Assembly (NCBI RefSeq): GCF_011045215.1
Contig: NZ_CP049201.1
Direction: 5' to 3' (one strand)
From: Escherichia coli
Lineage (GTDB): Bacteria; Pseudomonadota; Gammaproteobacteria; Enterobacterales; Enterobacteriaceae
DNA: 64,000 bases
Part shown: positions 1 to 64,000 of the stretch, piece after piece
How the letters are laid out: the number at the start of each line of letters is the position of its first letter
How positions within the stretch are numbered: the first letter of the stretch is position 1
Notes under the pieces: generated by a model
The model's input: only the letters and a program-made list of their open reading frames with translations
Told to the model about the DNA's origin: nothing
The model's database searches: none
Position numbers and translations under genes: made by a program

Positions 1-1
1 T

Positions 2-478
2 TACAATTTACTCCTGTTGATTGATGTCGGTGAATCTGGTCAACACAAACAATCTTTTGCCACCATAGCCACACAAGTTTTTGAAAAAGGCTATGATTTC
101 AGGCACGGTATTGCACTGGCTATTCCTGTGCTCATTACTGAATTATTAACCCGGTTAATGTGGACATGTAAACAATGGTTATATCATAAAAAGCCCTTGA
201 CTGAGTGTGTACCTGTAGAAAATGATCCGGAGTTAAGAAGAATGTTACTGATTGCTCATGGAACGCTCTGTATGATTGATGCTGGTGATGCAGCATTTAG
301 ATCCGGTGGTAATTTGATGACGTTTCTGCTGAGAACTAATATGGTCGGCTGGGTTCGGTTTGGTATGCTTGCGTTAAAAGAAGTTCATGGGTTATACAAC
401 ACAGGTCATATTGATGTTGATTCGGTTGATAAATATCTGGATACTGAATTAGAAAGATTATCATCTCATCTATACTAA
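2..478 (+). CDS. Hypothetical protein, C-terminal fragment; reading frame is open to the left window edge, so the 5' end is missing
   Basis: ORF track 17..478 begins at a TTG, but the same frame has no stop back to position 2. No recognisable motif. Lies inside the selC island. Confidence 0.4.
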   Translation, partial: YNLLLLIDVGESGQHKQSFATIATQVFEKGYDFRHGIALAIPVLITELLTRLMWTCKQWLYHKKPLTECVPVENDPELRRMLLIAHGTLCMIDAGDAAFRSGGNLMTFLLRTNMVGWVRFGMLALKEVHGLYNTGHIDVDSVDKYLDTELERLSSHLY

Positions 479-703
479 TCCCTCTGACAGGCCATTCTGC
501 TATAAAGACATGGGATGAATGATAATGATTGTCGGCGCTTTTTTCACGAAGGAAAGGGTAGTGACAGCCAGGTTTACAATGTACCGCTGCATATGTGGCG
601 GTTGACTATATCGGCTTCACGGTTTTCAGGATAAAGCATTAATCAGTAGTCCTGTATTAAGTATATCTGCCTCAGGCGAACATACTGTATTTTATAAATT
701 TTT

Positions 704-2308
704 ATGAAAAACAACCTTCTTTTTATATTCCTGTCGCGGATTAATAATGATAAAAGTATTGTGTTATCTGTGATTGTTTTTACGCTTGCTAATATGATTG
801 TATCATCAGGTGCACATCTGATTTATCGGGTATTATTCTTTACCCTGACTCTCCTTATTATCAAGAAGATAAAGTTATTTACGCTGCGTTTGATTCTTGC
901 TTTTCCGTTCACGTTACTGACTGCTGCAGATATCAGTATCAGCCTGTATTCATGGTGTACATTTGGCACAACATTTAATGATGGTTTTGCAATCAGTATC
1001 CTTCAGACAGATCCTGATGAAGTAATAAGAATGTTCAGGATGTATGTTGTTTATGTTATCGCATTTATTATCCTCTTTTTATTGTTCTTCTGTTCAGCAA
1101 TAAATAAAACGTCCTCATTGCCATCGGAAAAGGTCACGGTAATTACATTTTTATTGTTAATTACAGTAACGTTATATTCTTCCTTTCAGTTTGCGTTGAA
1201 GAAACAGTATCAAATAAATGAAGTTGATCCTTACATAGTCGCTTCCCGGTTTGCCACATATACCCCTTTCTTTAATCTGAACTATTTTGCACTGGCCGCA
1301 AAGGAGCATCAGAGATTAATGACGATTGCTGATACCATACCTCACTACGAGCTGATGATTACAGACAATAATATTGATGAATTTGTACTGATCATCGGTG
1401 AATCAGCAAGGACTGATAACATGTCCATTTACGGGTATTCGCGCCCAACCACACCAGAACTTCAGAAACAGAAATCACGGCTGAAACTGTTCACTCAGGC
1501 AATCAGTGGCGCACCTTACACTGCGCTGGCTGTTCCTCTGGCGTTGTCTGCCGATAGTGTACTGCATCATGATATCCGTAATTACCCTGATAACATTATC
1601 AACATGGCGAATCAGGCAGGGTTCGATACCTGGTGGCTCAGTGCGCAGTCCGCTTTCCGGCAGAACGGAACGGCTGTGGCCAGTATCGCCATACGGGCCA
1701 GAAACAGAATTTATGTCAGAGGCTATGATGAGTTACTGCTCCCACATCTGGCTGAAGCACTGAACAGTAATCCGGGAAGAAGGAAACTGATTGTTCTGCA
1801 TCTGACGGGCAGCCATGAACCAGTCTGCAGTAACTGGCCCAGAGATAAAGCCGTGTTTAAACCACTGGATACAGAAGAAGTCTGCTACGATAATTCCATT
1901 CATTATACCGACAGTTTGTTGGGGCGGGTTTTCGCCATGCTGGAAACGCGTCAGGCATCAGTCATGTATTTTTCAGATCACGGTCTGGAGTATGACCCGA
2001 CAAAAGAACATGCCTATCTTCATGGCGGAATAAAACCCAGCCAGCAGGCTTATCATGTTCCGATGTTTATCTGGTACAGCCCGGCTCTGGGAGAGCATGT
2101 CGATCGCCAGACGGTGAACAGCGTTTTTTCTACTGCGTATAATGATTATCTGATTAATGTATGGATGGGCGTAACCAGACCAGCTCAACCGAAAACGCCG
2201 GAGGAGGTGATCACCCGCTGGCAGGGGAAATCAAATGTTATTGATGCAAACCATAACGTGTTTGACTACAACGTATTACGAAAGAACTTTAATGAACCCC
2301 TGGAATAA
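704..2308 (+). CDS. Phosphoethanolamine transferase family protein (N-terminal multi-pass membrane region plus sulfatase-like catalytic domain; EptA/EptB/OpgE-like)
   Basis: 534 aa. Hydrophobic N-terminal third (e.g. LIIKKIKLFTLRLILAFPFTLL, VVYVIAFIILFLLFF). Periplasmic domain has the LIIGESARTDNMSIYGY motif typical of PEtN transferases, a candidate Thr nucleophile region (ISGAPYTALAVP) and a C-terminal HxxG-type region. Visibly AT-rich compared with the flanking core genes. Confidence 0.7.
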   Translation: MKNNLLFIFLSRINNDKSIVLSVIVFTLANMIVSSGAHLIYRVLFFTLTLLIIKKIKLFTLRLILAFPFTLLTAADISISLYSWCTFGTTFNDGFAISILQTDPDEVIRMFRMYVVYVIAFIILFLLFFCSAINKTSSLPSEKVTVITFLLLITVTLYSSFQFALKKQYQINEVDPYIVASRFATYTPFFNLNYFALAAKEHQRLMTIADTIPHYELMITDNNIDEFVLIIGESARTDNMSIYGYSRPTTPELQKQKSRLKLFTQAISGAPYTALAVPLALSADSVLHHDIRNYPDNIINMANQAGFDTWWLSAQSAFRQNGTAVASIAIRARNRIYVRGYDELLLPHLAEALNSNPGRRKLIVLHLTGSHEPVCSNWPRDKAVFKPLDTEEVCYDNSIHYTDSLLGRVFAMLETRQASVMYFSDHGLEYDPTKEHAYLHGGIKPSQQAYHVPMFIWYSPALGEHVDRQTVNSVFSTAYNDYLINVWMGVTRPAQPKTPEEVITRWQGKSNVIDANHNVFDYNVLRKNFNEPLE

Positions 2309-2364
2309 TTCGTTAAAGTAATTTACGACTCTATTCTTTTTTAAAGGAAACTTTCAGAAAATAA

Positions 2365-2385
2365 CCCCAGGGCGATAACCTGGGG
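2365..2385. terminator. Hairpin between the convergent PEtN-transferase and TPR-like genes; possible bidirectional terminator
   Basis: ccccagggcgataacctgggg: a 6-bp GC stem (cccagg/cctggg) flanked by A/T-rich sequence. Confidence 0.35.
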
Positions 2386-2454
2386 AAGGGGGTTTAGTGT
2401 GTTATTACTGGTGGATAAATTATTACTTGTTTGAAAAATACACTAATGCAATAT

Positions 2455-3498
2455 CTACTGATGCTGGATGCTTGAGTGTTTCATTCCTGCCGCTGAAAAC
2501 GGCAATATCCAGGGCCAGACATATTCACCGTTAATATTTCTGCATTTCTGTACAATTTCCTCAGAAAGTGTCTCATCAATTCTTTCCCACAACAACTTCT
2601 GCTGTCTTAAAATGCTTTCGCATATTTCGAAATCATCTTCCTGCATCAGCATTTCGGCGCATTTAATGATTTCTGCCCGTTCATGCAGCACAGAGGAATG
2701 GTTATAGAGCCAGTTTACAAACAGCAATGCTTCCGGATATTGTCCCCATAATGGTGAGTATGTTGCATAATAATCTTCGGCAGTATCCGGCCCGGCAGAA
2801 TAGTTATGCCATACAGCAAGAGGAAATGGATGCAGATTTCCGCACAGTATTTCTGCGATGTAAGTATTTGCCGTAAAGCCACGACGAAATGCAGTTGCAG
2901 CTTTTTCCAGTTCCCCATTAAGAAAATGCAGAAGGCCGAGTTCATACCAGTAAGGTGAAAATTCATCAGCGTACTCATTCAGTACACGGAAAGCTCGCTC
3001 ATGATCACCTGTTCGTAACAGTTCTGAACCCAACAACCAGCGGGTACCCTGATTATCTTCAGGATTGTATGCCAGTATTTTCTCAATGAGCATGATGGCA
3101 TCCTGATGACGTTGTAAATGTACATTTGCCAGGATTGCTGCATAAAGCGCGCGCAGATAAGGCCGGTTTTCGGGATGCATCCAGATGATTTCACCACTGA
3201 AACTTTCCGGGATGAGACGATTACCTGCCGCCAGTCCTTTAAGAGCGGCGTTCAGTGCCTTACGCGGGGCATTCTGCTCCAGAAATGCATATGCCAGATG
3301 AGCGTGTATATCAATAAAGTCAGGCTCCTGTTGAGCAAGGCGTCTGAGTTTGTTGATGTAACTCGCCTCACTGATTTCACCAGTATCGTATGTATCAAGC
3401 AGTTTTTCAAACTCCCCCGGTAATGGGCAAAACCAGGTATCCGGAAATACGAAACGCCCTTGGTTATCGTTTACTTTAAAGCGTAATTTGTCGTTCAT
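2455..3498 (-). CDS. Hypothetical protein with TPR-like helical repeats, function unknown
   Basis: 347-aa ORF with a clean start and an AT-rich upstream region. Ala/Leu-rich helical repeat character (e.g. ALKGLAAGNRL, YAAILANVHLQRHQDAIMLIEKILAYNPEDNQG, ELGLLHFLNGELEKAATAFRRG). No catalytic motif recognised. Confidence 0.55.
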   Translation of the reverse strand: MNDKLRFKVNDNQGRFVFPDTWFCPLPGEFEKLLDTYDTGEISEASYINKLRRLAQQEPDFIDIHAHLAYAFLEQNAPRKALNAALKGLAAGNRLIPESFSGEIIWMHPENRPYLRALYAAILANVHLQRHQDAIMLIEKILAYNPEDNQGTRWLLGSELLRTGDHERAFRVLNEYADEFSPYWYELGLLHFLNGELEKAATAFRRGFTANTYIAEILCGNLHPFPLAVWHNYSAGPDTAEDYYATYSPLWGQYPEALLFVNWLYNHSSVLHERAEIIKCAEMLMQEDDFEICESILRQQKLLWERIDETLSEEIVQKCRNINGEYVWPWILPFSAAGMKHSSIQHQ

Positions 3499-3850
3499 TT
3501 TCTGAGCCTGTAAAACGGATTGGACACAATCTGAAAAGCATAAAAGTCGTGATGTTGTGTATCAAGTCTTGTTTTTGTCCGGGATGAATGTTGTTTACAA
3601 TATCATCGACAGTGTTTTTATATGAGAATGAAAATTTATCTTTATCTGCATTCCAATGTATTGTGAATTGTCAGCTGAAACAGCATATTAATCGATTTTT
3701 TGATAATGGTGCTGAAATAACGACAGGATGATGATTGAAACTACTGGTATCAAAATTGTTAGCGGTCCATAATGGTGTGATGTTTTGAGATTGTTTATAG
3801 ATGCAATATTAAATATTTTGTCAAAAAACAAAAAATACCTAAAAATAAAG

Positions 3851-3888
3851 CATAAAAACAAAATTCCTCCGGACCAGGAGGCCGGAGG
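3851..3888 (-). terminator. Rho-independent terminator downstream of the integrase gene
   Basis: Stem cctccgg...ccggagg (3866-3888) followed on the minus strand by a T-rich run. Confidence 0.4.
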
Positions 3889-3928
3889 AGAATTTGTGGA
3901 TTGAGAGAAAATATCAGGACAAGTGCTC

Positions 3929-5119
3929 TTAACCCTGACTCTCTTGCTTAGAAAGCGAATCAATATAATCTGCGTACCACTGCATCATTTCACGGCGACC
4001 ATCGAGATACTGGGCATGATTATAGGTACCCCTGATGGCGTTTTTATCCACATGAGCTAACTGCATTTCAATCCAGGCGGAATTAAAGCCCTGTTCGTGC
4101 AGAATGGTACTCATGGTGTGTCTGAAACCGTGCCCTGTGAGTCTTCCCTTATATCCCAGTAATTCAATGACTTGGTTAATGCTTTCCTTACTAATTGGCT
4201 TGCGAGGATCGTTCCTACCGATAAAGACCAGAGGATGATGTTTTGTGATGGGTTCAAGTTGCTTAAATAGGGCAATGACCTGCTCAGAGAGCGGCACAAT
4301 ATGAGGTCGCTTCATCTTCATTACTTTTGCCGGAATCTCCCATAATTTTGTCTCAAAATCGATATCCTCCCAGCGTGCGAAACGTAATTCTTGTGTTCGT
4401 ACACCAGTTAACATAATGATCTGAGTAGCTGTCTTAGTGATGATACTTCCGGTATAACCCGCCAGATCGTTGAGGAAGTGGGGAAGTTCATTAGCAGTAA
4501 GAAAGGGAAAATGTACTTTTTTCGGTGTAGCTAAAGCACAGGCAAGATCGGGAGCAGGGTTGTAGTCTGCCCGACCAGTAACAATTGCATAGCGGAACAC
4601 TTCACCACAGCGCTGGCGGACTTTGCGCATTTTCTCCAGAGCTCCACGTTTTTCCATTTTACGCAGTGCTTCCAGTAACTCCATTGGTTTGATTTCGGCG
4701 ATAGGGCGTTTGCCAATGTAGGGAAAAATGTCTTTTTCAAAGGTATCAATGATTTCATCACGATAGCGTAATGACCACCGATCGGCTTTTGACTGATGCC
4801 ATTCGCGAGCAATGGCCTCGAACGTATTTTTCAAACTCATTTGTTGCGCGATTTTTTCTTCTTTTTTTGCCACCCCTGGATCGCCTCCAGCAGCGAGGAT
4901 TTTTCTGGCTTCGCTGCGTTTTTCACGAGCGTCGGCTAGCGTTACATCGGGGTATACGCCAATAGAAAGCATCTTTTCTTTACCAGCAAAGCGGTACTTC
5001 ATACGCCAGTATTTAGAACCATTAGTGTTAATCAGTAGATACATACCGCCGCCATCAGCAAGTTTATAGGGCTTTTCTTTTGGTTTTGCGGTTTTCACTT
5101 TAATATCGGTTAATGCCAT
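3929..5119 (-). CDS. int: P4-family tyrosine integrase (site-specific recombinase)
   Basis: 396 aa. C-terminal catalytic region with the conserved R...HxxR...Y residues (LTGHGFRHTMSTIL, IRGTYNHAQY). Same orientation as, and directly downstream of, the tRNA 3' end, the canonical layout for tRNA-targeting islands. Confidence 0.9.
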   Translation of the reverse strand: MALTDIKVKTAKPKEKPYKLADGGGMYLLINTNGSKYWRMKYRFAGKEKMLSIGVYPDVTLADAREKRSEARKILAAGGDPGVAKKEEKIAQQMSLKNTFEAIAREWHQSKADRWSLRYRDEIIDTFEKDIFPYIGKRPIAEIKPMELLEALRKMEKRGALEKMRKVRQRCGEVFRYAIVTGRADYNPAPDLACALATPKKVHFPFLTANELPHFLNDLAGYTGSIITKTATQIIMLTGVRTQELRFARWEDIDFETKLWEIPAKVMKMKRPHIVPLSEQVIALFKQLEPITKHHPLVFIGRNDPRKPISKESINQVIELLGYKGRLTGHGFRHTMSTILHEQGFNSAWIEMQLAHVDKNAIRGTYNHAQYLDGRREMMQWYADYIDSLSKQESQG

Positions 5120-5417
5120 GACATCCTCCGGCTTTTAATGAATTCATGTTCCTGAGGGGGACTTCTGCCAGTAATTAACCTGATACCCCCAATGCACCCC
5201 TTGTATAACAAAGATGTTGTTGAAAGCCGTTGTTATATATCATATTTTACCAATTATGGGGGTGCTGATATTTCAATAGGAAATAATACCCCCTAAAGTA
5301 CCCCCAAAAGCAACTTGATACGGGGTGAAGTCGGTTGACTTCTGGATACAAAGGAATCCTGATATACAAGGGATTAGAAGGGGTGGTTGACATCGGGGGA
5401 GTTCAGAAGATGTTAAT

Positions 5418-5512
5418 TGGCGGAAGATCACAGGAGTCGAACCTGCCCGGGACCGCTGGCGGCCCCAACTGGATTTGAAGTCCAGCCGCCTCACCGGAGA
5501 CGACGATCTTCC
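5418..5512 (-). tRNA. selC: tRNA-Sec (selenocysteine tRNA)
   Basis: 95-nt reverse-complement match to the E. coli selC sequence (GGAAGATCGTCGTCTCCGGTGAGGCGGCTGGACTTCAAATCCAGTTGGGGCCGCCAGCGGTCCCGGGCAGGTTCGACTCCTGTGATCTTCCGCCA) as I remember it; the 3' CCA is at 5418-5420. Confidence 0.95.
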
Positions 5513-5804
5513 GCGCCTCGATTGCTACATGGAGGCGGGGCGCATTATAGCTACTTCCTTGAGTTTCTACATCCCCCAGATCAGTTTTTTCCGCCTAATA
5601 CACGCAGCGTATTATCACGAAAGCATTATAGTTCATATAAAACCCATATTTTACAATGATATATGAGCGGAATTAACGCTACCACGATCACATAAAACAA
5701 GAATCATAAATTAATAACCAGATATCGGAATATTCGCTCTCACAGGGATGGTTTACAAAATGCGTTATCGGTCTCAGCACCCCTATAGCATCAAGGAAAA
5801 GCAG

Positions 5805-7187
5805 ATGAAGAGTGAAGTGTTGTCCGTTAAAGAGAAAATTGGTTATGGCATGGGAGACGCCGCCAGCCACATTATTTTCGATAACGTAATGTTATATATG
5901 ATGTTCTTTTATACCGATATTTTTGGCATTCCTGCCGGATTTGTCGGAACCATGTTTTTGGTCGCTCGTGCACTGGATGCGATTTCCGATCCTTGCATGG
6001 GGTTGTTGGCCGATCGAACGCGCTCTCGCTGGGGTAAATTTCGTCCGTGGGTACTGTTTGGCGCACTGCCATTCGGGATCGTCTGTGTACTGGCCTATAG
6101 CACGCCAGATCTCAGTATGAACGGCAAAATGATCTATGCAGCAATTACTTACACCCTACTTACCTTACTTTATACCGTCGTCAATATCCCTTACTGCGCA
6201 TTGGGTGGTGTAATCACCAATGAACCGACTCAGCGTATCTCGCTGCAATCCTGGCGTTTTGTGCTGGCGACCGCGGGAGGCATGCTCTCTACTGTTCTGA
6301 TGATGCCACTGGTTAATTTAATTGGTGGTGATAATAAACCACTCGGTTTCCAGGGCGGTATCGCGGTCCTTTCCGTGGTGGCATTCATGATGCTGGCATT
6401 CTGTTTTTTCACCACTAAAGAACGCGTTGAAGCACCACCTACAACGACGTCTATGCGGGAAGATTTACGTGATATCTGGCAAAACGACCAGTGGCGGATT
6501 GTCGGTTTACTAACCATTTTCAATATCCTGGCGGTGTGCGTACGCGGTGGAGCGATGATGTATTACGTCACATGGATTTTGGGTACGCCGGAAGTGTTTG
6601 TCGCTTTTCTCACCACTTATTGCGTGGGTAACCTGATTGGTTCCGCACTGGCAAAACCGCTGACCGACTGGAAATGTAAAGTCACTATCTTCTGGTGGAC
6701 GAACGCCCTGCTGGCAGTGATTAGCCTCGCGATGTTCTTTGTTCCCATGCAGGCCAGCATCACTATGTTTGTCTTCATCTTCGTGATTGGTGTGTTGCAT
6801 CAACTGGTGACACCTATCCAGTGGGTAATGATGTCCGATACCGTCGACTACGGCGAGTGGTGCAATGGTAAACGCCTGACCGGGATCAGTTTTGCTGGCA
6901 CGCTGTTTGTGCTCAAACTGGGGTTGGCCTTCGGCGGCGCTCTTATCGGCTGGATGCTGGCTTATGGCGGATATGATGCGGCAGAAAAAGCGCAGAACAG
7001 CGCCACGATTAGCATCATTATTGCGCTATTCACGATTGTTCCGGCGATCTGTTATTTGCTGAGCGCGATTATCGCTAAACGCTACTACTCACTCACGACG
7101 CACAATCTGAAAACCGTTATGGAACAGCTGGCTCAGGGTAAACGCCGTTGCCAGCAACAATTCACCTCTCAAGAAGTGCAGAACTAA
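5805..7187 (+). CDS. yicJ: GPH-family sugar:cation symporter (putative xyloside transporter)
   Basis: 460 aa from MKSEVLSVKEKIGYGMGD; 12-TM MFS/GPH profile; directly upstream of yicI. Confidence 0.85.
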   Translation: MKSEVLSVKEKIGYGMGDAASHIIFDNVMLYMMFFYTDIFGIPAGFVGTMFLVARALDAISDPCMGLLADRTRSRWGKFRPWVLFGALPFGIVCVLAYSTPDLSMNGKMIYAAITYTLLTLLYTVVNIPYCALGGVITNEPTQRISLQSWRFVLATAGGMLSTVLMMPLVNLIGGDNKPLGFQGGIAVLSVVAFMMLAFCFFTTKERVEAPPTTTSMREDLRDIWQNDQWRIVGLLTIFNILAVCVRGGAMMYYVTWILGTPEVFVAFLTTYCVGNLIGSALAKPLTDWKCKVTIFWWTNALLAVISLAMFFVPMQASITMFVFIFVIGVLHQLVTPIQWVMMSDTVDYGEWCNGKRLTGISFAGTLFVLKLGLAFGGALIGWMLAYGGYDAAEKAQNSATISIIIALFTIVPAICYLLSAIIAKRYYSLTTHNLKTVMEQLAQGKRRCQQQFTSQEVQN

Positions 7188-7196
7188 GGAACGGCA

Positions 7197-9515
7197 ATGA
7201 AAATTAGCGATGGAAACTGGTTGATTCAACCTGGCCTCAATTTGATTCACCCGCTTCAGGTGTTCGAGGTTGAACAGCAGGGTAATGAAATGGTGGTCTA
7301 TGCTGCCCCCCGTGATGTGCGTGAACGTACCTGGCAGCTTGACACGCCTTTATTTACGCTGCGCTTTTTCTCCCCACAGGAAGGTATTGTCGGTGTGCGG
7401 ATTGAGCATTTTCAGGGGGCGCTGAATAACGGTCCTCATTATCCGCTCAATATTTTGCAGGACGTGAAGGTCACAATCGAAAACACAGAACGTTATGCTG
7501 AGTTTAAAAGTGGCAACTTAAGCGCGCGTGTCAGCAAAGGTGAGTTCTGGTCACTGGATTTTCTGCGCAACGGCGAACGTATTACCGGTAGTCAGGTGAA
7601 AAATAATGGCTACGTGCAGGACACGAATAATCAACGAAATTATATGTTTGAGCGGCTTGATCTTGGCGTTGGCGAAACAGTTTATGGTCTGGGAGAGCGC
7701 TTTACTGCCCTGGTGCGCAATGGTCAGACGGTAGAAACCTGGAACCGGGACGGCGGCACAAGTACTGAACAGGCGTATAAAAATATCCCGTTCTACATGA
7801 CTAACCGTGGTTATGGGGTACTGGTCAATCATCCCCAATGCGTCTCTTTTGAAGTGGGATCGGAGAAAGTCTCCAAAGTGCAGTTCAGCGTTGAGAGTGA
7901 ATATCTCGAATACTTTGTTATCGACGGCCCGACGCCGAAAGCGGTACTTGATCGTTATACCCGCTTTACTGGTCGTCCGGCGCTGCCGCCCGCGTGGTCC
8001 TTCGGTCTGTGGCTAACCACTTCATTTACCACCAACTACGACGAAGCGACGGTAAATAGCTTTATTGATGGTATGGCGGAACGCAATCTGCCGCTGCATG
8101 TTTTCCACTTTGACTGTTTCTGGATGAAAGCCTTCCAGTGGTGCGATTTTGAGTGGGACCCGCTGACTTTCCCGGACCCGGAAGGGATGATCCGCCGCCT
8201 GAAAGCGAAAGGGCTGAAAATCTGCGTCTGGATTAACCCCTATATTGGGCAAAAATCCCCCGTCTTTAAAGAGTTACAAGAGAAAGGTTATTTACTCAAA
8301 CGCCCGGACGGTTCGCTGTGGCAGTGGGATAAATGGCAGCCAGGTCTGGCGATTTATGACTTTACCAATCCGGATGCCTGCAAATGGTACGCCGACAAAC
8401 TGAAAGGTCTGGTCGCGATGGGCGTTGATTGCTTTAAGACCGACTTTGGCGAACGTATCCCAACCGATGTTCAGTGGTTTGACGGTTCCGATCCGCAGAA
8501 AATGCATAACCATTATGCGTACATCTACAACGAACTGGTGTGGAACGTGCTCAAGGACACCGTTGGTGAGGAAGAAGCTGTCTTGTTTGCCCGCTCGGCC
8601 TCCGTCGGTGCGCAGAAATTCCCGGTACACTGGGGTGGCGACTGTTACGCTAACTACGAATCAATGGCGGAAAGCCTGCGCGGTGGTTTGTCTATTGGCC
8701 TTTCAGGTTTTGGCTTCTGGAGCCACGATATCGGCGGCTTTGAGAATACCGCGCCGGCGCACGTTTACAAACGCTGGTGCGCGTTTGGTTTGCTCTCCAG
8801 CCATAGTCGTTTACATGGCAGCAAATCTTATCGTGTGCCGTGGGCCTACGATGATGAGTCCTGTGATGTGGTGCGCTTCTTCACGCAACTGAAATGCCGC
8901 ATGATGCCGTATCTGTATCGTGAAGCTGCGCGTGCGAACGCGCGGGGTACGCCGATGATGCGGGCCATGATGATGGAGTTCCCGGACGATCCGGCTTGTG
9001 ATTACCTTGACCGTCAATACATGCTAGGCGACAACGTGATGGTTGCTCCGGTGTTCACTGAGGAGGGCGAGGTGCAGTTCTACTTGCCGGAAGGTCGCTG
9101 GACACACCTGTGGCACAACGATGAGCTCGACGGTAGTCGCTGGCATAAACAGCAGCACGGCTTCCTGAGTCTGCCCGTTTATGTGCGTGATAACACCCTA
9201 CTGGCGCTGGGCAACAACGATCAACGTCCCGATTACGCGTGGCACGAAGGTACGGCATTCCAGCTCTTTAAACTGCAAGACGGGCATGAAGCCGTCTGTG
9301 AAGTGCCCGCTGCTGACGGTTCGGTGATCTTTACTTTAAAAGCAGCACGTACTGGCAACACGATTACTGTGACTGGTGCGGGCGAGGCGAAGAACTGGAC
9401 GCTGTGCTTGCGCAATGTTGTGAAAGTAAATGGTCTGCAAGGCGGTTCGCAGGCTGAAAGTGAGCAGGGACTGGTGGTGACTCCTCAAGGGAATGCGCTG
9501 ACAATTACGGTGTAA
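7197..9515 (+). CDS. yicI: Alpha-xylosidase, glycoside hydrolase family 31
   Basis: 772 aa with GH31 signature regions ([18 protein letters not shown]); length and synteny match YicI. Confidence 0.9.
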
Positions 9516-9567
9516 TCTATTGATGGAATGCCGGGTACGTCTGAGTCGTACCCGGCGAGATTGATGT

Positions 9568-11277
9568 TTACTGCACCAGCTCTGCCGACGTAACTTCACC
9601 GCTGGAAACGATGCCAGCATTCATGGTTTGAGTCACTTGCTGCTTTGCGGCATTCACGGCATGCAATTGCCCGCTAACCGTAGGTTTCAGCGGGACATTG
9701 GCCTGAATATCGCCACTGGCGGTAAGCTGAATATTGCCGTCGCCAGTCAACGGTAATTCAGGCCATCCCCAATGTTGCAAAATATTCACCGGCACACCGC
9801 GTCCATTCAGGCTGATATGGGTCTGACGTTGTGGCGTTTGTGAAACACTGGCGGTGGCTTCCAGAATGCCTTTTTCAGTAAATGCACTCAGTTCGCTGAT
9901 ATTCACCGTGCTGCTGTTGGCGGTTAGCGCCAGCGATGGACGACGGACATCAACACGATTAAACGTCGCGGCGGCGGCATTCAGATTCGCCGAACCACTC
10001 CAGACGCCCCATTTATGATCGGTAACCAGCGTCAGGTTGGCACCGTAACCATCGAGCGCGGTGAGCTGCCACGGGAAGTCAGGGTCGATATCAATGATCA
10101 GATTGCGGCTGGCGCTAAATCTCTTCAGTTGCAGGCTGTTTAACCAACCCGGTGTCGTTTCCATCCACAACTGTTGCCAGTTTTTCGGCAAGGTATATTC
10201 CAGCCCGGCAATTGCCGCATCATCAAGGAGTAACGTTTTCCCGTCACGCAGCCAGTTCCCTGACGTTCTGACCATACCCCCTTCCCAGCGGCTGGTGAAC
10301 TGGCGCAGCGCTACGCCCTGCGGGGAAAATTCCGCGTTTATAATCGGGTCAAATAAATGCAGCGAACCATAAATGAACTCGCTGGCGTTCATCGACAGTT
10401 TGCCTTCTTGTGTCTGCCAGTCATCTTTACTGAAGGTCATGTTGCGCAAGCTGAGATCGAGGTCGGTCACCGCCCAGTCCGGACCTTGCAGACGAGCATC
10501 GATCACTTCCAGGCGACCAATCTGCAACGACGGGACAGAGCGTAATGGCGCAAAGAAGTCGGCTAGCGATTTTTCGCTTTGTAGACGGATATCCGCCATG
10601 CGCAGATTTTCCACTTGCCAGCTGCCGTCGGCGTTACGCTGCGCGTTTCCGGTTAATGTCCCGCGCGCGATGTCGGCACCCAGGTTAGTCAGCGTAACGC
10701 GATCGTTATCAATACTGCCTTCAATCAGTACATTGGTGGCAGGAATATCATTGAGCGAAAGCGATCCGGCACTAAACTGAATCTGCGCCTTCGTACCCAG
10801 CACTTTACCGGCTTCTGGTGACCACGGAACCACGCCGCCATTTACCCGCTGCGCGCTCAGTTTCCATTCGCTATTCGGGCTATTAAACGCCATATCACGC
10901 AGTTGCAGACGATCGGCTTTGAACGGTAGCGGCGCGGTCTGGTCGGTGAGATTCAGCGTTCCGTTTTCCAGCAGGATGGTATCGACATGGCGTGGTTCGG
11001 TCAGTTGCCGACTGCTTAGCGCAATGTCGACACTTTTTGCCACCAGGGTCGCGGGCTGACCATCACGACCAAATGTGACGTTCTCCAGCACGATATGAGA
11101 TGGCGCGGAAAAACGGTGATCCATCGCCCCGAAGGCCAGATGATAGTCGCTATTCTCGGAAACCCATGCGCTGATATGTTCTGCTCCCCAGCGGGTTTGC
11201 AGAAGAAAATAGAGGCCAGCGATCACCACTAACAGAGCGATGAGAATGTAGAGAAGCAGCTTCCCAATAAATTTCAT
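9568..11277 (-). CDS. yicH: AsmA-family membrane protein
   Basis: 569 aa from MKFIGKLLLYILIALLVVIAG (N-terminal anchor); conserved position between yicI and xanP. Confidence 0.85.
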   Translation of the reverse strand: MKFIGKLLLYILIALLVVIAGLYFLLQTRWGAEHISAWVSENSDYHLAFGAMDHRFSAPSHIVLENVTFGRDGQPATLVAKSVDIALSSRQLTEPRHVDTILLENGTLNLTDQTAPLPFKADRLQLRDMAFNSPNSEWKLSAQRVNGGVVPWSPEAGKVLGTKAQIQFSAGSLSLNDIPATNVLIEGSIDNDRVTLTNLGADIARGTLTGNAQRNADGSWQVENLRMADIRLQSEKSLADFFAPLRSVPSLQIGRLEVIDARLQGPDWAVTDLDLSLRNMTFSKDDWQTQEGKLSMNASEFIYGSLHLFDPIINAEFSPQGVALRQFTSRWEGGMVRTSGNWLRDGKTLLLDDAAIAGLEYTLPKNWQQLWMETTPGWLNSLQLKRFSASRNLIIDIDPDFPWQLTALDGYGANLTLVTDHKWGVWSGSANLNAAAATFNRVDVRRPSLALTANSSTVNISELSAFTEKGILEATASVSQTPQRQTHISLNGRGVPVNILQHWGWPELPLTGDGNIQLTASGDIQANVPLKPTVSGQLHAVNAAKQQVTQTMNAGIVSSGEVTSAELVQ

Positions 11278-11397
11278 GGTCTTCCATCCCGTGAAATGCA
11301 CATAAGGGAGTTATGCACGATTTACGCGCAATCCTCAAGGCGGGAATGGTGAAAGAGGTGAGACTGCGGCGGTAATTATCTTACCGCCGCCAGTGAA

Positions 11398-12789
11398 TTA
11401 CTGTTTTTCTGGTGGGAAAATCAGATTCAGCACGATGGCAGTAATACCGCCCGCGGCGATCCCGGAGGAGAGCAGGTTTTTCAGCCATTCAGGGGCAAAC
11501 TGCAAAATCAGCGGCTGCTGAGACACGCCCAGACCAACCGCCAGCGACAGCGCGATAATCAGAATCGCCCGACGGTTCAGCGGCTCACGAGACACAATGC
11601 GCACACCGGAGGCGGCAATGGTGCCAAACATTACAAGCGTTGCGCCGCCCAGAACCGGTTCTGGAATGTGTTGTACAAAACCGCTCACTGCCGGGAACAG
11701 ACCCAGCACGATCAACATCAGCGCGACGACAAAACCGACATAGCGGCTGGCAACACCGGTCAACTGGATCACTCCGTTGTTCTGCCCGAAGCAGGAGTTC
11801 GGGAAGGTGTTAAACACCGCCGAAACAAACGAGTTCAGGCCGTTTGCCAGCACGCCGCCTTTCAGGCGTTTCATGTACAGCGGACCGGACACTGGCTGTT
11901 CGGAAACGTCAGAGGTCGCCGTGATATCGCCAATGGTTTCCAGCGAAGTGATCATAAAGACCAGCATCAGCGGCAGCAGCAGACTCCATTCAATGCCAAG
12001 ACCGTAATAGAGCGGCGTTGGCACCATAATCAGTTCTTGCGTCATCGGTTCGTTGCTTTCTGGCAACATGCCCATAAACCACGCCAGCGCATATCCGGCC
12101 GCCATCGCAATCACCAGTGAGGCCACGCGTAAGTAAGGGTTACGTTGACGGTTAAGCAGGATAATTAAGGCTAAGACCACGCCTGCCAGCAGCAGATTTT
12201 TCGGTGCGCCGAAGGTGTTATCGCTCATGGCTGCGTAACCGCCGCCAATTGAGGTCAGCCCCACCTGAATTAGCGACAGGCCGATAATCATCACCACAAC
12301 GCCAGAAACCAGCGGCGTAATAATGCGGCGCGCCAGATGCAGAACACGGGAGATCACCATCTCGGTGCAACTTGCCAGCATCAACGTGCCGAACAAAGCC
12401 GCCATCATGGTAGGAACATCAGCACCACCGGTTTTCAGCGCGGTACCGCCCATAATCAGCGGGGCAACAAAGTTGAAGCTGGTGCCCTGAATAGACAACA
12501 GCCCGGAGCCAACCGGACCCCAGGCCTTAATTTGAATAATCGATGCCACACCGGAGGCAAACAGCGACATACTAATAATGTGTTGCGTGTCTTGTGCCGG
12601 TAAACCCAGCGCCTGGCAGATTAATAGCGCTGGCGTGATCACCGCAACGAACATCGCCAGCAAATGCTGACAGGCGGCAAACAGGGTTTGAGGAAGCGGC
12701 GGACGATCTTCAAGACGGTAAATCAGTTCGCTGTTTTGAGTCTGCGCAACCGGTTGCGCATTTTCTGACTCGAGGGTGGAAACAGACAT
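11398..12789 (-). CDS. xanP: Xanthine permease (NCS2 family)
   Basis: 463 aa from [12 protein letters not shown]; polytopic NCS2 profile; synteny. Confidence 0.85.
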
Positions 12790-13068
12790 CGAAAACAATC
12801 CCGTGGTAGCAAAGCGGGCATTTTAGCTGACCGAAAGAGAAAAGCAAACGTTTGCCACATCCTCATATAAATATTTAAATGAGATAAATGCACTTTTTTA
12901 TATAACTTTTGGTATTTTTCTGCTTAAAATCCATGCCATTTGTTCATTAACAGCTGAGAATTTGACCCAGGAAAGCATAACTCGATACCCGTCATAGTTC
13001 ATGAAGTTGCCACTGCGCGATGAAGTATGACGAGTATGAAAGAGTGATGCGGATACAAAGGAGTAACT

Positions 13069-14274
13069 ATGTTTCATCTCGATACTTTAGCAACGCTTGT
13101 TGCCGCAACGCTGACGTTGCTGCTCGGGCGTAAGTTGGTCCATTCCGTCTCCTTTTTGAAGAAATACACCATACCGGAACCTGTTGCGGGTGGTTTGTTG
13201 GTGGCGCTGGCGCTACTGGTACTGAAAAAAAGCATGGGCTGGGAAGTCAACTTTGATATGTCCCTGCGCGATCCGTTAATGCTGGCTTTCTTCGCCACCA
13301 TTGGCCTGAACGCCAACATTGCCAGTTTGCGTGCCGGTGGGCGTGTGGTTGGCATCTTCCTGATTGTGGTTGTTGGTCTGTTGGTGATGCAAAATGCCAT
13401 TGGCATTGGTATGGCTAGCCTGTTAGGGCTTGATCCGCTGATGGGGCTGTTGGCCGGTTCTATTACGCTTTCCGGCGGTCACGGTACGGGAGCTGCATGG
13501 AGTAAATTGTTCATTGAACGTTATGGCTTCACCAATGCGACGGAAGTGGCGATGGCCTGTGCAACGTTCGGTCTGGTGCTGGGCGGCTTGATTGGCGGTC
13601 CGGTGGCGCGCTATCTGGTGAAACACTCCACCACGCCGAACGGTATTCCGGATGACCAGGAAGTCCCGACGGCGTTTGAAAAGCCGGATGTGGGACGCAT
13701 GATCACCTCGTTGGTGCTGATTGAAACTATTGCGCTGATTGCTATCTGCCTGACGGTGGGGAAAATTGTTGCGCAACTTTTGGCTGGCACTGCTTTTGAA
13801 CTGCCGACCTTCGTCTGTGTACTGTTTGTTGGCGTGATTCTGAGCAACGGTCTGTCAATAATGGGTTTTTACCGCGTCTTTGAGCGTGCGGTATCCGTGC
13901 TGGGTAACGTAAGCTTGTCGTTGTTCCTGGCGATGGCGTTGATGGGGCTGAAACTGTGGGAGCTGGCTTCGCTGGCGCTGCCGATGCTGGCGATTCTGGT
14001 GGTACAGACCATCTTCATGGCGTTGTATGCCATCTTCGTTACCTGGCGCATGATGGGCAAAAACTACGATGCGGCAGTGCTGGCTGCGGGTCACTGTGGT
14101 TTTGGCCTCGGTGCAACGCCAACGGCAATCGCCAACATGCAGGCGATCACTGAACGTTTTGGCCCGTCGCACATGGCGTTTCTGGTGGTGCCGATGGTCG
14201 GTGCGTTCTTTATCGATATCGTCAATGCGCTGGTGATTAAGCTGTATTTGATGTTGCCGATTTTTGCGGGTTAA
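13069..14274 (+). CDS. gltS: Sodium/glutamate symporter
   Basis: 401 aa, polytopic membrane protein; length and synteny match GltS. Confidence 0.9.
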   Translation: MFHLDTLATLVAATLTLLLGRKLVHSVSFLKKYTIPEPVAGGLLVALALLVLKKSMGWEVNFDMSLRDPLMLAFFATIGLNANIASLRAGGRVVGIFLIVVVGLLVMQNAIGIGMASLLGLDPLMGLLAGSITLSGGHGTGAAWSKLFIERYGFTNATEVAMACATFGLVLGGLIGGPVARYLVKHSTTPNGIPDDQEVPTAFEKPDVGRMITSLVLIETIALIAICLTVGKIVAQLLAGTAFELPTFVCVLFVGVILSNGLSIMGFYRVFERAVSVLGNVSLSLFLAMALMGLKLWELASLALPMLAILVVQTIFMALYAIFVTWRMMGKNYDAAVLAAGHCGFGLGATPTAIANMQAITERFGPSHMAFLVVPMVGAFFIDIVNALVIKLYLMLPIFAG

Positions 14275-14449
14275 TCGATGAAGCGGCGGTAGAAGTGCCG
14301 CCGCAACAAAGACAAATGCCTGATACGCTTCGCTTATCAAGGCTGCGCATTGATTCACAATTTATTGAATTTATAAGTTTCTGTAGGACGAAGCACATCC
14401 GGCAGGAAGGTAGGGTAACCTGAAATGGCGGTCTTCTCACCGCCGCCTT

Positions 14450-16531
14450 TTACGCATTCGAGTAACGTTCCGTCTCCGGCATCCAGCGTTCTATCAGGGC
14501 TTTTGCCTGTTGTGGGTAACGTTCGTGAATATGGCGTGCCAGGCGCTGAACTTCCGGGATCATCGCCTGATCGCGCAGTAAATCCGCCACTTTAAATTCA
14601 GCATTACCCGTCTGACGAGTGCCTAACAATTCGCCAGGGCCGCGAATCTCCAGATCTTTTTGTGCAATCACAAACCCGTCGTTGCTGTCGCGCAGCACTT
14701 GCAGGCGAATTTGCGCCGTTTTAGAAAGCGGCGTTTTATAGAGCAGCACGCAGTGAGAAGCCACCGCGCCACGACCTACACGCCCACGTAGCTGGTGCAA
14801 CTGCGCCAGACCCAGACGCTCCGGGTTTTCGATAATCATCAGACTGGCGTTAGGCACATCAACGCCGACTTCAATAACGGTTGTGGCAACCAGCAGGTGT
14901 AGCTCACCTTGTTTAAACGACGCCATCACCGCCTGTTTCTCGGCAGGTTTCATCCGCCCGTGTACCAGGCCAACATTCAACTCTGGTAGCGCCAGTTTCA
15001 ACTCTTCCCAGGTAGCTTCCGCCGCCTGCGCTTCCAGCAATTCCGACTCTTCAATCAACGTACAAACCCAGTACGCCTGACGACCTTCAGTCATGCAGGC
15101 GTGGCGCACGCGGTCAATGATGTCGGTACGGCGAGTATCAGGAATAGCGACCGTAGTCACTGGCGTGCGGCCTGGCGGCAGCTCATCTATCACCGAGGTG
15201 TCGAGATCAGCATACGCAGTCATCGCCAGCGTGCGGGGGATCGGCGTGGCGGTCATGATCAACTGATGCGGATGGAAGCCTTGCTGCTGGCCTTTCTCCC
15301 ACAATGCCAGACGCTGATGCACGCCAAAACGATGCTGTTCATCGATAATCACCAGCGCCAGACCGTTAAACTGCACCTGTTCCTGGAAGATGGCGTGCGT
15401 ACCAACAATCATCTGCACCTGACCGCTGGCGATGGCTTCCTGCTGAGACAGTCGCGCTTTACCTTTCTGCTTACCGGCGAGCCAGCCCACTTCGATACCG
15501 AGCGGTGCAAACCAGTTGCGGAAGTTATTGGCGTGCTGTTCGGCGAGTAATTCGGTTGGTGCCATCAATGCCACCTGTTTGCCGTGGGCAATCGCACGCA
15601 GCGCGGCGAGGGCAGCGACCAGCGTTTTACCGGAACCTACATCGCCCTGTACCAGGCGCATCATCGGCACATCCAGCGCCATATCGCGCTCGATCTCCGC
15701 CACCACGCGAGCCTGAGCGCCCGTTGGCTTGAACGGTAAGGCGGCAAGAAGTTTATTTTTCAGCGTGTCATTGGCGCTCAGCGGCTGGGCATGGAAACGT
15801 TGCGCTCCGGCGCGTAAGGCTAACATGCTGAGGTTATGCGCCAGCAGTTCTTCCAGAATCAGACGACGTTGCGCCGGATGCTGCCCGGTTTCCAGATCGC
15901 TAAGTTGCAGCGTCGGCGGCGGGCGGTGCAAAGTGCGCAACGCTTCCGGTAGCGTCATCATTCCTTGTGACAGTTCCGGCGGCAGGAGTTCTTCAATGGC
16001 GCAGGTGTCGAGCAGATCCAGCGCCTGGTCGGTTAATTTACGCAGCGTGGCCTGCTTTACGCCTTCGGTTGTTGGATAAACCGGCGTGAGCGTTTCCTGC
16101 AACTCTGGCGTACTGAGATCGCCCTGCACGCGGTATTCCGGGTGGATCATTTCCGCGCCATATTTACCGCGCTTTGCTTCGCCATAAGCCAGTACACGGC
16201 GGCCCGTCGCCAGGCTATTTTTCATTGCCGCGTTGAAGTTGAAAAAGCGCATGGTGAGAATGCCGGAACCGTCGCTGATCTGGCAGGTCATCATCCGCCG
16301 ACCGCCGAAGGAGATATTGCAGTTCAGCACTTCGCCTTCCACCGTTGCATAAACGCCCGGCAGTAGTTCACCGATGGGGTAGAGATGGGTGCGATCTTCG
16401 TAGCGCAGGGGAAGGTGTAAGAGTAGATCCTGCACAGTCTGCAGGTTGATTTTCGCCAGCTTATTACTAAGCGCTGCGCCAACGCCCGTTAGGGAACTGA
16501 GCGGGACAGCATCTAACAGGCGACCTTTCAT
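14450..16531 (-). CDS. recG: ATP-dependent DNA helicase RecG
   Basis: 693 aa from MKGRLLDAVPLSSLTGVG; helicase motifs (GDVGSGKT Walker A, DEQH box). Confidence 0.95.
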   Translation of the reverse strand: MKGRLLDAVPLSSLTGVGAALSNKLAKINLQTVQDLLLHLPLRYEDRTHLYPIGELLPGVYATVEGEVLNCNISFGGRRMMTCQISDGSGILTMRFFNFNAAMKNSLATGRRVLAYGEAKRGKYGAEMIHPEYRVQGDLSTPELQETLTPVYPTTEGVKQATLRKLTDQALDLLDTCAIEELLPPELSQGMMTLPEALRTLHRPPPTLQLSDLETGQHPAQRRLILEELLAHNLSMLALRAGAQRFHAQPLSANDTLKNKLLAALPFKPTGAQARVVAEIERDMALDVPMMRLVQGDVGSGKTLVAALAALRAIAHGKQVALMAPTELLAEQHANNFRNWFAPLGIEVGWLAGKQKGKARLSQQEAIASGQVQMIVGTHAIFQEQVQFNGLALVIIDEQHRFGVHQRLALWEKGQQQGFHPHQLIMTATPIPRTLAMTAYADLDTSVIDELPPGRTPVTTVAIPDTRRTDIIDRVRHACMTEGRQAYWVCTLIEESELLEAQAAEATWEELKLALPELNVGLVHGRMKPAEKQAVMASFKQGELHLLVATTVIEVGVDVPNASLMIIENPERLGLAQLHQLRGRVGRGAVASHCVLLYKTPLSKTAQIRLQVLRDSNDGFVIAQKDLEIRGPGELLGTRQTGNAEFKVADLLRDQAMIPEVQRLARHIHERYPQQAKALIERWMPETERYSNA

Positions 16532-16536
16532 GGCAC

Positions 16537-17226
16537 TTACCCTGCAGCCTGCATGGTAGCCCACCAGTCGGCATCAGCTTCGATCTCGCCTTGCTGATTG
16601 ACGTGGGGGTAAGGCAGGCCTTTGCGTTTTGCGACTTTCGCCAGCACCGGATAGCCGCCTTCAAACAACAGGCGTTGTTGCTCTGCTTCCGGCAACATGC
16701 TGTTTTCACGCAGGTACATGCCTGCATTTTGCCGCTGACGCTGGGCTTCGTAAAGAATGAGGGCTGAGGCAACGGAAACATTCAGCGACTGCACCATGCC
16801 GATCATCGGAATGATGATGTCCTGATCCGCCAGGGCCAACGCTTCCTCAGTGATGCCCGTTTTCTCCTGACCCATCAAAATGCAGGTCGGGCGAGTGTAA
16901 TCAATTTCGCGAAAATCGACAGCGTTATCAGAAAGATGGGTTGCCAGAATTTGCATGCCCTGGCCTTTCAGATGGGTGACGGCATCGCCAATGGTGCGGT
17001 GCGTTTTCACCTGCACCCAACTGTTGCTACCCGCCGCCGCAGAGGCCATGGTACGCATGCGGCTACCAGGCCAGACGGCGTGAACTTCATGTACGCCAAC
17101 GGCATCTGCGGTACGAATAATCGCAGAAACGTTATGAGGTTTGTGGACCTGCTCCATGCAGACGGTCAGATCAGGCTGCCGCCTGGCGAGCATTTCGCAG
17201 ATGCGTGCATAACGTGTTGGGTTCAT
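16537..17226 (-). CDS. trmH: tRNA (guanosine18-2'-O)-methyltransferase
   Basis: 229 aa SpoU-family methyltransferase; operon position between spoT and recG. Confidence 0.9.
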   Translation of the reverse strand: MNPTRYARICEMLARRQPDLTVCMEQVHKPHNVSAIIRTADAVGVHEVHAVWPGSRMRTMASAAAGSNSWVQVKTHRTIGDAVTHLKGQGMQILATHLSDNAVDFREIDYTRPTCILMGQEKTGITEEALALADQDIIIPMIGMVQSLNVSVASALILYEAQRQRQNAGMYLRENSMLPEAEQQRLLFEGGYPVLAKVAKRKGLPYPHVNQQGEIEADADWWATMQAAG

Positions 17227-17232
17227 AAAACA

Positions 17233-19341
17233 TTAATTTCGGTTTCGGGTGACTTTAATCACGTCTGGCATCACGCGGATTTTGCGCATGATATTCGCCA
17301 GATGCACACGGTCACGAGCGGTCAGACGAATAAAGGCGCTGTAGACGCGACCATCTTTCTCTTCCGTATTCAAACTTTGAATATTCGAAGTCGTGGTGTT
17401 AATTGCCGCCGTCAGGTTTGCCAGCGCGCCCTGATGATTGAACATCTCCACCTTGATTTCGGTGATGAACTCCTGCGCCGTCTCTTTATCCCATTCCACA
17501 GCCATAAACTTCTCTGGCTCTTTCTGGTAGCCACGGATGTTACGGCAGGATTCATGGTGGATCACCAGACCTTTACCGGGGCTGACGTGGGCGATAATCG
17601 GGTCGCCAGGAATAGGGCGGCAGCATTTCGCAAAGGTGATCAGCACGCCATCGGCACCTTTAATGGGCAGATGTCCGTGACTTTGGGTTGCCGGTGGAAT
17701 GGAGGCGTCCCCATGTTGCAGATTTTTCGCGACCACCACGCTCATTGCGTTACCAAGTCCGATTTCTGCCAGCAGATCGTCAAGCGTTGCCAGCTTCATA
17801 CGATCCAGCTCGCGCTGAATATTTTCCTGCGGGATTTCATTGAGCTTACGGCTGCCACCCAACGCATGGTTGAGCAGACGACGGCCCAGACTAACGGAAT
17901 CATCACGCTTGAGGTTTTTCAGCAACTGACGAATTTTGGCGCGCGCTTTCGAGCTGACGACAAAGTTCAGCCACGCGGCATTCGGGCGAGCGCCCGGTGC
18001 GGTAATGATTTCAACGGTTTGACCGCTAGTAAGCGGCTGCGACAGCGGGTAAGGCTGGCGGTCGACGCGTGCGCCCACGCAGGCATGACCGATATCGGTA
18101 TGCACCGCATAAGCGAAGTCGACGGGCGTTGCACCGGCAGGCAGCTCGACAATGCGCCCTTCCGGTGTGAAAACGTAAATCTCATCCGGGAAGAGATCGG
18201 ATTTAACGCTCTCGATAAATTCAAACGAGCTACCGGCACTCTGTTGCAGCTCCAGCAGGCTTTGCATCCAGCGCTGGGCGCGGATTTGTGCGGTAGTACT
18301 GGTTTCGCCGTGCTCTTTATAAGCCCAGTGCGCGGCAACACCCATCTCCGCCATCTGGTCCATATCTTCGGTACGGATCTGGACCTCAACCGGCACACCG
18401 TGCGGGCCGATCATCGAGGTGTGCAAAGACTGATAGCCGTTCGCTTTTGGAATGGCGATATAGTCTTTCACGCGGCCCGGACGCGGCTTGTACAGGCTGT
18501 GCATCTGGCCCAGCACGCGATAACAGGTGTCAGAATCATTGACGATCACGCGGAAAGCGTAGATGTCCATGATTGAGTGAAAACGCTGCTCTTTGAGCAC
18601 CATTTTGCAGTAAATCGAATAAAGATGCTTTTCGCGACCACTGACGCGGCACGGTATTCCCGCTTCCTGCAAACGCCCTTCGATTTCAGAAAGAATCTTC
18701 TGGATCATCTCTTTACGGTTGCCGCGCGCGGCTTTCACCACTTCTTTGATTACGCGATAACGGTTGGGATACAGCGCCTCAAAACCCAGCTCTTCGAGTT
18801 CGGTTTTAATGTGGTGGATACCTAAACGGTGCGCCAGCGGGCTATAAATTTCGAGAGTTTCACGGGCGATGCGGCGACGTTTGTCCGGGCGAAGTGAGCC
18901 CAGCGTGCGCATGTTGTGGGTACGGTCGGCAAGTTTGATGAGGATGACGCGGATATCCTGCACCATCGCCATAATCATCTTGCGAAAGTTTTCGGCCTGC
19001 GCCTCTTTCTTATCGCGGAACTTGAGTTTATCAAGTTTCGACACCCCCTCTACCAGCTCGGCGACGCTTTTACCAAAAAGCTGTTCCATGTCCTGGTAGG
19101 TGGCGGGAGTATCTTCAATCACGTCATGCAGCAGCGCTGCCATAAGCGTTTCATAGTCGAGTTTCATCTCGGCCAGAATGCAGGCAACAGCTACCGGGTG
19201 CGTGATATAGGGTTCACCGCTTGAACGTGTTTGCCCCTCGTGAGCATCACGTGCAACGAGATACGCCTGCCGCAGACGCTTGATTTGGTCTTCCGGCAGG
19301 TAGTTTTGAATCAGCTGATTCAGGCTTTCAAACAGATACAA
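17233..19341 (-). CDS. spoT: Bifunctional (p)ppGpp synthase/hydrolase SpoT
   Basis: 702 aa; HD-domain histidines (HDVIEDT), RelA/SpoT synthetase domain, TGS and ACT regions. Confidence 0.95.
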   Translation of the reverse strand: MYLFESLNQLIQNYLPEDQIKRLRQAYLVARDAHEGQTRSSGEPYITHPVAVACILAEMKLDYETLMAALLHDVIEDTPATYQDMEQLFGKSVAELVEGVSKLDKLKFRDKKEAQAENFRKMIMAMVQDIRVILIKLADRTHNMRTLGSLRPDKRRRIARETLEIYSPLAHRLGIHHIKTELEELGFEALYPNRYRVIKEVVKAARGNRKEMIQKILSEIEGRLQEAGIPCRVSGREKHLYSIYCKMVLKEQRFHSIMDIYAFRVIVNDSDTCYRVLGQMHSLYKPRPGRVKDYIAIPKANGYQSLHTSMIGPHGVPVEVQIRTEDMDQMAEMGVAAHWAYKEHGETSTTAQIRAQRWMQSLLELQQSAGSSFEFIESVKSDLFPDEIYVFTPEGRIVELPAGATPVDFAYAVHTDIGHACVGARVDRQPYPLSQPLTSGQTVEIITAPGARPNAAWLNFVVSSKARAKIRQLLKNLKRDDSVSLGRRLLNHALGGSRKLNEIPQENIQRELDRMKLATLDDLLAEIGLGNAMSVVVAKNLQHGDASIPPATQSHGHLPIKGADGVLITFAKCCRPIPGDPIIAHVSPGKGLVIHHESCRNIRGYQKEPEKFMAVEWDKETAQEFITEIKVEMFNHQGALANLTAAINTTTSNIQSLNTEEKDGRVYSAFIRLTARDRVHLANIMRKIRVMPDVIKVTRNRN

Positions 19342-19359
19342 GGGCGACCCGCTTTGTGA

Positions 19360-19635
19360 TTAACGACGACCTTCAGCAATAGCGGTAACGGCTTGTAATT
19401 CAGCGGCTTCCTGCTCTTGCTGTTCCTGGCGTTCGCGAACGTCGAGGATCTGGTTGTTGATCAGACCTTCTTCGATTTCGCGCAGCGCGATTACAGTGGT
19501 TTTATCGTTTTCTTCCGGTACCAGCGGATCCTTTCCGCCTACCTGCATCTGACGAGCGCGACGCGCGGCGACCAGTACCAGGTCAAAACGGTTACCAATT
19601 TTCTCTACAGCGTCCTGAACAGTTACGCGTGCCAT
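19360..19635 (-). CDS. rpoZ: RNA polymerase omega subunit
   Basis: 91 aa, [29 protein letters not shown]. Confidence 0.95.
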
Positions 19636-19689
19636 ACTTAAAAAGCTCCACAGGTGAAGAAATGACTGGGCATGATACTGAAATCAGGT

Positions 19690-20451
<762 letters not shown>

Positions 20452-20478
20452 AGTGATTCACTGCAATAAAGACGATTC

Positions 20479-22867
<2,389 letters not shown>

Positions 22868-23158
22868 GGTTCTCTCCCTAAAAATCTGTCTGGCAGGGTA
22901 GCGATTTGTGCGTATTGTCACGATTGAGATTTTTTAAGGTGAGGGGGAATTGATAACTTGTAGTTATGTGAAATCGCTATTTTCTGTAGCGGAGATGCAT
23001 TCTTCTGACTTCTTGTCTGAGAAAATGCATAAGAAAAAATAGGTTAAAACTGAGGGGTGGAAAAGAAAGGTGCAATGTTTAGCTATTGTATTCACCGCAC
23101 CTGGACTTTGGCTTACGCATCGGGTGTCTCAATCAACAAAAAGAGTTTTTAGTTTCTG

Positions 23159-23983
23159 CTATTTCTTCTCTGTAATTTTTACACAGTTTTCCAACTGCTT
23201 GATGCTGATCTGCGGGGTCGGCAACTCTTCAGGCATGGTTCCGCCAAGTTCCTGAATGGTTTGTCTCACCTTGCGACCCACGTCAAAGTGTGTGGTGTTA
23301 GCTTGCTGTTTTGAATTCACGCCATCCCGCTTGAGTTTTTCTTCTGTTTGGGTAGCTCGAAAGAGATTAGCCGCCAGTTCTGTTGAACCCATATAATCCA
23401 GGATCTTCTGACTCTTTTTCAGCCCCTTCCGCTGATGGATGGCTTTCTGATCTAATCCACCATACAGCCCCCGGTAACCATGATTCTGAAATATGGCGAA
23501 ATCGATAGCTGTCGCTACCCCAGCTTGCTGCGCTGCCTCAACTAATTGTTTGTTATGTTCTTTCAATTCATTTCTCAGAAAAAGACGCTTTTCGTCTTCA
23601 CGAAGTTGCCTGAAAGCTTCATCGTCAGCCAGCTCCTGCCGTCGGGTCTGGATAGCAAAATAAGTTTGCCCTGCCGCAATAACCGGTTTCGCAGGGTCGC
23701 CGTTTTGTACTACCAGGTAACAGGCATAGCGGGAGAGATGAACATCTTCAAGTTCTCGTTGAGCCCCTGAACCTAATACAACCATTTTGGTGGTTTCAAC
23801 GAAATGGTCAGATGCAGCTTGATTGCTGGCTTCGCACGCTTGAGTCGCGCGGGCAAGTACCTTTTGAAAATTGCGCCAGTCCCGATAATCCAGTAACGGT
23901 GCCAATTCTCTCGCTGACCAAAATTCTTGCCCTTCAGTGCCATAATGCCGTATTTCTTCAAAAGGTTGATGATGTTCGTTCAT
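23159..23983 (-). CDS. dinD: DNA-damage-inducible protein D
   Basis: 274 aa from MNEHHQPFEEIRHYGTEGQEFW; a LexA box lies about 45 bp upstream. Confidence 0.85.
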   Translation of the reverse strand: MNEHHQPFEEIRHYGTEGQEFWSARELAPLLDYRDWRNFQKVLARATQACEASNQAASDHFVETTKMVVLGSGAQRELEDVHLSRYACYLVVQNGDPAKPVIAAGQTYFAIQTRRQELADDEAFRQLREDEKRLFLRNELKEHNKQLVEAAQQAGVATAIDFAIFQNHGYRGLYGGLDQKAIHQRKGLKKSQKILDYMGSTELAANLFRATQTEEKLKRDGVNSKQQANTTHFDVGRKVRQTIQELGGTMPEELPTPQISIKQLENCVKITEKK

Positions 23984-24028
23984 TGCCCACTCCATGTGAT
24001 ATCGATTGCAAAGAAAGTAAATCTGTAA

Positions 24029-24044
24029 CTGTATTTATATACAG
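24029..24044. promoter_or_regulatory. LexA operator (SOS box) in the dinD promoter
   Basis: CTGTATTTATATACAG fits the CTGT-N8-ACAG consensus, just upstream of the dinD start. Confidence 0.7.
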
Positions 24045-24130
24045 TTGTGAGTATCTCACGTTCTCAGTGTGCTGGGCAAAAAGACATCGCAAAATCTGGA
24101 ACAGGCACGCAAAACAGAATTGAAAGTTGC

Positions 24131-24169
24131 GGAGAAGAAAAATGCCGCTCTGTTTGAGTGGGCGGCATT
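24131..24169 (-). terminator. Rho-independent terminator downstream of yicC
   Basis: Stem aatgccgc/gcggcatt followed on the minus strand by a T-run. Confidence 0.45.
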
Positions 24170-24204
24170 TGTGAAGGCTGAAAAGTAAGAATTGGCGTTA
24201 CGAG

Positions 24205-25068
24205 TTATTCAATGTTCTGAATCTGCTCGCGCATCTGCTCAATCAACACTTTCAGCTCAATCGCGGAGTTTGTCACTTCGGCATTGATAGACTTCGAAGC
24301 AAGAGTGTTCGACTCGCGGTTGAACTCCTGCATCATAAAGTCCAGACGACGACCAACGGCTTCTTTTTTCTTCAGAATGTTGTACGTCTCTTTAACATGC
24401 GCTTCGAGGCGGTCCAGTTCTTCGGCAACGTCAATTCGTTGTGCCAGCAGAACCAACTCCTGCTCCAGACGGTTGTTTTCCAACTGCACCTGAGCATCTT
24501 CCAGCTTCGCGACCAAGCGTTCACGCTGCCATTGCAGGATTTCCGGCATATGGGAGCGGACTTTGACCACTTCGGCGGTGACGCCTTCCAGACGCTGCTC
24601 AATCAACGCTTTCAGCGCCTGACCTTCGGTTTCGCGAGCGATGATAAAGTCATCCAGGGTGCCATCCAACGCCGCGAGAATTTCAGCGGCAATCGCGTCG
24701 AGATCCTGCTCCTGGGCTGCCATCACGCCCGGCCAGCGTAGAATATCAACCGGGTTGATTTCCCCTTCGTCACTCTGCATTTTTACCCAGTTCGCGGCAG
24801 TTACCAGCTGTTTAGCCAGTTTTTCATTGAGGATCAGCTCACCTTGTGCGCTAACATCTGGCTCATAGCGCAGGGTACATTCCACTTTACCGCGCGTCAG
24901 GCGAGAACGAATACGCTCACGAACGACAGGTTCAAGGCTACGGAACTGCTCCGGCAGACGAAAGTAAGTTTCCAGATAACGCTGGTTTACCGAGCGCATT
25001 TCCCAGGTTGCGCTCCCCCATTCACCCTTGATTTCACGCCGGGCGTAGGCGGTCATACTGCGGATCAT
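24205..25068 (-). CDS. yicC: YicC-family (UPF0701) stress-induced protein
   Basis: 287 aa from MIRSMTAYARREIKGEWGSATWEMRSVNQRYLE; synteny. Confidence 0.9.
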   Translation of the reverse strand: MIRSMTAYARREIKGEWGSATWEMRSVNQRYLETYFRLPEQFRSLEPVVRERIRSRLTRGKVECTLRYEPDVSAQGELILNEKLAKQLVTAANWVKMQSDEGEINPVDILRWPGVMAAQEQDLDAIAAEILAALDGTLDDFIIARETEGQALKALIEQRLEGVTAEVVKVRSHMPEILQWQRERLVAKLEDAQVQLENNRLEQELVLLAQRIDVAEELDRLEAHVKETYNILKKKEAVGRRLDFMMQEFNRESNTLASKSINAEVTNSAIELKVLIEQMREQIQNIE

Positions 25069-25194
25069 AGACGTTCCTGTTTATAAAAGGAGAGGTGGAA
25101 GGATTATAGCCATCGATGCCTTGTCAGGATAGGAATAACCGCCGGAAGTCCGTATAATGCGCAGCCACATTTGTTTCAAGCCGGAGATTTCAAT

Positions 25195-25911
25195 ATGCGT
25201 CCAGCAGGCCGTAGCAATAATCAGGTGCGTCCCGTTACCCTGACTCGTAACTATACAAAACATGCAGAAGGCTCGGTGCTGGTCGAATTTGGCGATACCA
25301 AAGTGTTGTGTACCGCCTCTATTGAAGAAGGCGTGCCGCGCTTCCTGAAAGGTCAGGGCCAGGGCTGGATCACCGCAGAGTACGGCATGCTGCCACGTTC
25401 TACCCACACCCGTAACGCTCGTGAAGCGGCGAAAGGTAAGCAGGGTGGACGCACAATGGAAATCCAGCGTCTGATCGCCCGTGCTCTTCGCGCGGCAGTA
25501 GATTTGAAAGCGCTGGGTGAGTTCACCATTACGCTGGACTGCGACGTGCTTCAGGCTGATGGTGGCACGCGTACCGCGTCGATTACGGGTGCCTGCGTGG
25601 CGCTGGCAGATGCGCTACAGAAGCTGGTGGAAAACGGCAAGCTGAAAACCAACCCGATGAAAGGGATGGTAGCCGCAGTTTCTGTCGGAATTGTGAACGG
25701 CGAAGCGGTTTGCGATCTGGAATACGTTGAAGACTCAGCCGCAGAGACCGACATGAACGTAGTGATGACCGAAGACGGGCGCATCATTGAAGTGCAGGGG
25801 ACGGCAGAAGGCGAGCCGTTCACCCATGAAGAGTTACTCACCTTGTTGGCGCTGGCCCGAGGGGGAATCGAATCCATTGTAGCGACGCAGAAGGCGGCGC
25901 TGGCAAACTGA
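25195..25911 (+). CDS. rph: Ribonuclease PH, intact full-length form
   Basis: 238 aa from [41 protein letters not shown]; reads through to the wild-type C-terminus. Confidence 0.9.
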
Positions 25912-25916
25912 TTTTT

Positions 25917-25944
25917 AAGGCGACTGATGAGTCGCCTTTTTTTT
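25917..25944 (+). terminator. pyrE attenuator hairpin in the rph-pyrE intercistronic region
   Basis: aaggcgactgatgagtcgcc followed by tttttttt, between the rph stop and the pyrE start. Confidence 0.6.
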
Positions 25945-25976
25945 GTCTGTAGAAAAGTAAGATGAGGAGCGAAGGC

Positions 25977-26618
25977 ATGAAACCATATCAGCGCCAGTTT
26001 ATTGAATTTGCGCTTAGCAAGCAGGTGTTAAAGTTTGGCGAGTTTACGCTGAAATCCGGGCGTAAAAGCCCCTATTTCTTCAACGCCGGGCTGTTTAATA
26101 CCGGGCGCGATCTGGCACTGTTAGGCCGTTTTTACGCTGAAGCATTGGTGGATTCCGGCATTGAGTTCGATCTGCTGTTTGGCCCTGCTTACAAAGGGAT
26201 CCCGATTGCTACCACAACCGCCGTGGCGCTGGCGGAGCATCATGACCTGGACCTGCCGTACTGCTTTAACCGCAAAGAGGCAAAAGACCACGGTGAAGGC
26301 GGCAATCTGGTCGGTAGCGCGTTACAAGGACGCGTAATGCTGGTGGATGATGTGATCACCGCCGGAACGGCGATTCGCGAGTCGATGGAAATTATTCAGG
26401 CTAATGGCGCGACGCTTGCTGGCGTGTTGATTTCGCTCGATCGTCAGGAACGTGGGCGCGGCGAGATTTCGGCGATTCAGGAAGTTGAGCGTGATTACAA
26501 CTGCAAGGTGATCTCTATCATTACCCTGAAAGACTTGATTGCTTACCTGGAAGAGAAGCCAGAAATGGCGGAACATCTGGCGGCGGTTAAGGCCTATCGC
26601 GAAGAGTTTGGCGTTTAA
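25977..26618 (+). CDS. pyrE: Orotate phosphoribosyltransferase
   Basis: 213 aa from [38 protein letters not shown]. Confidence 0.95.
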
Positions 26619-26624
26619 AAATAT

Positions 26625-26905
26625 GCGCTGTGCAGGGTTTTTGCTGTGCACAGCGTGATGCGCTTTAAGATATCGTGTTAATCTGCTTTCGCCAGCAGTG
26701 GCAATAGCGTTTCCGGCCTTTTGTGCCGGGAGGGTCGGCGAGTCGCTGACTTAACGCCAGTAGTATGTCCATATACCCAAAGTCGCTTCATTGTACTTAA
26801 GTACGCTTCGCGTACGTCGCGCTGACGCGCTCAGTACAGTTACGCGCCTTCGGGATGGTTTAATGGTATTGCCGCTGTTGGCACCTCTTTTGGCCGCCGT
26901 GATGT
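26625..26905 (+). ncRNA. Putative retron msr/msd non-coding region (template for msDNA); boundaries approximate
   Basis: About 290 bp non-coding stretch between the pyrE stop and the RT start, with several inverted repeats (cgctgtgca...tgcacagcg at 26626-26655; ccggc...gccgg at 26713-26729; gtacttaagtac at 26793-26804). The position immediately 5' of a retron-type RT is the canonical msr-msd location. Exact a1/a2 repeats and the branching G were not resolved by eye. Confidence 0.45.
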
Positions 26906-26915
26906 GGAGAGTGGA

Positions 26916-27875
26916 ATGGATGCTACCCGGATACCCCTTCTGACGCTCGATTTGTTCGGCTCGCCGGGCTGGAGCGCCGATAAAGAAATACAGCGGCTGT
27001 ATGCGCTCAGTAATCATGCCGGACGCCATTACCGACGCATTATTCTTTCTAAACGCCACGGTGGCCAGCGGTTGGTATTAGCCCCTGATTACTTGCTCAA
27101 AACCGTACAGCGCAACATTCTTAAGAACGTCCTTTCACAATTTCCGCTTTCCCCTTTTGCTACAGCCTACCGACCAGGTTGCCCAATCGTCAGCAACGCG
27201 CAGCCACACTGCCAACAGCCGCAGATCCTGAAACTCGATATCGAAAACTTTTTCGATAGCATTAGCTGGTTACAGGTCTGGCGTGTGTTTCGCCAGGCCC
27301 AGTTGCCACGTAATGTGGTAACCATGCTGACCTGGATTTGTTGTTATAACGACGCGTTACCGCAGGGGGCACCAACTTCGCCAGCCATTTCCAATCTTGT
27401 GATGCGCTGTTTTGATGAACGCATAGGGGAATGGTGTCAGGCTCGGGGAATTACCTACACCCGCTACTGCGATGACATGACCTTTTCAGGTCACTTCAAT
27501 GCCCGCCAGGTTAAAAATAAAGTGTGCGGATTGTTAGCGGAGCTGGGCCTGAGCCTCAATCAACGCAAAAGCTGCCTGATAGCTGCCTGTAAGCGCCAGC
27601 AGGTAACCGGGATTGTTGTTAATCACAAACCACAGCTTGCCCGCGAAGCGCGCCGGGCGCTGCGTCAGGAAGTACACTTGTGCCAAAAATATGGCGTTAT
27701 TTCGCATCTTAGTCATCGTGGTGAACTTGATCCTTCTGGCGATCTCCACGCACAGGCAACGGCGTATCTTTATGCTTTGCAGGGAAGAATAAACTGGTTA
27801 TTGCAAATCAACCCTGAGGATGAGGCCTTTCAACAGGCGAGAGAGAGTGTTAAGCGAATGCTGGTTGCAGGGTAA
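26916..27875 (+). CDS. Retron-type reverse transcriptase
   Basis: 319 aa from MDATRIPLL. RT finger/palm motifs: QGAPTSPAISNLV, catalytic YCDD box (YTRYCDDMTFSG) and the retron-characteristic VTG region (RQQVTGIVVNHKP). No extra fused domains. Sits in an insertion between pyrE and slmA. Confidence 0.8.
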   Translation: MDATRIPLLTLDLFGSPGWSADKEIQRLYALSNHAGRHYRRIILSKRHGGQRLVLAPDYLLKTVQRNILKNVLSQFPLSPFATAYRPGCPIVSNAQPHCQQPQILKLDIENFFDSISWLQVWRVFRQAQLPRNVVTMLTWICCYNDALPQGAPTSPAISNLVMRCFDERIGEWCQARGITYTRYCDDMTFSGHFNARQVKNKVCGLLAELGLSLNQRKSCLIAACKRQQVTGIVVNHKPQLAREARRALRQEVHLCQKYGVISHLSHRGELDPSGDLHAQATAYLYALQGRINWLLQINPEDEAFQQARESVKRMLVAG

Positions 27876-27920
27876 GAAAAGCGTCAGGCAGACGTTTCTG
27901 CCTGACCGTTTAGGGGAGAA

Positions 27921-28517
27921 TTACTGCAACTGCGCGGCAATTAGCGGCCAGCGGGCGTCAAAATCATCCGTCGGGCGATATTTAAATTCGCTGCGGACAA
28001 AACGTGACAGCATACCTTCACAGAAGGCCAGGATCTGGCTTGCCAGCAGGGTTTCATCGGTGGTGTAACCTTCACTCTCACGCATTCTCTTTTCACGCAA
28101 TACCTGACGCAGCTGCGCTTCAATACGCTCGAAAAGTTGGTTGATGCGCCCTTGCAGGCGGTCTTGTTCAAACATCAGCGCATGCCCGGTAAGGATGCGG
28201 GTCAGGCCAGGATTACGCTCACCAAAACCGAGGAGCAACAACACGATCAGACGCAGGCGCGCTGTGGTGTCTTTCTCATCTTTCAGAATCAAATTGATGC
28301 GAGTAATCAGGCTATCTTCGATAAACTCAATCAGGCTATCGAACATGCGGGTCTTACTGGGGAAGTGGCGATACAGTGCCGCTTCGGAAACGCCGACAGA
28401 GGCGGCCAGTTTTGCCGTCGTGATACGTTGGCTTCCATCGCTGGATTCCAGCATCAGCGCCAGAGACTGAAGTATTTCCTCGCGACGGTTCCTTTTCGCA
28501 GTTTGTTTTTCTGCCAT
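27921..28517 (-). CDS. slmA: Nucleoid occlusion factor SlmA (TetR family)
   Basis: 198 aa from [52 protein letters not shown]. Confidence 0.9.
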
Positions 28518-28623
28518 GTTACAAAATACCCCTGAAAATAAGCACTTGCCAGGCGGCACCCACGCTATGACCGCAAACGAAATGTTTGCGGCTATGTTAT
28601 GACGTTATTCGGATGCGTATGTG

Positions 28624-29082
28624 TTACTGACGACCAGAGTGACCAAAGCCGCCTTCACCGCGGTCGGTGGCGTCGAAATCTTCCACCAGATTAAATTCAG
28701 CCTGTACTACCGGAACAAAAATCATCTGGGCGATGCGTTCGCCAGGTTGAATGGTGAAGCTGTCCTGACCACGGTTCCACACGGAAATCATCAACTGGCC
28801 CTGATAGTCAGAATCGATCAATCCTACCAGGTTACCAAGCACGATACCGTGCTTATGTCCCAATCCGGAGCGAGGCAGCATCATTGCCGCCAGTGAAGGA
28901 TCGGCAATATGAATCGCCAGCCCGGTCGGAACCAGCGTAGTGTCACCCGGAGCCAGTTCTACGGCGTCGTCGAGACAGGCACGCAGGTCAAGTCCGGCAG
29001 AGCCAGAGGTGGCATAAGTCGGGAGCGGAAATTCCTTCCCAACGCGCGGGTCCAGAATCTTAACGTCGATTTTTTTCATCAT
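28624..29082 (-). CDS. dut: dUTP diphosphatase
   Basis: 152 aa, [35 protein letters not shown]. Confidence 0.95.
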
Positions 29083-30280
29083 AACGGGTCACGATCTCGT
29101 CGAGTAATAATTGGCCAAGGAGCTCTTTTCGCTCAAGCGGTAAGACTTTATCTCCGTCCTGCCAGAAAAGGTGTAATGCGTTGTTGTCGCTGTTAAATCC
29201 TTGAGTTGGCTGGGAAACATCGTTCGCGCAGATCAGATCAAGGTTTTTACGGATACGTTTTTGCCGGGCGTATTCTTCCACATTATTTGTTTCGGCGGCA
29301 AATCCAACGACGTAGGGTCGATGGTCTTTTAGTGCGGCAACGCCTGCGACGATATCGGGGTTTTTAACCATTTTTATTGTTAATTCATCACCCTGCGTGG
29401 CCTGCTTTTTGATTTTTTCTGGGGCCACGGTAGCTGCGCGATAATCCGCCACGGCGGCGCAGCCGATAAAAATATTTTGCTGCTGTACAGAAGCATTCAC
29501 GGCGGCTTCCATTTCCAGCGCAGTCATCACATCAACACGTTTAACAAACGGTGGCGTCGGTAGTGATACCGGACCTGATATCAGCGTGACGTTCGCGCCA
29601 CGACGGGCGGCGGCGGCGGCGATAGCAAAACCCATCTTGCCGGAGCTGTGATTAGAGATATAACGCACCGGATCGAGCGGTTCACGCGTCGGGCCGGCGG
29701 TAATCATAATGTTCAGATGTTTCAGGTCGTTGACGGGCGAAAAATGCGCTACCGCCATATCCACAATGGTTAACGGATCGAGCATTCGCCCAGGGCCGAT
29801 ATCACCACAAGCCTGACTGCCACTGTCTGGCCCCCAGATGAGCAAACCACGGGAGGAAAGCACCTCTAAATTATGCTGCGTGGCAGCGGCACGGTACATC
29901 TGCTGGTTCATGGCGGGGAGCACGGCTACAGGCGCAGGTGTAGCCAGACAAATCGTCGATACCAGGTCATTCGCCATTCCGGCAGCAACACGGGCAATCA
30001 AATCTGCCGTGGCAGGGGCGAGAATCACTAAATCAGCCCATTTACCCAGCTCAATATGGCCCATAGCGGCTTCGGCTGCCGGGTCCAGCAGACTGTCGGA
30101 AACGGGATAACCAGAAACCGCCTGCAAGCTAAGTGGGGTGATAAAGGCTTTTGCCGCTTCGGTCATGGCTACGCGGACGTCGGCCCCGCGATCGCGCAAA
30201 CGACGCACCAGTTCAGGGGTTTTATAGGCAGCAATACCGCCGCTAACGCCGAGAACGATTTTTTTACCGGCCAGGCTCAT
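29060..30280 (-). CDS. coaBC: Bifunctional phosphopantothenoylcysteine decarboxylase / phosphopantothenate-cysteine ligase
   Basis: 406 aa from [20 protein letters not shown]; the track ORF has a 24-codon upstream extension. Confidence 0.95.
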
Positions 30281-30451
30281 GATGATTTTTCCTGTTGGGT
30301 GACACCAGAAGTTGGCGATTTTATCACAATACTTTTGTTGTCGTGCCTTCACCTGAGAATCACTTTGCGAGGCGCTTTCCAGGATTGAAAACTGGCCGTC
30401 GATTTAACGGAACGGCTATGACAGGATGCGAGCACCACAAAGGAGGTGAAG

Positions 30452-31120
30452 GTGAAAAACAATGCACTGCTGTTGATGCCGCGCGAAAAAATGCTGAAGT
30501 TTGGTATTAGCGCCTTAACGGATGTCGAGCTGCTGGCGCTATTTCTGCGTACCGGAACGCGCGGTAAAGATGTATTAACCCTGGCAAAAGAGATGCTGGA
30601 GAATTTCGGCTCTCTTTATGGCTTGTTAACCTCTGAATATGAACAATTTAGTGGTGTTCATGGAATTGGCGTGGCGAAATTTGCCCAGTTAAAGGGGATT
30701 GCTGAACTGGCGCGGCGTTACTACAACGTGCGGATGCGTGAAGAAAGCCCTTTACTCAGCCCGGAGATGACGCGGGAATTTTTACAAAGCCAGCTCACGG
30801 GTGAGGAGCGGGAGATCTTTATGGTGATCTTTCTCGACTCACAACACCGGGTTATAACGCATAGCCGTCTTTTTTCCGGCACGCTAAACCATGTTGAAGT
30901 CCATCCTCGGGAAATTATCCGCGAAGCGATAAAAATAAACGCCTCGGCGCTGATCCTTGCACATAATCACCCTTCGGGTTGTGCTGAACCCAGTAAAGCG
31001 GATAAACTCATTACTGAACGGATAATAAAGAGTTGTCAGTTCATGGATTTACGCGTGCTCGACCATATCGTGATTGGGCGTGGAGAGTATGTTTCTTTTG
31101 CCGAACGCGGCTGGATTTAA
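30452..31120 (+). CDS. yicR: RadC-like JAB-domain protein (UPF0758)
   Basis: 222 aa from a GTG start 5 nt downstream of an AGGAGG Shine-Dalgarno; JAMM-type motif HNHPSG. Confidence 0.85.
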
Positions 31121-31315
31121 CCCGCTATGCGCGATCCTTCGGGATCTTTGTCTGTTCGGGACTTGAGCACATCGCTGAGTCAGCGTATACTACGCCACCT
31201 TTGAGAATCTCGGGTTTGGCATTTGGGCCTGGCAATCGAGAGTTCACATAGAACTGCGATGACCGGGCTGTAAAGCCTGACGAGGCGCCAATACCCCATA
31301 CGAAGCTCGAGCTAA

Positions 31316-31573
<258 letters not shown>

Positions 31574-31590
31574 GTACTTAGAGGAAATAA

Positions 31591-31761
<171 letters not shown>

Positions 31762-31778
31762 TTCTCGCTTTGATGTAA

Positions 31779-31808
31779 CAAAAAACCTCGCTCCGGCGGG
31801 GTTTTTTG
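31779..31808 (+). terminator. Rho-independent terminator of rpmBG
   Basis: aaaaacctcgctccggcggggttttttg: GC-rich hairpin followed by a T-run. Confidence 0.5.
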
Positions 31809-31858
31809 TTATCTGCTTGCCCCCATATTGACTGCATCTGTTCATTCCTGGAGATGCT

Positions 31859-32668
31859 ATGCCTGAATTACCCGAAGTTGAAACCAGCCGTCGCGGCATA
31901 GAACCGCATCTCGTTGGTGCAACCATTCTTCATGCGGTGGTGCGCAACGGACGCTTGCGCTGGCCGGTTTCAGAAGAGATCTACCGTTTAAGCGACCAAC
32001 CAGTGCTTAGCGTGCAGCGGCGGGCTAAATATCTGCTGCTGGAGCTGCCTGAGGGCTGGATTATCATTCATTTGGGGATGTCTGGCAGCCTGCGCATCCT
32101 TCCAGAAGAACTTCCCCCTGAAAAGCATGACCATGTGGATTTGGTGATGAGCAACGGTAAAGTGCTGCGCTACACCGATCCGCGCCGCTTTGGTGCCTGG
32201 CTGTGGACCAAAGAGCTGGAAGGGCACAACGTGCTGGCTCATCTTGGACCGGAGCCGCTTAGCGACGATTTCAATGGTGAGTACCTGCATCAGAAGTGCG
32301 CGAAGAAAAAAACGGCGATTAAACCGTGGCTGATGGATAACAAGCTGGTGGTAGGGGTAGGGAATATCTATGCCAGCGAATCACTGTTTGCGGCGGGGAT
32401 CCATCCGGATCGGCTGGCGTCATCACTGTCGCTGGCAGAGTGTGAATTGTTAGCTCGGGTGATTAAAGCGGTGTTGCTGCGTTCGATTGAGCAGGGTGGT
32501 ACAACGCTGAAAGATTTTCTGCAAAGTGATGGTAAACCGGGCTATTTCGCGCAGGAATTGCAGGTTTACGGGCGAAAAGGCGAGCCCTGTCGGGTGTGCG
32601 GTACGCCGATTGTGGCGACTAAACATGCGCAGCGGGCAACGTTTTATTGTCGGCAGTGCCAGAAGTAA
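31859..32668 (+). CDS. mutM: Formamidopyrimidine-DNA glycosylase
   Basis: 269 aa starting MPELPEVET (N-terminal Pro-Glu catalytic dyad); C-terminal zinc finger CRVCGTPI...CRQCQ. Confidence 0.95.
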
Positions 32669-32706
32669 TTCATGCGCGCCGGATGGCATACCATCCGGCA
32701 TAAACG

Positions 32707-34471
<1,765 letters not shown>

Positions 34472-34822
34472 AGTAAATAGCTGACTTATGGATGTGCTGG
34501 GGATTCTATGTATTTAGCTGTGGCTTTACCATTACTTTTCCCGTTTTTGACTTAAATAGCAATTTACCCGCCAATTCTTGCTGAACATCTATACTTTTTT
34601 TGTATTTTTATGCGATTCATTGATTTCTGCTGTACGTGCAGGAAGGAATCGCAGAGCAACAGTGAAAGAATATGGTTGCTAATGATTATATTTGATTGAT
34701 TTCTTTATTGAAAATCAACAATGTGCTTAAAAATCATTCGGGTCGGATTGCCGCGAAAGAAGTGATACACTAGCGCGTCAATATCAGTGCGGTATCAGTA
34801 TTCAGGTAGCTGTTGAGCCTGG

Positions 34823-34834
34823 GGCGGTAGCGTG
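34823..34834 (+). promoter_or_regulatory. ops element (RfaH-dependent antitermination signal) in the JUMPstart region upstream of waaQ
   Basis: GGCGGTAGCGTG in the 5' leader of the waaQ operon. Confidence 0.7.
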
Positions 34835-34883
34835 CTTTTTCTGCTTCACCTTAATCGGATAATCTCAACAAAAAGAGTTACTT

Positions 34884-35942
34884 GTGGATAAGCCATTTCG
34901 AAGAATTTTGCTCATTAAGATGCGTTTTCATGGGGATATGTTATTAACTACTCCCGTCATTAGTTCGCTGAAAAAAAATTACCCTGACGCAAAAATCGAT
35001 GTGCTGCTTTATCAGGACACCATCCCGATCCTGTCTGAAAATCCAGAGATTAACGCGCTCTACGGCATAAAAAATAAAAAAGCAAAAGCCTCAGAAAAAA
35101 TTGCCAACTTTTTTCATCTCATCAAGGTATTACGTGCCAATAAGTATGACCTTATCGTCAATCTTACCGATCAATGGATGGTTGCTATACTGGTTCGCTT
35201 ATTAAATGCCCGTGTGAAAATTTCCCAGGATTATCATCATCGGCAGTCTGCTTTTTGGCGTAAAAGTTTCACCCATTTGGTGCCGTTGCAGGGTGGAAAT
35301 GTGGTGGAAAGTAACTTATCCGTGCTGACACCATTGGGACTTGATTCGTTGGTGAAGCAGACAACCATGAGTTACCCGCCTGCAAGCTGGAAACGTATGC
35401 GTCGCGAACTTGATCACGCTGGTGTTGGACAAAATTATGTGGTTATCCAACCTACGGCGCGGCAAATCTTCAAATGCTGGGACAACGCCAAGTTTTCCGC
35501 TGTGATTGATGCCTTACATGCTCGTGGTTATGAAGTCGTTCTGACGTCCGGCCCAGATAAAGACGATCTGGCCTGCGTCAATGAAATTGCGCAGGGATGC
35601 CAGACGCCACCAGTAACGGCGCTGGCTGGAAAGGTGACCTTCCCGGAACTTGGTGCGTTAATCGATCATGCGCAGCTGTTTATTGGCGTTGATTCCGCAC
35701 CGGCGCATATTGCCGCTGCAGTTAATACGCCGCTGATATCGCTGTTTGGTGCGACAGACCATATTTTCTGGCGTCCCTGGTCAAATAACATGATTCAATT
35801 CTGGGCGGGAGATTACCGGGAAATGCCAACGCGCGATCAGCGTGACCGAAATGAGATGTATCTTTCGGTTATTCCGGCGGCAGATGTCTTTGCTGCTGTC
35901 GATAAATTACTGCCCTCCTCCACGACAGGTACGTCGTTATGA
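34884..35942 (+). CDS. waaQ: LPS heptosyltransferase III
   Basis: GT9 heptosyltransferase; first gene of the long waa operon. The start is uncertain (GTG at 34884 or a downstream codon). Confidence 0.85.
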   Translation: MDKPFRRILLIKMRFHGDMLLTTPVISSLKKNYPDAKIDVLLYQDTIPILSENPEINALYGIKNKKAKASEKIANFFHLIKVLRANKYDLIVNLTDQWMVAILVRLLNARVKISQDYHHRQSAFWRKSFTHLVPLQGGNVVESNLSVLTPLGLDSLVKQTTMSYPPASWKRMRRELDHAGVGQNYVVIQPTARQIFKCWDNAKFSAVIDALHARGYEVVLTSGPDKDDLACVNEIAQGCQTPPVTALAGKVTFPELGALIDHAQLFIGVDSAPAHIAAAVNTPLISLFGATDHIFWRPWSNNMIQFWAGDYREMPTRDQRDRNEMYLSVIPAADVFAAVDKLLPSSTTGTSL

Positions 35943-37063
35943 TCGTTGCTTTTTGTTTATATAAATATTTTCCCTTTGGCGGTTTGCAGCGCGATTTTAT
36001 GCGTATTGCTCAGACAGTCGCCGCCCGAGGTCATCATGTTCGGGTTTATACCCAGTCGTGGGAAGGCGAATGCCCTGATGTATTTGAACTGATCAAAGTG
36101 CCGGTTAAATCGCATACCAATCACGGGCGCAATGCGGAGTATTTTGCCTGGGTGCAAAAACATTTACGCGAACATCCCGTCGATAAAGTCGTTGGATTCA
36201 ACAAAATGCCGGGGCTGGACGTTTATTATGCCGCTGATGTTTGTTATGCCGAGAAAGTAGCGCAGGAAAAAGGCTTTTTCTATCGCCTGACGTCACGTTA
36301 TCGCCATTATGCCGCCTTTGAGCGGGCAACCTTCGAACAGGGCAAGCCGACACAGCTGCTAATGCTGACAGATAAGCAAATCGCCGATTTCCAGAAACAT
36401 TATCAGACTGAAGCGGAGCGTTTTCATATTCTGCCACCGGGGATTTATCCTGATCGTAAATATAGCCAGCAGCCAGCTAATAGCCGTGAAATCTTCCGTA
36501 AGAAGAATGGAATAACCGAACAACAATATTTATTGTTGCAGGTCGGTTCAGACTTCACGCGTAAAGGTGTCGATCGTTCCATTGAAGCACTTGCTTCGTT
36601 ACCGGATTCGCTGCGCCACAACACATTGCTATATGTTGTTGGGCAGGATAAACCGCGAAAATTTGAGGCGCTGGCAGAAAAACGCGGCGTGCGCAGTAAT
36701 GTTCACTTCTTCTCGGGGCGCAACGATGTCTCGGAATTAATGGCGGCGGCGGATTTATTACTGCATCCTGCCTACCAGGAAGCGGCGGGAATTGTGCTGC
36801 TGGAAGCGATTACTGCAGGATTACCGGTACTAACAACAGCCGTTTGTGGCTATGCGCATTATATTGTCGAGGCCAATTGCGGCGAGGCTATTGTTGAGCC
36901 ATTCCGCCAGGAAACATTGAATGAGATTTTACGCAAAGCGTTAACGCAATCTTCATTGCGCCAGGCCTGGTCGGAAAATGCGCGACATTATGCTGATACA
37001 CAAGATTTATACAGTCTGCCAGAGAAAGCGGCGGATATCATAACGGGTGGTCTGGATGGTTGA
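35939..37063 (+). CDS. waaG: LPS core glucosyltransferase I (GT4)
   Basis: 374 aa; overlaps the waaQ stop by 4 nt (ATGA). Confidence 0.9.
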
Positions 37064-37853
37064 ACTTAAAGAGCCGTTTGCCACGTTATGGCGCGGTAAA
37101 GATCCTTTTGAGGAAGTTAAAACCTTGCAGGGTGAGGTATTTCGTGAACTGGAAACTCGCCGTACTCTGCGCTTTGAAATGGCGGGCAAAAGCTATTTTC
37201 TCAAATGGCATCGCGGCACGACCCTGAAAGAGATAATCAAAAATTTACTCTCATTGCGGATGCCAGTATTAGGCGCAGACCGCGAATGGAATGCGATTCA
37301 TCGACTGCGGGATGTCGGCGTTGATACTATGTATGGGGTGGCATTTGGCGAAAAAGGCATGAATCCGCTGACCAGAACTTCATTTATTATTACCGAAGAT
37401 CTGACACCAACCATAAGTCTGGAAGATTACTGTGCTGACTGGGCGACTAACCCTCCAGATGTTCGCGTAAAGCGTATGCTTATTAAGCGTGTCGCGACGA
37501 TGGTGCGCGATATGCATGCTGCGGGCATTAACCACCGTGACTGTTATATCTGTCATTTCCTGCTGCACTTGCCTTTTTCCGGTAAGGAAGAGGAGTTAAA
37601 AATTTCGGTAATTGACCTGCACCGGGCGCAGCTTCGCACGCGCGTTCCACGTCGTTGGCGCGATAAAGATCTTATTGGGCTTTATTTTTCTTCGATGAAT
37701 ATCGGCCTGACTCAGCGGGATATCTGGCGGTTTATGAAAGTGTATTTTGCCGCCCCGCTTAAAGACATTCTCAAGCAGGAACAAGGACTGCTGTCGCAAG
37801 CAGAAGCAAAAGCCACAAAAATCAGGGAAAGAACGATTCGAAAATCGTTGTAA
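37056..37853 (+). CDS. waaP: LPS core heptose(I) kinase
   Basis: 265 aa from [14 protein letters not shown]; kinase-like region [17 protein letters not shown]. Confidence 0.85.
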
Positions 37854-37895
37854 CCCGTAACTTATTTTTGCCAAAATTTTGGATACAGAATAAAT

Positions 37896-38903
37896 ATGTC
37901 TCAACTCAATGATAGTGACATCATCCTTTTTGAGTATAATTTTCATTATCAAAATATAAGATCTAAAAATACTCTTGATATAGCATTTGGTATTGACAGA
38001 AATTTTCTTTTTGGATGTGGTGTAGCCATCGCATCTATTCTATTAAACAATAGAGAAATCTCTTGTGAATTTCATGTTTTCACAGATTATATCAGTGATA
38101 AAGACAAGTTATATTTTTCCGATTTAGCAAAACAATATAATTCAAGAATTAATATTTATGTTATCAATTGTGATAAGCTGAAGTCATTACCAAGCACGAA
38201 AAACTGGACTTACGCTACATATTTTCGATTTATAATTGCAGACTATTTCTATAATAAACATGAAAAAATACTATATCTTGATGCAGATATTGCTTGCAAG
38301 GGTAGTATTAAAGAACTCTTAGATTATCAATTCTCTACTAATGAAATTGCCGCAGTTGTAGCTGAAAGAGATGTTGAATGGTGGCAGAATCGAGCCTCGG
38401 TATTAACTACACCACAATTAGCTTCTGGATATTTCAATGCTGGTTTTTTACTGATAAATATTGATGAGTGGAATCTTAATAACATTTCGTCAAAAGCTAT
38501 TGAAATGTTGCGTGATCCAGATTGGGTAAGTAAAATCACCCACCTTGATCAAGATGTACTGAATGTATTATTGAATGGTAAAGTGAAGTTTATTTCTGGG
38601 AAATATAATACCCGATATAGTATTAACTATGAATTAAAAGACAAAGTTGATAATCCAGTCAATGATGACACTGTGTTTATACACTATGTGGGACCTACAA
38701 AACCCTGGCATGAATGGGCTGACTATCCGGTGTCACGTAGTTTTTTGATCGCCAAAGCATCTTCTCCGTGGTGTAAAGAAGATTTACTTAAACCTGTAAA
38801 TAGCAATCAGTATCGGTATTGTGCAAAACATAAATTTAAACAAAAGCATTATATGGCGGGCATTTTTAATTATTTAAAGTATTATAAAGAAAAATGCTTT
38901 TAA
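37896..38903 (+). CDS. waaI: GT8-family LPS outer-core glycosyltransferase (position matches waaI of the R3 core type)
   Basis: 335 aa; GT8 hallmarks (LYLDADI DxD motif, HYxGxxKPW). Symbol assigned from gene order only. AT-rich. Confidence 0.5.
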   Translation: MSQLNDSDIILFEYNFHYQNIRSKNTLDIAFGIDRNFLFGCGVAIASILLNNREISCEFHVFTDYISDKDKLYFSDLAKQYNSRINIYVINCDKLKSLPSTKNWTYATYFRFIIADYFYNKHEKILYLDADIACKGSIKELLDYQFSTNEIAAVVAERDVEWWQNRASVLTTPQLASGYFNAGFLLINIDEWNLNNISSKAIEMLRDPDWVSKITHLDQDVLNVLLNGKVKFISGKYNTRYSINYELKDKVDNPVNDDTVFIHYVGPTKPWHEWADYPVSRSFLIAKASSPWCKEDLLKPVNSNQYRYCAKHKFKQKHYMAGIFNYLKYYKEKCF

Positions 38904-38928
38904 AGATTTAAGGTTAAAATAATTCAAT

Positions 38929-39636
38929 ATGATATATAATAAAACGATAAATGGGTTGAAAGTTTTCATAAAAGATAATGATCCCTTTTATGAGCAAGTT
39001 CTGAATGACTTTTTAACTTGCAGGGTTAAAACATTAAAAGTTTTTCGTTCTATTGATGATACTAAAGTTATTCTTATTGACACTGCTCGTGGACCTCTTG
39101 TACTTAAAGTTTATGCGCCAAAGCATAAAATGATCGAACGTTTCTTAAAATCTTGCATAAAAAAAGATTATTATGAAAATTTAATTTATCAAACCGATCG
39201 GGTACGTGGTGAAGGCATTCAATCAATTAATGACTATTTTTTGCTTGCTGAACGTAAAACATTAAATTTCGCGCATTATTATATTATGCTCATTGAGTAT
39301 ATTGAAGGTGTCGGGTTAAATGAGTATTTGGAAATTTCTGAAGAACTGAAGGATCAATTATCAGAATCGATAAAAGAGTTGCATCAGCATGGAATGGTGT
39401 CTGGCGATCCTCATAAAGGAAATTTTATAGTATCCGAAAAAGGTTTAAGACTAATTGACCTTTCAGGTAAAAAAACAACCGCAGTTTTAAAAGCAAAAGA
39501 TCGCATTGATCTTGAACGGCACTATAATATAAAAAATGAATTGAAAGACTTTGGCTATACATATCTTATATTCAAAAAGAAAATTAAAAAAGCAATCAGG
39601 GATGTAAAAGTCAAACTAGGTTTGAAGAGCAAATAA
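38929..39636 (+). CDS. waaY: LPS core heptose(II) kinase
   Basis: 235 aa, WaaP/WaaY-like small kinase, placed between the two GT8 genes. AT-rich. Confidence 0.6.
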   Translation: MIYNKTINGLKVFIKDNDPFYEQVLNDFLTCRVKTLKVFRSIDDTKVILIDTARGPLVLKVYAPKHKMIERFLKSCIKKDYYENLIYQTDRVRGEGIQSINDYFLLAERKTLNFAHYYIMLIEYIEGVGLNEYLEISEELKDQLSESIKELHQHGMVSGDPHKGNFIVSEKGLRLIDLSGKKTTAVLKAKDRIDLERHYNIKNELKDFGYTYLIFKKKIKKAIRDVKVKLGLKSK

Positions 39637-39660
39637 TGATTATGATGAAGGGTAATTAAA

Positions 39661-40674
39661 TTGGATTTTAAACATCTTACTCAATTTAAAGATATAATTG
39701 AACTGGACAAGCGCCCCGTTAAACTTGATGAACGGGAAACGTTTAATGTCTCATGGGGTATTGATGAGAACTACCAGGTTGGGGCTGCGATTTCAATTGC
39801 TTCAATTCTTGAAAATAATAAACAAAACAAATTTACCTTTCACATAATCGCTGATTACTTAGACAAAGATTATATTGAATTATTATCACAATTAGCAACG
39901 AAGTATCAAACAGTAATTAAATTATATCATATTGATTCTGAGCCATTGAAGACGCTACCTCAATCAAATATCTGGCCAGTATCTATTTATTATCGTTTGC
40001 TTTCATTTGACTATTTTTCTGCGCGATTGGATTCATTATTATATCTTGATGCTGATATCGTCTGTAAGGGTTCATTGAACGAGTTAATAGCATTAGAGTT
40101 TAAAGATGAATATGGGGCTGTGGTAATTGATGTAGATGCTATGCAAAGTAAAAGCGCTGAGCGTTTAGGTAATGAGGATTTTAACGGTAGCTATTTTAAC
40201 TCTGGTGTAATGTATATTAATTTACGGGAATGGTTAAAACAAAGACTAACGGAGAAATTCTTTGATCTATTATCAGATGAGTCAATTATCAAAAAATTAA
40301 AATATCCGGATCAAGATATTTTAAACTTAATGTTTCTACATCATGCTAAAATATTACCGAGAAAATATAACTGTATTTATACTATAAAGTCAGAATTTGA
40401 AGAAAAAAATAGTGAATATTACACCCGGTTTATTAATGATGAAACTGTCTTCATACATTATACTGGTGTAACTAAGCCATGGCATGATTGGGCGAACTAC
40501 GCATCTGCAGATTATTTTCGTAATATTTATAATATATCACCATGGAGAAATATACCTTATAAAAAAGCTGTTAAAAAACATGAGTACAAAGAAAAATATA
40601 AACACTTGCTTTACCAGAAAAAATTTCTCGATGGTTTTTTTACAGCAATTAAATATAATTTTATGAAAGGTTAA
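39661..40674 (+). CDS. waaJ: GT8-family LPS outer-core glycosyltransferase (position matches waaJ of the R3 type)
   Basis: 337 aa; GT8 hallmarks (LYLDADI, HYTGVTKPW). Appears to use a TTG start at 39661 because in-frame stops lie immediately upstream. Symbol from gene order only. Confidence 0.5.
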   Translation: MDFKHLTQFKDIIELDKRPVKLDERETFNVSWGIDENYQVGAAISIASILENNKQNKFTFHIIADYLDKDYIELLSQLATKYQTVIKLYHIDSEPLKTLPQSNIWPVSIYYRLLSFDYFSARLDSLLYLDADIVCKGSLNELIALEFKDEYGAVVIDVDAMQSKSAERLGNEDFNGSYFNSGVMYINLREWLKQRLTEKFFDLLSDESIIKKLKYPDQDILNLMFLHHAKILPRKYNCIYTIKSEFEEKNSEYYTRFINDETVFIHYTGVTKPWHDWANYASADYFRNIYNISPWRNIPYKKAVKKHEYKEKYKHLLYQKKFLDGFFTAIKYNFMKG

Positions 40675-40682
40675 CATTCGAG

Positions 40683-41825
40683 ATGGTTGATAAAATAATA
40701 TTTACAGTTACTCCTATTTTTTCAATTCCTCCTCGCGGAGCGGCCGCTGTTGAAACGTGGATGTATCAGGTCGCTCAGCGTACCAATTTCCCAAATCGTA
40801 TTGTTTGTATCAAGAATCCAGGATACTCAAATTACACCTTTGTTAATGATAATTGTAGTATTCATAGGGTTGGATTCAGTCGCATATATAAGCGGTTATT
40901 TCAAAAATGGACAAGACTTGATCCTCTTCCATATTCACAGAGAATATTGAATATTGCACATGATTTTCCTATAACGAAAGAAAGTGTTATTGTAGTTCAT
41001 AATAGTATGAAGCTATACACTCAAATTCGTAAGCGAGCTCCTCAGGCAAGAGTGGTTATACATATGCATAATGCATTTGAACCAAAATTGCTTGAGCAAA
41101 ATGTTAAAATGATAGTGCCTAGTTTATACTTGAAAAAGTATTACCAATCTTATTTAGCAAATGCAGATATTGAGATTGTACCAAATGGAATTGATTTAGA
41201 AACCTATCAATCTACTTTTCAGCCGATCACTAGAAGCGAACTTAATATCTCCCCTGAAGAGAAAATTATTTTTTATGCTGGGCGTATCGTCCCTGACAAA
41301 GGCATATTGCTGTTGATGCAATCATTCGAAAAATTGGCCGCTGCTCACAAAAATTTAAAATTAGTTGTGATTGGTGATTATACAGAAATGAGTAAAAGTG
41401 ACAAAGGTGCATATCAACGCAATGTCAGGGAAATTGCAAAACGTTTGAAGGATCGTTGCATTATGTTAGGAAGCATACCGCCTGAAAAGATGCATTGTTA
41501 TTACCCACTGGCAGATTTAGTCGTCATTCCTTCCCAGTTCCAGGAACCATTTTGCATGGTGGCAATTGAAGCTATGGGGGCTGGTAAGCCTGTTTTAGTG
41601 AGTACGCGTGGGGGGATGACGGAATTTGTCAAAGAAAATACTACGGGATTCCATTTAAAAGAACCTATGACTGCAGACTCCATAAGCAGCGATATTTTAA
41701 AAACGTTAGCGAATCCTGAATTAACAGCAGTTGCAAAGCAAGGTCAGGATTTTGTGTTTGATCACTACAGTTGGGATGGCGTAACTCAAAGATTCGAAGA
41801 GGTTATTCATAATTGGTTTGAATAA
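40683..41825 (+). CDS. waaD: GT4-family glycosyltransferase, last gene of the waaQ operon (position matches waaD of the R3 type)
   Basis: 380 aa; GT4 EX7E-type region (IPSQFQEPFCMVAIEAMGAGKPVLVSTRGGMTEFV). Followed by a hairpin with T-run (aaaaaggccgcattatgcagccttttttatttttt). Confidence 0.45.
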   Translation: MVDKIIFTVTPIFSIPPRGAAAVETWMYQVAQRTNFPNRIVCIKNPGYSNYTFVNDNCSIHRVGFSRIYKRLFQKWTRLDPLPYSQRILNIAHDFPITKESVIVVHNSMKLYTQIRKRAPQARVVIHMHNAFEPKLLEQNVKMIVPSLYLKKYYQSYLANADIEIVPNGIDLETYQSTFQPITRSELNISPEEKIIFYAGRIVPDKGILLLMQSFEKLAAAHKNLKLVVIGDYTEMSKSDKGAYQRNVREIAKRLKDRCIMLGSIPPEKMHCYYPLADLVVIPSQFQEPFCMVAIEAMGAGKPVLVSTRGGMTEFVKENTTGFHLKEPMTADSISSDILKTLANPELTAVAKQGQDFVFDHYSWDGVTQRFEEVIHNWFE

Positions 41826-41860
41826 ATAAAAAGGCCGCATTATGCAGCCTTTTTTATTTT

Positions 41861-43069
41861 TTACTTGTTTTTCATCGCTAATAATAAGCCGGCGTAAACG
41901 CCTAATAAATTTGGTTCAATTTGTTCTACGTTTCCACGGATAACAAAATAACCTATAAAAGATAGTAAGATTATATAATATGCATTATATGGTGAGCGGT
42001 ATATATTCTGGACGCCATTTTTTATACACTCTTTCAATATTGCACAGTATAGCATCATAAGACTTACCAGCCCTAATAAACCAGTGCCAAACCAGATGAA
42101 TAGCGCAAAATTATGTGGCCCTATTGATTGTCTAAAGGTCCATTCTGGATAATCAACGACACGTTTATTATAGACATCTTTATATGCAAAGTTACCGTAA
42201 CCATAACCAATAACAGGATTTTCTAATATTAGATCGAGTGCGCTGCCTTGAGTACCATTTGCATAGCGATAAGAACTATTAGTTTGTTGAAGTTTATACG
42301 TTAGCTTTGCGGTCATCTCCTTATGTGTGAAAATAACCGACAATGCAATGATGGAAACCATTACTCCTACTAATAGTAACTTCCATTGTTTAAACATCAG
42401 AATCCATATTAATCCAATGACTAACACGGAAAGCCAGGCCCCTCTGGATAAAGTTCCTAATATCAGAAAAATAAAAATAAAGCTTAGAACCACAAAAGAA
42501 ATGCGGTATTTTGCTGATTTAATAAGCCAGAGATTTAACAATGCAGGGAATAAAAAGACCATCGAGTCAGAAATGCTACGGTGTCTATAATCTGCGAATG
42601 GCATTATCCCTTGTTGATAGTCCTTATAATAGGCAATCAATTCAGAAAAACAGCGTAAGCTCAACGCACTAATAAATGAGAAGAAAACGATTTTTTCGAT
42701 ATCTTCTCTTTTTTCGTCTCTCAATATGACCGGTATTGCTATTGTGCATAGTAAAGTATTCTCAATGATAGCTTTGAAAATTTCCTTCATGCTAGCACCT
42801 GCATCTGGAGATTGAAGAAGTGACAGCAATGCAGCAATAGTTAATATGGCAACACTACCAAAAAGAAATGTTTTAAATAGTGATAGATAGTGTTTTGGCC
42901 GTTTGCAGAGATAGACGATTGTCGTTATTGTCATAAGAATAACAATAAGATGTTTATACCTTGTAATCCCACCCAAAAAATAGGTGGTAATAAATAAGAA
43001 TACGAGAGCTCTGTTCCAGTACGCTATCCAGTTTTTTTTCTCGAGAGAGAAAAATAATGTTGAGGTCAT
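41861..43069 (-). CDS. waaL: O-antigen ligase
   Basis: 402 aa, very hydrophobic polytopic protein; position immediately downstream of waaC in the hldD-waaF-waaC-waaL operon. AT-rich. Confidence 0.7.
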   Translation of the reverse strand: MTSTLFFSLEKKNWIAYWNRALVFLFITTYFLGGITRYKHLIVILMTITTIVYLCKRPKHYLSLFKTFLFGSVAILTIAALLSLLQSPDAGASMKEIFKAIIENTLLCTIAIPVILRDEKREDIEKIVFFSFISALSLRCFSELIAYYKDYQQGIMPFADYRHRSISDSMVFLFPALLNLWLIKSAKYRISFVVLSFIFIFLILGTLSRGAWLSVLVIGLIWILMFKQWKLLLVGVMVSIIALSVIFTHKEMTAKLTYKLQQTNSSYRYANGTQGSALDLILENPVIGYGYGNFAYKDVYNKRVVDYPEWTFRQSIGPHNFALFIWFGTGLLGLVSLMMLYCAILKECIKNGVQNIYRSPYNAYYIILLSFIGYFVIRGNVEQIEPNLLGVYAGLLLAMKNK

Positions 43070-44058
43070 CTTATCTCCGATGTCAACTTATTGATTATTA
43101 TTTCAAGATTTAAATTTTGAAAAACGGTTTGAGCTGGCAAATCTGCAAGAGACATACTTGTAGAACGACACTCTACTTGATTCTTCCCATACCCGCCAAT
43201 TAATCCCGGATCGGTTGGTCCATAAACCGTGATATTGGGTCTATCCAGTGCCGCCGTTAAATGGCTTAACCCCGTATCCACCGACACTACAAATTTAGCC
43301 CCGGCCAGCACGCGGGCAACGCCTTCCAGACTCATCTTCGGTAATACTTCAACATAAGCAAATCCTTCCGCCAGTCGTTTCGCCCGTTCTTCCTCATGCG
43401 GCGCGCCCCACGGAAGTTTAATCCGTATTCCTGAATCAGCCAGTAAACCAATCAATTCTCGCCAGTGTTCTTCCGGCCAGTGTTTATCATCACGGGTCGT
43501 CGCATGAAGAAATACGGCATATTCGCCAGCATCTGTAGGCAGATTCGTCAGGAAATGCTGTGCAATAGCATAATCGCCCTGGGTTTGCGGTTTGCTATAG
43601 CCCAGACTTTTGGCAAACAGTTCGCGGGTGCGTTCTACGGCGTGCTGCTGTTTTGCAATATGATGCTTACGATTGTAAAACAGACTGGCTAAAGGTTCGC
43701 GAGCGGTTTTCCAGTCCATGCCATGCTTTACGCCATGCGCCAGACGCGTCACCAGCGCCGCGCTTTTTACCAGCCCCTGAGCGTCGATAACTGCGTCATA
43801 GTTCTCTGCTTGTAGCGCTTCACGAAACGCTTTGCGTTCCGCTTTTATGGGGGCCGAGAACCAGGCTTTACGCCAGCGACGTATTGCCACAGGAATAACT
43901 CGCTCAACGGCAGCGTGCCAGGAAGGAATCTGTGCGAACCCTTCTTCCACCACCCAGTCAAACTTAATCCCTGGGATTGCCTGCTGGGCATCAGTGAGTG
44001 CGGGCAACGTATGGAGAACATCGCCCATCGACGATGTTTTAACGATCAAAACCCGCAT
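43066..44058 (-). CDS. waaC: LPS heptosyltransferase I
   Basis: 330 aa from MRVLIVKTSSMGDVLHTLPALTDAQQAIPGIKFDWVVEEGFAQIP. Confidence 0.9.
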   Translation of the reverse strand: MRVLIVKTSSMGDVLHTLPALTDAQQAIPGIKFDWVVEEGFAQIPSWHAAVERVIPVAIRRWRKAWFSAPIKAERKAFREALQAENYDAVIDAQGLVKSAALVTRLAHGVKHGMDWKTAREPLASLFYNRKHHIAKQQHAVERTRELFAKSLGYSKPQTQGDYAIAQHFLTNLPTDAGEYAVFLHATTRDDKHWPEEHWRELIGLLADSGIRIKLPWGAPHEEERAKRLAEGFAYVEVLPKMSLEGVARVLAGAKFVVSVDTGLSHLTAALDRPNITVYGPTDPGLIGGYGKNQVECRSTSMSLADLPAQTVFQNLNLEIIINKLTSEIR

Positions 44059-44061
44059 CCG

Positions 44062-45108
44062 TCAGGCTTCCTCTTGTAACAATAGCGCGTTGAGTTCTTC
44101 CAGTACGCGCTGGGGAGTAATGTCGATTAAGCTCTGGTGATAACCCTCCGCAGCGTCACCTTTACGCACTTTGTGATAGCCGGTAATCAAACGGATCACG
44201 CGCGCTTTATGGGATAGCGGCGGTGTGAAGTCCGGGCTACTCGGACCATACAGGGCAACCAGCGGACGATTGAGCGCCGCCGCAACATGCATCAGGCCAG
44301 AATCGTTAGTGACAATGGCTTTACAGGCTGCAATCAGGATAACCGCTTGATCAAGCTGTGTTTCCCCCGCCAGGTTCCGACACCATGCCTGCTGCTCGGT
44401 ATTCAAAGCGGCAAGAATCTCATTGCCCGCTTCATGATCTTTCGCCGAGCCAAACAGAACCACCTGATAACCTTCATCAATCAGCTGCTTTGCCAGCTCC
44501 GCATAGTGGTAGTGTGGCCAGCGTTTTGCCGGACCAAACTCCGCACCCGGGCAAAAACCAATCATCGGACGTTCTGATGAAAGCGAAAATTGATTACAGG
44601 TATATGATTTTTCACCTTCGCTCACCTGCAACTGCGGCCATAACAATGGCTGCGGCAGATCTTGTGCTGTGCGCATAATGCCTTTGTCATAGGCCAGCGC
44701 TATATAGCGTTCCACCATTAGCGGCCAGGCTTCTTTATCGAGCACGCGTACATCGTTGAGTAAACCGTAGCGCATCTCGCCGCGCCAGCCGGTGCGATGA
44801 GGAATACCCGCGAAGAAAGGCACTAATGCAGATTTGAAGGAGTTGGGTAAGACGTAGGCGCGGTCGTAGCGCTTTTCACGCAGGCTATGACCCAGTTTGC
44901 GGCGTTCGCCGATTTCCAGCGCTCCGTGACCGAGAGGCATAGGAATAGCTTCGTTAACTTCCGGCATCCGCGATAATAATGGACGGCACCATGCCGGTGC
45001 CATCACATCGATTATCGCCTGGGGATAGCGCGCCTGGAGCGTGCGATAGAGACTTTGCGACATCATCATGTCGCCAACCCAAGACGGGCCGATCACCAGT
45101 ATTTTCAT
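44062..45108 (-). CDS. waaF: LPS heptosyltransferase II
   Basis: 348 aa from MKILVIGPSWVGDMMMSQSLYRTLQARYPQAIIDVMAPAWCRPLLSRMPEV. Confidence 0.95.
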   Translation of the reverse strand: MKILVIGPSWVGDMMMSQSLYRTLQARYPQAIIDVMAPAWCRPLLSRMPEVNEAIPMPLGHGALEIGERRKLGHSLREKRYDRAYVLPNSFKSALVPFFAGIPHRTGWRGEMRYGLLNDVRVLDKEAWPLMVERYIALAYDKGIMRTAQDLPQPLLWPQLQVSEGEKSYTCNQFSLSSERPMIGFCPGAEFGPAKRWPHYHYAELAKQLIDEGYQVVLFGSAKDHEAGNEILAALNTEQQAWCRNLAGETQLDQAVILIAACKAIVTNDSGLMHVAAALNRPLVALYGPSSPDFTPPLSHKARVIRLITGYHKVRKGDAAEGYHQSLIDITPQRVLEELNALLLQEEA

Positions 45109-45117
45109 GCAGAGCTC

Positions 45118-46050
45118 TTATGCGTCGCGATTCAGCCAGGCCATGTATTCCGTTACACCTTCAGCAACGGTTTTGAACGGTTTGTCGTAACCCGCCGCGC
45201 GCAGATTTGTCAGATCTGCCTGAGTGAACGCCTGGTAGCGGCCTTTCAGCTTATCCGGGAACGGAATGTATTCGATCTGGCCTTTCTTGTGATAAGCCAG
45301 CGTAGCATCAGCTACAGCCTGGAAGGATTCCGCACGACCGGTGCCGAGGTTGAAGATGCCGGAAACGCCATTTTCCAGGAACCACAGGTTTACATCTGCC
45401 ACGTCGCCCACATAGACGAAGTCACGTTTGAAGTTCTCGCTACCTTCGAACAGTTTTGGCGATTCACCGTTGTTAAGCTGGGTGTTGAGATGGAAAGCGA
45501 CGCTCGCCATGCTGCCTTTATGGCCTTCACGCGGTCCATAAACGTTGAAATAACGGAAGCCAACAATCTGCGAGTTCGCTTCAGGCAGGATTTGACGAAC
45601 ATATTCATCAAACAGGAATTTTGAGTAACCGTAGACGTTCAACGGTTTTTCGTACTCGCGGGATTCAATAAAGTCGGAGGTGCGTCCGCCGTAAGTGGCC
45701 GCGGAAGATGCATACAGGAACGGGATTTCGCGCTCCATACAGTAGTGCAGCAGCTCTTTGGAATATTGATAGTTGTTATCCATCATATACTTGCCATCCC
45801 ACTCGGTGGTGGAAGAGCATGCGCCTTCGTGGAAAATCGCTTCGACATCGCCGAACTCTTCGCCAGCCATAATCTGGATCAGGAAGTCTTCCTTATCCAT
45901 ATAGTCCGCGATATCCAGATCCACCAGGTTCACAAACTTGGTGCCGTCTTTCAGGTTGTCCACCACCAGAATATCGGTGATGCCTTTATCATTCAGGGCC
46001 TTAACGATGTTGCTGCCGATAAAGCCCGCGCCGCCGGTAACGATGATCAT
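45118..46050 (-). CDS. hldD: ADP-L-glycero-D-manno-heptose-6-epimerase
   Basis: 310 aa from [33 protein letters not shown] (Rossmann GxGxxG). Confidence 0.95.
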
Positions 46051-46351
46051 AACTGTAACCTTCGAATTATGGAGTCAGAGACAATCTCAGACATGAATGT
46101 CTGTAATCATACCATCACATCCGAATCCCTTCAGCCCTTTACATAGAGATGCAAGAATGCTAATTGCAACAAACTAGTTTGGGTTTTAGCTAGTCCTTCA
46201 TGGCGGATGTTGGTTTTGCACGTGAATAGTGCTTTAGTATCAATATTCCGATGTATGGTAAATAACGGAAGCATTTGAATGGATAATATACAGTATACAT
46301 TCTGTTAATATTTATGATATAATTCTTTTTATATTAATGGTCTTATTAGTA

Positions 46352-47209
46352 ATGAAATCATCCACCACAATTATCACTGCATATTTTGACATTGGTAGAG
46401 GGGATTGGACTGCTAATAAAGGGTTCCGTGAAAAACTAGCTCGTTCAGTTGATGTTTATTTTAGTTACTTTGAGCGTCTGGCCGTACTTGAAAATGAGAT
46501 GATTATTTTCACTTCTCCCGATTTGAAACCAAGGGTTGAAGCGATTCGCAACGGAAAACCAACAACGGTTATCGCTATCGATATAAAAAAGAAATTTAGA
46601 CATATCAGAAGTCGTATCGAAAAAATTCAAAAAGATGAGTCGTTTACAAATAGACTTGAGCCTCGACAATTAAAAAACCCAGAGTACTGGTCACCAGAGT
46701 ATGTTTTGGTATGTAACCTTAAGGCCTATTTTGTAAATAAAGCTATCAACATGGGCTTAGTGAAAACGCCTCTTGTTGCGTGGATAGATTTTGGCTATTG
46801 CCGTAAGCCAAATGTGACTCGAGGATTGAAAATTTGGGATTTCCCATTTGATGAAAATAAGATGCATCTTTTCACTATAAAAAAAGGGCTTACTGTTACA
46901 TCTCAACAACAGGCTTTTGATTTCATGATTGGCAATCATGTATATATTATTGGGGGCGCAATTGTTGGTTCACAGCATAAATGGAAAGAATTCTATAAAT
47001 TAGTTCTGGAAAGTCAAAAAATAACACTAAACAATAACATTGTGGACGATGACCAGGGCATTTTTGTCATGTGCTATTACAAACGTTCCGATCTCTTCAA
47101 CCTAAACTATCTGGGGAGAGGAAAATGGTTCGATTTGTTTCGCTGCTTCAGGAGTAACACTTTAGGGGCAAAAATGCAGGCGCTGAGAATTTTCCTTTCA
47201 AGAAAATAG
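46352..47209 (+). CDS. htrL: HtrL/YibB-family protein
   Basis: 285 aa from MKSSTTIITAYFDIGRGDWTANKGFREKLARSVDVYFSYFERL; AT-rich; synteny. Confidence 0.8.
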   Translation: MKSSTTIITAYFDIGRGDWTANKGFREKLARSVDVYFSYFERLAVLENEMIIFTSPDLKPRVEAIRNGKPTTVIAIDIKKKFRHIRSRIEKIQKDESFTNRLEPRQLKNPEYWSPEYVLVCNLKAYFVNKAINMGLVKTPLVAWIDFGYCRKPNVTRGLKIWDFPFDENKMHLFTIKKGLTVTSQQQAFDFMIGNHVYIIGGAIVGSQHKWKEFYKLVLESQKITLNNNIVDDDQGIFVMCYYKRSDLFNLNYLGRGKWFDLFRCFRSNTLGAKMQALRIFLSRK

Positions 47210-47483
47210 GTTTCCCGCCATTAGTGGGTAGCGTTTTGATGCCAACTGAGATAGGAAAAATGATGTTTTGGCATCATTTTTTCTTTTTATATCAATGCAG
47301 TAAAATCACTCATCATTATGCTCAGCCAAAACTGTACAGTTTTTCTACTATCTGTAGGTGTTGAGAGACATCAAGATACACGTTATTTATCCTGAATTTT
47401 GCAGAAGTGTTAACGCGTCATCTCGTCGCGACCTATAAGTTTGGGTAATATGTGCTGGAATTTGCCCTGTCTGGAGAATCGCA

Positions 47484-48680
47484 ATGCGTGGAGAATTTTA
47501 TCAGCAGTTAACCAACGATCTGGAAACCGCACGGGCGGAAGGGTTGTTTAAAGAAGAGCGCATTATTACGTCTGCGCAGCAAGCAGATATCACTGTGGCT
47601 GATGGAAGCCACGTCATTAACTTTTGTGCCAATAACTATCTCGGGCTGGCGAATCATCCGGATCTGATTGCGGCGGCAAAGGCGGGAATGGATTCTCACG
47701 GTTTCGGCATGGCTTCGGTGCGTTTTATTTGCGGCACTCAGGACAGCCATAAAGAGCTTGAACAAAAACTGGCGGCATTCCTGGGGATGGAAGATGCGAT
47801 TCTCTACTCTTCCTGCTTTGATGCTAACGGTGGCCTGTTTGAAACGCTGCTGGGCGCGGAAGACGCCATTATCTCCGACGCACTGAACCACGCGTCTATT
47901 ATTGATGGTGTGCGTCTGTGTAAAGCTAAACGCTATCGCTATGCCAACAACGATATGCAGGAGCTTGAAGCTCGTCTGAAAGAAGCGCGTGAAGCCGGTG
48001 CGCGTCATGTGCTGATTGCCACCGATGGTGTGTTCTCGATGGACGGCGTGATTGCCAATCTGAAGGGCGTTTGCGATCTGGCAGATAAATACGATGCCCT
48101 GGTGATGGTAGACGACTCCCACGCGGTCGGTTTTGTCGGTGAAAATGGTCGTGGTTCCCATGAATACTGCGATGTGATGGGCCGGGTCGATATTATCACC
48201 GGTACGCTTGGTAAAGCGCTGGGCGGGGCTTCTGGTGGTTATACCGCGGCGCGCAAAGAAGTGGTTGAGTGGCTGCGCCAGCGTTCTCGTCCGTACCTGT
48301 TCTCCAACTCGCTGGCACCGGCTATTGTCGCCGCTTCCATTAAAGTGCTGGAGATGGTTGAAGCGGGTAGCGAGCTGCGTGACCGTCTGTGGGCGAACGC
48401 GCGTCAGTTCCGTGAGCAAATGTCGGCGGCGGGCTTTACCCTGGCGGGAGCCGATCACGCCATTATTCCGGTCATGCTTGGCGATGCGGTAGTGGCGCAG
48501 AAATTTGCTCGTGAGCTGCAAAAAGAGGGCATTTACGTCACCGGTTTCTTCTATCCGGTCGTTCCGAAAGGTCAGGCGCGTATTCGTACCCAGATGTCTG
48601 CGGCGCATACCCCTGAGCAAATTACGCGCGCAGTAGAAGCATTCACGCGTATTGGTAAACAACTGGGCGTTATCGCCTGA
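47484..48680 (+). CDS. kbl: 2-amino-3-ketobutyrate CoA ligase (glycine C-acetyltransferase)
   Basis: 398 aa, PLP-dependent fold; operon with tdh. Confidence 0.95.
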
Positions 48681-48689
48681 GGATGTGAA

Positions 48690-49715
48690 ATGAAAGCGTT
48701 ATCCAAACTGAAAGCGGAAGAGGGCATCTGGATGACCGACGTTCCTGAGCCGGAACTGGGTCATAACGATCTGCTAATTAAAATCCGTAAAACAGCCATC
48801 TGCGGGACTGACGTTCACATCTACAACTGGGATGAGTGGTCGCAAAAAACTATCCCGGTGCCGATGGTTGTCGGTCATGAATATGTCGGTGAAGTAGTAG
48901 GCATCGGTCAGGAAGTGAAAGGTTTTAAGATTGGCGATCGCGTCTCTGGAGAAGGCCATATCACCTGCGGTCACTGTCGCAACTGTCGTGGCGGTCGTAC
49001 CCATCTGTGCCGCAACACGATCGGCGTCGGCGTTAACCGTCCGGGCTGCTTCGCCGAATATCTGGTGATCCCGGCGTTCAACGCCTTCAAAATCCCAGAC
49101 AATATCTCCGACGACCTGGCTTCCATTTTTGATCCCTTCGGTAACGCCGTGCATACCGCGCTGTCGTTCGATCTGGTTGGCGAGGATGTGCTGGTCTCTG
49201 GTGCAGGGCCGATAGGTATCATGGCTGCGGCGGTGGCGAAACACGTTGGTGCACGCAACGTGGTGATCACAGATGTTAATGAATACCGCCTTGAGCTGGC
49301 GCGTAAAATGGGTATCACCCGTGCGGTTAACGTCGCCAAAGAAAATCTCAATGACGTGATGGCGGAGTTAGGCATGACCGAAGGCTTTGATGTCGGTCTG
49401 GAAATGTCTGGTGCGCCGCCAGCGTTTCGTACCATGCTCGACACCATGAACCACGGCGGTCGCATTGCGATGCTGGGTATTCCACCGTCTGATATGTCTA
49501 TCGACTGGACCAAAGTGATCTTTAAAGGCTTGTTCATTAAAGGTATTTACGGTCGTGAGATGTTTGAAACCTGGTACAAGATGGCGGCGCTGATTCAGTC
49601 TGGCCTCGATCTTTCGCCGATCATTACCCATCGTTTCTCTATCGATGATTTCCAGAAGGGCTTTGACGCTATGCGTTCGGGCCAGTCCGGGAAAGTTATT
49701 CTGAGCTGGGATTAA
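48690..49715 (+). CDS. tdh: L-threonine 3-dehydrogenase
   Basis: 341 aa, zinc-dependent alcohol-dehydrogenase family. Confidence 0.95.
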
Positions 49716-49722
49716 CACGAAC

Positions 49723-49747
49723 AAGGGCTGGTATTCCAGCCCTTTTA
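49723..49747 (+). terminator. Rho-independent terminator after tdh
   Basis: aagggctgg-tatt-ccagccctt followed by tt. Confidence 0.5.
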
Positions 49748-49953
49748 TCTGAGGATAATCTGTTAAATATGTAAAATCCTGTCAGTGTAATAAAGAGTTC
49801 GTAATTGTGCTGATCTCTTATATAGCTGCTCTCATTATCTCTCTACCCTGAAGTGACTCTCTCACCTGTAAAAATAATATCTCACAGGCTTAATAGTTTC
49901 TTAATACAAAGCCTGTAAAACGTCAGGATAACTTCAGAGGTCGTCGGTAATTT

Positions 49954-50988
49954 ATGATGAACAGCACCAATAAACTTAGTGTTATTATTCCGTTATATAA
50001 TGCGGGCGATGATTTCCGCACTTGTATGGAATCTTTAATTACGTAAACCTGGACTGCTCTGGAAATCATTATTATTAACGATGGTTCAACGGATAATTCT
50101 GTTGAAATAGCAAAGTATTACGCAGAAAACTATCCGCACGTTCGTTTGTTGCATCAGGCGAATGCTGGCGCATCGGTGGCGCGTAATCGTGGGATTGAAG
50201 TGGCAACGGGCAAATATGTCGCTTTTGTCGATGCTGACGATGAAGTCTATCCCACCATGTACGAAACGCTGATGACCATGGCGTTAGAGGACGACCTCGA
50301 CGTGGCGCAGTGCAACGCTGACTGGTGTTTTCGTGAAACGGGAGAAACCTGGCAATCCATCCCCACCGATCGCCTTCGCTCAACCGGCGTCTTAACCGGC
50401 CCGGACTGGCTGCGGATGGGGCTTTCTTCGCGCCGTTGGACACACGTGGTCTGGATGGGGGTTTATCGCCGCGATGTTATTGTTAAAAATAACATTAAAT
50501 TTATTGCCGGATTACATCATCAGGATATTGTCTGGACAACAGAATTCATGTTTAACGCGCTGCGTGCGCGATATACCGAGCAATCATTATATAAATATTA
50601 TCTGCATAATACGTCAGTGAGTCGGTTGCATAGACAAGGGAATAAAAACCTTAATTATCAACGTCACTATATTAAGATTACCCGCCTGCTGGAGAAATTA
50701 AATCGAAATTATGCCGACAAAATTACGATTTATCCGGAATTTCATCAGCAAATAACTTACGAAGCATTGCGTGTTTGCCATGTGGTGCGCAAAGAGCCGG
50801 ATATTCTTACCCGCCAACGGATGATTGCCGAGATATTTACTTCCGGTATGTATAAGCGCCTGATTACCAATGTGCGCAGCGTGAAGGTGGGTTACCAGGC
50901 GTTACTGTGGTCTTTCCGCTTATGGCAATGGCGCGACAAAACGCGGTCGCACCATCGCATTACGCGTAGCGCCTTTAATTTGCGCTAG
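49954..50988 (+). pseudogene. waaH: waaH (yibD) GT2 glycosyltransferase interrupted by an in-frame TAA stop at codon 31
   Basis: Translation from the ATG at 49954 gives MMNSTNKLSVIIPLYNAGDDFRTCMESLIT, then TAA at 50044-50046, then the same frame continues TWTALEIIIINDGSTDNS... for another 313 codons to the normal stop at 50988. The track reports only the internal-Met remainder (50146..50988, 280 aa). Confidence 0.8.
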
Positions 50989-51934
50989 CGTTAAGTTTTG
51001 CCGCTTCGGGCTGTTTGCCCCAGCCTTGCCACTGATGCTGGAAGTAAACGATCAGCGTGCTCTGGCTGATGCTTTCGCTTAATACTTCAAAGAAGCGATT
51101 AGCATAAACAGGTTCTATCGGTTTCTTCGGTTTGCACAGCTTCACGCCACGGAACGGATTACGCGGTGTGTCGGGCACAGTGTTTTTCGGCGGTGTAGAC
51201 GTATCAACCTGCGGTTCATTCAGCAAGCTGCTGGCTTTCACCAGCGTAATGTCTGGCGGCAGGTTATAAACCATCTGTTGTAGCACGCGTACCGTTGAAG
51301 GGTGAGGATGCCCAATGGCAATGGTTGAACCGTTGCGACGCGCCAGATCAATTGCGCGATTGAACTGCACACGGATGTCCGCTTCGTTCTGTGAATCGTC
51401 GAGGAACACCTTCCGTTTAATAACCTTCACGCCAGTGCCTTGCGCGGCGCGCATCGCCTGGGTATTACCAATGGTTACGCTGTCGAGGAAGTAAAGATTG
51501 TAACGCTCCAGTGCCTGCATCACTTTCTGCATACCAAACAGGTTAGAGGTCATCTTGCTACCCATGTGGTTGTTGATCCCCACGGCATAGGGCACGTTAT
51601 TGACCGCACTACGAATAATGCGCTCAATTTCGTCGCTGCTCATCTCTGGGCGCAGCGTATTTTTCTCCAGCGGCTGTTTACTCAACGGTGCCATTGGTAG
51701 ATGAATCAACACTTCGTGACCGCTGTTATGCGCTTTGGTCGCCATCTCTCTGGCGTGCGGTGAATCGGGTAATACAGCGACGGAGATAGCGGAAGGCATC
51801 GCCAGCACCTGGTTTTCGTTGTGCGGGCGATACCCAAAATCATCAATGACGATGGCAAGTTTGCCAGCAAGTACGGGGGAGGAGAGCGCCAACAGAGCGG
51901 CAAATGCAAGAACGTTACGACGAAATGGAAACAA
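50975..51934 (-). CDS. yibQ: Divergent polysaccharide deacetylase family protein
   Basis: 319 aa; signal peptide; synteny with envC. Confidence 0.85.
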   Translation of the reverse strand: MFPFRRNVLAFAALLALSSPVLAGKLAIVIDDFGYRPHNENQVLAMPSAISVAVLPDSPHAREMATKAHNSGHEVLIHLPMAPLSKQPLEKNTLRPEMSSDEIERIIRSAVNNVPYAVGINNHMGSKMTSNLFGMQKVMQALERYNLYFLDSVTIGNTQAMRAAQGTGVKVIKRKVFLDDSQNEADIRVQFNRAIDLARRNGSTIAIGHPHPSTVRVLQQMVYNLPPDITLVKASSLLNEPQVDTSTPPKNTVPDTPRNPFRGVKLCKPKKPIEPVYANRFFEVLSESISQSTLIVYFQHQWQGWGKQPEAAKLNASAN

Positions 51935-51937
51935 AGC

Positions 51938-53197
51938 TTATCTTCCCAACCACGGCTGTGGATTGACCGCCTGACCCTGGCGGCGAATTTCGAAATAGAG
52001 TGAAGGCCGACCCTGACCGCCACTGCTGCCCACCAGTGCAATCGGCTGGCCCGCGCGAACCTGCGAACCAACGCTCACCAGCGCGCTCTGATTATAGCCG
52101 TAAAGACTCATGTCGCCTTTACCATGCTCAACCACCACCACCAAGCCATAACCTTGCAGCCAGTCAGCCAGAATCACCCGACCGTCGGCAATCGCTTTAA
52201 CTTCAGTACCTTCAGAGGCACCGATCACCATTCCTTTCCAGCGTAATTCACCCTGTAGCTGCTCGCCATAGCGATGCAGCGTAGGGCCACGAACTGGCCA
52301 GAATGCCTGACCACGCGGCGCACCCAGGCCACCAGTTCGGGACATCAGCGATTTTTCGCTTTCAGTCGGTTTGTAGGTGGTGCCTTTACGCGTCGCTTCT
52401 TTCTGGCGGTCGCGAACCGCCTGGGCCTCACGTGCTTCTCGTTCTGCACGCGCTTTCGCCGCGGCTTCCGCACGGGCAATGCTGTTACGCAGACGGGATT
52501 CGTTGGCGCGCAGCTCGCTCAACTGTTGCTGACCTTGCTGGATGGAAGACTCCAGCCCTGCCAGCGTCTTTTTACGCTCGTTCAGCGCCTGAGTCAGTTT
52601 CGCCTGTTGGGCGCGCTGCTCATATAACAGCGTTTGTTGCTCGCTCTGTTTCTCTTCCAGTTCAGCACGCTGCATGGCGACTTCTTCACGCGTTTGCTTC
52701 AACTGGGCAATGGATTCTTGTCGCGCCTGGTTGAGATAGCCGAAATAAGCCTGTAAACGCTGTCCACGCTGGCTTTCTTCACCGCTGAGAATCAGCTGAA
52801 TACCGGTATGCTCGCCCTGACGGAATGCGGCATCCAGTTGTGCGGCGAGGCTGCGCTCCTGGGCGGCTTTTTGCTGCTCCAGTTTGGCAATCGACGCGTT
52901 CATCTCATCAATCTGTTTATTGAGTTGATTGAGCGTGTTTTGCGTTTCGCGCAGCTTACGGGTGGCTTCCGAGATCGCTTCTTCCTGCTTTTTCAATTGT
53001 GCGAGCAGGCTTGCGCGTTGTTGTTGCTTTTGGCGTACCGCGCGCTCTTTCGCGGCGATATCGGCCTGAATAGATTTGAGTTGGTCACGCTCATCCGCGT
53101 GGGCGGAAAAGGCGCACAACAATACGCCAGCGCTAAGAACGCTGGCGTAGATGATGGGCCTGATTGCAAACCTGCGCGGTTTCACGGCCCGTGTCAT
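51938..53197 (-). CDS. envC: Murein hydrolase activator EnvC (coiled-coil plus LytM/M23-like domain)
   Basis: 419 aa from MTRAVKPRRFAIRPIIYASVLSAGVLLCAFSAHA; long Q/A/E-rich coiled coil; C-terminal M23-like domain. Confidence 0.9.
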   Translation of the reverse strand: MTRAVKPRRFAIRPIIYASVLSAGVLLCAFSAHADERDQLKSIQADIAAKERAVRQKQQQRASLLAQLKKQEEAISEATRKLRETQNTLNQLNKQIDEMNASIAKLEQQKAAQERSLAAQLDAAFRQGEHTGIQLILSGEESQRGQRLQAYFGYLNQARQESIAQLKQTREEVAMQRAELEEKQSEQQTLLYEQRAQQAKLTQALNERKKTLAGLESSIQQGQQQLSELRANESRLRNSIARAEAAAKARAEREAREAQAVRDRQKEATRKGTTYKPTESEKSLMSRTGGLGAPRGQAFWPVRGPTLHRYGEQLQGELRWKGMVIGASEGTEVKAIADGRVILADWLQGYGLVVVVEHGKGDMSLYGYNQSALVSVGSQVRAGQPIALVGSSGGQGRPSLYFEIRRQGQAVNPQPWLGR

Positions 53198-53230
53198 GGT
53201 ATTAATCGCCTTTCCCCTCATGGGGAGGGA

Positions 53231-54775
53231 TTATTCCACGATGAACAGCGGCTTACCAGTCATCTCTTGCGGGATTTCCATACCCATCAGCGACAACATG
53301 GTCGGCGCGATGTCAGAAAGTTTGCCGCCTTCAACCGCTTTCACGTTCTTATCACCAACGTAAATCAGCGGAACTGGCAGGTTGGTGTGTGCCGTGTGTG
53401 CCTGACCCGTTGCCGGATCGCGCATCTGTTCAGCGTTACCGTGGTCAGCGGTGATCAGCAGTTGTCCACCTACAGACTCAACCGCTTTCGCAACTTCATT
53501 CACGCAGTGATCCAGCGCTTCAACGGCTTTAACTGCTGCTTCCATCACCCCGGTGTGACCTACCATGTCACCGTTCGGGTAGTTACAGATGATGGTGTCG
53601 TATTTGCCGCTCTTGATTGCCGCAACCAGTTTTTCGGTCAGCTCTGCGGAGCTCATTTCCGGTTGCAGATCGTAGGTAGCCACTTTCGGTGAGTTGATCA
53701 GAATGCGATCTTCGCCTTTGAACGACTCTTCTACGCCACCGTTGAAGAAGAAAGTAACGTGGGCATATTTTTCGGTTTCGGAAATACGCAACTGAGTTTT
53801 GTCGTTTTTCGCCATCCACTCGCCGAAGGTGTTAACCAGGGAAGCGGGTGGGTAAGCAACCGCAGTTTTGATGTCAGCGGCGTATTCGGTCAGCATCACG
53901 AAATCGACGTTAACCACTTTCTTACGCGCGAAGCCATCGAAATCAGCGTTCACGAAAGCACGAGTGATTTCACGCGCACGGTCAGCACGGAAGTTCATGA
54001 AAATCAGCGCATCGCCGTCTTCCATTGCCGCATCTGGCTGACCTTCTGCACGAATAACGGTCGCTTTCACGAACTCGTCGTTTTCGTCGCGAGCATAAGC
54101 TGCCTGCAAACCAGCAACGGCGGTATCGGCCTGGAACTCACCTTGCGCCAGAGTCAGCAGGTCATAAGCTTTTTCAACGCGATCCCAACGGTTATCGCGG
54201 TCCATCGCGTAGTAACGACCAATGATGGACGCTACGCGGCCTTTACCCAGCGCGGCAAATTTCTCTTCGAATTTTTTCAGCGAGGATTCAGCACTGCGCG
54301 GCGGAGTGTCGCGACCGTCAAGGAATGCGTGCAGGTAGATTTTTTCTGCGCCGCGTTCAGCTGCCAGTTCTACCATCGCCATGATGTGATCTTCGTGGCT
54401 GTGTACGCCGCCTGCGGAGAGCAGACCCATAATGTGTACCGCTTTGCCTGCGTTTTTCGCTTTATCTACCGCGCCAGTCAGCACTGGATTAGCAAAGAAA
54501 GCGCGATTTTTGATTTCAACGTCCAGACGAGTCAGGTCCTGATACACGATGCGGCCGGCACCCAGGTTAACGTGGCCTACTTCGGAGTTACCCATCTGAC
54601 GGTCAGGCAGACCGACTTCCAGACCGGAAGCGTCGATCAGGGTATGCGGACGATTGGCCCACAGTGCATCCATTACCGGGGTTTTAGCACTAAAAATGGC
54701 GTTATCCTGCTGTTCTTCGCGATAGCCATAGCCATCCAGAATCACCAGTACCATAGGTTTTTTAGAAACCGACAT
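53231..54775 (-). CDS. gpmM: 2,3-bisphosphoglycerate-independent phosphoglycerate mutase
   Basis: 514 aa from [21 protein letters not shown]; the track ORF has a 48-codon upstream extension. Confidence 0.95.
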
Positions 54776-55019
54776 TGCGACAACCTCATACTCAAGAGTC
54801 AAAATTTGCGTAATTTTACTACAGCTGAATCGATAAAATAGCCTCTGAAGATCAAAATATACGACCGCTCGCGGCAAGCCGATGCCAGATTTGCGCTTTT
54901 TTTTCGTCGTGCCCCGCAAAATTGCATTCCAGTTAACGCGCTGGCTGTATTTGCCGCACCGCGCAGGTATACTCCTTTCCTGGTTTTTTTAATCACTACG
55001 TCGGGAGTTGTTACCCCCC

Positions 55020-55451
55020 ATGCAAGAAATTATGCAATTTGTTGGCCGTCATCCCATACTGAGTATCGCCTGGATCGCGTTACTGGTGGCGGTTCTTGTG
55101 ACTACGTTTAAGAGCCTGACCTCGAAAGTGAAGGTGATTACTCGTGGTGAAGCTACGCGTCTGATCAACAAAGAAGACGCTGTGGTTGTGGATTTACGTC
55201 AGCGTGATGACTTCCGTAAAGGCCATATCGCAGGTTCTATCAATCTGTTGCCGAGCGAAATCAAAGCCAACAATGTTGGTGAGCTTGAGAAGCACAAAGA
55301 CAAACCGGTTATCGTGGTAGACGGTTCTGGCATGCAGTGCCAGGAGCCTGCAAACGCACTGACGAAAGCTGGTTTTGCGCAAGTATTCGTGCTGAAAGAA
55401 GGCGTCGCTGGCTGGGCTGGCGAAAACTTGCCTTTGGTGCGCGGCAAATAA
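55020..55451 (+). CDS. yibN: Rhodanese-domain inner membrane protein
   Basis: 143 aa from [27 protein letters not shown]; rhodanese fold; synteny. Confidence 0.85.
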
Positions 55452-55592
55452 TTTACCTGTCGTCTTTCATGATGCAGGCCGTTAGCTGCAATTAGGCCCC
55501 CAGTGACTTATTGTTATAAGCTTCTGGGGACACTCCATTTTGCTGCCGCCCTGCAACATGAAATTTCAGGGTAAAAAAACAGGAGCTAATTT

Positions 55593-55844
55593 ATGGCCAA
55601 TGTTGAAATCTATACCAAAGAAACCTGCCCGTATTGCCATCGTGCAAAAGCACTGCTGAGCAGCAAGGGTGTGAGTTTCCAGGAGCTGCCGATCGATGGC
55701 AACGCCGCCAAGCGTGAAGAGATGATCAAACGCAGCGGTCGCACCACGGTTCCCCAGATTTTTATTGACGCACAGCACATTGGCGGCTGTGATGACTTGT
55801 ATGCATTGGATGCACGTGGTGGACTGGATCCCCTGCTGAAATAA
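55593..55844 (+). CDS. grxC: Glutaredoxin 3
   Basis: 83 aa, [22 protein letters not shown] (CPYC active site). Confidence 0.95.
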
Positions 55845-55906
55845 CGTGTGAACGTTGGCATTACATTGCGCAGTATTTAAGGACAACACTTAAGGGTTTT
55901 CTACAC

Positions 55907-56374
55907 ATGTCAGAACAAAACAACACCGAAATGACTTTCCAGATCCAACGTATTTATACCAAGGATATTTCTTTCGAAGCGCCGAACGCGCCGCACGTTT
56001 TCCAGAAAGATTGGCAGCCAGAAGTTAAACTTGATCTGGATACGGCATCTACTCAACTGGCAGATGACGTTTACGAAGTGGTACTGCGTGTTACCGTAAC
56101 GGCCTCCCTGGGCGAAGAAACCGCGTTCCTGTGTGAAGTTCAGCAGGGCGGTATTTTCTCCATCGCGGGTATCGAAGGCACCCAGATGGCACATTGCCTG
56201 GGCGCATACTGCCCGAACATTCTGTTCCCGTATGCTCGTGAGTGCATCACCAGCATGGTATCCCGCGGTACATTCCCGCAACTGAACCTTGCGCCGGTTA
56301 ACTTCGATGCGCTGTTCATGAACTATTTGCAGCAGCAGGCTGGCGAAGGTACTGAAGAACATCAGGATGCCTGA
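55907..56374 (+). CDS. secB: Protein-export chaperone SecB
   Basis: 155 aa, [29 protein letters not shown]. Confidence 0.95.
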
Positions 56375-57393
56375 TGAACCAACGTAATGCTTCAATGACT
56401 GTGATCGGTGCCGGCTCGTACGGCACCGCTCTTGCCATCACCCTGGCAAGAAATGGCCACGAGGTTGTCCTCTGGGGCCATGACCCTGAACATATCGCAA
56501 CGCTTGAACGCGACCGCTGTAACGCCGCGTTTCTCCCCGATGTGCCTTTTCCCGATACGCTCCATCTTGAAAGCGATCTCGCCACTGCGCTGGCAGCCAG
56601 CCGTAATATTCTCGTCGTCGTACCCAGCCATGTCTTTGGTGAAGTGCTGCGCCAGATTAAACCGCTGATGCGTCCTGATGCGCGTCTGGTGTGGGCGACC
56701 AAAGGGCTGGAAGCGGAAACCGGGCGTCTGTTACAGGACGTGGCCCGCGAGGCGTTAGGCGATCAAATTCCGCTGGCGGTTATCTCTGGCCCAACGTTTG
56801 CGAAAGAACTGGCGGCAGGTTTACCGACAGCCATTTCGCTGGCCTCGACCGACCAAACTTTTGCTGATGATCTTCAGCAGCTGCTGCACTGCGGCAAAAG
56901 TTTCCGCGTTTACAGCAATCCGGATTTCATTGGCGTGCAGCTTGGCGGCGCGGTGAAAAACGTCATTGCCATTGGTGCGGGGATGTCCGACGGTATCGGT
57001 TTTGGTGCGAATGCGCGTACGGCGCTAATCACCCGTGGCCTGGCTGAAATGTCGCGTCTTGGCGCGGCGCTGGGTGCCGATCCTGCCACCTTTATGGGCA
57101 TGGCGGGGCTGGGGGATCTGGTGCTTACCTGTACCGACAACCAGTCGCGTAACCGCCGTTTTGGCATGATGCTCGGTCAGGGCATGGATGTACAAAGTGC
57201 GCAGGAGAAGATTGGTCAGGTGGTGGAAGGCTACCGCAATACGAAAGAAGTCCGCGAACTGGCGCATCGCTTCGGCGTTGAAATGCCAATAACCGAGGAA
57301 ATTTATCAAGTATTATATTGCGGAAAAAACGCGCGCGAGGCAGCATTGACGTTATTAGGTCGTGCACGCAAGGACGAGCGCAGCAGCCACTAA
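56374..57393 (+). CDS. gpsA: NAD(P)H-dependent glycerol-3-phosphate dehydrogenase
   Basis: 339 aa, [35 protein letters not shown]; start overlaps the secB stop by 1 nt. Confidence 0.95.
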
Positions 57394-57472
57394 CCCCAGG
57401 GAACCTTTGTTACCGCTATGACCCGGCCCGCGCAGAACGGGCCGGTCATTATCTCATCGTGTGGAGTAAGCA

Positions 57473-58294
57473 ATGTCGTGTGAAGAACTGGAAATTGTCT
57501 GGAACAATATTAAAGCCGAAGCCAGAACGCTGGCGGACTGTGAGCCAATGCTGGCCAGTTTTTACCACGCGACGCTACTCAAGCACGAAAACCTTGGCAG
57601 TGCACTGAGCTACATGCTGGCGAACAAGCTGTCATCGCCAATTATGCCTGCTATTGCTATCCGTGAAGTGGTTGAAGAAGCCTACGCCGCTGACCCGGAA
57701 ATGATCGCCTCTGCGGCCTGTGATATTCAGGCGGTGCGTACCCGCGACCCGGCAGTCGATAAATACTCAACCCCGTTGTTATACCTGAAGGGTTTTCATG
57801 CCTTGCAGGCCTATCGCATCGGTCACTGGTTGTGGAATCAGGGGCGTCGCGCACTGGCAATCTTTCTGCAAAACCAGGTTTCTGTGACGTTCCAGGTTGA
57901 TATTCACCCAGCAGCAAAAATTGGTCGCGGTATCATGCTTGACCACGCCACGGGTATCGTTGTGGGTGAAACGGCGGTGATTGAAAACGACGTGTCGATT
58001 CTGCAATCCGTCACCCTTGGCGGTACTGGGAAAACTAGCGGCGACCGTCACCCGAAAATTCGTGAAGGCGTGATGATTGGCGCGGGCGCGAAGATTCTCG
58101 GCAATATTGAAGTTGGTCGCGGCGCGAAGATTGGCGCAGGTTCCGTGGTGCTGCAACCGGTGCCGCCGCATACCACCGCCGCCGGCGTTCCGGCACGCAT
58201 TGTCGGTAAACCAGACAGCGATAAGCCATCAATGGATATGGACCAGCATTTCAACGGTATTAACCATACATTTGAGTATGGGGATGGGATCTGA
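57473..58294 (+). CDS. cysE: Serine O-acetyltransferase
   Basis: 273 aa, MSCEELEIVWNNIKAEARTLADCEPMLASFYHATLLKHENLGSAL; hexapeptide repeats. Confidence 0.95.
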   Translation: MSCEELEIVWNNIKAEARTLADCEPMLASFYHATLLKHENLGSALSYMLANKLSSPIMPAIAIREVVEEAYAADPEMIASAACDIQAVRTRDPAVDKYSTPLLYLKGFHALQAYRIGHWLWNQGRRALAIFLQNQVSVTFQVDIHPAAKIGRGIMLDHATGIVVGETAVIENDVSILQSVTLGGTGKTSGDRHPKIREGVMIGAGAKILGNIEVGRGAKIGAGSVVLQPVPPHTTAAGVPARIVGKPDSDKPSMDMDQHFNGINHTFEYGDGI

Positions 58295-58346
58295 TGTCCT
58301 GTGATCGTGCCGGATGCGATGTAATCATCTATCCGGCATGGCGTCA

Positions 58347-58820
58347 CTAATCTCTCAACACCGCTCCCGGATATCCCAGCTGCCGCCAGGCTTCATACAC
58401 CACTACCGACACCGCATTGGACAGGTTCATGCTGCGGCTGTCTGGCACCATCGGAATGCGAATTTTTTGTTCAGCGGGCAGGGCATCAAGAATGCTCGCT
58501 GGCAGGCCGCGTGTTTCCGGGCCGAACATCAGATAATCGCCATCCTGATAGCTTACGGCGCTGTGAGCAGGCGTACCTTTCGTGGTGAGGGCAAACAGGC
58601 GCTGGGGATTTTCTGCTTCGAGGAACGCGCTGTAGTCATGATGACGCGTAACGGCGGTAAACTCGTGATAGTCCAGCCCCGCGCGGCGCAGGCGCTTATC
58701 GTCCCAGGCAAATCCCATCGGTTCGATGATATGCAGACGAAAGCCGGTATTAGCGCAAAGACGGATGATGTTGCCAGTATTTGGCGGAATTTCTGGTTCG
58801 TAAAGTACGATGTTTAGCAT
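58347..58820 (-). CDS. trmL: tRNA (cytidine/uridine-2'-O)-methyltransferase
   Basis: 157 aa SPOUT methyltransferase, [34 protein letters not shown]. Confidence 0.9.
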
Positions 58821-58871
58821 ACTGCCCCCTTAGTGCGGGGGCAGGATAGCAGAAAATTGGTGAGCAGTGCG

Positions 58872-58968
58872 GCCTTTTCCCCTCACCCCGGCCCTCCCCC
58901 TGTCTCTTGATCAGGAGATCTGATCAAGAGACAGCTCCCTGAGGGAGAGGGTTAGGGTGAGGGGGCGC
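58872..58968. repeat. GC-rich imperfect palindrome (about 95 bp) whose 35-bp core is two inverted copies of an IS50 inside-end-like 16-19-mer
   Basis: Core at 58900-58934: ctgtctcttgatcag gag atctgatcaagagacag. Flanking arms ccctcaccccggccctcccc and ctccctgagggagagggttagggtgaggg are also roughly reverse-complementary. Sits between the lldD stop and the trmL start. Confidence 0.6.
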
Positions 58969-58974
58969 AAACGA

Positions 58975-60165
58975 CTATGCCGCATTCCCTTTCGCCATGG
59001 GAGCCAGTGCCGCAGGCAACTCTTTACCCAGCCCCTGCACCAGCGAATCTTGCGTAATTTCATTGATCGATTTCGCGCCAGTCAGCGTCATCGCCACTTT
59101 CATCTCTTTTTCGATCAGATTTAGCAGGTTAGCTACACCCGCCTGGCCCGCTGTTGCCAGCGCATACAGGAAAGCACGACCCAGCAGTACGGTGTCGGCA
59201 CCGAGCGCAATCATACGCACGACATCAAGCCCGTTACGAATTCCGCTATCCGCCAGAATGGCTATATCACCTTTCACCGCATCTGCAATAGCGGGCAACG
59301 CACGAGCGGAAGAGAGTACACCGTCCAGCTGGCGGCCACCGTGGTTAGAAACTACAATCCCATCAGCACCAAAACGTACTGCATCGCGCGCATCTTCCGG
59401 ATCGAGGATCCCTTTGATCACCATCGGGCCATCCCAGAAATCGCGGATCCACTCAAGGTCTTTCCATGAGATGGACGGATCGAAGTTATTCCCCAGCCAG
59501 CCGATGTAATCTTCCAGTCCGGTCGGTTTGCCGAGATAAGCTGAGATATTACCTAAATCATGTGGACGACCGTTCAGGCCCACATCCCACGCCCATTGCG
59601 GATGTGTCACCGCTTGCAAATAGCGGCGCATTGCCGCGTTCGGGCCGCTCATTCCAGAATGCGCATCACGATAACGCGCTCCCGGTGTCGGCATATCCAC
59701 GGTGAAAACCAGCGTCGAACAACCCGCTGCTTTTGCTCGCTCCAGCGCGTTACGCATAAAGCCGCGATCGCGCAGTACATAAAGCTGGAACCACATTGGG
59801 CGCTTGATGGCTGGCGCGACTTCTTCAATCGGGCAAACGGAAACCGTCGAGAGAGTAAACGGAATGCCATGCGCATCCGCCGCTTTGGCTGCCTGAACTT
59901 CGCCGCGTCGCGCATACATGCCACACAAACCTACCGGACCTAGCGCCACCGGCATCGACAATTTCTCATTAAACAGCGTCGTTTCCAGGCTTAAGTCGGA
60001 CATGTTTTTCAGAATACGCTGGCGCAGCGCCACTTCTGACAAATCTTCCACGTTGCGGCGCAGCGTGTATTCAGAATATGCACCCCCATCCATATAGTGG
60101 AACAGGAACGGCGGCAGAATGCGTTGCGCTGCGGCGCGATAATCGCTGGCTGCGGAAATAATCAT
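58975..60165 (-). CDS. lldD: L-lactate dehydrogenase (FMN-dependent)
   Basis: 396 aa, [42 protein letters not shown]. Confidence 0.95.
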
Positions 60166-60938
60166 GCGTTTTTCTCCCTCGAATGCTCATTATGCTCACC
60201 GGGCAGGCGGGTAATCCGTGCGTGGCGAGCCTGATCTTCATCGAATCGTTTCATGGTGGTGTGAACAAAACTAAGGTGCGCCATCATTGCTTTACGCGCC
60301 CCATCGGCATCACCAGCAAAAATGGCGTCAATGACAGCCTGATGTTGTTCGGTCAGTTGTGAAAAAACCGGTGGCACCAGATACATCCGCTGACGGCTAT
60401 GCTTCACTGAGGATTGCAGGACATCGAAGAAACCGCGCATGGTTTGCAGCAGCACGATGTTATGTGAGGCTTCGGCAATCGCCAGATGAAAACGAACGTC
60501 CGCTTGTGAGGCGATATCCGGGTCTTCACTTAGCGTTGCTTCAAAGCAAAGCTGAATCTTTTCTTTGTCGCCAGGTGTGGCGCGCATTGCCGCATGCCAT
60601 GCGGTGCTGGCTTCAATGGCGTAGCGGGCTTCCAGAATATCGAAACTGTAATCCGGATCATCGGCCATCAGCGTTTTTAGCGGCTGGACGATGTTTTGCT
60701 CCGACCATGTGTCATGACGCCAGCGAATAAACGTCCCGCCGCCGCGTCGACTGAGCAGCACGCCTTCGCTCACCAGTTTTGCCAGCGCCTCGCGCAGTGA
60801 ATTACGTGATACGCCGAGTTGCATCGCCAGTTGACGTTCAGCGGGCAACTTCATGCCCGCTTCCAGGTTTTTTTCATCAATCAGCGCCCGCACACGATCG
60901 GCAACCTCGTCTGACAGGCGTCTGGGTAAAACAATCAT
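60162..60938 (-). CDS. lldR: GntR-family regulator of the lld operon
   Basis: 258 aa from [52 protein letters not shown] (HTH). Confidence 0.9.
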
Positions 60939-62593
60939 TAAGGAATCATCCACGTTAAGACATAAGCCTGAAGCGTGGTGATCACGCCCACCATACAGGT
61001 GAAGATCAGGCTGTGTTTGACAGTAAAGCGGAACAAATCAGACTCTTTGCCCACCAGGCCTACCGCCGCACAGGCGATAGCGATAGATTGCGGGGAGATC
61101 ATCTTACCGGTGACGCCACCGGTGGTATTGGCGGCAACCAGCAACAGATCAGAGACGCCAATTTGTTGTGCTGCGGTGGCTTGCAGCGCGGCGAACAGGG
61201 CGTTAGATGAGGTATCCGACCCGGTCAGGAATACCCCCAGCCAGCCGAGGAACGGCGAGAAGAAGGTGAATGCATGACCGGTGTGCGCCAGTGCCAGCGC
61301 CAGTGTTGATGACAGTCCGGAATAGTTCGAAATAAAGGCGAATGCCAGCACCATACCGATGGAGTAGATGGGCAGAGCCAGTTCTTTCAGCGTGCTGCCG
61401 AAGGTGCTGATAGCGTCAGACGGTTTCATCTTCAGCCAGACAACCGAGAGCAGCGCAGCAAACAGAATGGCGGTACCGGTGGCAGAGAACCAGTCGAACT
61501 TAAACACGGCGGCATAGGCTGTAGCCTCGCTGACCACTGGCGGCATACGGGCAACCAGTTTATCGAGGTACGGCACCGGAATATTGATCACCCATTCATA
61601 CAGCGCACCACCCGAAGCGAACAGGGCTTTAAACGGCGGGATGCTCCACAGTGTAACGGTAGCGGTCAGGAACAGGAACGGTGTCCAGGCACGTAACACC
61701 TGACCCGCAGTGTAACCGGTGTGGGCCAGCGTCATATCAACCTGTGACGCCCCCAAATCACCAAAACGGAATACGCGCACTGGCTGCCAGCGTTTGAGGA
61801 ACAGCGTCAGGCAGAGCAGTGATACCAGTGAAGAGATAATGTCCGGCAGCTCCGGCCCAATGAAGTTAGAGCTAAGGTACTGAGCGATGGCAAACGAGCC
61901 GCCCGCAACCACGACCGCAGGCCAGGTTTCTTTGATACCGCGCCAGCCGTCCATAATCGCCATGATCCAGAACAGCACGATAATGGTCATAAACGGTAGC
62001 TGCCGCCCCACCATCTGACCAATCTCAAAGCTGTCGATACCTGTTACCTGTCCGGCAACCAGGATTGGAATGCCCATCGCGCCAAATGCCACTGGCGCGG
62101 TGTTAACAATCAGGCACAGCCCAGCGGCGTACAGCGGTTTAAAGCCCAGGCCGACCAGCAATGCGGCGGTAATTGCTACCGGTGCGCCAAAGCCTGCGGC
62201 TCCTTCAAGGAAAGCGCCGAAACAGAAACCGACGATCAGCATTTGCAGACGCTGGTCAGGGGTTATCGAAAGAATAGACGAGCGAATGATGTCAAACTGC
62301 CCGGTTTTCACCGAGATCTTATAGACGAACACTGCTGCAATAATGATCCACGCGATGGGCCACAACCCGTAGAAGAAGCCATAAACCACCGAGGCCAGCG
62401 CGTTAGCGACCGGCATTTTATAGAACAGCAAAGCCACGGCAAGGGCGATTGCCACTGTCCATGAGGCGGCGATGTATCCTTTCAGTTTGAGCTTAATCAG
62501 CGCAAAGAAGAAAAACAGGATGGGAAGCGATGCTATCAGGCTGGAAAGCCAGATATTCCCGGCGGGACCGTAGTTTTGTTGCCAGAGATTCAT
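60938..62593 (-). CDS. lldP: L-lactate permease
   Basis: 551 aa from [30 protein letters not shown]; stop overlaps the lldR start by 1 nt (TAATG). Confidence 0.9.
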
Positions 62594-62830
62594 TGCAGGT
62601 CTCCTGGAGTCCACGCACATCGTGTAATGAGTCTGTTGCTCATCTCCTTGTCACACGTTGTGTAAAAGTGGCACTGCCAATTGTGTTGTGTAGGGATAAT
62701 GACAATGAATGGTTAACTAAATGTTATGTATTGGCAACATTGATGTGAGTTTTAATTGGGGAATTGTGAACCAGAGGTCAGATAAGCGAAGAATTGGTAG
62801 GGCCAATTCTTGTGGGGGGAGATGTCTGGT

Positions 62831-62866
62831 AAAGAAAAGGGCAATCCTCATCAGAGAATTGCCCTT
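62831..62866 (-). terminator. Hairpin terminator, minus strand, downstream of the adhesin gene
   Basis: Stem aagggcaat/attgccctt followed on the minus strand by ttttcttt. Confidence 0.4.
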
Positions 62867-62879
62867 AGATTGTTGACCC

Positions 62880-62985
62880 GGTGCGCCTTATCTTGCCAGA
62901 TGCGGCGTGAACACCTTACTCGGCCTATAGGAATGTGCAGAATCACCCTGTAGGCCTGATAAGCGTAGCGCATCAGGCAATTTGG
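62880..62985. repeat. REP/BIME-like extragenic palindromic repeats (two inverted REP units)
   Basis: gccagatgcggcgtgaacaccttactcggcctatagg and ccctgtaggcctgataagcgtagcgcatcaggca resemble the enterobacterial REP (PU) consensus. Confidence 0.55.
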
Positions 62986-63019
62986 CGTTTGCCCTTAGTC
63001 ACACTAACTTAATGGATCA

Positions 63020-64000
63020 TTACCACTGAATACCGGCACCGAGTGCGGCGGAGTATTCACCCTGGCTATTGGTACTACCTTGTAATTTGTAGACCCAACG
63101 ACCATTGGCGCTCACCATCGATACACCTAAAGCAACTGCCGATTCACCGTTGTAAGTACCGCCACCAATAGAAGCCATGCTGGCACCTGGAGTGTAAGCC
63201 TGCGGCAGACCGGTCATTGCCATTGCAGAAGCGATACCACCGCTCAACTTGCTTTCAGTTTTAGACAGTTTGTTATCCATCTCAACCATCCGCTGATCGG
63301 TGTATTGCTTCGTTTCCTGCACGCTTTGCTTCAACTGCGCGTAGTTCACCGCGTCGTTGTTGTTGACGCCAGCGGAGACGTTGCTGATACGAGTCGTACC
63401 GCCGTTGCCGCCACCGAGGGTGATATTGCTATAGTCGATAGAACCATCAGCTTTGGTGTCGTAACGCACGCCGCCCGCCTCAGAAGACTTCAACTGCGCA
63501 ACGTTAACAGCATCGGTAGCATTTTTACCTGCGGCAACGTTAGTAATACGGCGTTGGTTAGTGGAAGAACCTACAGAGATTGTATTTTCTTCATCTGCAA
63601 CGGAACCGGTACCCAGTGCGACACTGTTGTCAGCGGCAGCAATGGAACCAGAACCAATAGCAACGCTATCTTTACCCTGGGCGTTGGCATCTACGCCATC
63701 GGTGTTGGTCTTGAAGTACTTGGTGCTACCGGTGGTTACAATGTCGCCAATACCGTTTTCGATATTAGTAACGCGAGTATCCAGATTAGTGACCTGATTG
63801 TTCAGGTTAGTAATGCTCTGGGTATTTTGCGCTACGCGCTCATCAGTGACTTTCAACTGACCCACGTTAACCGCATCGGTATCCGCTGAACCAGCTGCGA
63901 CGTTTGTGATCTGACGTTGACCGTCTTCACTACCAACAGAAAACTCACCTACAGAGTTCTGTGGTGCGTCCATGTTGTAGGCGGTGTAGCCAGTCTGTGC
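63020..64000 (-). CDS. Trimeric autotransporter adhesin (YadA-like), C-terminal part only; gene continues beyond the right window edge
   Basis: Frame is open to the window end. Repetitive Gly/Ser/Thr/Asn-rich head/stalk repeats ([54 protein letters not shown]), a coiled-coil neck and a YadA-type C-terminal anchor ending ...[10 protein letters not shown]. Confidence 0.75.

Follow-up and report, generated by a model that had tools for sequence, protein, structure and literature searches.

The 1300-bp segment between pyrE and slmA in the 64,000-nucleotide stretch of Escherichia coli DNA analyzed here (the window) is almost certainly an allele of retron-Ec107 (Retron-Eco5), a stand-alone two-component element formed by an msr-msd RNA gene and a gene for a 319-aa reverse transcriptase (RT). 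Ec107 has been described since 1992 and is in use as a genome-editing chassis; the element is already known, and its recognition is a correct call, not a new discovery. A sequence-only reading of the window had put forward the name Ec107, and this identification is supported by the matching PADLOC model, the identity of the RT to Q05804, the match of published primers, and the replacement of 34 bp. The original element (Herzer, Inouye & Inouye 1992, Mol Microbiol 6:345) lies at the same site, with ~1.3 kb in place of 34 palindromic bp; the window shares the 319-aa RT with YCDD, the exact ncRNA primer sequences, and a predicted 107-nt template, and differs as an allelic variant with seven RT residues distinct from Q05804.

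The extent of the segment follows from the alignment of filled and empty sites, in which 1300 bp (26620-27919) stand in place of exactly 34 bp, GAAACTCGCCGGATGAAAAGTCATCCGGCGTCAT. This stretch is the palindromic K-12 pyrE-slmA spacer; the gap between the two genes in K-12-type genomes is 36 bp. The title of the 1992 report by Herzer and colleagues gives this palindromic 34-bp replacement. In the window, pyrE ends at 26618 and the minus-strand slmA at 27921, and the interval contains 297 bp of non-coding DNA followed by a 319-aa ORF. The sequence-only reading placed an element of roughly 1.3 kb here and proposed a comparison with the K-12 spacer; the size agrees with the alignment, and the comparison sets the replaced segment at exactly 34 bp, the length of the palindrome given for Ec107 at pyrE-ttk (PMC6868368). 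The segment, its flanks, and its two terminal hairpins are as follows.

25977-26618, plus strand: pyrE, orotate phosphoribosyltransferase, left flank, a housekeeping gene outside the retron (ORF and RefSeq annotation of a near-identical genome)
26620-27919, plus strand: whole retron-Ec107 segment (alignment of filled and empty sites)
26626-26655, plus strand: hairpin right after the pyrE stop, CGCTGTGCA-12 nt-TGCACAGCG (perfect 9-bp inverted repeat)
27883-27906, unstranded: G+C-rich hairpin between the RT and slmA stops (terminator scan: 10-bp stem, 6 G-C, minus strand)
27921-28517, minus strand: slmA (ttk), right flank, a housekeeping gene outside the retron (ORF and RefSeq annotation)

The hairpin at 26626-26655 probably forms the 3' end of the pyrE mRNA or a weak terminator; the terminator scan does not list it because no U-run follows it. 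It is a feature of the locus, as opposed to the retron core. In the retron alleles found between pyrE and slmA, 4 of 10 pairs of this helix (helix 1) show compensatory changes, and the hairpin is missing from the Leminorella copies. The hairpin at 27883-27906 is a terminator for slmA, with the U-run on the minus strand, and probably terminates the retron transcript as well; a comparable hairpin is kept in alleles L003, L005, and L020.

The protein-coding part of the element consists of the RT gene with its ribosome-binding site.

26906-26909, plus strand: Shine-Dalgarno GGAG of the RT gene, 6 nt before ATG 26916, kept in 5 of 6 homologues
26916-27875, plus strand: retron RT, 319 aa (PADLOC RT_Ec107-like, 3e-132)

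The RT frame runs from ATG 26916 to the stop at 27873-27875 and contains QGAPTSPAISNLV, YCDD, and RQQVTGIVVNHKP. The ORF listing extends it to GTG at 26904 (323 aa); the ATG at 26916 is conserved in homologues and used in RefSeq. The retron motifs are NAQPH (region X, aa 94-98) and VTG (region Y, aa 230-232), with YCDD, the RT-Eco5 variant of the catalytic box (PMC6868368), at aa 184-187; NAxxH, YCDD, and VTG are invariant across 12 RT family members. The best PADLOC model is RT_Ec107-like (PDLC03739; 438.6 bits, 3e-132, full model length), followed by RT_III-A models (313-245 bits), and retron HMMs score the RT at 150-440 bits. Over 318 aa, the RT shares 98% identity with Q05804_ECOLX, which we take to be the original entry for the Ec107 RT, and none of the seven differing residues falls inside the catalytic motifs examined. 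The dN/dS ratio of 0.13 indicates purifying selection on the RT.

An RT derived from a group II intron, a diversity-generating retroelement, or an Abi/DRT system would share the RVT_1 fold with retron RTs, and weak matches to group II maturase, Drt2, and Drt3a models are indeed seen; however, their scores are far below the cut-offs (60.9 bits against 300, 56.4 against 390, and 49 against 200, respectively), NAxxH and VTG are present, and Rfam searches of the whole window at gathering thresholds show neither a group II intron RNA nor any other family. The 12 best matches among solved structures are all retron RTs, the closest being that of Ec86 (7v9u, 9e-40). This origin is refuted, with practically no probability left to it: checked against retron RT clades, as the sequence-only reading had suggested, the protein groups with retron RTs, its specific match being the Ec107-like model. 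The 319-aa ORF with RT motifs, YCDD, and a VTG region that it had described is likewise borne out, as is its remark on the missing accessory domain, since the 319 aa leave no extra fused domain.

Upstream of the RT gene, a complete msr-msd RNA gene is delimited, with the following parts.

26689-26884, plus strand: complete msr-msd ncRNA gene, 196 nt (covariance model)
26691-26706, plus strand: a2, 5' arm of the closing inverted repeat (16-bp pairing with 26867-26882, including 2 G-U pairs)
26707, plus strand: predicted branching (priming) G, first base past the a2 stem, in ATAGC context
26707-26765, plus strand: msr, RNA part of msDNA, 3' limit approximate (fold)
26760-26866, plus strand: msd, msDNA template, read right to left, limits +/- 1 nt (count and fold)
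26867-26882, plus strand: a1, 3' arm of the closing inverted repeat (inverted repeat, fold, covariation)

The non-coding DNA before the RT gene, reported earlier as structured and about 290 bp long, measures 297 bp, and its predicted RNA fold has an energy of -89.7 kcal/mol, compared to -66.0 +/- 4.2 kcal/mol in shuffles (z = -5.7; none of 200 shuffles folds as well). The proposed search of this fold for a1/a2 and a branching G yields the 16-bp repeat, a G in TAGC context, and a template of ~107 nt. Compensatory changes are seen in 10 of the 16 pairs of the a2/a1 helix, and in 4/6 and 6/9 pairs of the msr stem-loops at 26711-26731 and 26732-26752, respectively. Six homologues all keep G26707, the single-sequence fold leaves it unpaired, and DNA synthesis is predicted to start from its 2'-OH. 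Counting 107 nt leftwards from the base beside a1 ends at 26760, just 3' of the second msr stem-loop. Reverse-complemented, msd gives the predicted 107-nt msDNA-Ec107, a long hairpin that forks at its tip and has stem arms at 26776-26797 and 26833-26854; its DNA fold has an energy of -22.6 kcal/mol (z = -3.8), and the msd helices covary.

For the RNA as a whole, compensatory changes occur in 24 of 69 pairs in an alignment of 6 sequences, compared to 9.1 +/- 2.3 in shuffles, a count reached by none of 500 shuffles, while slid controls give 3-9; with 9 sequences from three phyla, Escherichia to Firmicutes, they occur in 34 of 59 pairs. A covariance model of msr-msd (R1), built for this analysis, scores 214.7 bits at 26689-26884, the sole plus-strand copy in the window, and finds full-length matches in sequences absent from its training set, directly upstream of the RT gene, in Bariatricus (78.9 bits), Robinsoniella (61.9 bits), and Neisseria (55.1 bits). 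Sequence conservation falls steeply outside a2 and a1, the ncRNA being 74-91% identical, the RT gene 61-86%, and the adjoining spacers 19-88%. Rfam gives no matches at E <= 1 on 25500-29000 and has no matching family, hence the assignment of the RNA rests on our covariance model and on published primers. Two such Ec107 ncRNA primers match the window exactly (48 nt; PMC8563936), at 26749-26773 and 26855-26877, and bracket the replaceable stem exactly. Ec107 is a producer of branched msDNA according to works cited in PMC6868368; for the allele in the window, we infer the 2'-5' branch, the exact msDNA ends, and the transcription start.

A candidate promoter element precedes the RNA gene.

26676-26684, plus strand: candidate extended -10 element, TGtTAATCT (TGnTAnnnT kept at the same distance from a2)

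In 5 of 6 aligned homologues, the TGnTAnnnT pattern recurs with unchanged spacing to a2, and the spacer around it is just 19-48% identical in homologues from other genera; a generic sigma-70 scan does not list the element. The candidate transcript start is at ~26689-26691, at the 5' edge of a2. Transcription would then begin at ~26690, possibly supplemented by read-through from pyrE, and a single transcript would span msr, msd, and the RT gene. Once a2 has paired with a1, G26707 would be exposed where the stem ends; judging from Ec86 and from the published biochemistry of Ec107, the RT would recognize the two msr stem-loops, prime from the 2'-OH of G26707, and copy msd leftwards from ~26866 to ~26760, with host RNase H removing the template. 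Such copying is expected to yield single-stranded DNA of 107 nt, a hairpin forked at its tip and joined 2'-5' to the msr RNA. Phosphate starvation and the onset of stationary phase strongly raise Ec107 expression, as relayed in PMC6868368 from Herzer 1996.

No effector gene is seen in cis, as the RT stop is just 45 bp away from the slmA stop, and no ORF of at least 40 aa besides the RT keeps its position on either strand in five alleles; a 102-aa antisense ORF (26751-27059) is, among these alleles, specific to the window. PyrE, SlmA, and Dut do not match the PADLOC retron-effector models; for PyrE, the only PADLOC match is ShosT (E = 0.021), and SlmA has none. Neither the linked effector gene nor the fused effector domain of the tripartite anti-phage scheme is present, nor is the PRTase-like effector, with or without a winged-helix protein, that stands beside the RT in type III-A. 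Lacking an effector gene, the element does not encode the classic abortive-infection circuit of retrons. The Ec107-like branch is likewise effector-less in the literature (Mestre et al., PMC7736814; SPIRE preprint). The view of retrons as anti-phage systems, taken by the sequence-only reading, is sound for the class and would be an extrapolation for Ec107, which has no effector gene and was excluded from phage assays by Millman et al.; we found no phage test of Ec107 in the literature.

The flanking genes themselves might be suspected as cis effectors, PyrE and/or SlmA mimicking the type III-A pair of a PRTase and a winged-helix protein. Indeed, PyrE, a phosphoribosyltransferase, and SlmA, a DNA-binding protein, belong to the same two broad classes, in at least five lineages the retron follows pyrE directly and on the same strand, and the adjacency to pyrE is mentioned by Mestre et al. 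(PMC7736814). However, in the 93% of E. coli that are retron-free, pyrE and slmA stand side by side as housekeeping genes, the PyrE protein is 100% identical between the window strain and K-12, and the two proteins show no match to retron-effector models. No PRTase is found beside the relatives in Leminorella, Pragia, Robinsoniella, Neisseria, and Bariatricus, and just 2 of 59 branch members have a PRTase neighbor (Mestre et al., PMC7736814). This role of PyrE and SlmA is largely refuted and very improbable.

Of 5426 complete E. coli genomes, 381 (7%) carry the element, in each case as one full-length chromosomal copy between pyrE and slmA. The allele seen most often in E. coli is ~98% identical to that of the window at the DNA level, and the E2348/69 allele 94.4%; E. 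coli strain 48 carries a retron 100% identical to that of the window, with flanks at 98.3-98.9% and two segments that differ. Alleles at pyrE-slmA are found in E. coli, Escherichia sp. MOD1-EC7003, Pseudocitrobacter, and two further Enterobacteriaceae lineages. They diverge in step with their flanks, the two closest RT pairs being the two closest flank pairs, although resolution is available in 2/15 pairs only (Pearson r 0.94, Spearman rho 0.36). Both Leminorella species carry an Ec107-like retron at cyaY-cyaA, and no recurrent neighbor gene is seen among 12 related loci at 6 distinct chromosomal sites. The setting in the window is a housekeeping context, with no defense island or prophage.

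Selection maintains both the RT and the RNA, so the RT-msDNA complex has some function. One reading, which we entertain tentatively as a possible one, is that the complex acts in defense as a phage sensor or antitoxin whose third component is encoded elsewhere. Every effector-bearing retron tested acts in phage defense (Millman et al.), purifying selection acts on the RT and ncRNA in the absence of a cis partner, and the sister RT branch is linked to PRTase-like effectors (PMC7736814), RT_III-A models being second best for the RT of the window. Against it stand the housekeeping setting, the lack of any Ec107 phage test in the literature, and the fact that most genomes with orphan retrons have no homologues of known retron-associated proteins (Mestre et al., PMC7736814); furthermore, co-inheritance of an unlinked toxin would be difficult, yet only 7% of E. 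coli carry the retron.

The same 7% shows that the retron is dispensable, and this weighs against another reading, in which it is domesticated and vertically inherited and has a cellular role distinct from phage defense, e.g., in starvation or stationary phase through the msDNA-RT complex itself. Here, support comes from the induction by phosphate starvation and in stationary phase, as PMC6868368 relays it, from the co-divergence of the pyrE-slmA alleles with their flanks across five lineages, and from the retention of the retron at cyaY-cyaA by both Leminorella species; Mestre et al. voice the same possibility for clade 2. However, no phenotype is known, the co-divergence is resolved in the 2/15 pairs only, and co-transfer with the flanks by homologous recombination could also yield it. 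We regard such a role as possible but rather doubtful.

Finally, the element might be a leftover after the loss of a PRTase-type effector, a harmless or selfish passenger that makes msDNA of no use to the cell. The ties of sister RTs to PRTase-like effectors and the partner loss suggested by Mestre et al. (PMC7736814) are in line with this, as is the patchy presence in E. coli; still, a useless gene is expected to gather frameshifts and deletions, whereas dN/dS is 0.13, all 381 E. coli copies are full length, the catalytic and retron motifs are invariant across Proteobacteria and Firmicutes, and 34 RNA pairs are compensatory. A leftover is therefore unlikely, and the comparative data (purifying selection, cross-phylum conservation of msDNA, and stable housekeeping loci) support a functional element over a relic.

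With due reserve, Ec107-like retrons could form an old effector-less lineage that persisted through host speciation at fixed housekeeping loci (pyrE-slmA in the Escherichia/Pseudocitrobacter group, cyaY-cyaA in Leminorella), kept by selection on the RT and on a strongly conserved forked msDNA, with an RT-msDNA activity independent of a toxin; we consider this conceivable, though on the doubtful side. If true, the 'insertion' of 1992 would be an ancestral presence/absence polymorphism, and RT-msDNA would be active without a dedicated toxin, either in a non-defense role or with an unlinked host partner. The sequence-only reading had also spoken of an insertion at pyrE-slmA: the replacement is exact, but the direction of the event may be wrong, as diverged alleles in other Enterobacteriaceae genera share the locus and co-diverge with its flanks. 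The idea of domestication was already raised by Mestre et al. (PMC7736814); what the present analysis adds is only the co-divergence at the level of the locus and the measures of selection. Ec107 is the best-characterized effector-less retron, hence a natural test case for RT-msDNA acting alone. The finding itself mainly confirms that a retron is recognizable from raw sequence, and the remaining interest is general, not particular to the 64-kb window.

Among other retrons, the sister RT branch of Ec107, type III-A1 (RT clade 2; Mestre et al. 2020), has PRTase-like and winged-helix effectors, whereas none is found at Ec107 or at the relatives examined. The stand-alone (msr-msd)-RT cassettes of clade 11 (Actinobacteria; Mestre et al. 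2020), compared by description only, are also effector-less, with restricted taxonomy and proposed vertical inheritance, but belong to another RT clade and another ncRNA family. Retron-Ec86/Eco1 (type II-A3) shares with the window the order a2, branching G in TAGC, msr, msd, a1, RT, and provides the closest solved RT structure; in contrast to Ec107, it has a nucleoside deoxyribosyltransferase-like effector and resides in a prophage, and the identity between the Ec86 and Ec107 RTs is ~24% (Table S1, PMC6868368).

The genes around the segment are ordered rph, pyrE, the 1.3-kb segment, slmA, dut, and coaBC, with the following coordinates.

25977–26618, + strand, pyrE, left of the segment
26916–27875, open reading frame (ORF) of the 319-aa reverse transcriptase (RT)
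27921–28517, − strand, slmA (ttk), right of the segment

The sequence-only reading described a 319-aa ORF with three peptide motifs, preceded by about 290 bp of non-coding DNA and inserted between genes that are adjacent in K-12; this observation is confirmed in every detail. All three motifs are present in 26916–27875, and the segment opens with 297 bp that hold no credible ORF, after which comes the 319-aa ORF. The stop codons of pyrE and slmA in a K-12-type genome are separated by 36 bp. In the alignment of filled and empty sites, the common sequence ends with TAAA at the left and resumes with ATTACTGC at the right; between these points K-12 has a 34-bp palindrome, GAAACTCGCCGGATGAAAAGTCATCCGGCGTCAT, and the window instead has 1300 bp (26620–27919), which defines the replaced segment.

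Comparison of the RT with retron clades gives RT_Ec107-like as the best PADLOC model by far (438.6 bits, 3e-132, whole model covered), followed by the RT_III-A models (313–245 bits); the nearest NCBIfam families are retron St85, Ec67, and TIR-retron. Models of other RT classes stay below their cut-offs: group II intron maturase (61 bits vs. 300), Drt2 (56 vs. 390), and Drt3a (49 vs. 200). Among solved structures, the best 12 matches are all retron RTs, with Ec86 at the top (7v9u, 9e-40), while the group II intron RT GsI-IIC is matched far more weakly (2.5e-8). NAxxH and VTG, both specific to retrons, are present in the RT, as is an unusual catalytic box, YCDD; none of the three varies among 12 family members drawn from Proteobacteria and Firmicutes. 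The identical protein is recorded in many E. coli assemblies, and its 90% cluster includes Q05804_ECOLX (98% identity, 311/318 residues), which we take to be the original Ec107 RT entry. YCDD is named as the RT-Eco5 (Ec107) variant in the review of Simon et al. (PMC6868368).

Upstream of the RT, the RNA fold contains the following elements of the msr-msd gene.

26691–26706, a2, pairing with a1 in a 16-bp inverted repeat that includes two G-U pairs
26711–26731, msr stem-loop 1
26732–26752, msr stem-loop 2
26867–26882, a1, pairing with a2

The inverted repeat encloses 160 nt. The folding energy of the 201-nt stretch is −89.7 kcal/mol, vs. −66.0 ± 4.2 in shuffles (z = −5.7), and the fold has the a2/a1 stem, a long, fork-tipped msd hairpin, and an unpaired G at 26707, the predicted branching guanosine, in the same ATAGC context as in Ec86; the foldable msr-msd proposed earlier is found. 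A template of 107 nt, measured leftwards from the base adjoining a1, reaches 26760, just past msr stem-loop 2, and this 107-mer folded as DNA has z = −3.8; by analogy with Ec86, which has one base between the first templated base and a1, the predicted msDNA ends may be off by one.

For pair covariation, we aligned upstream regions of related loci, fetched through RT homologues. In six sequences, 24 of the 69 predicted pairs change on both sides (shuffles 9.1 ± 2.3, 0/500 as high; slid controls 3–9). A covariance model built from this alignment finds a single plus-strand copy in the window (26689–26884) and, outside its training set, full-length matches that directly precede the RT in Bariatricus, Robinsoniella, and Neisseria (E = 1e-19 to 3e-13). 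On the resulting nine-sequence alignment 34/59 pairs are compensatory, a count that leans towards structure, since the alignment is fitted to the model. Sequence conservation drops sharply beyond a2 and a1, and this sets the boundaries of the RNA gene. No Rfam family matches this RNA. The supplement of PMC8563936 gives primers used in cloning into the Ec107 ncRNA, and these align to the window without mismatch at 26749–26773 and 26855–26877.

The retron interpretation is supported, and the element is retron-Ec107 (Retron-Eco5), because the site, the replaced segment, the size, RT length, YCDD, RT identity, RNA primers, and template length (about 107 nt) all agree; it is an already described element, correctly identified by the sequence-only reading.

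Parts and their conservation are evident at the sequence level; the route to product is proposed from published Ec107 work and Ec86 structures. The RT would bind msr, DNA synthesis would be primed from the 2′-OH of G26707, and msd would be copied while RNase H removes the template, giving a 107-nt branched msDNA; the length of Ec107 msDNA is known to depend on RNase H1. A candidate extended −10 element (26676–26684), suggested by conservation, would place the transcript start at a2. According to the summary in PMC6868368, expression reportedly goes up under phosphate starvation and in stationary phase.

The RT is free of additional domains, its distance to slmA is only 45 bp, and no other ORF is conserved between alleles. 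That PyrE or SlmA serve as effectors in cis is very improbable: PyrE, SlmA, and Dut match none of the retron-effector models, and a link to the neighbouring orotate phosphoribosyltransferase was discussed and doubted by Mestre et al. (2020; PMC7736814), who assign Ec107 to RT clade 2, in a stand-alone branch whose sister group is the PRTase-linked type III-A1 retrons. No neighbour gene is shared by the 12 related loci examined, which occupy six distinct chromosomal sites (pyrE-slmA; cyaY-cyaA in two Leminorella species; one each in Pragia, Robinsoniella, Neisseria, and Bariatricus). The only possible co-transcribed partner among the relatives examined is a MazG-family nucleotide pyrophosphohydrolase gene in Bariatricus (L014/L015, 6005–6442), on the same strand, 5 bp past the RT stop. 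The absence of an effector agrees with Mestre et al. (2020) and with a 2026 survey, where 192 Ec107-like loci show no recurrent accessory module. Among readings of the biological output, an RT–msDNA sensor with an unlinked partner is slightly favoured, at less than even odds. Ec107 was left out of the phage assays of Millman et al., and we found no later phage test in the literature; therefore, "anti-phage system" is an extrapolation for Ec107. A domesticated retron with a non-defence role is a further reading, only a little less probable than the sensor. The general question beyond Ec107 is what an effector-less retron does.

A functionless passenger is doubtful, and a decaying relic unlikely: RT dN/dS is 0.13 (vs. 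the Escherichia sp. MOD1-EC7003 allele, 86% protein identity), catalytic motifs are intact across the RT family, RNA pairs are retained by compensation, and at the DNA level msr-msd is 74–91% identical vs. 61–86% for the RT gene.

Of the 5426 complete E. coli genomes, 381 (7.0%) carry the element, each as one full-length chromosomal copy at pyrE-slmA, 94–100% identical to the window in DNA; the remaining genomes with a match all show the empty site. E. coli strain 48 has an allele 100% identical to the one in the window but is a different strain, with flanks 98.3–98.9% identical and two segments unrelated. Differences were noted for 37853–43178 and 1–7225: megablast finds no match for the central part of the waa LPS-core cluster, which suggests a different core type, and strain 48 also has, between yicI and yicH, a PTS/aldolase gene island that is absent from the window.

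RT relatives with 69–86% protein identity (Escherichia sp. MOD1, an Enterobacteriaceae MAG, Pseudocitrobacter, and two further metagenomic lineages) all lie between pyrE and slmA. Where resolved, RT distances track flank distances: the two pairs with the smallest RT distances also have the smallest flank distances, and these pairs drive the Pearson r of 0.94 (Spearman rho 0.36). Retron and flanks have diverged to about the same extent within E. coli. This fits long residence with repeated loss, or co-movement with the flanks by homologous recombination; of the proposed 1.3-kb insertion, size and site stand, while a recent insertion into E. coli fits less well.

At four of the six distinct sites, the retron lies at a 3′-3′ junction between two convergent genes and points the same way as the upstream one: pyrE/slmA, cyaY/cyaA (Leminorella, L008/L009/L021), a CdaR-like regulator/galactarate-dehydratase-like gene (Pragia, L010), and ftsX/acyltransferase (Robinsoniella, L011). 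The Leminorella, Pragia, and Robinsoniella retrons stand alone between convergent housekeeping genes. Such placement may mean that these junctions are a neutral landing pad, or that terminators are targeted. A hairpin right after the pyrE stop (26626–26655) is kept with compensatory changes in all pyrE-slmA retron alleles (L003, L005, L007, L020, L022) and absent from Leminorella copies; therefore, it is part of the locus and not of the retron core, possibly the pyrE mRNA 3′ end.

Just past yicC, a phage-type integrase gene is seen in an Escherichia sp. MOD1-type lineage (L003/L004, 849–2102) and another lineage (L022, 1–113); this position is dinD in strain 48, annotated as a frameshifted pseudogene and equivalent to window 23163–23985. 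Elsewhere in the window, 704–5512 resembles the boundary of a genomic island inserted at selC.

704–2308, EptA/CptA-like phosphoethanolamine transferase, below all curated cut-offs
2455–3498, TPR-repeat protein, left of the integrase
3929–5119, − strand, P4-type tyrosine integrase ORF adjoining selC (NF007246, 1e-93)
5422–5512, − strand, tRNA-Sec selC (Rfam, 83.8 bits)

A JUMPstart RNA element (34796–34834, + strand; RF01707, 55.2 bits) lies upstream of the waaQ/rfaQ LPS-core operon, as is expected and ordinary.

Follow-up and report, generated by a model that had tools for sequence, protein, structure and literature searches.

Retron-Ec107 between pyrE and slmA of Escherichia coli: a reverse transcriptase and msr-msd cassette without an effector gene in cis

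Described relatives of retron-Ec107

Characterised retron defences are tripartite and need an effector (Mestre 2020, PMC7736814; PMC12746101). Retrons are now seen as three-part, toxin/antitoxin-like defence systems, with the Ec107-like clade, concentrated in gut Bacillota, as the main exception. According to Mestre 2020 (PMC7736814), the Retron-Eco5 branch of clade 2 lacks any associated protein cluster, shares a node with PRTase-linked reverse transcriptases (RTs) and has probably lost its associated protein; effectors in trans or a different mechanism were posed as options, and most genomes with orphan retrons were found to lack homologues of known retron-associated proteins. A 2026 survey of metagenomes (SPIRE) counted 192 clade2_Ec107like retrons, ranking them second in abundance among the retron groups, and found no recurring accessory modules. 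The sequence-only reading of the present locus, which gave Ec107 no recognised effector, agrees with Mestre 2020 (PMC7736814); the observation is right, yet not new, having been in print since 2020. Phosphate starvation and stationary phase are reported to induce Ec107. It was left out of the defence assays of Millman 2020, and our literature search returned no functional study, phage test or phenotype for it.

The closest effector-bearing relatives are the type III-A1 retrons, whose RTs form the sister clade (RT_III-A HMMs score second, and an NJ tree agrees). Both groups have the non-coding RNA (ncRNA) directly before the RT, but genes for PRTase_III-A and WH_III-A are found further upstream in type III-A1 loci and not in Ec107-like ones. 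Retron-Eco11 (type III-A3) belongs to a related RT lineage, and its msDNA is bound by the phage helicases UvsW/D10, of T4 and T5 respectively, which act as the trigger (PMC12746101). Helicase-bound msDNA offers a model for possible sensing by an Ec107-type msDNA; Eco11, however, needs a PRTase-wHTH effector that depletes PRPP, whereas Ec107 has none. Retron-Eco1 (Ec86; PDB 7v9x/7v9u) provides the best full-length structural match to the RT studied here (TM 0.70, ~25% identity, shared fingers-palm-thumb fold), but encodes an NDT-type effector alongside. Finally, DRT2, DRT9 and AbiK/Abi-P2 use an RT and its nucleic-acid product as output without a separate effector. This serves as a lead on how Ec107 might work only, since these are distant RT families (Foldseek E-values of 1e-8 to 1e-11, TM 0.40–0.56 on the query) with other product chemistry and no msDNA, and the RT studied here scores far below the cut-off of the NCBIfam Drt2 model.

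To this background we add quantitative support for a functional bare cassette, evidence for its old residence between pyrE and slmA, and specific arguments against PyrE as its partner. An intact, selected E. coli member, long at one site, offers a clean test case of 1.3 kb in a tractable host.

Anatomy of the insertion

The DNA analysed, hereafter the window, is a 64,000-nt stretch of the E. coli contig NZ_CP049201.1. Alignment to the empty site of DH1 (L001) revealed a 1,299-bp insertion at 26621–27919 (plus strand), with junctions at 26620/26621 and 27919/27920. It stands in place of the 34-nt palindromic spacer that separates the convergent genes pyrE and slmA in the empty site. The surrounding order, yicC-rph-pyrE-[insertion]-slmA-dut-coaBC-radC, is an E. 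coli core segment; as annotated in matching records, pyrE for orotate phosphoribosyltransferase (25977–26618, plus strand) and slmA (27921–28517, minus strand) flank the retron and lie outside it. Searched alone by megablast, the insertion matched 381 of 5,426 complete E. coli genomes (7%) at an identity of at least 94%, in every case as a full-length, single, chromosomal copy at the pyrE-slmA site.

The insertion is the known retron-Ec107 (Retron-Eco5). PADLOC called the RT as RT_Ec107-like (3.1e-132, 438.6 bits; next best RT_III-A, 5e-94, 313 bits), and reviews including Mestre 2020 (PMC7736814) describe retron-Ec107 as replacing a 34-bp palindrome between pyrE and slmA/ttk, so that both the RT and the site bear out the Ec107 identification made from the sequence alone. 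Site, replaced palindrome, length of ~1.3 kb, 319-aa YCDD RT and lack of an accessory gene all correspond to the published element (Herzer et al. 1992; Mestre 2020), from which the copy in the window shows no substantive difference. We are nearly certain of the anatomy set out below.

The left end carries a hairpin with perfect 9-bp arms just 3′ of the pyrE stop codon (26626–26655, plus strand; inverted repeat search). Every pyrE-adjacent copy in our Enterobacterales alignment retains it, with compensatory changes, and it probably serves as a substitute terminator or insulator for pyrE. At the right end, in the gap between the RT gene and the convergent slmA, a terminator scan called a terminator-like hairpin rich in G+C (27883–27906), whose 10-bp stem precedes a run of T on the minus strand. 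The insertion removed a shared bidirectional terminator palindrome of 34 nt, yet brings one hairpin per end, of which the left may re-establish termination for pyrE and the right for slmA and the RT gene.

An extended –10 element, TG-n-TAATCT, was visible at 26676–26684 (plus strand), ~7 nt upstream of the a1 repeat. The pattern TGnTAnnnT recurs in seven of the eight aligned Enterobacterales copies, the exception being that of Budvicia, and we infer that it is the retron's own promoter. A simple sigma-70 scan missed the msr promoter, which emerged from the alignment only.

The msr-msd gene for the ncRNA (26685–26886, plus strand, ~200 nt) was delineated by folding (z = –3.3), covariation and a covariance model. 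It displays the expected retron features: a closing stem of the inverted repeats a1 (26691–26711) and a2 (26862–26882, both plus strand; inverted repeat search, with compensatory changes in this helix), hairpins in msr, a stem-loop in msd and, following a1, a conserved G. Of the 59 pairs in the consensus of the eight Enterobacterales copies, 18 show compensatory double changes. The covariance model built from these eight copies recovers relatives in Bacillota; in 46 loci, mostly from that phylum, it places the ncRNA on the RT strand just before the RT. In the resulting alignment of 49 ncRNAs, 90% of cells were paired (31–41% in controls with slid partners) and double changes occurred at 55 of the 59 pairs, figures that are somewhat inflated because the alignment was fitted to the covariance model. 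An Rfam scan of window positions 20000–34000 (E ≤ 1) returned no family on the ncRNA region.

The RT of Ec107 primes on the 2′-OH of a branching G and copies msd into msDNA. Here, the branching G is probably position 26707, which follows AATA directly after the a1 stem, within an ATAG that is invariant among the aligned copies. A 107-nt msDNA of Ec107 was reportedly demonstrated experimentally in the 1990s. Counting this published length back from the base before a2, the predicted msDNA is the reverse complement of the msd template at 26760–26866 (minus strand). It would fold into a long stem leading to a three-way junction with two small hairpins (DNA fold of –22.6 kcal/mol, z = –3.8). The 49 ncRNAs, from two phyla, hardly differ in the inner stem of msd (GTAC...GTAC) or in the first of the small hairpins (window positions ~26790–26845; columns 250–282 of alignment A5), whereas the closing a1/a2 stem varies freely with compensation. 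Such conservation suggests sequence-specific recognition of the msDNA tip or of its template.

The RT gene (26916–27875, plus strand) encodes 319 aa; its ATG at 26916 is preceded by a conserved GGAG Shine-Dalgarno sequence (26907–26910). Strain ET350 encodes the same protein from end to end (annotated WP_000340176.1). Besides RVT_1, no Pfam domain was found. The NAQPH motif of region X (residue 94), the YCDD catalytic box (184) and the VTG motif of region Y (230) are all in place. In Foldseek searches with the AlphaFold model (pLDDT 92.7), retron RTs were the best structural matches, and stand-alone retron RT subunits of 306–314 residues (Ec86, Ec78/Eco7 and Ec83; TM ~0.70–0.74) align with the model along its whole length. 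By its predicted fold, the protein is a plain retron RT without a spare or fused effector domain.

Distribution, selection and the missing effector

Neither the insertion, nor the RT as a fusion, nor the surrounding ±20 kb holds an effector. All ORFs of at least 30 aa inside the element were compared between the window and six diverged copies, and no non-RT ORF kept its boundaries in the copies whose RTs are 86%, 72%, 68% or 62% identical. The largest such ORF, of 102 aa, runs antisense to the ncRNA and the RT start (26751–27059, minus strand). It is missing in the 86% copy, is cut short or interrupted by stop codons in those with RTs of 72%, 69% and 68% identity, and has no PADLOC or NCBIfam match; it lies in the codon-complementary frame of the RT, a frame that tends to stay open. 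This ORF and the other small ORFs were consequently rejected as coding, their residual similarity being due to the conserved ncRNA and RT sequence beneath them. All annotated genes within ±20 kb are housekeeping genes, and the locus has neither a match to an HMM derived from PRTase_III-A nor a WH_III-A-like ORF. A tripartite system would have its effector in the cassette or fused to the RT, and neither is the case here. The sequence-only reading had described an insertion accounted for by a non-coding region and a bare RT, ending 45 bp before the slmA stop, with no cis effector and a spurious antisense ORF. It stands in each of these respects: no second ORF is conserved, no fused domain appeared in Pfam or in the structural model, and exactly 45 bp separate the RT stop codon (27873–27875) from that of slmA (27921–27923, minus strand).

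The same picture holds across relatives. When neighbouring ORFs were clustered across 91 loci, a conserved upstream pair was found in eight loci only, all with RT identities of 40% or less, and PADLOC named it PRTase_III-A and WH_III-A. HMMs built from this pair matched nothing within ±8 kb in the ~80 other loci, in a screen of ORF clustering and two HMMs that could miss a very divergent or very small partner. In line with Mestre 2020 and the SPIRE survey, the Ec107-like loci compared have no recurrent accessory gene beside the RT. Same-strand ORFs abutting the RT in Bacillota were considered as effectors and dismissed, as they encode assorted housekeeping proteins (e.g. a response regulator, a ROK kinase, YchF and a U32 peptidase) without PADLOC matches. 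The ncRNA model matched none of the eight PRTase-bearing loci and had one match outside the Ec107-like clade (L081). In an NJ tree of the RTs from loci L003–L091, the PRTase-linked clade stands apart from one large bare clade. The bare cassette characterises a large clade that spans Enterobacterales and Bacillota and is sister to the type III-A1 retrons.

Within E. coli and its relatives, the pyrE-slmA site is also occupied in a divergent Escherichia lineage (RT 86% identical), in another member of the Enterobacteriaceae (72%) and in three Pseudocitrobacter genomes (68–69%; same-site copies at L003, L006, L009, L012 and L013). RT and flank identities fall together, with flanks of 94–98% where the RT is 86% identical and of 81–87% where it is 70–71%. 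Adjacency to pyrE can therefore be traced to a single insertion event. The pattern suggests an old vertical residence at pyrE-slmA, with faster evolution of the retron than of its surroundings and repeated loss, rather than a recent insertion into E. coli. In the strains with the 86% allele, an integrase/AlpA-type island, absent at that position from the window, lies just beyond yicC (L003, 139–3102; L004, 491–1750).

Other sites are used as well. A bare copy with a 62% identical RT sits between cyaY and cyaA in Leminorella (6001–6972 in L010 and L011), and a 55% copy occupies yet another site in Budvicia. Both at the Leminorella cyaY/cyaA site and, against slmA, in Pseudocitrobacter (L009, L012 and L013), the RT gene and the gene facing it overlap by 4 bp at their stops; the element apparently prefers terminator spacers between convergent genes, or persists there preferentially. 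In one Leminorella grimontii assembly, the retron-adjacent cyaA is called in three fragments (L011, 6969–9529), probably reflecting assembly frameshifts, as the gene is intact in L010.

In the NJ tree, Bacillota lineages enclose the Escherichia/Pseudocitrobacter/Leminorella group, and the Budvicia RT branches apart from it, together with Bacillota RTs. This topology calls for two or more transfers of the bare unit between phyla, and the 1.3-kb cassette would therefore have become established repeatedly in unrelated hosts. No relative above 42% identity was found in phage and plasmid collections, and hence no evidence of carriage on catalogued mobile elements.

Both parts of the cassette are under purifying or structural selection. 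Pairwise Nei-Gojobori estimates from unsaturated comparisons gave the RT a dN/dS of 0.12–0.14, and 29 RTs of 48–86% identity to that of the window share YCDD and the other catalytic and structural motifs without exception; the ncRNA covaries as described above. Very probably, then, retron-Ec107 has a selectively maintained function.

Possible modes of action

Our preferred explanation, to which we assign a probability of roughly 55% as a whole, is that window positions 26621–27919 form a complete two-component retron, acting as an RT-msDNA unit without a dedicated effector. Its lineage would have lost the PRTase/WH effector pair; the RT would prime on the branching G and copy msd into the 107-nt msDNA; and the resulting RT-msDNA particle would be the working unit, acting through something that any host or phage supplies. 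Its most plausible role would be that of a multicopy, branched-DNA sensor or decoy for enzymes acting on nucleic acids, for example the phage helicases by which type III-A3 is set off, although this decoy or sensor mechanism in particular, drawn by analogy, seems to us doubtful. As the 1.3-kb unit appears to have settled independently in unrelated hosts and been kept there, its output should depend on a universal host or phage factor or on the particle itself, and dependence on a specific unlinked effector is unlikely. Whether a dedicated effector is absent from the entire genome we consider an even bet. More tentatively still, Ec107-like retrons may be a true two-component class, in which the RT-msDNA particle with its conserved Y-tipped stem is itself the output, titrating or sensing branched-DNA enzymes of phage or host, or coupling to a universal host factor. 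If so, they would represent a mode of retron action not yet described. The question posed by the cassette is what an RT-msDNA particle does alone.

Alternatively, the cassette could be the sensor/antitoxin half of a tripartite retron whose dedicated effector is encoded in trans, an option listed in Mestre 2020 (PMC7736814). All characterised retron defences being tripartite, and RT and ncRNA being under selection so that some output must exist, this reading has its appeal. It is nonetheless improbable in our assessment: most orphan-retron genomes lack homologues of known retron-associated proteins (Mestre 2020, PMC7736814), nothing effector-like lies within ±8 to 20 kb, and a bare unit present in two phyla and acquired independently by different Enterobacterales is hard to reconcile with a specific unlinked partner.

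Host PyrE, a PRTase encoded immediately upstream on the same strand, might instead have been co-opted as effector. The order pyrE-ncRNA-RT mirrors the PRTase-WH-ncRNA-RT order of sister type III-A1 loci, PRPP depletion is how the PRTase of Eco11 acts (PMC12746101), and the adjacency is kept in copies with RT identities of 100%, 86%, 72% and 68%; it had already been noted, and doubted, in Mestre 2020 (PMC7736814). We nevertheless give this idea very little credence. The identical PyrE protein (WP_000806177.1) occurs in carriers and non-carriers and hence does not co-vary with retron carriage. The retron PRTase HMM matches it over the generic PRPP loop only (9.5 bits, filters off), and it lacks the C-terminal PNN present in seven of eight retron PRTases; the comparison relied on this tripeptide and the HMM, since an exact regular expression (Gx14PNNxP) missed positive controls. 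PyrE was thus rejected as a retron-type PRTase. Moreover, pyrE-adjacent copies diverge together with their flanks and so stem from one insertion event, the Leminorella (cyaY/cyaA), Budvicia and Bacillota copies adjoin no PRTase, and a conserved hairpin and the retron's own putative promoter lie between pyrE and msr.

Equally improbable to us is that the cassette no longer functions and is merely tolerated, as the remnant of a type III-A-like retron deprived of its effector. The lack of a known phenotype, carriage in just 7% of E. coli genomes and the missing effector genes of the sister clade would fit such a relic. The low dN/dS of the RT, its invariant catalytic residues and the strong ncRNA covariation speak against it, as do intact copies at one site in lineages whose flanks are just 81–87% identical, the abundance of the Ec107-like clade in the survey and the production of branched msDNA by Ec107, already published according to the literature that cites it. 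A non-defensive, decaying relic, one of the options raised by the sequence-only reading, is accordingly disfavoured by dN/dS and covariation.

An effector hidden inside the insertion, as a small or overlapping ORF or a fused domain, is the least credible option and can practically be set aside: its candidates, the 102-aa antisense ORF and an ORF of 50 aa that covers msd and the start of the RT gene on the plus strand, have unconserved boundaries and a similarity explained by the underlying ncRNA and RT, the antisense ORF occupies the codon-complementary RT frame without family matches, and the RT fold leaves no spare domain.

Elsewhere in the window, positions 31704–31809 gave sub-threshold Rfam matches to istR, Leu_leader and RNAI (26–31 bits, all below the gathering score). 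These matches rest on one G+C-rich hairpin followed by a U-tract, which is most likely an intrinsic terminator.

Follow-up and report, generated by a model that had tools for sequence, protein, structure and literature searches.

The best-described relative of the locus considered here is the leader of the waaQ (rfaQ) operon of Escherichia coli K-12. Its divergent kdtA/rfaQ promoters go back to Clementz 1992, as cited in PMC4141488, the JUMPstart element to Hobbs and Reeves 1994, as cited in PMC2864571, and the K-12 waaQ leader with rirA to Klein et al. 2016, as cited in PMC6358824. The waaQ operon requires RfaH, and the RfaH-interacting RNA RirA has been described (PMC6358824, PMC8745692, PMC5736990). 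RfaH reads the operon polarity suppressor, ops, as non-template DNA in a paused transcription complex, and the substitutions G4C, G5A, A7T, G8C and T11G abolish ops function (PMC5995543). An in vivo pause, rfaQ56U, has been reported in K-12 (PMC11077087). Bound RfaH excludes NusG, suppresses Rho, counteracts silencing by H-NS and recruits the ribosome via S10 (PMC5995543, PMC9765446, PMC6358824). ChIP has placed RfaH on the rfa operon in CFT073 and in K-12, and the operon is coated with H-NS (PMC9765446). Overexpression of RirA mimics an rfaH deletion (PMC5736990, PMC6358824, PMC8745692), and RirA is reported, for K-12 only, to bind RfaH via its ops sequence and to damp RfaH activity (PMC5736990, PMC8745692).

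Other RfaH-dependent operons (rfb/wzx, kps, hly, tra; Rfam RF01707) share with waaQ the 39-nt architecture with its GGTAGC direct repeat, 5-bp stem and terminal ops, as well as the location in the 5' leader of a surface-polysaccharide operon that is long, AT-rich and horizontally exchanged (PMC2864571, PMC9765446). The waaQ leader differs from them in being annotated as the sRNA RirA as well, and in belonging to a chromosomal core-genome locus that is paired with the essential, divergently oriented waaA. A more remote parallel, by analogy only, is the Q protein of phage lambda with qut and tR'. There, too, a factor loads onto a promoter-proximal paused polymerase via non-template DNA and travels along with it, and a short leader RNA arises from the same start. 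The proteins, however, are unrelated, RfaH being a NusG paralogue, and the ops pause is of the backtrack-type consensus kind rather than sigma-dependent. Furthermore, tR' is a terminator in lambda, whereas the hairpin of the waaQ leader is only predicted and only terminator-like.

The window analysed here is a 64-kb (64,000 nucleotides) stretch of E. coli DNA, and the segment of interest, 34472-34883, very probably represents a canonical promoter-leader of an LPS core operon with RfaH loading at ops. For this assignment, promoter, JUMPstart/ops and operon were derived from the sequence and its comparison, while pausing, RfaH loading and RirA action are taken from published work on K-12, on CFT073 and in vitro. 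Its features are the following.

33194-34471, minus strand: waaA (kdtA), Kdo transferase, a 425-aa open reading frame (NF004385, 903.8 bits against a cutoff of 590)
34472-34561, minus strand: waaA-proximal conserved block, 97-100% identical to K-12, with mostly 70-100% conserved columns in 28 other species
34562-34726, no strand assigned: variable spacer, 40-70% identical to K-12-type alleles and of low cross-genus conservation outside a small island
34763-34771, plus strand: extended -10 of the waaQ/rirA promoter, TGaTACACT, with T, G, n, T, A, C, A, C, T conserved at 0.8-1.0
34778-34849, plus strand: homologue of the sRNA rirA (RfaH-interacting RNA), by base-for-base alignment to MG1655 b4760
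34786-34840, plus strand: predicted imperfect hairpin (34786-34836, about 51 nt) followed by a U-run (34836-34840), from the minimum free energy (MFE) fold of the 73-nt RNA
34796-34834, plus strand: JUMPstart, 39 nt, Rfam RF01707, with a 5-bp stem pairing 34803-34807 with 34817-34821
34823-34834, plus strand: ops (operon polarity suppressor), GGCGGTAGCGTG, an exact match with the pause base T11 at 34833
34873-34886, plus strand: waaQ initiation region, with a weak Shine-Dalgarno-like AAGAG at 34873-34877 and a GTG start at 34884-34886
34884-35942, plus strand: waaQ/rfaQ, heptosyltransferase RfaQ/WaaQ (NF007742, 712 bits)
34884-41825, plus strand: waaQ-waaG-waaP-waaI(O)-waaY-waaJ-waaD operon, seven genes, 6.9 kb, R3 core type, from open reading frames, family matches and low GC

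The original prediction described the segment as a divergent waaA/waaQ control region, and it is exactly the 412-bp spacer between the waaA (minus strand) and waaQ (plus strand) reading frames. The same gene boundaries appear in the RefSeq annotation of a genome with a 100% identical spacer. waaA is the first gene of a divergent waaA-coaD unit and is annotated as waaA in the matching RefSeq genomes. On the other side, waaQ is followed by waaG, waaP, a 3-alpha-galactosyltransferase gene (waaI/O), waaY and the glycosyltransferase genes waaJ and waaD, and beyond 41825 the genes waaL-waaC-waaF-hldD lie on the opposite strand. When window positions 33194-43883 were compared with the O157:H7 waa locus by blastn, a single alignment of 10,690 bp at 98.9% identity was obtained, with identical gene sizes, and we therefore assign the operon to the R3 core type. 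The gene order waaQ-G-P-I-Y-J-D and the opposite-strand waaL joined to waaC-waaF-hldD match the O157:H7 annotation, while the outer core gave no alignment with an R1/R4-like strain. K-12, in contrast, carries waaS-B-O-J-Y-Z-U where the window has the R3-type waaI-Y-J-D. Thus, the outer-core genes are indeed of a non-K-12 kind, as had been proposed, and the K-12 allele matches the window at only 60-80% from about 34562 onwards. The R3 operon's orientation and boundaries are confirmed as well, with ops on the plus strand, the same strand as waaQ. GC content in the outer-core part (37800-41200) is 0.26-0.34, and DNA of this kind is subject to silencing by H-NS and Rho.

Elsewhere in the window, an island (704-5512) adjoins selC. 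It comprises tRNA-Sec (5422-5512, minus strand), a P4-type integrase reading frame (3929-5119, minus strand), a TPR protein (2455-3498, minus strand) and an intact 534-aa phosphoethanolamine-transferase-like reading frame (704-2308, plus strand), whose matches to EptA, CptA and MCR models lie well below the cutoffs. Window positions 1-9000 are covered to at least 80% in only 71 of 5,426 complete E. coli genomes, and in one of these 71 the transferase gene is a pseudogene.

The ops sequence GGCGGTAGCGTG was found on the plus strand at precisely the coordinates claimed for it, i.e., 34823-34834. Scored against the base requirements published in PMC5995543, the site contains all consensus bases: the contacts G4, G5, T6 and A7, the C3:G8 pair and the pause-inducing T11-G12. 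It lies on the sense (non-template) strand of waaQ, in the leader between the promoter and the first gene. Taken alone, the 12-mer is only mildly improbable, because at least one match to the GGCGGTAGnnTG consensus occurred in 8 of 100 shuffles of the window; the window itself holds a single match where 0.09 are expected. The surrounding element is far more distinctive. RF01707 matches 34796-34834 over its full length (model positions 1-38 of 38) with 55.2 bits, the gathering score being 35 (E=3.5e-11 in a 3.5-kb search and E=6.4e-10 for the whole window), and ops forms the last 12 nt, the 3' end, of this match. A lack of any match to the JUMPstart/ops consensus had been named as the outcome that would speak against the assignment; the match is present, including the full 12-nt ops consensus. 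JUMPstart lies directly upstream of the polysaccharide cluster waaQGPIYJD. The description of the leader as AT-rich holds for the spacer as a whole, with a GC content of 0.383 compared with 0.494 for the window, but not for ops itself, which resides in a GC-rich island (JUMPstart 0.59). The whole leader has a GC content of 0.434 and the 49 nt after ops one of 0.327.

Four further GGCGGTAG octamers besides that of ops occur in the window, at 14285-14292 and 22655-22662 on the plus strand and at 29749-29756 and 61060-61067 on the minus strand. The total of five compares with 1.22 expected, and five were reached by one of 100 shuffles. All four lie inside long reading frames, two in sense and two in antisense orientation, and none has TG at positions 11-12, which is common to all validated ops targets (PMC5995543). 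They are probably not RfaH sites.

As to conservation within the species, the spacer is present in 5,424 of 5,426 complete E. coli genomes, in line with the earlier description of an expected, conserved feature. Of these, 4,180 have it at 99% identity or more and 936 at 60-80%, the latter representing the K-12-type allele; the window carries the majority, non-K-12 allele. The closest comparison is O157:H7, with a spacer identity of 99.8% (one mismatch) and a colinear stretch from waaA through waaC; the differences are scattered point differences only, none of them in promoter, JUMPstart or ops. A K-12-like genome matches the window at about 99% across waaA and as far as 90 bp into the spacer, and at 60-84% from there through waaQ, waaG and waaP. 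The identity boundary is sharp and lies at about 34561/34562. Because identity falls so abruptly at this point, the edge of the core-type recombination cassette lies inside the intergenic region, and waaQGP, the 'conserved' inner-core genes, are also part of the divergent allele. The 90 bp next to waaA (34472-34561) presumably hold the waaA promoter and 5' UTR; a candidate -10-like hexamer, TAGAAT, lies on the minus strand at 34509-34504. Inside the diverged spacer, an island at 34592-34621 (TTTTTTTGTATTTTTATGCGATTCATTGA) shows 93% identity to K-12 and a moderate degree of conservation among genera; it may be a regulator site or part of the waaA upstream promoter. Binding of MarA to the regulatory region of kdtA has been seen in vitro; it had no observed effect on regulation (PMC12052159).

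Against this diverged background, the block 34727-34840 retains 93-100% identity with the K-12 allele, compared with 40-80% for the adjacent spacer and waaQ and about 70% for the post-ops leader. Since it is near-identical inside a diverged allele, we regard promoter, JUMPstart and ops as an island of purifying selection. In the alignment with the K-12 waaQ leader, which had been proposed as a check, 34796-34840 is 100% identical and the stretch from the -10 to ops is free of indels. All in all, K-12 and the window share the divergent waaA, the extended -10, the start position, JUMPstart, ops and a RirA-equivalent segment of about 92% identity, so that every functional part is the same; they differ in the spacer 34562-34726 (40-70%), in one fewer T in the U-tract of the window and in the post-ops leader (about 70%). 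In strain E2, an IS4-family element, ISVsa5/IS10 (locus 2696-3904), has inserted into the waaA-waaQ spacer and stops just short of the equivalent of 34728, leaving the downstream promoter-JUMPstart-ops block intact. This natural deletion test suggests that the block from about -50 onward may be enough for waaQ expression. As a by-product, this footprint locates about 115 bp of spacer under selection, the recombination boundary and the IS-tolerant part.

Conservation beyond E. coli was assessed in one genome per species, requiring ops and then conserved waaQ codons 55-85 nt later. The scan yielded 42 Enterobacterales species of about 17 genera, among them Escherichia, Salmonella, Citrobacter, Kluyvera, Cedecea, Pluralibacter, Kosakonia, Shimwellia, Buttiauxella and Leminorella. 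The 12-mer ahead of waaQ is invariant in 42 of 42 species; the search pattern did not constrain positions 9-10, yet they are CG in every case. This points to purifying selection on the 12-mer across species. The start of waaA could be located at 28 of these loci; there the gene is divergent and lies 262-353 nt upstream of ops. Column by column, the extended -10, the block 34729-34751 and JUMPstart with ops are conserved and are followed by a variable stretch. Conservation returns at 34870-34886, where AAAAGAG and GTG reach 0.8-1.0 across genera, and codon-like periodicity begins at 34884.

Two deviating arrangements were seen. In Leminorella grimontii, a near-perfect second ops-like motif, GGCGGTAGCGTT, is located 33 nt upstream of ops and replaces the 5' half of JUMPstart, and there is no waaA within 6.3 kb upstream. 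In the Citrobacter youngae group, about 3 kb rather than about 350 bp separate waaA from ops, the distance from ops to the ATG is shortened to 58-59 nt and the post-ops U-tract is missing; here, the divergent arrangement has been broken by an insertion.

Transcription of waaQ probably starts at 34778, a position on which three independent lines agree: the last base of the conserved extended -10 lies 7 nt upstream of it, MG1655 rirA aligns with its 5' end on exactly this base, and ops T34833 then becomes nucleotide 56, as in the published in vivo pause (PMC11077087). Conservation of the extended -10 was measured in 43 and in 29 species-level sequences; no -35 could be recognised in the conserved block 34729-34751 farther upstream. 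Ops is thereby placed 45 nt downstream of the start, and its end 49 nt before the waaQ GTG. Two promoters proposed by a scan, TTGAAA-N18-AATCAT (34708-34737, plus strand) and TTTTCA-N18-TATAAT (34714-34685, minus strand), are no more than shuffled sequences yield and are not conserved across genera. Both were dropped in favour of the extended -10 at 34763-34771, because only the latter is conserved across genera. A sigma32-like reading of the K-12 spacer (TTGAAA...CCCCAT) was likewise rejected, as the spacing is wrong and the motif is missing in the window allele.

The MG1655 rirA gene (b4760, 3808166-3808238, 73 nt) aligns end to end with 34778-34849; the two are about 92% identical, and the U-tract of the window copy is one T shorter. 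The segment has the same 5' end as the waaQ mRNA and includes ops, and homology and synteny thus mark the leader as a RirA homologue, a feature absent from the original prediction.

The waaQ start codon is annotated differently among strains. PGAP places it at GTG 34884 (352 aa) in genomes with an identical spacer, while MG1655 uses an ATG equivalent to 34920 (344 aa). GTG 34884 is the likely start, because it is conserved across genera, codon-like periodicity sets in there and tblastn alignments run from residue 1. Reviews state that the operon 'lacks a ribosome-binding site'. Since a weak but conserved AAGAG is present 6 nt before the GTG, the need for RfaH-mediated ribosome recruitment may be only partial. 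The R3 operon is long and AT-rich and its initiation region is weak, which makes it the kind of target expected for RfaH.

On this basis, the following course of events is proposed. Transcription would start at 34778 from the extended -10 promoter and then cross the 39-nt JUMPstart, whose last 12 nt are ops. RNA polymerase would pause at T11 of ops (34833, transcript U56). In the paused complex, the non-template GGCGGTAG would form a small hairpin (C3:G8) with G5 and T6 exposed, to which autoinhibited RfaH would bind. The C-terminal domain of RfaH would thereby be released and refold from a helical hairpin to a beta-barrel. RfaH would then ride with the polymerase, exclude NusG, suppress pausing, Rho-dependent termination and H-NS-mediated silencing, and bring the ribosome via S10 to the poorly initiating waaQ start with its weak AAGAG and GTG. 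The outcome would be full-length expression of the 6.9-kb AT-rich R3 operon (34884-41825), while the first approximately 72 nt of the same transcript (34778-34849) would constitute RirA and damp RfaH. RfaH dependence in this strain is something we infer from the K-12 and CFT073 literature (PMC9765446, PMC6358824); rfaH lies outside the window and its presence in this genome is assumed.

The structure of the leader RNA raises a further point. The 5-bp stem of the Rfam model pairs in all 180 cells across 37 distinct leaders, with A-U changed to G-U in 12 sequences and to G-C in two; its covariation is statistically weak, the observed score being reached by 68 of 500 shuffles. The whole-leader fold (34778-34886) does not exceed shuffled sequences in stability (z=0.13) and so gives no thermodynamic sign of a strongly structured leader; any role of the JUMPstart stem at the RNA level is thus putative. 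In the predicted hairpin of the 73-nt RNA, the conserved AGUGCG..UAUC pairs with the ops RNA, which would make ops its 3' arm. Together with the following U-tract, the predicted hairpin resembles a terminator. It is conceivable, if doubtful, that hairpin and U-tract act as a conditional intrinsic terminator, i.e., an attenuator, right after the RfaH loading site. Polymerase without RfaH would then terminate near 34845-34850 and release RirA, while RfaH-modified polymerase would read through, a course of events we likewise hold to be rather unlikely. Such a device would add to the ops mechanism without replacing it, and would resemble lambda Q with the tR' terminator and the 6S transcript. What speaks for it is that five T residues follow the predicted hairpin 34786-34836, that the same architecture is present in the MFE structure of 41 of 42 distinct leaders, with a U-rich tail in most, and that 91% of the cells of the extended hairpin pair as compared with 30-51% when partners are slid. 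The changes seen are one-sided and strengthen pairs, U-G to C-G in nine sequences and G-U to A-U in seven. The annotated 3' end of RirA, moreover, lies 13-14 nt beyond the hairpin, and the reviews covered here give no account of how this end is formed. On the other hand, 13-14 nt is farther than the usual 7-9 nt, and the hairpin, with an MFE of -19.3 kcal/mol and z=-0.46, is not unusually stable compared with shuffles. A terminator scan of the window sequence called none. Covariation in the extended hairpin is weak (reached by 13 of 500 shuffles), and since ops itself holds the 3' arm constant, the pairing may have been conserved incidentally. The U-tract, in addition, is missing in several genera (Citrobacter youngae group, Cedecea, Kosakonia, Buttiauxella), and the question may already be settled in the primary RirA work. 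Should the attenuator nevertheless exist, which we consider improbable, it would sense RfaH, and the RirA released from it would titrate RfaH in a self-contained feedback loop setting LPS-core output.

The identity of about 92% between 34778-34849 and annotated rirA could also be taken to mean that the conserved block primarily encodes RirA as a trans-acting, RfaH-titrating decoy sRNA and that cis antitermination of waaQ is secondary. This we regard as very unlikely: the same 12-mer and JUMPstart precede the rfb, kps, hly and tra operons, for which no sRNA has been described (PMC9765446, PMC2864571), the form in which RfaH recognises ops is the non-template DNA of the paused complex (PMC5995543), overexpression underlies the RirA phenotypes, and the sRNA and cis roles do not exclude each other. 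That the 12-mer is a functionless chance occurrence, as the shuffle counts for GGCGGTAGnnTG and the four intragenic octamers might suggest, deserves practically no credence and is already refuted by the comparative sequence data, given the full JUMPstart match at window scale, the invariant motif with position and strand kept ahead of waaQ in 42 species, its location in an island of identity inside a diverged allele and the lack of TG at positions 11-12 of the other octamers.

The canonical promoter-leader with RfaH loading at ops is thus the preferred reading of the segment, and no feature of the sequence speaks against it. The ops/JUMPstart element found here is already known, real, conserved and ordinary, and its significance beyond annotation is slight. 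What the analysis provides is a placement to the base of the transcription start, the rirA homologue, JUMPstart, ops and the likely waaQ GTG, and its forward-looking point is the possible terminator-like origin of RirA. For E. coli and its relatives, conservation indicates that RfaH control has probably been retained across core-type alleles and across the Enterobacteriaceae.

Follow-up and report, generated by a model that had tools for sequence, protein, structure and literature searches.

Genes and elements of the locus

Within the window (the whole stretch of Escherichia coli DNA that was analysed, 64,000 nucleotides in length), waaQ, waaG and waaP are followed on the + strand by genes for a GT8 glycosyltransferase, a kinase, a further GT8 enzyme and a GT4 enzyme, and waaL follows waaC on the - strand (Table 1). 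This gene order had been read from the letters in the initial annotation and is borne out by open reading frames and Pfam matches, which run along the block as GT8 with GT8C, WaaY, GT8 with GT8C, GT4 (Glycos_transf_1) and Wzy_C. NCBIfam models above their curated cut-offs supply the names RfaQ, RfaP, 3-alpha-galactosyltransferase, RfaY, RfaL, RfaC and RfaF. Through the JUMPstart element in the waaQ leader the antiterminator RfaH is brought to the long waaQ operon, and the sequence of the element is kept in the alignment of all core types. The start codon of waaJ is preceded by a ribosome-binding site, GAAGGG, and the hairpin between the convergent waaD and waaL is, as predicted from its sequence, probably a terminator acting in both directions.

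Table 1. Position, strand and supporting evidence of features at the waa locus, numbered from the first base of the window.
Feature	Position	Strand	Evidence
JUMPstart RNA element with ops site, waaQ leader	34796..34834	+	Rfam RF01707, 55.2 bits (gathering score 35), E=1.5e-10
waaQ, heptosyltransferase III, R1/R3/R4 lineage allele	34884..35942	+	NCBIfam PRK10422, 711 bits
waaG, GT4 glucosyltransferase I (first outer-core glucose)	35939..37063	+	annotated waaG in O157
waaP, heptose(I) kinase	37056..37853	+	NCBIfam PRK15123, 482 bits
R3-specific low-G+C cassette (33.1% G+C)	37854..43177		composition and homology edges
waaI (RefSeq name waaO), GT8 UDP-galactose:(glucosyl)LPS alpha-1,3-galactosyltransferase	37896..38903	+	Pfam GT8 and GT8C; NCBIfam PRK15171, 616 bits (cut-off 461)
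waaY, heptose(II) kinase, R3 allele	38929..39636	+	Pfam WaaY, 310 bits; NCBIfam PRK10359, 387 bits
waaJ, GT8, adds third hexose	39661..40674	+	Pfam GT8 and GT8C; 98% identical in protein to its O157 counterpart, which is annotated with this activity
waaD, GT4, terminal side-branch sugar on third hexose	40683..41825	+	Pfam Glycos_transf_1; NCBIfam PRK15484 subfamily, 769 bits
12-bp hairpin with A run and T run at its sides, between convergent waaD and waaL	41828..41854		terminator scan and sequence reading
waaL, O-antigen ligase, R3 allele	41861..43069	-	NCBIfam PRK15487, 684 bits; Pfam Wzy_C
waaC, heptosyltransferase I	43066..44058	-	NCBIfam PRK10964, 634 bits
type-specific waaC 3' end, codons 295-330 and stop, 112 nt, 33% G+C	43066..43177	-	alignments, composition
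conserved waaC part, codons 1-294, 52% G+C, right homology arm	43178..44058	-	waaC alignments
waaF and hldD (rfaD), conserved start of hldD-waaF-waaC-waaL operon	44062..46050	-	NCBIfam PRK10916, 752 bits

Assignment to the R3 core type

The locus was compared with one annotated representative of each other core type (K-12 MG1655, R1 E. coli B, R2 M505 and R4 Z1323CEC0009) and, for R3, with E. coli O157:H7, an experimentally characterised R3 strain, the prototype strain being F653. O157 has been linked to the R3 core type before (PMC13293308, PMC8715443). In BLASTP searches the five variable proteins (WaaI, WaaY, WaaJ, WaaD and WaaL) were 98-100% identical to their O157:H7 counterparts, whereas identity to any protein of K-12, R1, R2 or R4 did not exceed 58%. 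WaaI and WaaY are each 99% identical to their O157 counterparts, with WaaY at 52-58% to the other types; WaaD is identical to O157 (100%) and 57% identical to WaaK of R2; and WaaL, at 98% to O157 and 52% to R2, found no BLASTP match in the WaaL of K-12, R1 or R4. The five reading frames are intact, with the O157:H7 lengths of 335, 235, 337, 380 and 402 aa and full-length alignments, and the locus as a whole is colinear with that of O157:H7 strain 493/89, at a DNA identity of 98.1-99.7% per gene. Both the gene content and order of the R3 genotype (waaQ-G-P-I-Y-J-D on one strand, waaL after waaC on the other) and its type-specific protein identity to R3-typed strains are thus found here. Judged on one representative each, the K-12, R1, R2 and R4 types were ruled out by their gene content and by protein identities of no more than 58%.

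Published primers gave the same answer. Those of the R3 typing PCR, which spans waaJ and waaD, have exact sites in silico at 39745-39767 and 40746-40765 (R3-F, in waaD), giving the published product of 1,021 bp, and the seven primers for R1, R2, R4 and K-12 from the same source (PMC13293308) have no site in the window within 3 mismatches. Homology arms designed on F653 (PMC9927288) fall where the gene ends are expected: the waaI, waaG and waaD oligonucleotides have 0-2 mismatches, the arm downstream of waaJ has 4, and the arm upstream of waaJ has at most 4, of which up to 3 lie in three vector priming-site bases of the query. Primer arms for S. flexneri 2457T (PMC3184986) also fall at the expected gene ends.

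Of 5,426 complete E. coli genomes, 1,363 carry the cassette at an identity of at least 95%. The allele in the window is reached at 99% or more in only 14 of those 1,363, the nearest complete genome being that of the bovine strain XJ34 (99.6%).

The proposal of an R3-like core therefore passed every sequence test run, from gene order and protein identity to typing primers and primer arms, and no sequence evidence contradicting it was found in the locus. We conclude that the 34.5-46 kb region is almost certainly an intact R3-type waa (LPS core oligosaccharide) locus. The R3 locus is already known, and this is a correct annotation with no new biology: the same version is found in O157:H7 and in roughly one in four sequenced E. 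coli, making this an ordinary locus, correctly recognised.

Base composition and edges of the cassette

A marked AT-richness of the block had been noted by eye, and a sliding-window G+C profile upheld it, with values of 0.29-0.36 in every 500-nt window from 37.75 to 43.2 kb against 0.47-0.55 on either side. Taken whole, the block has a G+C of 0.331, compared with a mean of 0.515 (sd 0.028, minimum 0.42) in 481 other windows of equal (5.3-kb) length, which is far beyond chance. The limits first given for it, 37,896-43,069, needed moving outward: by composition and homology the edges lie at 37,854, the first base after the waaP TAA stop, where homology to R1 and R4 ceases, and at 43,177, inside waaC.

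The composition is deviant and the edges are sharp, but integrase, IS, direct repeats and tRNA were not found at them. Only waa genes lie within 34.5-46 kb, with no integrase, IS or phage gene among them, and the sole tRNA of the 64-kb window is at 5418-5512. Edges of this kind fit exchange by homologous recombination, and the cassette is therefore not classed as a mobile island, a reading that we rejected. Published work describes all five waa loci as low in G+C in their variable middle and as exchanged by homologous recombination (PMC8715443).

The waaC tail and the junction with waaL

The initial annotation had suspected, with low confidence, that the last 40 or so residues of WaaC differ from K-12 and that a recombination junction lies within the 3' end of waaC. 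Aligning waaC ends across core types supported the junction, which we place at nt 881/882, where identity to K-12 falls from ~99% to ~50% within a few bases. The difference in the protein is also real, though it covers 36 residues (295-330): residues 1-294 are near-identical to K-12, and divergence begins at 295. WaaC is 330 aa long in R3, 319 in K-12, 326 in R1 and 319 in R4, and in every core type its last 25-36 codons are type-specific. The R3 sequence splits off from all the others at nt 882, and divergence among the remaining four sets in near nt 900. Real crossovers must sit deeper in the conserved flank.

Upstream of the break, waaC nt 1-860 carries 7-34 mismatches to every core type, and the window has 7 differences from K-12 there and 12 from O157. 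On the left, waaP matches the R4 representative with 0 mismatches in 798 nt and differs from O157 at 6 sites. Judged by these alignments, the flanks track the strain and not the core type.

The waaL start codon overlaps the waaC stop by 4 nt (ATGA), and the waaL ribosome-binding site, GGAG, sits in the type-specific tail of waaC. It is unlikely, in our view, that the WaaC tails are each co-adapted with their cassettes rather than being passive hitch-hikers; in R3, for example, the link would be this ribosome-binding site and the coupled ATGA. For the structure of the WaaC tail, a single-sequence AlphaFold model had a mean pLDDT of 37, too low to use, and the solved WaaC structures 2GT1, 2H1H and 6DFE are of a 326-aa chain, the R1-type length, and so do not bear directly on the R3 tail. 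No explicit description of the waaC boundary was found in the literature searched, the older key papers being outside its range.

Alternative explanations

Another way to view the locus is as a hybrid or new core type, in which an R3-like gene order would carry enzymes that build a different outer core. Hybrid waa loci, R2/K-12 and R1/R4, have recently been described in E. coli (PMC13293308), the allele in the window falls in the minority sequence group of 14 genomes described above, and the WaaJ of XJ34 is named by RefSeq only 'glycosyltransferase family 8 protein'. However, each gene is 98.1-99.2% identical to O157, the differences being evenly spread and no segment mosaic, genes of other core types are absent from the locus, and the five variable proteins agree with O157 in both length and sequence, making a hybrid highly improbable. 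It is likewise highly improbable that the break in waaC records a recent, strain-specific recombination in the source genome, as the wording of the initial annotation suggests. The abrupt loss of identity to K-12 is what would speak for such an event, but the same R3 tail is joined to R3 waaL in exactly 1,363 genomes, a number equal to that of the R3 block carriers, the other ~4,060 genomes all cease to match at window positions 43,175-43,178, and the boundary in O157:H7 is identical. Since the boundary is common to all 1,363 R3 genomes, it is a fixed cassette edge, not a strain-specific event.

The low G+C might instead come from coding needs of membrane proteins and glycosyltransferases, or from local drift, and not from a separate origin. 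WaaL belongs to the integral membrane proteins, whose genes often use AT-rich codons, and no homologous region has been reported outside Escherichia and Shigella (PMC8715443). Against this, G+C at third codon positions, which are largely unconstrained by the protein, is 0.24-0.33 in the block and 0.46-0.63 in the flanking genes; WaaG and WaaQ share folds with the cassette enzymes and yet are encoded at 47-48% G+C; and the composition step coincides with the homology edges to the base, with G+C dropping from 52% to 33% even in the 112-nt tail of waaC. We consequently regard coding needs or drift as a very unlikely source of the composition.

Proposed working of the locus

The biochemical roles that we assign follow publications on the genes of O157:H7 and F653, which are near-identical to those here. 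In this scheme WaaG would place the first glucose onto heptose II, WaaI would then add an alpha-1,3 galactose, WaaJ an alpha-1,2 glucose, and WaaD a terminal side-branch glucose on the WaaJ-added residue. WaaP and WaaY would phosphorylate heptose I and heptose II, respectively, and WaaQ would add heptose III, after which the R3-specific ligase WaaL would join O-antigen to the finished core. Kaniuk et al. (2004) reportedly found that the WaaJ-added glucose is also the site of O-antigen attachment, and that the R3 core of O157:H7 also needs two unlinked genes, for WabB (carried on pO157) and a GlcNAc transferase, both outside the window. On the steps within the locus, PMC9927288, citing Kaniuk 2004, has WaaI adding galactose at the second hexose position and describes WaaD as a glucosyltransferase; PMC3184986 disagrees with the latter role, as does the database name of WaaD, 'N-acetylglucosaminyltransferase'.

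The + strand genes form one long operon, led by the JUMPstart/ops element, and waaL is translated from the convergent hldD-waaF-waaC-waaL operon, from a start codon that shares bases with the stop of waaC. The type-specific cassette is the AT-rich stretch of 5.3 kb (37,854-43,177), one of five alternatives in the species. Strains exchange these cassettes through homologous recombination in the conserved flanks, formed by waaP or waaA on the left side and by nt 1-881 of waaC on the right.

The practical significance of the core type is that it sets the phages, bacteriocins and antibodies by which a rough or semi-rough strain is recognised, as well as the O-antigen ligase that the strain has. 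A statistical association links R3 with LEE-positive and Shiga-toxin-producing lineages (PMC8715443, PMC13293308). The added value of the present analysis is small, being a base-exact map of the cassette edges that includes the type-specific WaaC tail, and this map could aid the design of typing assays or allelic-exchange constructs.

Comparison with other core types

The gene order first given for K-12, waaQGPSBOJYZU, agrees with the MG1655 annotation. The waaQ operon of K-12 and R2 comprises ten genes, among them waaS or another GT8 gene, waaB, waaZ, and waaU or waaK, and in both types waaL comes after waaC in the hldD operon, as in the window. The position of waaL beside waaC, which had been offered as a mark of R3, is indeed present but is shared by these two types, and excludes only R1 and R4. 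Nor is the variable part of the locus confined to the outer-core and ligase genes, as had been supposed: against K-12 the waaQGP genes are also ~25% diverged in DNA, and the AT-rich block was accordingly rejected as the whole of the variable region with K-12 as reference. The waaQGP genes of K-12 and R2 have ~75% DNA identity to the window, with divergence beginning in the waaA-waaQ spacer near 34,560; in protein, WaaQ is 73% and WaaG 88-90% identical to these two types. The nearest relatives of WaaD and WaaL outside R3 are in R2, namely its WaaK and its WaaL, respectively.

The R1 and R4 loci share waaQ-waaG-waaP with the window at 99-100% protein identity (WaaQ 99-100% and WaaG 99%, as to O157), together with the conserved part of waaC, waaF and hldD; the products of the last two are 99-100% identical in all core types. 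Their outer-core genes differ, being waaO-T-Y-W-V in R1 and waaO-T-Y-W-X in R4, and their waaL closes the waaQ operon, sharing the strand of waaQ, whereas in the window it is on the opposite strand; similarity between their ligase and that of R3 is not detectable.

The E. coli O157:H7 R3 locus is attributed to Kaniuk et al. (2004, J Biol Chem 279:31237) in PMC9927288 and PMC3184986. With R3 as represented by F653 and O157:H7, the window has in common the genes, their order and orientation, the waaC tail and the waaC/waaL overlap, and the common O157:H7 allele stands ~1.5% apart from the window allele in nucleotides, with no structural difference between the two.

Gene content and base composition

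A complete waa (LPS core) locus of E. coli occupies 34.5-46 kb of the window, and its genes have intact reading frames. Pfam assignments for the genes after waaP and for waaL agree exactly with the families named in the initial annotation (GT8, kinase, GT8, GT4 and ligase). The AT-rich block that it described is real: all 500-nt windows between 37.75 and 43.2 kb have a G+C content of 0.29-0.36, against 0.47-0.55 on both flanks, and the block overall stands at 0.331, compared with 481 other windows of equal length (mean 0.515, sd 0.028, minimum 0.42). At third codon positions, G+C amounts to 0.24-0.33 inside the block and 0.46-0.63 in the genes flanking it. A second AT-rich gene, htrL/yibB (46337-47209, 0.37 G+C), adjoins the locus. 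The window shares it with O157:H7 and K-12; the R1 (E. coli B), R4 and R2 representatives lack it and have kbl immediately after hldD.

Features of the waa locus and of the selC island in the window
Feature	Position	Strand	Evidence or location
waaQ	34884-35942	+	NCBIfam RfaQ, above curated cut-off
waaG	35939-37063	+	
waaP	37056-37853	+	NCBIfam RfaP, above curated cut-off
WaaI gene	37896-38903	+	Pfam GT8 and GT8C; NCBIfam 3-alpha-galactosyltransferase, above curated cut-off
WaaY gene	38929-39636	+	Pfam WaaY kinase; NCBIfam RfaY, above curated cut-off
WaaJ gene	39661-40674	+	Pfam GT8 and GT8C
WaaD gene	40683-41825	+	Pfam GT4
waaL	41861-43069	-	Pfam Wzy_C; NCBIfam RfaL, above curated cut-off
waaC	43066-44058	-	NCBIfam RfaC, above curated cut-off
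waaF	44062-45108	-	NCBIfam RfaF, above curated cut-off
hldD	45118-46050	-	
JUMPstart element	34796-34834		waaQ leader; Rfam RF01707, 55 bits
12-bp hairpin	41828-41854		Between convergent waaD and waaL
P4-type integrase	3929-5119	-	selC island
TPR protein	2455-3498	-	selC island
Phosphoethanolamine-transferase-like protein	704-2308	+	selC island; below every curated cut-off

The block carries an R3 genotype

A full-length megablast search with the 5.2-kb block at a minimum identity of 95% found it in 1,363 of 5,426 complete E. coli genomes, always on the chromosome. Many of these are O157:H7 strains (98.5% identity), and the closest match is the bovine strain XJ34 (99.6%). Sequence sub-groups exist within the R3 block: at least 99% identity to the window is reached by only 14 genomes, and among the R3-block genomes listed most, O157:H7 included, lie at about 98.5%, with at least one at 96.5%.

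The window locus is colinear with that of O157:H7 strain 493/89, at 98.1-99.7% identity per gene, with differences evenly distributed along its length. WaaI, WaaY, WaaJ, WaaD and WaaL are 98-100% identical to their O157:H7 counterparts and at most 58% identical to any protein of the annotated other-type representatives, namely K-12 MG1655, E. coli B (R1, its waaT disrupted by IS1), one R4 strain carrying the GT25 gene waaX, one R2 strain carrying waaK, and strain S3, whose outer core is K-12-like. WaaL gave no BLASTP match in the K-12, R1 and R4 representatives. In silico, the published R3 typing primers have exact sites at 39745-39767 and 40746-40765, with a product of 1,021 bp as published, and none of the seven R1, R2, R4 and K-12 primers finds a site in the window, even when 3 mismatches are allowed (PMC13293308). 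Recombineering arms based on the R3 prototype F653 fall at the expected gene ends; its waaI, waaG and waaD oligonucleotides show 0-2 mismatches, against 4 in the waaJ-down arm and at most 4 in the waaJ-up arm, of which up to 3 lie inside three vector-primer bases of the query (PMC9927288). Those based on Shigella flexneri 2457T likewise lie at the gene ends where they are expected, and show 0-1 mismatches (PMC3184986).

Because of the identity to O157:H7, the low identity to other types, the primer and arm matches, and the published tie of O157 to the R3 core (PMC13293308, PMC8715443), we regard the R3 genotype as established within the limits of sequence evidence, as the initial annotation had proposed. 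Its observation that waaL lies beside waaC also holds, but this arrangement does not distinguish R3 from K-12 or R2.

Edges of the cassette

Compared with R1 and R4, the window is identical up to and including the waaP stop codon (0 mismatches in 798 nt of waaP against the R4 representative), and identity is lost at the next base, 37,854. Compared with K-12 and R2, divergence sets in far earlier, within the waaA-waaQ spacer at about 34,560, and the waaQGP region has only about 75% DNA identity. The window's waaQGP lineage occurs at 95% identity or more in 4,469 genomes of the collection, and the K-12/R2 lineage, at about 75%, in 956 further genomes. The AT-rich block is therefore the R3-specific portion, and the variable part exceeds it. 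The outer-core block was thus rightly picked out as R3-specific, but against K-12 waaQGP is variable as well.

The spacer itself (34472-34883) is a mosaic, in which all core types conserve the first ~120 nt beside waaA as well as the JUMPstart region, and the intervening stretch of the R1/R3/R4 lineage is unlike that of K-12/R2. The K-12 annotation lists the waaQ leader as the small RNA RirA. Strain S3 combines a K-12-type outer core with waaQ-waaG of the R1/R3/R4 lineage, the changeover falling within waaP at about nt 600-690 (13586-14383 in S3 against 37056-37853 in the window); the left breakpoint of cassette exchange is therefore not always the same.

The right edge had been placed, as a low-confidence guess, in the 3' end of waaC, and alignment across types agrees. 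Up to nt 881 (codon 294, ...GKNQ), waaC is near-identical in the window, in O157 and in K-12; identity beyond it is ~50%, and G+C drops at this point from 0.52 to 0.33. Since WaaC has 330 residues in the window (319 in K-12), residues 295-330, 36 in all, are type-specific. Every core type has its own waaC tail; R3 splits from the others at nt 882, and K-12, R1, R2 and R4 split from one another near nt 900. A 451-nt junction probe aligns over its whole length in exactly 1,363 genomes, the number carrying the R3 block, and in all remaining genomes the match begins only at window position 43,175-43,178. The boundary therefore belongs to the cassette as a fixed feature and did not arise recently in this strain.

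Predicted expression and core assembly

According to two papers on near-identical genes (PMC9927288, PMC3184986, citing Kaniuk 2004), the second hexose position receives its galactose through WaaI, WaaJ adds glucose as the third hexose, and WaaD places a terminal substituent on the WaaJ glucose. The JUMPstart element would recruit RfaH and thereby let RNA polymerase traverse the long AT-rich operon, and the hairpin would terminate both convergent operons. The waaC tail contains the waaL ribosome-binding site GGAG, the waaC stop codon overlaps the waaL ATG (ATGA), and waaL may be translationally coupled to waaC. Kaniuk 2004 reportedly identified the WaaJ glucose as the O-antigen attachment site and WaaD as a glucosyltransferase, although databases name it a GlcNAc transferase; it also reportedly describes modification of the O157 core by wabB, an unlinked gene.

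Other loci in the window

Relative to XJ34, a 1.3-kb insertion (26620-27919) lies between pyrE and slmA, a position that matches the one described for retron Ec107. Its single ORF (26904-27875, + strand, 323 aa) scores as a retron-type reverse transcriptase, with 229 bits for the NCBIfam retron St85 family, slightly below the cut-off of 235. The same insertion occurs in 381 of the 5,426 genomes, and 26620-27919 matched no Rfam RNA family. An island at 1-5512 adjoins tRNA-Sec (selC, 5418-5512, - strand), and its gene content is unlike that of the selC island in XJ34.

Relation to known core loci

With the AT-rich block confirmed, our sequence comparisons support its R3 interpretation, the tentative waaC point included. 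The R3 locus is already known and belongs to textbook E. coli LPS genetics, and just the base-exact, species-wide waaC boundary adds a modestly new detail. The flanks track strain and not core type: waaP, identical to that of the R4 strain, has 6 differing sites against O157, and nt 1-860 of waaC has 7 against K-12 and 12 against O157. ORF, annotation and tRNA scans of the window found no IS, integrase or tRNA at the cassette edges. The low-G+C middle of waa, the ultimate origin of which is not established, is exchanged between strains via homologous recombination in the conserved flanks (PMC8715443). Flanks that follow the strain, and edges free of such elements, fit this published view.

Follow-up and report, generated by a model that had tools for sequence, protein, structure and literature searches.

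We analyzed a 64,000-nt stretch of the Escherichia coli contig NZ_CP049201.1 (assembly GCF_011045215.1), hereafter the window, in which the ORF map places waaH (yibD) in a slot with kbl-tdh upstream and the convergent yibQ-envC-gpmM genes downstream. The same kbl-tdh-waaH/yibQ-envC order is found in the annotated O145:H28, O157:H7, and K-12 records, where the orthologs carry the PGAP label 'waaH: UDP-glucuronate:LPS(HepIII) glycosyltransferase'. The 344-codon waaH frame starts at the ATG at 49954, and its sole interruption in the frame translation of the window is an ochre codon, TAA, at 50044-50046 on the plus strand, which makes up codon 31. Codons 1-30 translate as MMNSTNKLSVIIPLYNAGDDFRTCMESLIT, and, beyond the TAA, the same frame remains open for 313 further codons (TWTALEIIIINDGSTDNS...) until the TAG at 50986-50988, giving 345 codons when both stops are counted. 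The features of the locus are collected in Table 1.

Table 1. Features of the waaH region and of the core-oligosaccharide locus in the window.
Feature	Coordinates	Strand	Basis
R3-type waa core-oligosaccharide locus (waaQGP-I-Y-J-D on +, waaL on -)	34884..43069		Order and gene lengths as in O157:H7
tdh-waaH intergenic region with waaH promoter and leader, unchanged	49716..49953	+	Identical to K-12 over 238/238 nt; 0 differences from the close relative GCA_910665095.1
waaH codons 1-30, sole part translatable from the native start	49954..50043	+	Frame translation
Premature ochre TAA (Q31*), from CAA by C-to-T at 50044	50044..50046	+	Comparison with CAA orthologs
Rest of waaH frame, codons 32-344 and TAG, open but separated from the start codon	50047..50988	+	Translation
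Second private C-to-T, GCG to GTG (A277V)	50783	+	Comparison with relatives
yibQ, intact, convergent with waaH, 14-nt overlap with the waaH 3' end	50975..51934	-	99.1% amino acid identity to O157 YibQ

With codon 31 taken as Gln, the translated frame scored 631.1 bits against the NCBIfam equivalog NF007482 (PRK10073), for which the cut-off is 423, and the match covered profile positions 1-334 of 334. A preliminary description, made from the sequence alone, had named the gene waaH and had called its lesion a nonsense codon without a frameshift; the first claim is borne out by the NF007482 score, by the kbl-tdh/yibQ-envC synteny, and by the PGAP names of the orthologs, and the second by the open frame that runs past the TAA to the TAG. 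Owing to the TAA at codon 31, an uninterrupted coding sequence for the 344-aa enzyme is absent at this locus, and the waaH copy is a pseudogene of the NF007482 family, a functional member being ruled out. Judged by alignment, the lesion changes one base in a gene whose identity to intact orthologs is otherwise 99.1-99.8%, and a chance match is excluded.

Elsewhere in the window, a search for IS elements and internal repeats found none. Shigella, a group with many pseudogenes, was considered as the origin and rejected on this ground, and also because the source proteins carry an E. coli label. A small island at 704-5512 adjoins the tRNA-Sec gene selC (5418-5512, minus strand), and comprises (i) a P4-type integrase gene (3929-5119, minus strand), (ii) a gene for a TPR protein (2455-3498, minus strand), and (iii) a gene for a sulfatase-family protein (704-2308, plus strand), which is named phosphoethanolamine transferase in its sources and whose exact sequence is found only in the chromosome of this strain. 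The last of these is possibly another enzyme that modifies LPS or lipid A. At the other end, at 62954-63985, the 3' part of an ehaG-like trimeric autotransporter gene is 92.7% identical to the O157:H7 copy, as compared with ∼98% for the rest of the region.

Alignment with K-12 waaH showed 1026 of 1035 nt to be identical, and the nine differences include a C-to-T change at nt 91 of the gene, where the Gln codon CAA of K-12 is replaced by TAA; the Gln that the preliminary description had given for K-12 at this position is indeed there. Codon 31 is likewise CAA in O145:H28 and O157:H7, as well as in the fetched copies L011, L012 (the close relative treated below), and L013-L015 (the IS1-interrupted alleles treated below), such that CAA was found in 8/8 other fetched copies spanning codon 31, and six truncated contigs give CA or C. 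While waaH was found in 5,424 of 5,426 complete E. coli genomes, a 63-nt probe with the stop at its center found matches in 5,243 complete E. coli genomes, none of them at 100%. Moreover, an exact 44-mer containing the TAA had no match in either the GTDB species representatives or the JGI metagenome contigs, and a full-length WaaH with the Q31/V277 combination was not found in a collection of 15 billion proteins.

Exact matches to the 30-aa N-terminal peptide in the same protein collection were considered as possible further stop alleles and rejected, as all of them are contig-end truncations with CA(A), and none are stop codons. Six of these contigs (L003-L008, with ends at nt 90-92 of waaH, corresponding to window 50043-50045) break off precisely at ...ATTACGCA, within codon 31, with no IS sequence at that end. 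That such ends coincide with the position of the stop is explained by the query, which was the 30-aa peptide itself. Ends of this kind recur among many independent draft and Logan contigs (60 index blocks), whereas IS1-junction contigs continue into the IS for ∼30 nt. The ends are suggestive of a branch point in those samples, for example from a rearrangement, a duplication, or a population that is mixed.

Because the TAA allele is known from the data of one strain alone, we asked how far the base itself can be trusted. A Logan contig, SRR11014969_69 (58.9 kb), matches the window without any difference over 6,813 nt around waaH, TAA included, and over 4,319 nt at yicI; the offset is 4,090 at both loci, and the Logan and deposited assemblies are therefore collinear across ∼47 kb. 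The second C-to-T change in waaH (A277V) is also present in this contig, which further harbors the only occurrence, in the 15-billion-protein collection, of the 270-aa product that a gene caller had drawn from GTG 50176. A sequencing or consensus error at 50044, with the strain truly carrying CAA and a functional waaH, is in our judgment very unlikely. Such an error would account for an allele that is missing from all 5,243 matched genomes, from the GTDB representatives, and from the JGI metagenomes, and a Dcm site (CCTGG, 50048-50052) does sit 4 nt downstream of the changed base, methylation motifs being generally known to disturb some long-read base callers. However, the de Bruijn-graph assembly of SRR11014969 has the same base, in a contig identical to the window wherever the two were compared; the cytosine that Dcm methylates is not the base that changed; the second private C-to-T in waaH is reproduced as well; and the locus is free of indel noise relative to close relatives. 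With a single, intergenic indel in 21 kb against its closest relative, the assembly does not have an error-prone appearance. The T at 50044 thus appears to be real and an assembly error unlikely, with the limit that run SRR11014969 may be the read set that polished the deposited chromosome; the escape of a sequencing error, which the preliminary description had left open, is made unlikely by the Logan assembly. Dcm-driven deamination was also considered as a mutational cause and ruled out, as the methylated C of CCTGG is a different base, 5 nt downstream of the mutated one.

The age of the mutation was examined in relatives, defined as strains sharing the exact WaaL protein of the window and retrieved with their flanks. 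Among these, L012 (GCA_910665095.1) shares 99.948% identity with the window across 21,209 nt, the differences being nine substitutions and one 2-nt indel. Its waaH is intact, with 344 codons, and the gene differs from that in the window only at nt 91 (C91T, Q31*) and nt 830 (C830T, A277V). Both changes are derived in the lineage of the window, since O145, K-12, and L011 share the C, and both Gln31 and Ala277 are invariant in 12/12 full-length cluster members inspected. The preliminary description had spoken of one inactivating change; its CAA-to-TAA change at codon 31 stands, but the TAA is not the sole private change in the gene, the C-to-T at 50783 (A277V) being the other. As a near-identical relative retains an intact gene, the inactivation of waaH is recent, and these comparisons place it, as far as public data go, in one strain only. 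It may have arisen either in nature or during laboratory passage.

Over these 21 kb, the sole indel against this relative involves two nucleotides (TT) at window 46325, in the rfaD-htrL intergenic region. An apparent enrichment of changes in waaH (two of the nine substitutions, both protein-altering, versus three of seven elsewhere) was discarded as an indication of relaxed or positive selection, the numbers being too small. Among the 5,426 complete RefSeq E. coli genomes, identity to the window peaked at 99.7% for waaH, 98.8% for 40000-64000, and 97.8% for 690-24000, and the first 689 nt had no counterpart in the best matches. The window is unusually distant from all of these genomes, and its lineage, as judged by these identities, is poorly represented among them.

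To assess the consequence for the protein, we mapped the GT2 domain on the frame with codon 31 taken as Gln. Pfam PF00535 (GT2, GT-A fold) covers residues 9-137 (E 1.6e-38), and a reading of the sequence places NDGSTD at residues 42-47 and DAD, the DxD motif, at residues 93-95, both of which lie past the stop. Residues 1-30 include only strand β1 (SVIIPLYN) and part of helix α1 of this domain. The stop cuts these residues off from the remainder.

Candidate in-frame restarts beyond the stop are TTG 50146, TTG 50149, GTG 50176, GTG 50200, and ATG 50257. The preliminary description had placed an internal Met at 50146, which is wrong; the codon is TTG, for Leu65 of the native protein, and it figures in the mechanical ORF list merely because TTG can act as a start. 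The first in-frame ATG past the stop is that at 50257 (Met102). Its further claim, that a restart would cost the protein the N-terminal nucleotide-binding segment, is sound, in that a start at 50146 or beyond would cost the product at least residues 1-64. We regard it as scarcely credible that a restart downstream (at TTG 50146, GTG 50176, or ATG 50257) gives a truncated yet active enzyme. In-frame start codons do exist, and the gene caller annotated the 270-aa product from GTG 50176 (P0001), but any restart product would be devoid of β1, α1, β2, and NDGSTD (residues 9-47) of the GT-A nucleotide-binding half; the GTG 50176 product, for instance, keeps only Pfam positions 69-130 of 168. Further, a Shine-Dalgarno-like purine run is absent from the 20-mers upstream of the candidate starts.

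It is also highly improbable that the stop is read through, either naturally or by means of an ochre suppressor tRNA encoded elsewhere in the genome, to an extent that yields enough full-length WaaH. Both release factors recognize UAA, whose basal read-through in E. coli is very low, as is well established. Nor is UAA used for programmed recoding in E. coli, selenocysteine being specified by UGA and pyrrolysine by UAG, again as established knowledge. The sole tRNA gene in the window is selC, with anticodon TCA, and no Rfam element was matched in or near waaH.

The lesion does not lie in the transcription signals, because the 238-nt upstream intergenic region is unchanged, being identical to that of K-12 and showing 0 differences from L012. 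A search of the window for the Pho-box consensus with up to three mismatches gave no match, and direct PhoB control of waaH has been disputed by a recent ChIP-seq study (PMC10294691). What we claim for the promoter is restricted to the upstream region being, on alignment, unchanged and identical to K-12. A polar effect of the stop is not expected either, as waaH is monocistronic and has no same-strand gene downstream, yibQ being convergent.

What the loss of WaaH would mean depends on the core type of the strain. WaaQ, WaaG, WaaP, WaaI/O, WaaY, WaaD, and WaaL of the R3-type locus are all intact and share 97.5-99.7% amino acid identity with their O157:H7 counterparts, and waaJ is ∼98% identical at the DNA level. 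At 34796-34834, Rfam RF01707 matches (55 bits) a JUMPstart (ops-containing) element that precedes waaQ, as would be expected of the long core operon. HepIII carries GlcN in R1 and R3 isolates, and GlcUA in K-12, B, R2, R4, and Salmonella (PMC6358824); transfer of GlcUA by WaaH has been reported for the K-12, B, R2, and R4 cores, and not for R1 or R3 (PMC6358824; bioRxiv 10.1101/536201). In O157:H7 EDL933, an R3 strain, phosphate starvation induces waaH 46- to 80-fold, and GlcUA was not detected (bioRxiv 10.1101/536201). Moreover, a ΔwaaH mutant of EDL933 showed an unchanged LPS pattern and lowered biofilm in low phosphate (bioRxiv 10.1101/536201).

These reports bear on the claim, in the preliminary description, that the strain probably lacks the GlcUA modification. 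The change is indeed probably inactivating, but the predicted phenotype was drawn from K-12, while the core here is R3; since O157:H7 has the same type of locus, and showed no detected GlcUA in spite of an intact, strongly induced waaH, the loss of GlcUA may be moot in this strain. It would be a real phenotype only if the strain is without wabB, the gene for the HepIII GlcNAc transferase, which lies outside the window. The best-supported prediction is that the practical effect would be closer to that in O157:H7 ΔwaaH, namely less biofilm under phosphate starvation and an LPS that looks unaltered, than to the GlcUA loss described for K-12.

Natural null alleles of waaH were also found in other lineages. 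IS1 is inserted after nt 126 of the gene in three assemblies, namely GCA_005382925.1, SRR22851171, and SRR30421288 (L013:3127-3278, L014, and L015), and the complete genome C-SRM-3 (NZ_CP123197.1; L016:3971-5198) has an IS1 together with a deletion of the middle of waaH, which leaves 66 nt at the 5' side and 399 nt at the 3' side. A further fragment in the protein collection (P0017, ...TALEVMTPTY) reads as an IS1 end after ∼nt 112 of waaH, and the AT-rich 5' segment of the gene may be an IS1 target. In O157:H7 PV15-279, PGAP labels waaH 'frameshifted', and the gene has a 1-nt insertion near nt 983 (L010:17941-18976); waaJ (GT8) of this strain is annotated as a frameshifted pseudogene too (L010:7648-8660), and both frameshifts may be either assembly errors or real. 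Among the complete E. coli genomes, 46 had no single match spanning 80% of waaH, and 76 had no match to nt 31-153 of the gene. The existence of independent natural null alleles indicates that E. coli can do without waaH and loses it repeatedly, and the window adds one further case. Bacterial genomes ordinarily vary in this way: a gene for LPS modification that is dispensable and conditionally expressed carries a nonsense mutation private to one strain, a known kind of change in a known gene.

It could be argued that loss of waaH was selected in this R3-core lineage, either by a phage or host factor needing a surface structure made by WaaH, or by the cost of a strongly phosphate-induced enzyme with HepIII already occupied. 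Both private changes in waaH are protein-altering, and the gene has been lost independently via IS1 in other lineages, which is compatible with selection and is not proof of it; we consider a selected loss, as opposed to neutral decay, unlikely. Were it true, the strain would be a natural knock-out able to reveal the substrate of WaaH in R3-core E. coli.

Taken together, we favor, with a probability of roughly 0.9, a recent, strain-private null allele of waaH, created by the C-to-T change at 50044 that converts CAA to the ochre TAA, and leaving no active UDP-glucuronate:LPS(HepIII) glycosyltransferase. In the mechanism that we propose, (i) the transition at 50044 would convert the Gln31 codon into TAA; (ii) translation from the native start would halt after 30 residues, ahead of the GT-A nucleotide-binding half; (iii) the active glycosyltransferase would not be produced, a loss of both protein and activity that we infer from the domain map; and (iv) the effect would be limited to WaaH, with its promoter untouched and no same-strand gene downstream.

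For annotation, it follows that waaH in this assembly should be labeled a pseudogene containing an internal stop, and that the 270-aa downstream ORF of the gene caller is unfit for use. The strain offers a natural waaH null in an R3-core background, which matters little beyond the strain itself. Nevertheless, paired with GCA_910665095.1, which has the intact allele and differs by ∼10 changes over 21 kb, it could be used to probe the role of WaaH in R3-core E. coli, where an LPS product of WaaH has not been found, though WaaH affects biofilm under phosphate starvation.

The interrupted gene can be compared with known systems at several levels. At the level of the fold, the N-terminal 110-130 residues of WaaH align (E ∼1e-28) with 5HEA (GalT1) and 3BCV, which are solved GT2 enzymes of the GT-A fold, including the (I/V)NDGSTD and DxD motifs, and a conserved Gln in both (SLLRQT and ALLAQT) aligns with Gln31 of WaaH. 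Their acceptor and donor specificities differ from those of WaaH, so that the kinship is one of fold only. At the level of the gene, K-12 WaaH (YibD) occupies the same chromosomal slot and belongs to the same NCBIfam equivalog with the same GT2 domain, whereas the window gene has TAA for CAA at codon 31, as well as A277V, and resides in a host with an R3, not a K-12, core; the function described for the K-12 enzyme is the addition of GlcUA onto HepIII when PhoB/R is induced, the HepII phosphate being lost. Among natural nulls, the IS1-disrupted alleles arose independently and affect the same 5' segment, although their mechanism is IS1 insertion, with or without deletion, while that in the window is a point nonsense mutation. 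The best available proxy for the phenotype is the engineered ΔwaaH mutant of O157:H7 EDL933, whose set of R3 core genes is the same and in which the WaaH function, predicted to be lost here, is lost; it differs in being a constructed deletion in a strain with a plasmid-borne wabB, whereas the lesion in the window is a point mutation.

Follow-up and report, generated by a model that had tools for sequence, protein, structure and literature searches.

The window, by which we mean the whole 64-kb stretch of E. coli DNA that was analysed, carries on its minus strand the genes lldD (L-lactate dehydrogenase; 58975–60165) and trmL (tRNA 2'-O-methyltransferase; 58347–58820). On the transcribed strand lldD is the upstream and trmL the downstream neighbour of a 154-bp spacer, and this spacer holds a 35-bp palindrome. 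Positions 58900–58934 read ctgtctcttgatcag-gagat-ctgatcaagagacag, a 15 + 5 + 15 arrangement in which two 15-nt arms (58900–58914 and 58920–58934) are 100% complementary around a 5-nt centre; the 35-mer also contains three GATC (Dam) sites, at its positions 10, 18, and 23. The near-perfect palindrome quoted in the preliminary description is thus present exactly as given. Both of its arms had been likened to the inside end of IS50, and for the right arm this likeness survived a real alignment: the 19-bp inside end CTGTCTCTTGATCAGATCT is found at 58916–58934 on the minus strand with 0 mismatches (19/19), the sole match in the 64-kb window at up to three mismatches (chance expectation 0.01). The left arm, however, matches the inside end at only 15 of 19 positions. 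The 19-mer is genuine Tn5 sequence, found directly upstream of nptII in published primers, the position of the inside end of IS50L. Longer GC-rich arms outside the palindrome had also been described as roughly inverted and as part of the same element; the inversion is real (58879–58901 and 58942–58964; 23 nt, 83% complementary), but the arms belong to BoxC repeats, as set out below, and not to an IS-derived element.

The source of the palindrome was found by searching the spacer with BLAST against 5426 complete E. coli genomes, where it matched the 3' ends of genes annotated as "IS4 family transposase". PLSDB and RefSeq annotation of the parent element gave ISEc13, 1550 bp long, with the left end CTGTCTCTTATACACAAAT and a right end that reads ...gtg atg aag tct ctt gat cag gag atc TGA tcaagagacag. 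Window positions 58902–58934 are identical to ISEc13 positions 1518–1550, the final 33 bp of the element (33/33), and within this shared segment lie the transposase codons S-L-D-Q-E-I with their TGA stop. The 35-mer at 58900–58934 (plus strand) can be described as the ISEc13 left terminus CTGTCTCTT joined to the last 26 bp of ISEc13 or, equivalently, as "ct" followed by its last 33 bp, and the 19-bp inside-end match at 58916–58934 (minus strand) is the right terminus of ISEc13. Beyond the shared codons there is no ISEc13 coding sequence in the window, in agreement with the earlier observation that no transposase ORF is present.

ISEc13 itself is an IS4-family element of the IS50 subgroup, because its transposase is homologous to that of Tn5 and because its size, end consensus, and target repeats fit. 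Its transposase aligned with the Tn5 transposase chains in the PDB (E = 6e-84), carries the Y-(2)-R-(3)-E-(6)-K signature as YerRwliEeyhkawK, and scored above the Pfam cut-offs for Tnp_DNA_bind and DDE_Tnp_1; Dimer_Tnp_Tn5 scored 24.1 bits, just below its cut-off of 26.7, and the NCBIfam model transpos_IS4_3 scored 514 bits. Members of the IS50 subgroup are 1350–1550 bp long, have the terminal consensus CW------Y---CA-A--W-, and make direct repeats of 8–9 bp (PMC2266710). Copies of ISEc13 are mostly 1539–1552 bp long, with two variants (1560 and 1564 bp) marginally over that range; every specified position of the consensus is matched by the left end CTGTCTCTTATACACAAAT and the right end CTGTCTCTTGATCAGATCT; and the target repeats are 8 bp (ccttcggg, ccttatag, cttaaagg, ctccccaa) or 9 bp (ctgcaagaa, ctctaccgg). 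In the literature that could be searched, ISEc13 appears in listings of resistomes and mobilomes only.

The right terminus of ISEc13 is identical to the inside end of IS50, and its left terminus is close to the outside end of Tn5. The relic shares with the IS50/Tn5 inside end all 19 positions, including the two Dam sites of that end, and it is the adjoining interior that separates the two candidates for its parent. IS50 reads inward GATCAGATCT-TGATCC, whereas the window reads GATCAGATCT-CCTGAT, like ISEc13, and IS50/Tn5 was rejected as the parent. The second arm of the palindrome is an internal inverted copy specific to ISEc13, which rules out a derivation of the relic from IS50 itself. The proposal of a relic of MITE type, or of a scar left by excision of an IS50/IS4-family element, accordingly holds in that there is a relic without a transposase, and has to be changed in its parent, which is ISEc13 instead of IS50; a comparison with IS50 and IS4-family ends upholds the 19-bp end and not the IS50 interior. 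The same distinction bears on a laboratory origin, as a scar of Tn5 mutagenesis or a fragment of a vector. The exact 19-bp Tn5 inside end would be expected of such an artefact, but the sequence inward of it is that of ISEc13, not IS50, and the allele occurs in 795 natural isolates and in metagenomes of many sources; these results refute such an origin.

How the two termini came to be joined is suggested by a short repeat. Over its 1550 bp, ISEc13 has exactly two copies of the heptamer GTCTCTT, one of them in the left terminus CTGTCTCTT (position 3) and the other 33 bp from the right end (position 1518). The product predicted for a deletion between the two copies is the 35-mer exactly, and such a deletion explains why the 35-mer begins with "ct" where the internal copy in ISEc13 has "aa". 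We also considered an ISEc13 variant with an internal arm starting with CT (H171, H173) and rejected it: the extra bases there are the common "ccct" flank on the other strand. Nothing in the 35 bp of the relic falls outside the last 33 bp and the first 9 bp of ISEc13: it consists of two ISEc13 termini with nothing between them; in comparison with ISEc13 it lacks the 1515-bp interior, the transposase gene, and the 8–9-bp target duplication. No other ISEc13 sequence is present in the window or at any other 35-mer locus. Among the 5426 genomes, chimeric queries across either junction found at most 33 bp of the ISEc13 right end and at most 9 bp of its left end in the lldD-trmL spacer, and no full-length or longer ISEc13 lies between the two BoxC halves at lldD-trmL.

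The sequences that flank the relic are of a different kind. On the left, at 58875–58899 (plus strand), lies the outer half of a first BoxC unit (ttttc ccctcacc ccgg ccct cccc), recognised by comparison with the K-12-type sequences L004 and L013 and with the BoxC between fabI and ycjD; it is truncated at the hairpin apex and lacks a "ct" that is present in K-12 (ccctctcccc). On the right, at 58935–58968 (minus strand), lies a second, inverted BoxC unit whose plus-strand reading is ctccc tga gggagaggg tta gggtgaggg ggcgc, and the junction of the 35-mer with this unit falls 5 nt before the hairpin loop. In K-12 the first unit reads ttttcccctcaccccggccctctccccggaggggcgagggag and the second, inverted, cggtcccctctccctgagggagagggttagggtgagggggcgc, with an AT-rich spacer of ~52 nt between them. 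The fabI-ycjD unit of K-12, ttttcccctcaccctaaccctctccccagaggggcgaggggaccg, matches both lldD-trmL units of K-12 as well as the unit between frlR and yhfS, and it shares with the window flanks the pattern ccctcaccc-N3-ccctctccc(c)-loop-gggg(a/c)gaggg and a dispersed, extragenic location. This fabI copy, which lies upstream of the gene, is reportedly the one from which BoxC was first described (Bergler et al. 1992). With a 55-nt BoxC query, blastn returned a median of 9 and a maximum of 20 places per E. coli genome (E ≤ 0.01); BoxC is a listed repeat (PMC2267715), and the copy number in the literature is 22–32. The GC-rich outer arms are thus halves of two inverted BoxC units and lie outside the IS-derived piece.

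What remains of the two units in the window allele is the outer half of unit 1 (58875–58899) and most of unit 2 (58935–58968). A complete BoxC pair has, in addition, the inner arms and the spacer, which in the window are replaced by the relic: "cccc" plus the 35-mer stands where the K-12 type has 82 bp. The K-12-type interior, queried as 72 nt, was found in 2715 of the 5426 genomes as a single copy, and was rejected as a repeat or a fragment of an IS. The window-type allele is present in 795 of the 5426 complete genomes (~15%), among them a derivative of E. coli B and O145, ETEC, and O169:H41 strains, and ~85% of genomes are without the relic. The spacer is 154 bp long in the window type (with sub-variants of 153 and 147 bp, across which the 35-mer is invariant), 197 or 185 bp in K-12, O157, and many others, and 47 bp, without any GC-rich repeat, in B2 strains such as Nissle 1917 and ST131. 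A synthetic "clean single BoxC" query against the 5426 genomes gave no empty single-hairpin allele among the matches listed, the full-coverage matches listed being all split by an insert of 39, 70, or 82 bp. The element is thus polymorphic and dispersed, not a single-copy and universally conserved one: the lldD-trmL allele varies among strains, and the 35-mer is found in other Enterobacterales as well.

A palindrome of this strength might be kept as a terminator, an RNA-stabilising stem, or a site for a protein or for Dam/SeqA, its similarity to an IS being incidental. The compound stem is indeed stable, with −70.6 kcal/mol as RNA on the transcribed strand (z = −6.7 vs. shuffles) and −34.2 kcal/mol as DNA (z = −6.4 vs. 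shuffles); it sits at the 3' end of lldPRD, it has three GATC sites within 16 bp, and the 35-mer does not vary among the sub-variants of the allele. However, no U-tract comes after the stem, which is followed on the transcribed strand by GGGGAAAAGGCC, and a promoter and terminator scan of the spacer returned no sigma-70-like site and no canonical terminator, its sole match being a weak 5-bp internal stem with its "tail" inside the relic. An Rfam search of the spacer gave nothing beyond sub-threshold matches to miRNA precursors, noise that is typical of long hairpins. The comparison of alleles weighs against a function of the palindrome in the same way: the whole spacer folds with −86.2 kcal/mol in the window and equally well, with −87.9 kcal/mol, in the K-12 allele, which has no relic; in B2 strains, which lack the whole structure, the value is −19.7 kcal/mol; and ~85% of genomes do without the relic. 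A strong bidirectional terminator, as had been suggested, is therefore not supported, and we regard selection for the palindrome as very improbable. The relic itself probably has no present function. It is the BoxC pair that gives the untranslated RNA between the 3' end of lldD and the 5' end of trmL its large hairpin, and REP-like protection of RNA ends, if there is any, would be due to that pair, since the relic adds no stability to the fold.

We scanned one-genome-per-species representatives for the exact pattern CTGTCTCTTGATCAG-N(0-30)-CTGATCAAGAGACAG, which returned 13 loci in other Enterobacterales, with a spacing that was always exactly 5 nt. Serratia silvae has five of them, a soil MAG two, and a cryptic Escherichia two, with one locus each in Budvicia aquatica, Salmonella enterica subsp. 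diarizonae, Rahnella woolbedingensis, and Serratia proteamaculans. Further sites lie on a megaplasmid of Rahnella aceris and on several metagenome contigs; E. coli has the 35-mer at one locus only. The 5-nt centre varies in some taxa (aagat, gaggt), and at the orthologous loci L022 and L034 it is on opposite strands, which means that the centre flips and is an unreliable guide to orientation. Similarity among the copies stops 15–30 nt outside the 35-mer, and the flanks of the two copies in cryptic Escherichia are not common to E. coli; identical immediate flanks do occur at different loci (L016 and L019; L036, L045, and L054). At 9 of the 17 unique sites, taking out the 35-mer and joining its flanks gives a sequence whose fold surpasses that of at least 98% of the 50-mers of the same locus, and at these same nine sites the 35-mer junction is at the hairpin apex. 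An exact 8–9-bp target-site duplication, which the preliminary description had proposed to look for, is absent from all of the 17 unique sites, the only matches being a 6-bp palindromic one and a 4-bp one.

The megaplasmid of R. aceris provides a second locus with alternative alleles. Its 35-mer sits between a dipeptidase gene and fhuE, and the same site in eight near-identical plasmids (99.4–100% identity) and in R. victoriana has two inverted hairpins (unit 1, ctccctcccc-tgcgaa-ggggaggg...; unit 2, ...cctccccc-ttcgca-gggggagg) with an AT-rich spacer. In the relic allele the 35-mer replaces exactly 97 bp between the two loops. This geometry matches that of the K-12 and window types in E. coli and is an independent case of allele replacement. 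In the searchable literature we found no description of the specific 35-bp ISEc13 two-terminus unit (a search with the core sequence returned no paper), of its recurrence across genera at hairpin apexes, or of the replacement of a paired-hairpin interior at two independent loci.

Intact copies of ISEc13 indicate where the element inserts. Six full-length copies with clean junctions have duplications of 8 or 9 bp, and each of the six duplications spans the loop of an inverted repeat made of a C-run and a G-run; a stem resembling a terminator, with a T-run after it, is among these targets. E. coli B19374 carries an intact ISEc13 in the canonical chromosomal BoxC between frlR and yhfS (ttcccctcaccctacccctctccccaa|IS|ctccccaaaggggcgaggggaccgt) with an exact 8-bp duplication, ctccccaa, and the position of this copy within BoxC is that of the right junction in the window, where the 35-mer meets ctccctgagggagaggg. 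A plasmid-borne remnant of ISEc13 likewise abuts a BoxC-like apex. From these approximately seven junctions, intact ISEc13 appears to prefer hairpin apexes, those of BoxC included. Several IS families insert in palindromic repeats at the axis of symmetry, such as IS1397 and ISKpn1 in BIMEs, IS621, ISPsy8, and ISRm22 (PMC1525189). ISEc13 resembles them in lying at the symmetry axis of GC-rich hairpins with a duplication that covers the loop, and differs from the REP- and BIME-targeting elements in that its targets are BoxC or generic C-run/G-run hairpins.

Taken together, we consider it likely, at a rough probability of 0.7, that the palindrome is what is left of an ISEc13-type element, an inert sequence that retains the two termini only and has replaced the inner 82 bp between two inverted BoxC halves. 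The proposed history has three steps. An ISEc13-type element would first have inserted at the apex of one BoxC hairpin, an event directly observed elsewhere in the frlR-yhfS copy. Its other terminus would then have been joined to the apex of the partner hairpin, with loss of the interior between the two apexes, either through an adjacent deletion made by the transposase or through a second insertion followed by recombination between the two IS copies. Exact junctions between a terminus and a new flank are the signature of joints made by transposase, and no target-site duplication is expected, because exact IS termini join two different hairpin apexes. Adjacent deletions of Tn5 begin precisely at the transposon termini (PMC2723962), and for an IS with unmatched flanking repeats the standard explanation is recombination between IS copies or an adjacent deletion (PMC1525189). 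Finally, slippage between the two GTCTCTT copies (positions 3 and 1518) could have removed the 1.5-kb interior of the IS, an event favoured by the flanking inverted repeats, which would by then be flush with the termini.

This last step resembles the "nearly precise excision" of Tn10, which is said to be independent of transposase and to be stimulated by flanking inverted repeats (in work attributed to Ross, 1979, and Foster, 1981). The remnant of Tn10 ascribed to Ross, Swan and Kleckner (1979) and Foster et al. (1981) reportedly arises between 24-bp repeats, keeps both termini, and is a 50-bp product. Like it, the relic keeps both termini, has lost its interior between short direct repeats near the ends, and is a palindromic product; unlike it, the relic has repeats of 7 bp, is 35 bp long, and has no flanking target duplication, and its termini abut two different apexes and not two copies of a target-site duplication, as after nearly precise excision.

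Several observations weigh against such a history. No intermediate is found at lldD-trmL among the 5426 genomes. The extra step that joins two apexes is required because the 17 unique copies are without a clean target-site duplication, and two-apex replacement is documented by allele comparison at two loci only, those of E. coli and Rahnella. The left junction in E. coli is inexact (ccct-cccc, compared with ccctctcccc and then gg in K-12), so that at least one further small deletion is required, and slippage over 1.5 kb between repeats of 7 bp would be expected only rarely. The direction of change, from the K-12 type to the window type, would follow from the greater completeness of the BoxC units in the former; it is drawn from those units, not from a phylogeny. 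An earlier idea, that target-site duplications had been erased by templated "quasi-palindrome correction", was dropped for the simpler two-apex explanation after the Rahnella alleles had been compared.

The five copies in S. silvae and the shared flanks fit copying of a larger unit or gene conversion better than five separate three-step histories. The unit, once formed, may therefore also spread, with gene conversion via the repeat arms as the likelier route and mobilisation as the less likely one, since some genomes have several copies and identical junctions occur at different loci. Spread alone could account for the pattern if the relic formed once or rarely and was then distributed within a BoxC-like family by gene conversion or homologous recombination via GC-rich arms of 20–45 bp, including lateral transfer of the lldD-trmL allele. 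Such an account would fit the identical junctions at different loci within a genus, the lack of target-site duplications, the outer arms common to alternative alleles, and the presence of the window-type allele in strains as unrelated-looking as a derivative of E. coli B and O145, ETEC, and O169:H41 isolates. It explains the spread and not the origin of the relic, however, and complements the derivation from ISEc13 more than it competes with it; moreover, E. coli has one relic locus despite a median of nine detectable BoxC places per genome, and the centre variants aagat and gaggt suggest separate origins from local IS relatives. As the full explanation we find it unlikely.

The other way of spreading would make the 35-mer a mobile "nano-MITE" that an ISEc13-type transposase, acting in trans, moves with or without the hairpin arms to other hairpin apexes. 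In its likeness to MITEs the relic has IS-derived terminal inverted repeats, and is non-coding and intergenic, and it is present in more than one copy in S. silvae and two other genomes, compared with one locus in E. coli; it is far shorter than typical MITEs, lacks target-site duplications, and replaces pre-existing sequence. Mobility would agree with two boundaries that are exact IS termini, with five copies in S. silvae and two each in the MAG and in cryptic Escherichia, with the identical junctions at different loci (L016/L019; L036/L045/L054), and with 100% conservation of the 35-mer across genera. Yet no copy has the 8–9-bp duplication found at every intact insertion of ISEc13, and the left arm matches the inside end at 15 of 19 and the outside-type end at 9 of 19 positions. 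Given the Tn5 synaptic complex, termini 35 bp apart would be too close for synapsis in cis. The unit also occupies a single locus in E. coli, and 97 bp in Rahnella and 82 bp in E. coli were replaced, not added to. Mobility of the 35-mer is decidedly unlikely on these grounds, and a remnant of ISEc13 left between two BoxC halves is the reading that we prefer.

The scars of IS elements, MITEs, and IS elements that target repeats are all known kinds, and the feature in the window is an ordinary IS relic. A neutral scar explains the conspicuous palindrome, for which annotation as a regulator or terminator is unneeded, and the attribution is corrected from Tn5/IS50 to ISEc13. The window-type allele is a simple strain marker, which a derivative of E. 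coli B carries and which K-12, O157, and B2 strains lack. An exact Tn5/ISEc13 inside end on the chromosome could matter where transposases of the Tn5 family are expressed. ISEc13 is now documented at hairpin apexes, including those of BoxC and of terminator-like stems, and a defined 35-bp relic of its two termini recurs in at least five genera. At both loci with alternative alleles the relic replaces the interior of a pair of hairpins, and this offers a concrete way, open to testing, in which small palindromic repeats may be reshaped by IS activity. A broader and more doubtful proposition is that ISEc13-type transposases recognise paired GC-rich hairpin apexes as such, the 35-bp unit being their smallest known non-autonomous derivative, generated or propagated there repeatedly across Enterobacterales. 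If this were true, the 35-mer could stem from a single two-apex event of the transposase in which the interior is deleted, or could have spread as a mobile unit or by gene conversion, and it would not only mark but also drive the remodelling of palindromic repeat families.

Intact copies of ISEc13 (L010, L011, L050, L051, L053, and L059), the IS4-family element whose fused termini form the 35-mer at window positions 58900-58934, markedly favoured insertion at the apex of C-run/G-run hairpins. The target was a terminator-like stem with a T-run in L010 and a chromosomal BoxC, the dispersed GC-rich hairpin repeat of E. coli, in L059. Target-site duplications of the intact copies were 8 or 9 bp long, often with CC(C/T)T or CT at the start. 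ISEc13-related sequence was found in 2938 of the 5426 complete E. coli genomes searched. One 1539-bp copy (L002, positions 1495-3033, E. coli N58) carries a frameshift in its transposase and lacks a target duplication; it adjoins a tRNA-Arg gene and lies ~1.9 kb from a second IS4-family fragment. Many B2 genomes have this copy as a fixed feature, at the same locus in UTI89, IHE3034, APEC O18, and other B2 strains.

Copies of the 35-mer in Salmonella diarizonae (L022) and in a metagenome contig (L034) are orthologous and share one locus, with the 5-nt centre on opposite strands (gagat in L022 vs. gaggt on the other strand in L034); the two copies thus differ by a small inversion of the loop that separates the 15-bp arms. 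One flank of ~30 nt (agcctggctggg.gttttc.atagacaaaaa) is common to these two copies and that of Budvicia aquatica (L021), across genera, and the neighbour of the 35-mer in all three may be another conserved or mobile sequence instead of a GC-rich hairpin. The 35-mer of the window carries three GATC (Dam) sites within 16 bp, at its positions 10, 18, and 23, and this cluster is, speculatively, a candidate SeqA-binding or methylation-sensitive site.

At the trmL end of the lldD-trmL spacer, an 11-bp inverted repeat (ctgccccc...gggggcag, window 58819-58847, arms 91% complementary) lies directly upstream of trmL on the transcribed strand, touching the start codon and covering the likely Shine-Dalgarno region (aaggggg). 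Its retention in all spacer alleles, including the 47-bp B2 allele, suggests a possible role in controlling trmL translation or in marking an RNA end.

The K-12-type spacer (L013 and L004) contains two inverted BoxC units separated by an AT-rich spacer of ~52 nt, and the entire BoxC-pair module of ~150 bp is missing from B2 strains with the 47-bp spacer (L007). Rahnella has an analogous module, also composed of two units and a spacer. At the same intergenic site between the dipeptidase gene and fhuE, the R. aquatilis H145 plasmid (L058) carries a different insert of ~780 bp and lacks both the hairpin pair and the 35-mer; this is a third allele of the Rahnella spacer. Paired units of the BoxC type resemble discrete insertions bounded by long terminal inverted repeats, a resemblance that poses the question of what moves them.

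Follow-up and report, generated by a model that had tools for sequence, protein, structure and literature searches.

A long reading frame was identified at the right edge of the window (the whole stretch of 64,000 nucleotides of Escherichia coli DNA under analysis), where translation of the minus strand gave 326 codons without a stop, from base 64000 down to a TAA codon at 63020-63022 ('tta' on the plus strand). An open frame running off this edge had been noticed in a preliminary description made from the sequence, and it was recognized here again with the addition of its strand, which had been missing. Since the gene lies on the minus strand with its N-terminus to the right, only the C-terminal part of the product is included in the last 981 bases of the window, corresponding to 19% of the adhesin gene (326 of about 1,700 codons). 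The encoded fragment has a high content of G, A, S, T, N, and V and contains neither Cys nor His, a composition typical of fibrous adhesins. The adhesin gene is followed within the window by lldP (60938-62593), lldR, lldD, trmL, and cysE, all on the same strands as in strains CFT073 and Sakai. In the mechanical list of open reading frames, lldP was recorded as a frame of 560 aa from an upstream ATG (60938-62620, minus strand); relatives carry an annotated LldP of 551 aa with the start at 62593, and this 551-aa version is recorded in a public assembly.

Table 1. Features identified within the window. Positions are those of the whole 64,000-nucleotide stretch; residue numbers (aa) are those of the 326-residue visible fragment of the adhesin.
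Feature	Position	Strand	Remarks
Sulfatase-family phosphoethanolamine transferase	704-2308	+	selC island
TPR protein	2455-3498	-	selC island
P4-type tyrosine integrase	3929-5119	-	selC island
Terminator-like hairpin (13 pairs, 4-nt loop) with T-rich tail	62827-62866 (hairpin 62866 to 62837)	-	153 nt downstream of adhesin stop
Pair of REP-like palindromic elements	62883-62978		Inverted repeat; between adhesin stop codon and terminator
3' part of UpaG/EhaG/SadA-type adhesin gene	63020-64000	-	326 codons and TAA; 5' part of about 4.2 kb past right edge
YadA-type membrane anchor, aa 266-326	63023-63205	-	Four beta-strands per chain; Pfam PF03895
Anchor-proximal helix/coiled coil, aa 219-265	63206-63346	-	Hia 3EMO (aa 188-326, E 6e-19), 2GR7, YadA 3H7X
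Neck motif 3, aa 207-224	63329-63382	-	Regular expression and Pfam YadA_stalk
Small beta-rich insert between necks 2 and 3, aa 172-206	63383-63487	-	Gapless alignment with SadA 2YO3
Neck motif 2, aa 154-171	63488-63541	-	Regular expression; best YadA_stalk stretch is aa 151-175
Connector, then short YadA-like head repeats, aa 89-153	63542-63736	-	Pfam YadA_head; PDB matches YadA head 1P9H, SadA 2YO0/2YO3
Heptad coiled-coil stalk segment, aa 49-88	63737-63856	-	Register analysis; homologous SadA segment solved in 2YO0, 2YO3
Neck motif 1, aa 33-50	63851-63904	-	Regular expression and Pfam YadA_stalk
End of preceding beta-rich head segment, leading into neck 1, aa 1-32	63905-64000	-	Aligns with SadA 2YO0, chain residues 117 onward

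Three Pfam families were detected in the translated fragment, all above their curated cut-offs: YadA_stalk in three stretches (E 3.4e-32; 111 bits, cut-off 28.4), YadA_head also in three stretches (E 3e-11, 43.8 bits against a cut-off of 25; the best at aa 107-133), and YadA_anchor (PF03895) at aa 266-326 (E 6e-20; 71.5 bits, cut-off 22.7), the last being matched over the full model (1-60 of 60). This set is in agreement with the architecture of type Vc trimeric autotransporters proposed in the preliminary description, and the YadA-type anchor ending in GAGIQW noted there is the PF03895 domain. By regular-expression search, exactly three copies of the unit NV[AS]AG...DAVN[VY][AG]QLK were found, as previously counted. 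The three units, regarded at that time as repetitive head/stalk motifs, are thus present, but they represent 'neck' connectors (Pfam YadA_stalk) and not head repeats. Since Tandem Repeats Finder reported no tandem repeats at the DNA level in 62600-64000, the neck motifs are alike as protein only and have diverged as DNA. The coiled-coil segment, also noticed before, was located by its heptad register, which is unbroken over 39 residues (aa 49-87) with a core mostly of L, V, or I at the a and d positions (L49, T52, V56, N59, I63, L66, V70, L73, V77, I80, I84, and I87), including one core asparagine (N59) at a d position.

In the search against solved structures, SadA fragments were the best matches, followed by the anchors of Hia, YadA, and AtaA (9VNJ) and by the heads of other trimeric autotransporter adhesins. 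The best partial matches in NCBIfam were likewise to trimeric autotransporters only (BimA, EmaA, YadA, Ata, and Vomp), all with scores far below the whole-protein cut-offs, as is to be expected for a fragment of a different member. No RNA family of Rfam was detected in or near the adhesin region. The small insert at aa 172-206 shows no variation among five E. coli orthologues apart from position 200, and the anchor (aa 266-326) shows 100% conservation across UpaG, EhaG, and three further orthologues. By homology, the helix at aa 219-265 is predicted to pass the barrel pore, and the architecture of UpaG, including such an anchor-proximal helix, has been described (PMC5670179). The C-terminal residue of the fragment is an aromatic one, W326, at the position of the beta-signal, and corresponds to W1778 of UpaG, of which the substitution by alanine strongly impaired the assembly (PMC5670179).

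The gene order mtl, yibT, yibL, gene for SadB-like lipoprotein, gene for trimeric autotransporter adhesin, lldP, lldR, lldD, trmL, and cysE was observed in all of CFT073, Sakai, 33F4, F9792, and KFu022. The mtl/yibL side lies outside the window, and the positional match seen here is that of the lld side alone; on this side, the neighborhood of UpaG and EhaG that had been named in the preliminary description was indeed found, with the order shared with CFT073 and Sakai. The site of sadA between the mtl and lld operons is known to be conserved in Escherichia, Salmonella, and Shigella, with sadB located directly upstream of sadA and forming one operon with it, and a deletion of 5 kb has removed both sadB and sadA from K-12 (Grin et al., PMC3953254). 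In the genome of K-12 MG1655, yibL adjoins lldP directly and the sadBA pair is absent. A gene for SadB-like lipoprotein is located upstream of the intact adhesin gene in five of the five relatives inspected. The SadB-like protein of 33F4 carries an LTGC lipobox, and was identified through the solved structure of SadB (4C47, E 9e-71), since no family was found for this protein in Pfam or NCBIfam.

Between the adhesin gene and lldP, the terminator-like hairpin (62837-62866) is kept in K-12, CFT073, and Sakai, and is the probable site at which the adhesin transcript ends, before the promoter region of lldP. The palindromes at 62883-62978 are, judged by the REP consensus, presumably REP elements. 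When the segment 62600-64000 was used as a query, the median number of matching places per E. coli genome was 17, probably because of these REP-like palindromes. In the DNA alignment, the sequence on the left of about position 62953 is conserved in K-12, CFT073, and Sakai, and this conservation, K-12 being included, places the right-hand junction of the sadBA deletion of K-12 inside the REP pair. In Sakai, 57 bp of the REP pair have been lost relative to the window. Because the K-12 junction (about 62953) and the 57-bp deletion of Sakai are both situated inside the pair, the REP-like repeats are suggested to be a breakpoint for rearrangements at this locus.

Upstream of lldP, the perfect palindrome AATTGGTAGGGCCAATT is situated at 62792-62808, in the lldP leader, and a half-site related to it, AAGTGGCACTGCCAATT, at 62666-62682. 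Both sequences are invariant in K-12, CFT073, and Sakai, and we take them to be two putative LldR operator sites of the lldPRD promoter. At the opposite end of the window, an accessory island (1-5512) was observed 3' of selC, the tRNA-Sec gene at 5422-5512 on the minus strand; the genes identified in the island are included in Table 1. With bases 1-2400 as the query against 5,426 complete E. coli genomes, the transferase region (690-2400) showed at most about 94% identity to any of these genomes, and no near match to bases 1-689 was found among them. In ETEC O169:H41 relatives, leoA and leoB adjoin the selC island. In addition, a JUMPstart element was detected by Rfam at 34796-34834 on the plus strand (55.2 bits, gathering score 35), presumably belonging to the waa (LPS core) operon leader.

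The distribution of the adhesin region was examined by megablast with 62600-64000, and a region at coverage of at least 80% was found in 4,148 of the 5,426 complete E. coli genomes. The best identity of the window to these genomes was 97.8% for 1-25000 and 98.9% for 39001-64000. The exact LldP of the window was found on one public contig only, Logan SRR11014969_69, which is 100% identical to 50938-62976 of the window and ends inside the REP pair, 44 bases before the adhesin stop codon. An exact 115-base pattern taken from the window end gave no match among the GTDB species-representative genomes. The window belongs to an uncommon lineage of E. coli.

Length variability through internal repeats, expected from the preliminary description, was observed among the full-length orthologues, which consist of 1588 aa in O157:H7 Sakai (adhesin ECs_4480, EhaG), 1674 aa in KFu022, 1709 aa in F9792, 1715 aa in 33F4, and 1778 aa in CFT073 (annotated as 'trimeric autotransporter adhesin UpaG'), those of KFu022, F9792, and 33F4 being annotated as YadA-like protein. 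In the 33F4 gene, a 234-bp unit is repeated 5.1 times, and the 33F4 protein carries an ESPR signal peptide (PF13018, aa 1-48), 14 stalk stretches, and nine head stretches. Upon alignment of the five full-length orthologues, the C-terminal 326 residues were 96-100% identical and gapless, whereas the N-terminal sequences of about 1,300 residues shared only 68-91% identity, and each pair had 130-280 columns with gaps. The adhesins of 33F4 and F9792, for instance, are identical at the C-terminus, but only 74% identical in the N-terminal region of about 1,300 residues, indicating that the visible fragment cannot tell a UpaG-like allele from an EhaG-like or other allele. With 96-100% identity among alleles, the C-terminal 326 residues do not allow typing of the adhesin; the remainder of the gene is required before the function can be called UpaG-like or EhaG-like, and the adhesive specificity is not readable from this conserved C-terminus. 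The parts of the locus that would be located past base 64000 are those for the signal peptide and the main heads, the slippage-prone repeat region, and sadB. Because the lineage is uncommon, with best identities of 97.8-98.9% and the exact LldP in one other assembly, there is some small chance that the N-terminal passenger is an unsampled allele, whose head and repeat modules are combined in a new way or present in a new number and whose binding specificity is hence different.

The feature at the right edge is, with high probability, the 3' end of the E. coli chromosomal gene for trimeric autotransporter adhesin at the mtl-lld locus. An alternative is a pseudogene or remnant, in which the 3' end has stayed intact while a frameshift within the repeats, a stop, an IS element, or a partial deletion interrupts the 5' part, and no adhesin is made. 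In favor of this reading, the 5' part of about 80% of the gene lies outside the window, orthologues carry long and near-perfect tandem repeats prone to slippage (234 bp × 5.1 in 33F4), and the loss of the whole sadBA pair from K-12 (also PMC3953254) indicates that the locus is dispensable. Disruption is nevertheless quite improbable, because all of the 326 codons are open and the protein is identical to that of an intact relative with a single synonymous change in the DNA, unlike a decaying gene; in addition, five of the five relatives inspected carry an intact annotated gene without a pseudogene flag, and the best matches are not non-adhesin proteins, all of the 25 listed top matches being annotated as YadA-like or YadA-family protein. 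The 5' part of the gene is probably intact as well.

Two other readings concern the identity of the frame itself, and both are extremely improbable. The anchor and the neck motifs are common to all trimeric autotransporter adhesins, and the partial NCBIfam matches to BimA, EmaA, YadA, and Ata might be taken for a different adhesin such as Eib, Saa, or one horizontally acquired, sharing only the generic YadA anchor with the UpaG type. Every NCBIfam match is, however, far under the full-length cut-off, the 97% identity to UpaG and EhaG extends across 326 residues including the non-generic connector and insert, and the gene occupies the chromosomal site of upaG and ehaG. This candidate was ruled out by the identity to UpaG and EhaG over all 326 residues. 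As to the coding strand, the mechanical list includes a TTG-started ORF of 194 aa on the plus strand (63305-63889), of which the minus frame could be a chance or antisense artefact, but the minus frame has matches in three Pfam families and among proteins characterized by experiment, and it never stayed open in 20,000 shufflings of its 978 bases. The plus-strand ORF at 63305-63889 was rejected for its lack of a Pfam family and its location antisense to a conserved gene; no family match was obtained for the plus-strand ORFs over the adhesin gene.

For the adhesin encoded by the minus frame, the following pathway is proposed on the basis of homology and the studies of biogenesis and function of this adhesin type (PMC5670179, PMC3953254, PMC7247748). 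A precursor of roughly 1,600-1,800 residues would be exported by Sec with an extended signal peptide, and three chains would associate in the periplasm with the aid of SadB, the inner-membrane trimeric lipoprotein encoded just upstream. The four C-terminal beta-strands of each chain (aa 266-326) are predicted to form one 12-stranded barrel (3 × 4), which the Bam complex would insert after recognition of the terminal aromatic residue W326, and three helices (aa about 219-265) would run through its pore. The passenger would then emerge and zip into a fiber of alternating coiled coils, necks, and small beta-heads; of this fiber, three necks, one heptad coiled coil, and one short head are included in the window. 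The product is expected to be a surface-displayed obligate homotrimer, as judged from the trimeric structures of SadA, Hia, and YadA and the biochemistry of UpaG (PMC5670179). Such a surface fiber may bind extracellular-matrix proteins and epithelial cells and may mediate autoaggregation and biofilm formation; for both UpaG and EhaG, the binding of matrix proteins has been reported, as have autoaggregation and the formation of biofilms (review PMC7247748).

The gene identified here is an already known and well-characterized adhesin gene at a known locus, and its scientific value beyond correct annotation is little, since UpaG, EhaG, and SadA are all characterized adhesins, for which fiber fragments have been solved, the biogenesis has been studied, and the status of vaccine candidate has been reached. 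The annotation itself tells that the strain carries a locus of the sadBA type that K-12 has lost. Expression of upaG and ehaG is reportedly repressed by H-NS, as is said to have been found by Totsika and coworkers in 2012.

The gene is called upaG in uropathogenic and ehaG in enterohaemorrhagic strains, and its name in Salmonella is sadA. The identity with UpaG and EhaG, suggested but left unconfirmed in the preliminary description, was verified by gapless alignment over the entire fragment. With UpaG of CFT073 (c4424, WP_001033292.1), 317 of the 326 residues are identical (97.2%) at UpaG aa 1453-1778; most of the nine substitutions fall within the first coiled coil (ERVA versus AQVS, for example), none falls within the last 126 residues, which include the anchor, and upaG is located directly upstream of lldP in the same orientation as in the window. 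With EhaG of O157:H7 Sakai (ECs_4480, NP_312507.1), 315 of the 326 residues are identical (96.6%) at EhaG aa 1263-1588, the C-terminal end of this 1588-aa protein; 11 substitutions were found, and the locus is as in the window. The agreement is complete (326/326 residues) with WP_473254498.1, the intact 1715-aa adhesin of E. coli 33F4 (calf, Switzerland), of which the DNA shows a single synonymous difference from the window in the coding part and 99.27% identity over 53600-64000 of the window. Protein identity over the 326 residues is also 100% for WP_032201238.1 from ETEC O169:H41 strains and for the adhesin of F9792, and 100% (rounded) for that of KFu022. Since WP_473254498.1 and WP_032201238.1 share only 74% identity over about 1,300 N-terminal residues, neither is a guide to the part of the gene outside the window.

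In comparison with UpaG and EhaG, SadA of Salmonella enterica (STM3691) is from another genus, shows lower identity, and is shorter, with the length of 1461 aa. Its crystallized fragments 2YO0 and 2YO3 were aligned with the visible part of the adhesin, both gapless, at 88.5% identity over 174 aa (E 2e-95 for 2YO0/2YO1) and 77.5% identity over 204 aa (E 2e-91), respectively. SadA is about 147 kDa in size, and both EhaG and SadA are classified as positional orthologues of UpaG (review PMC7247748).
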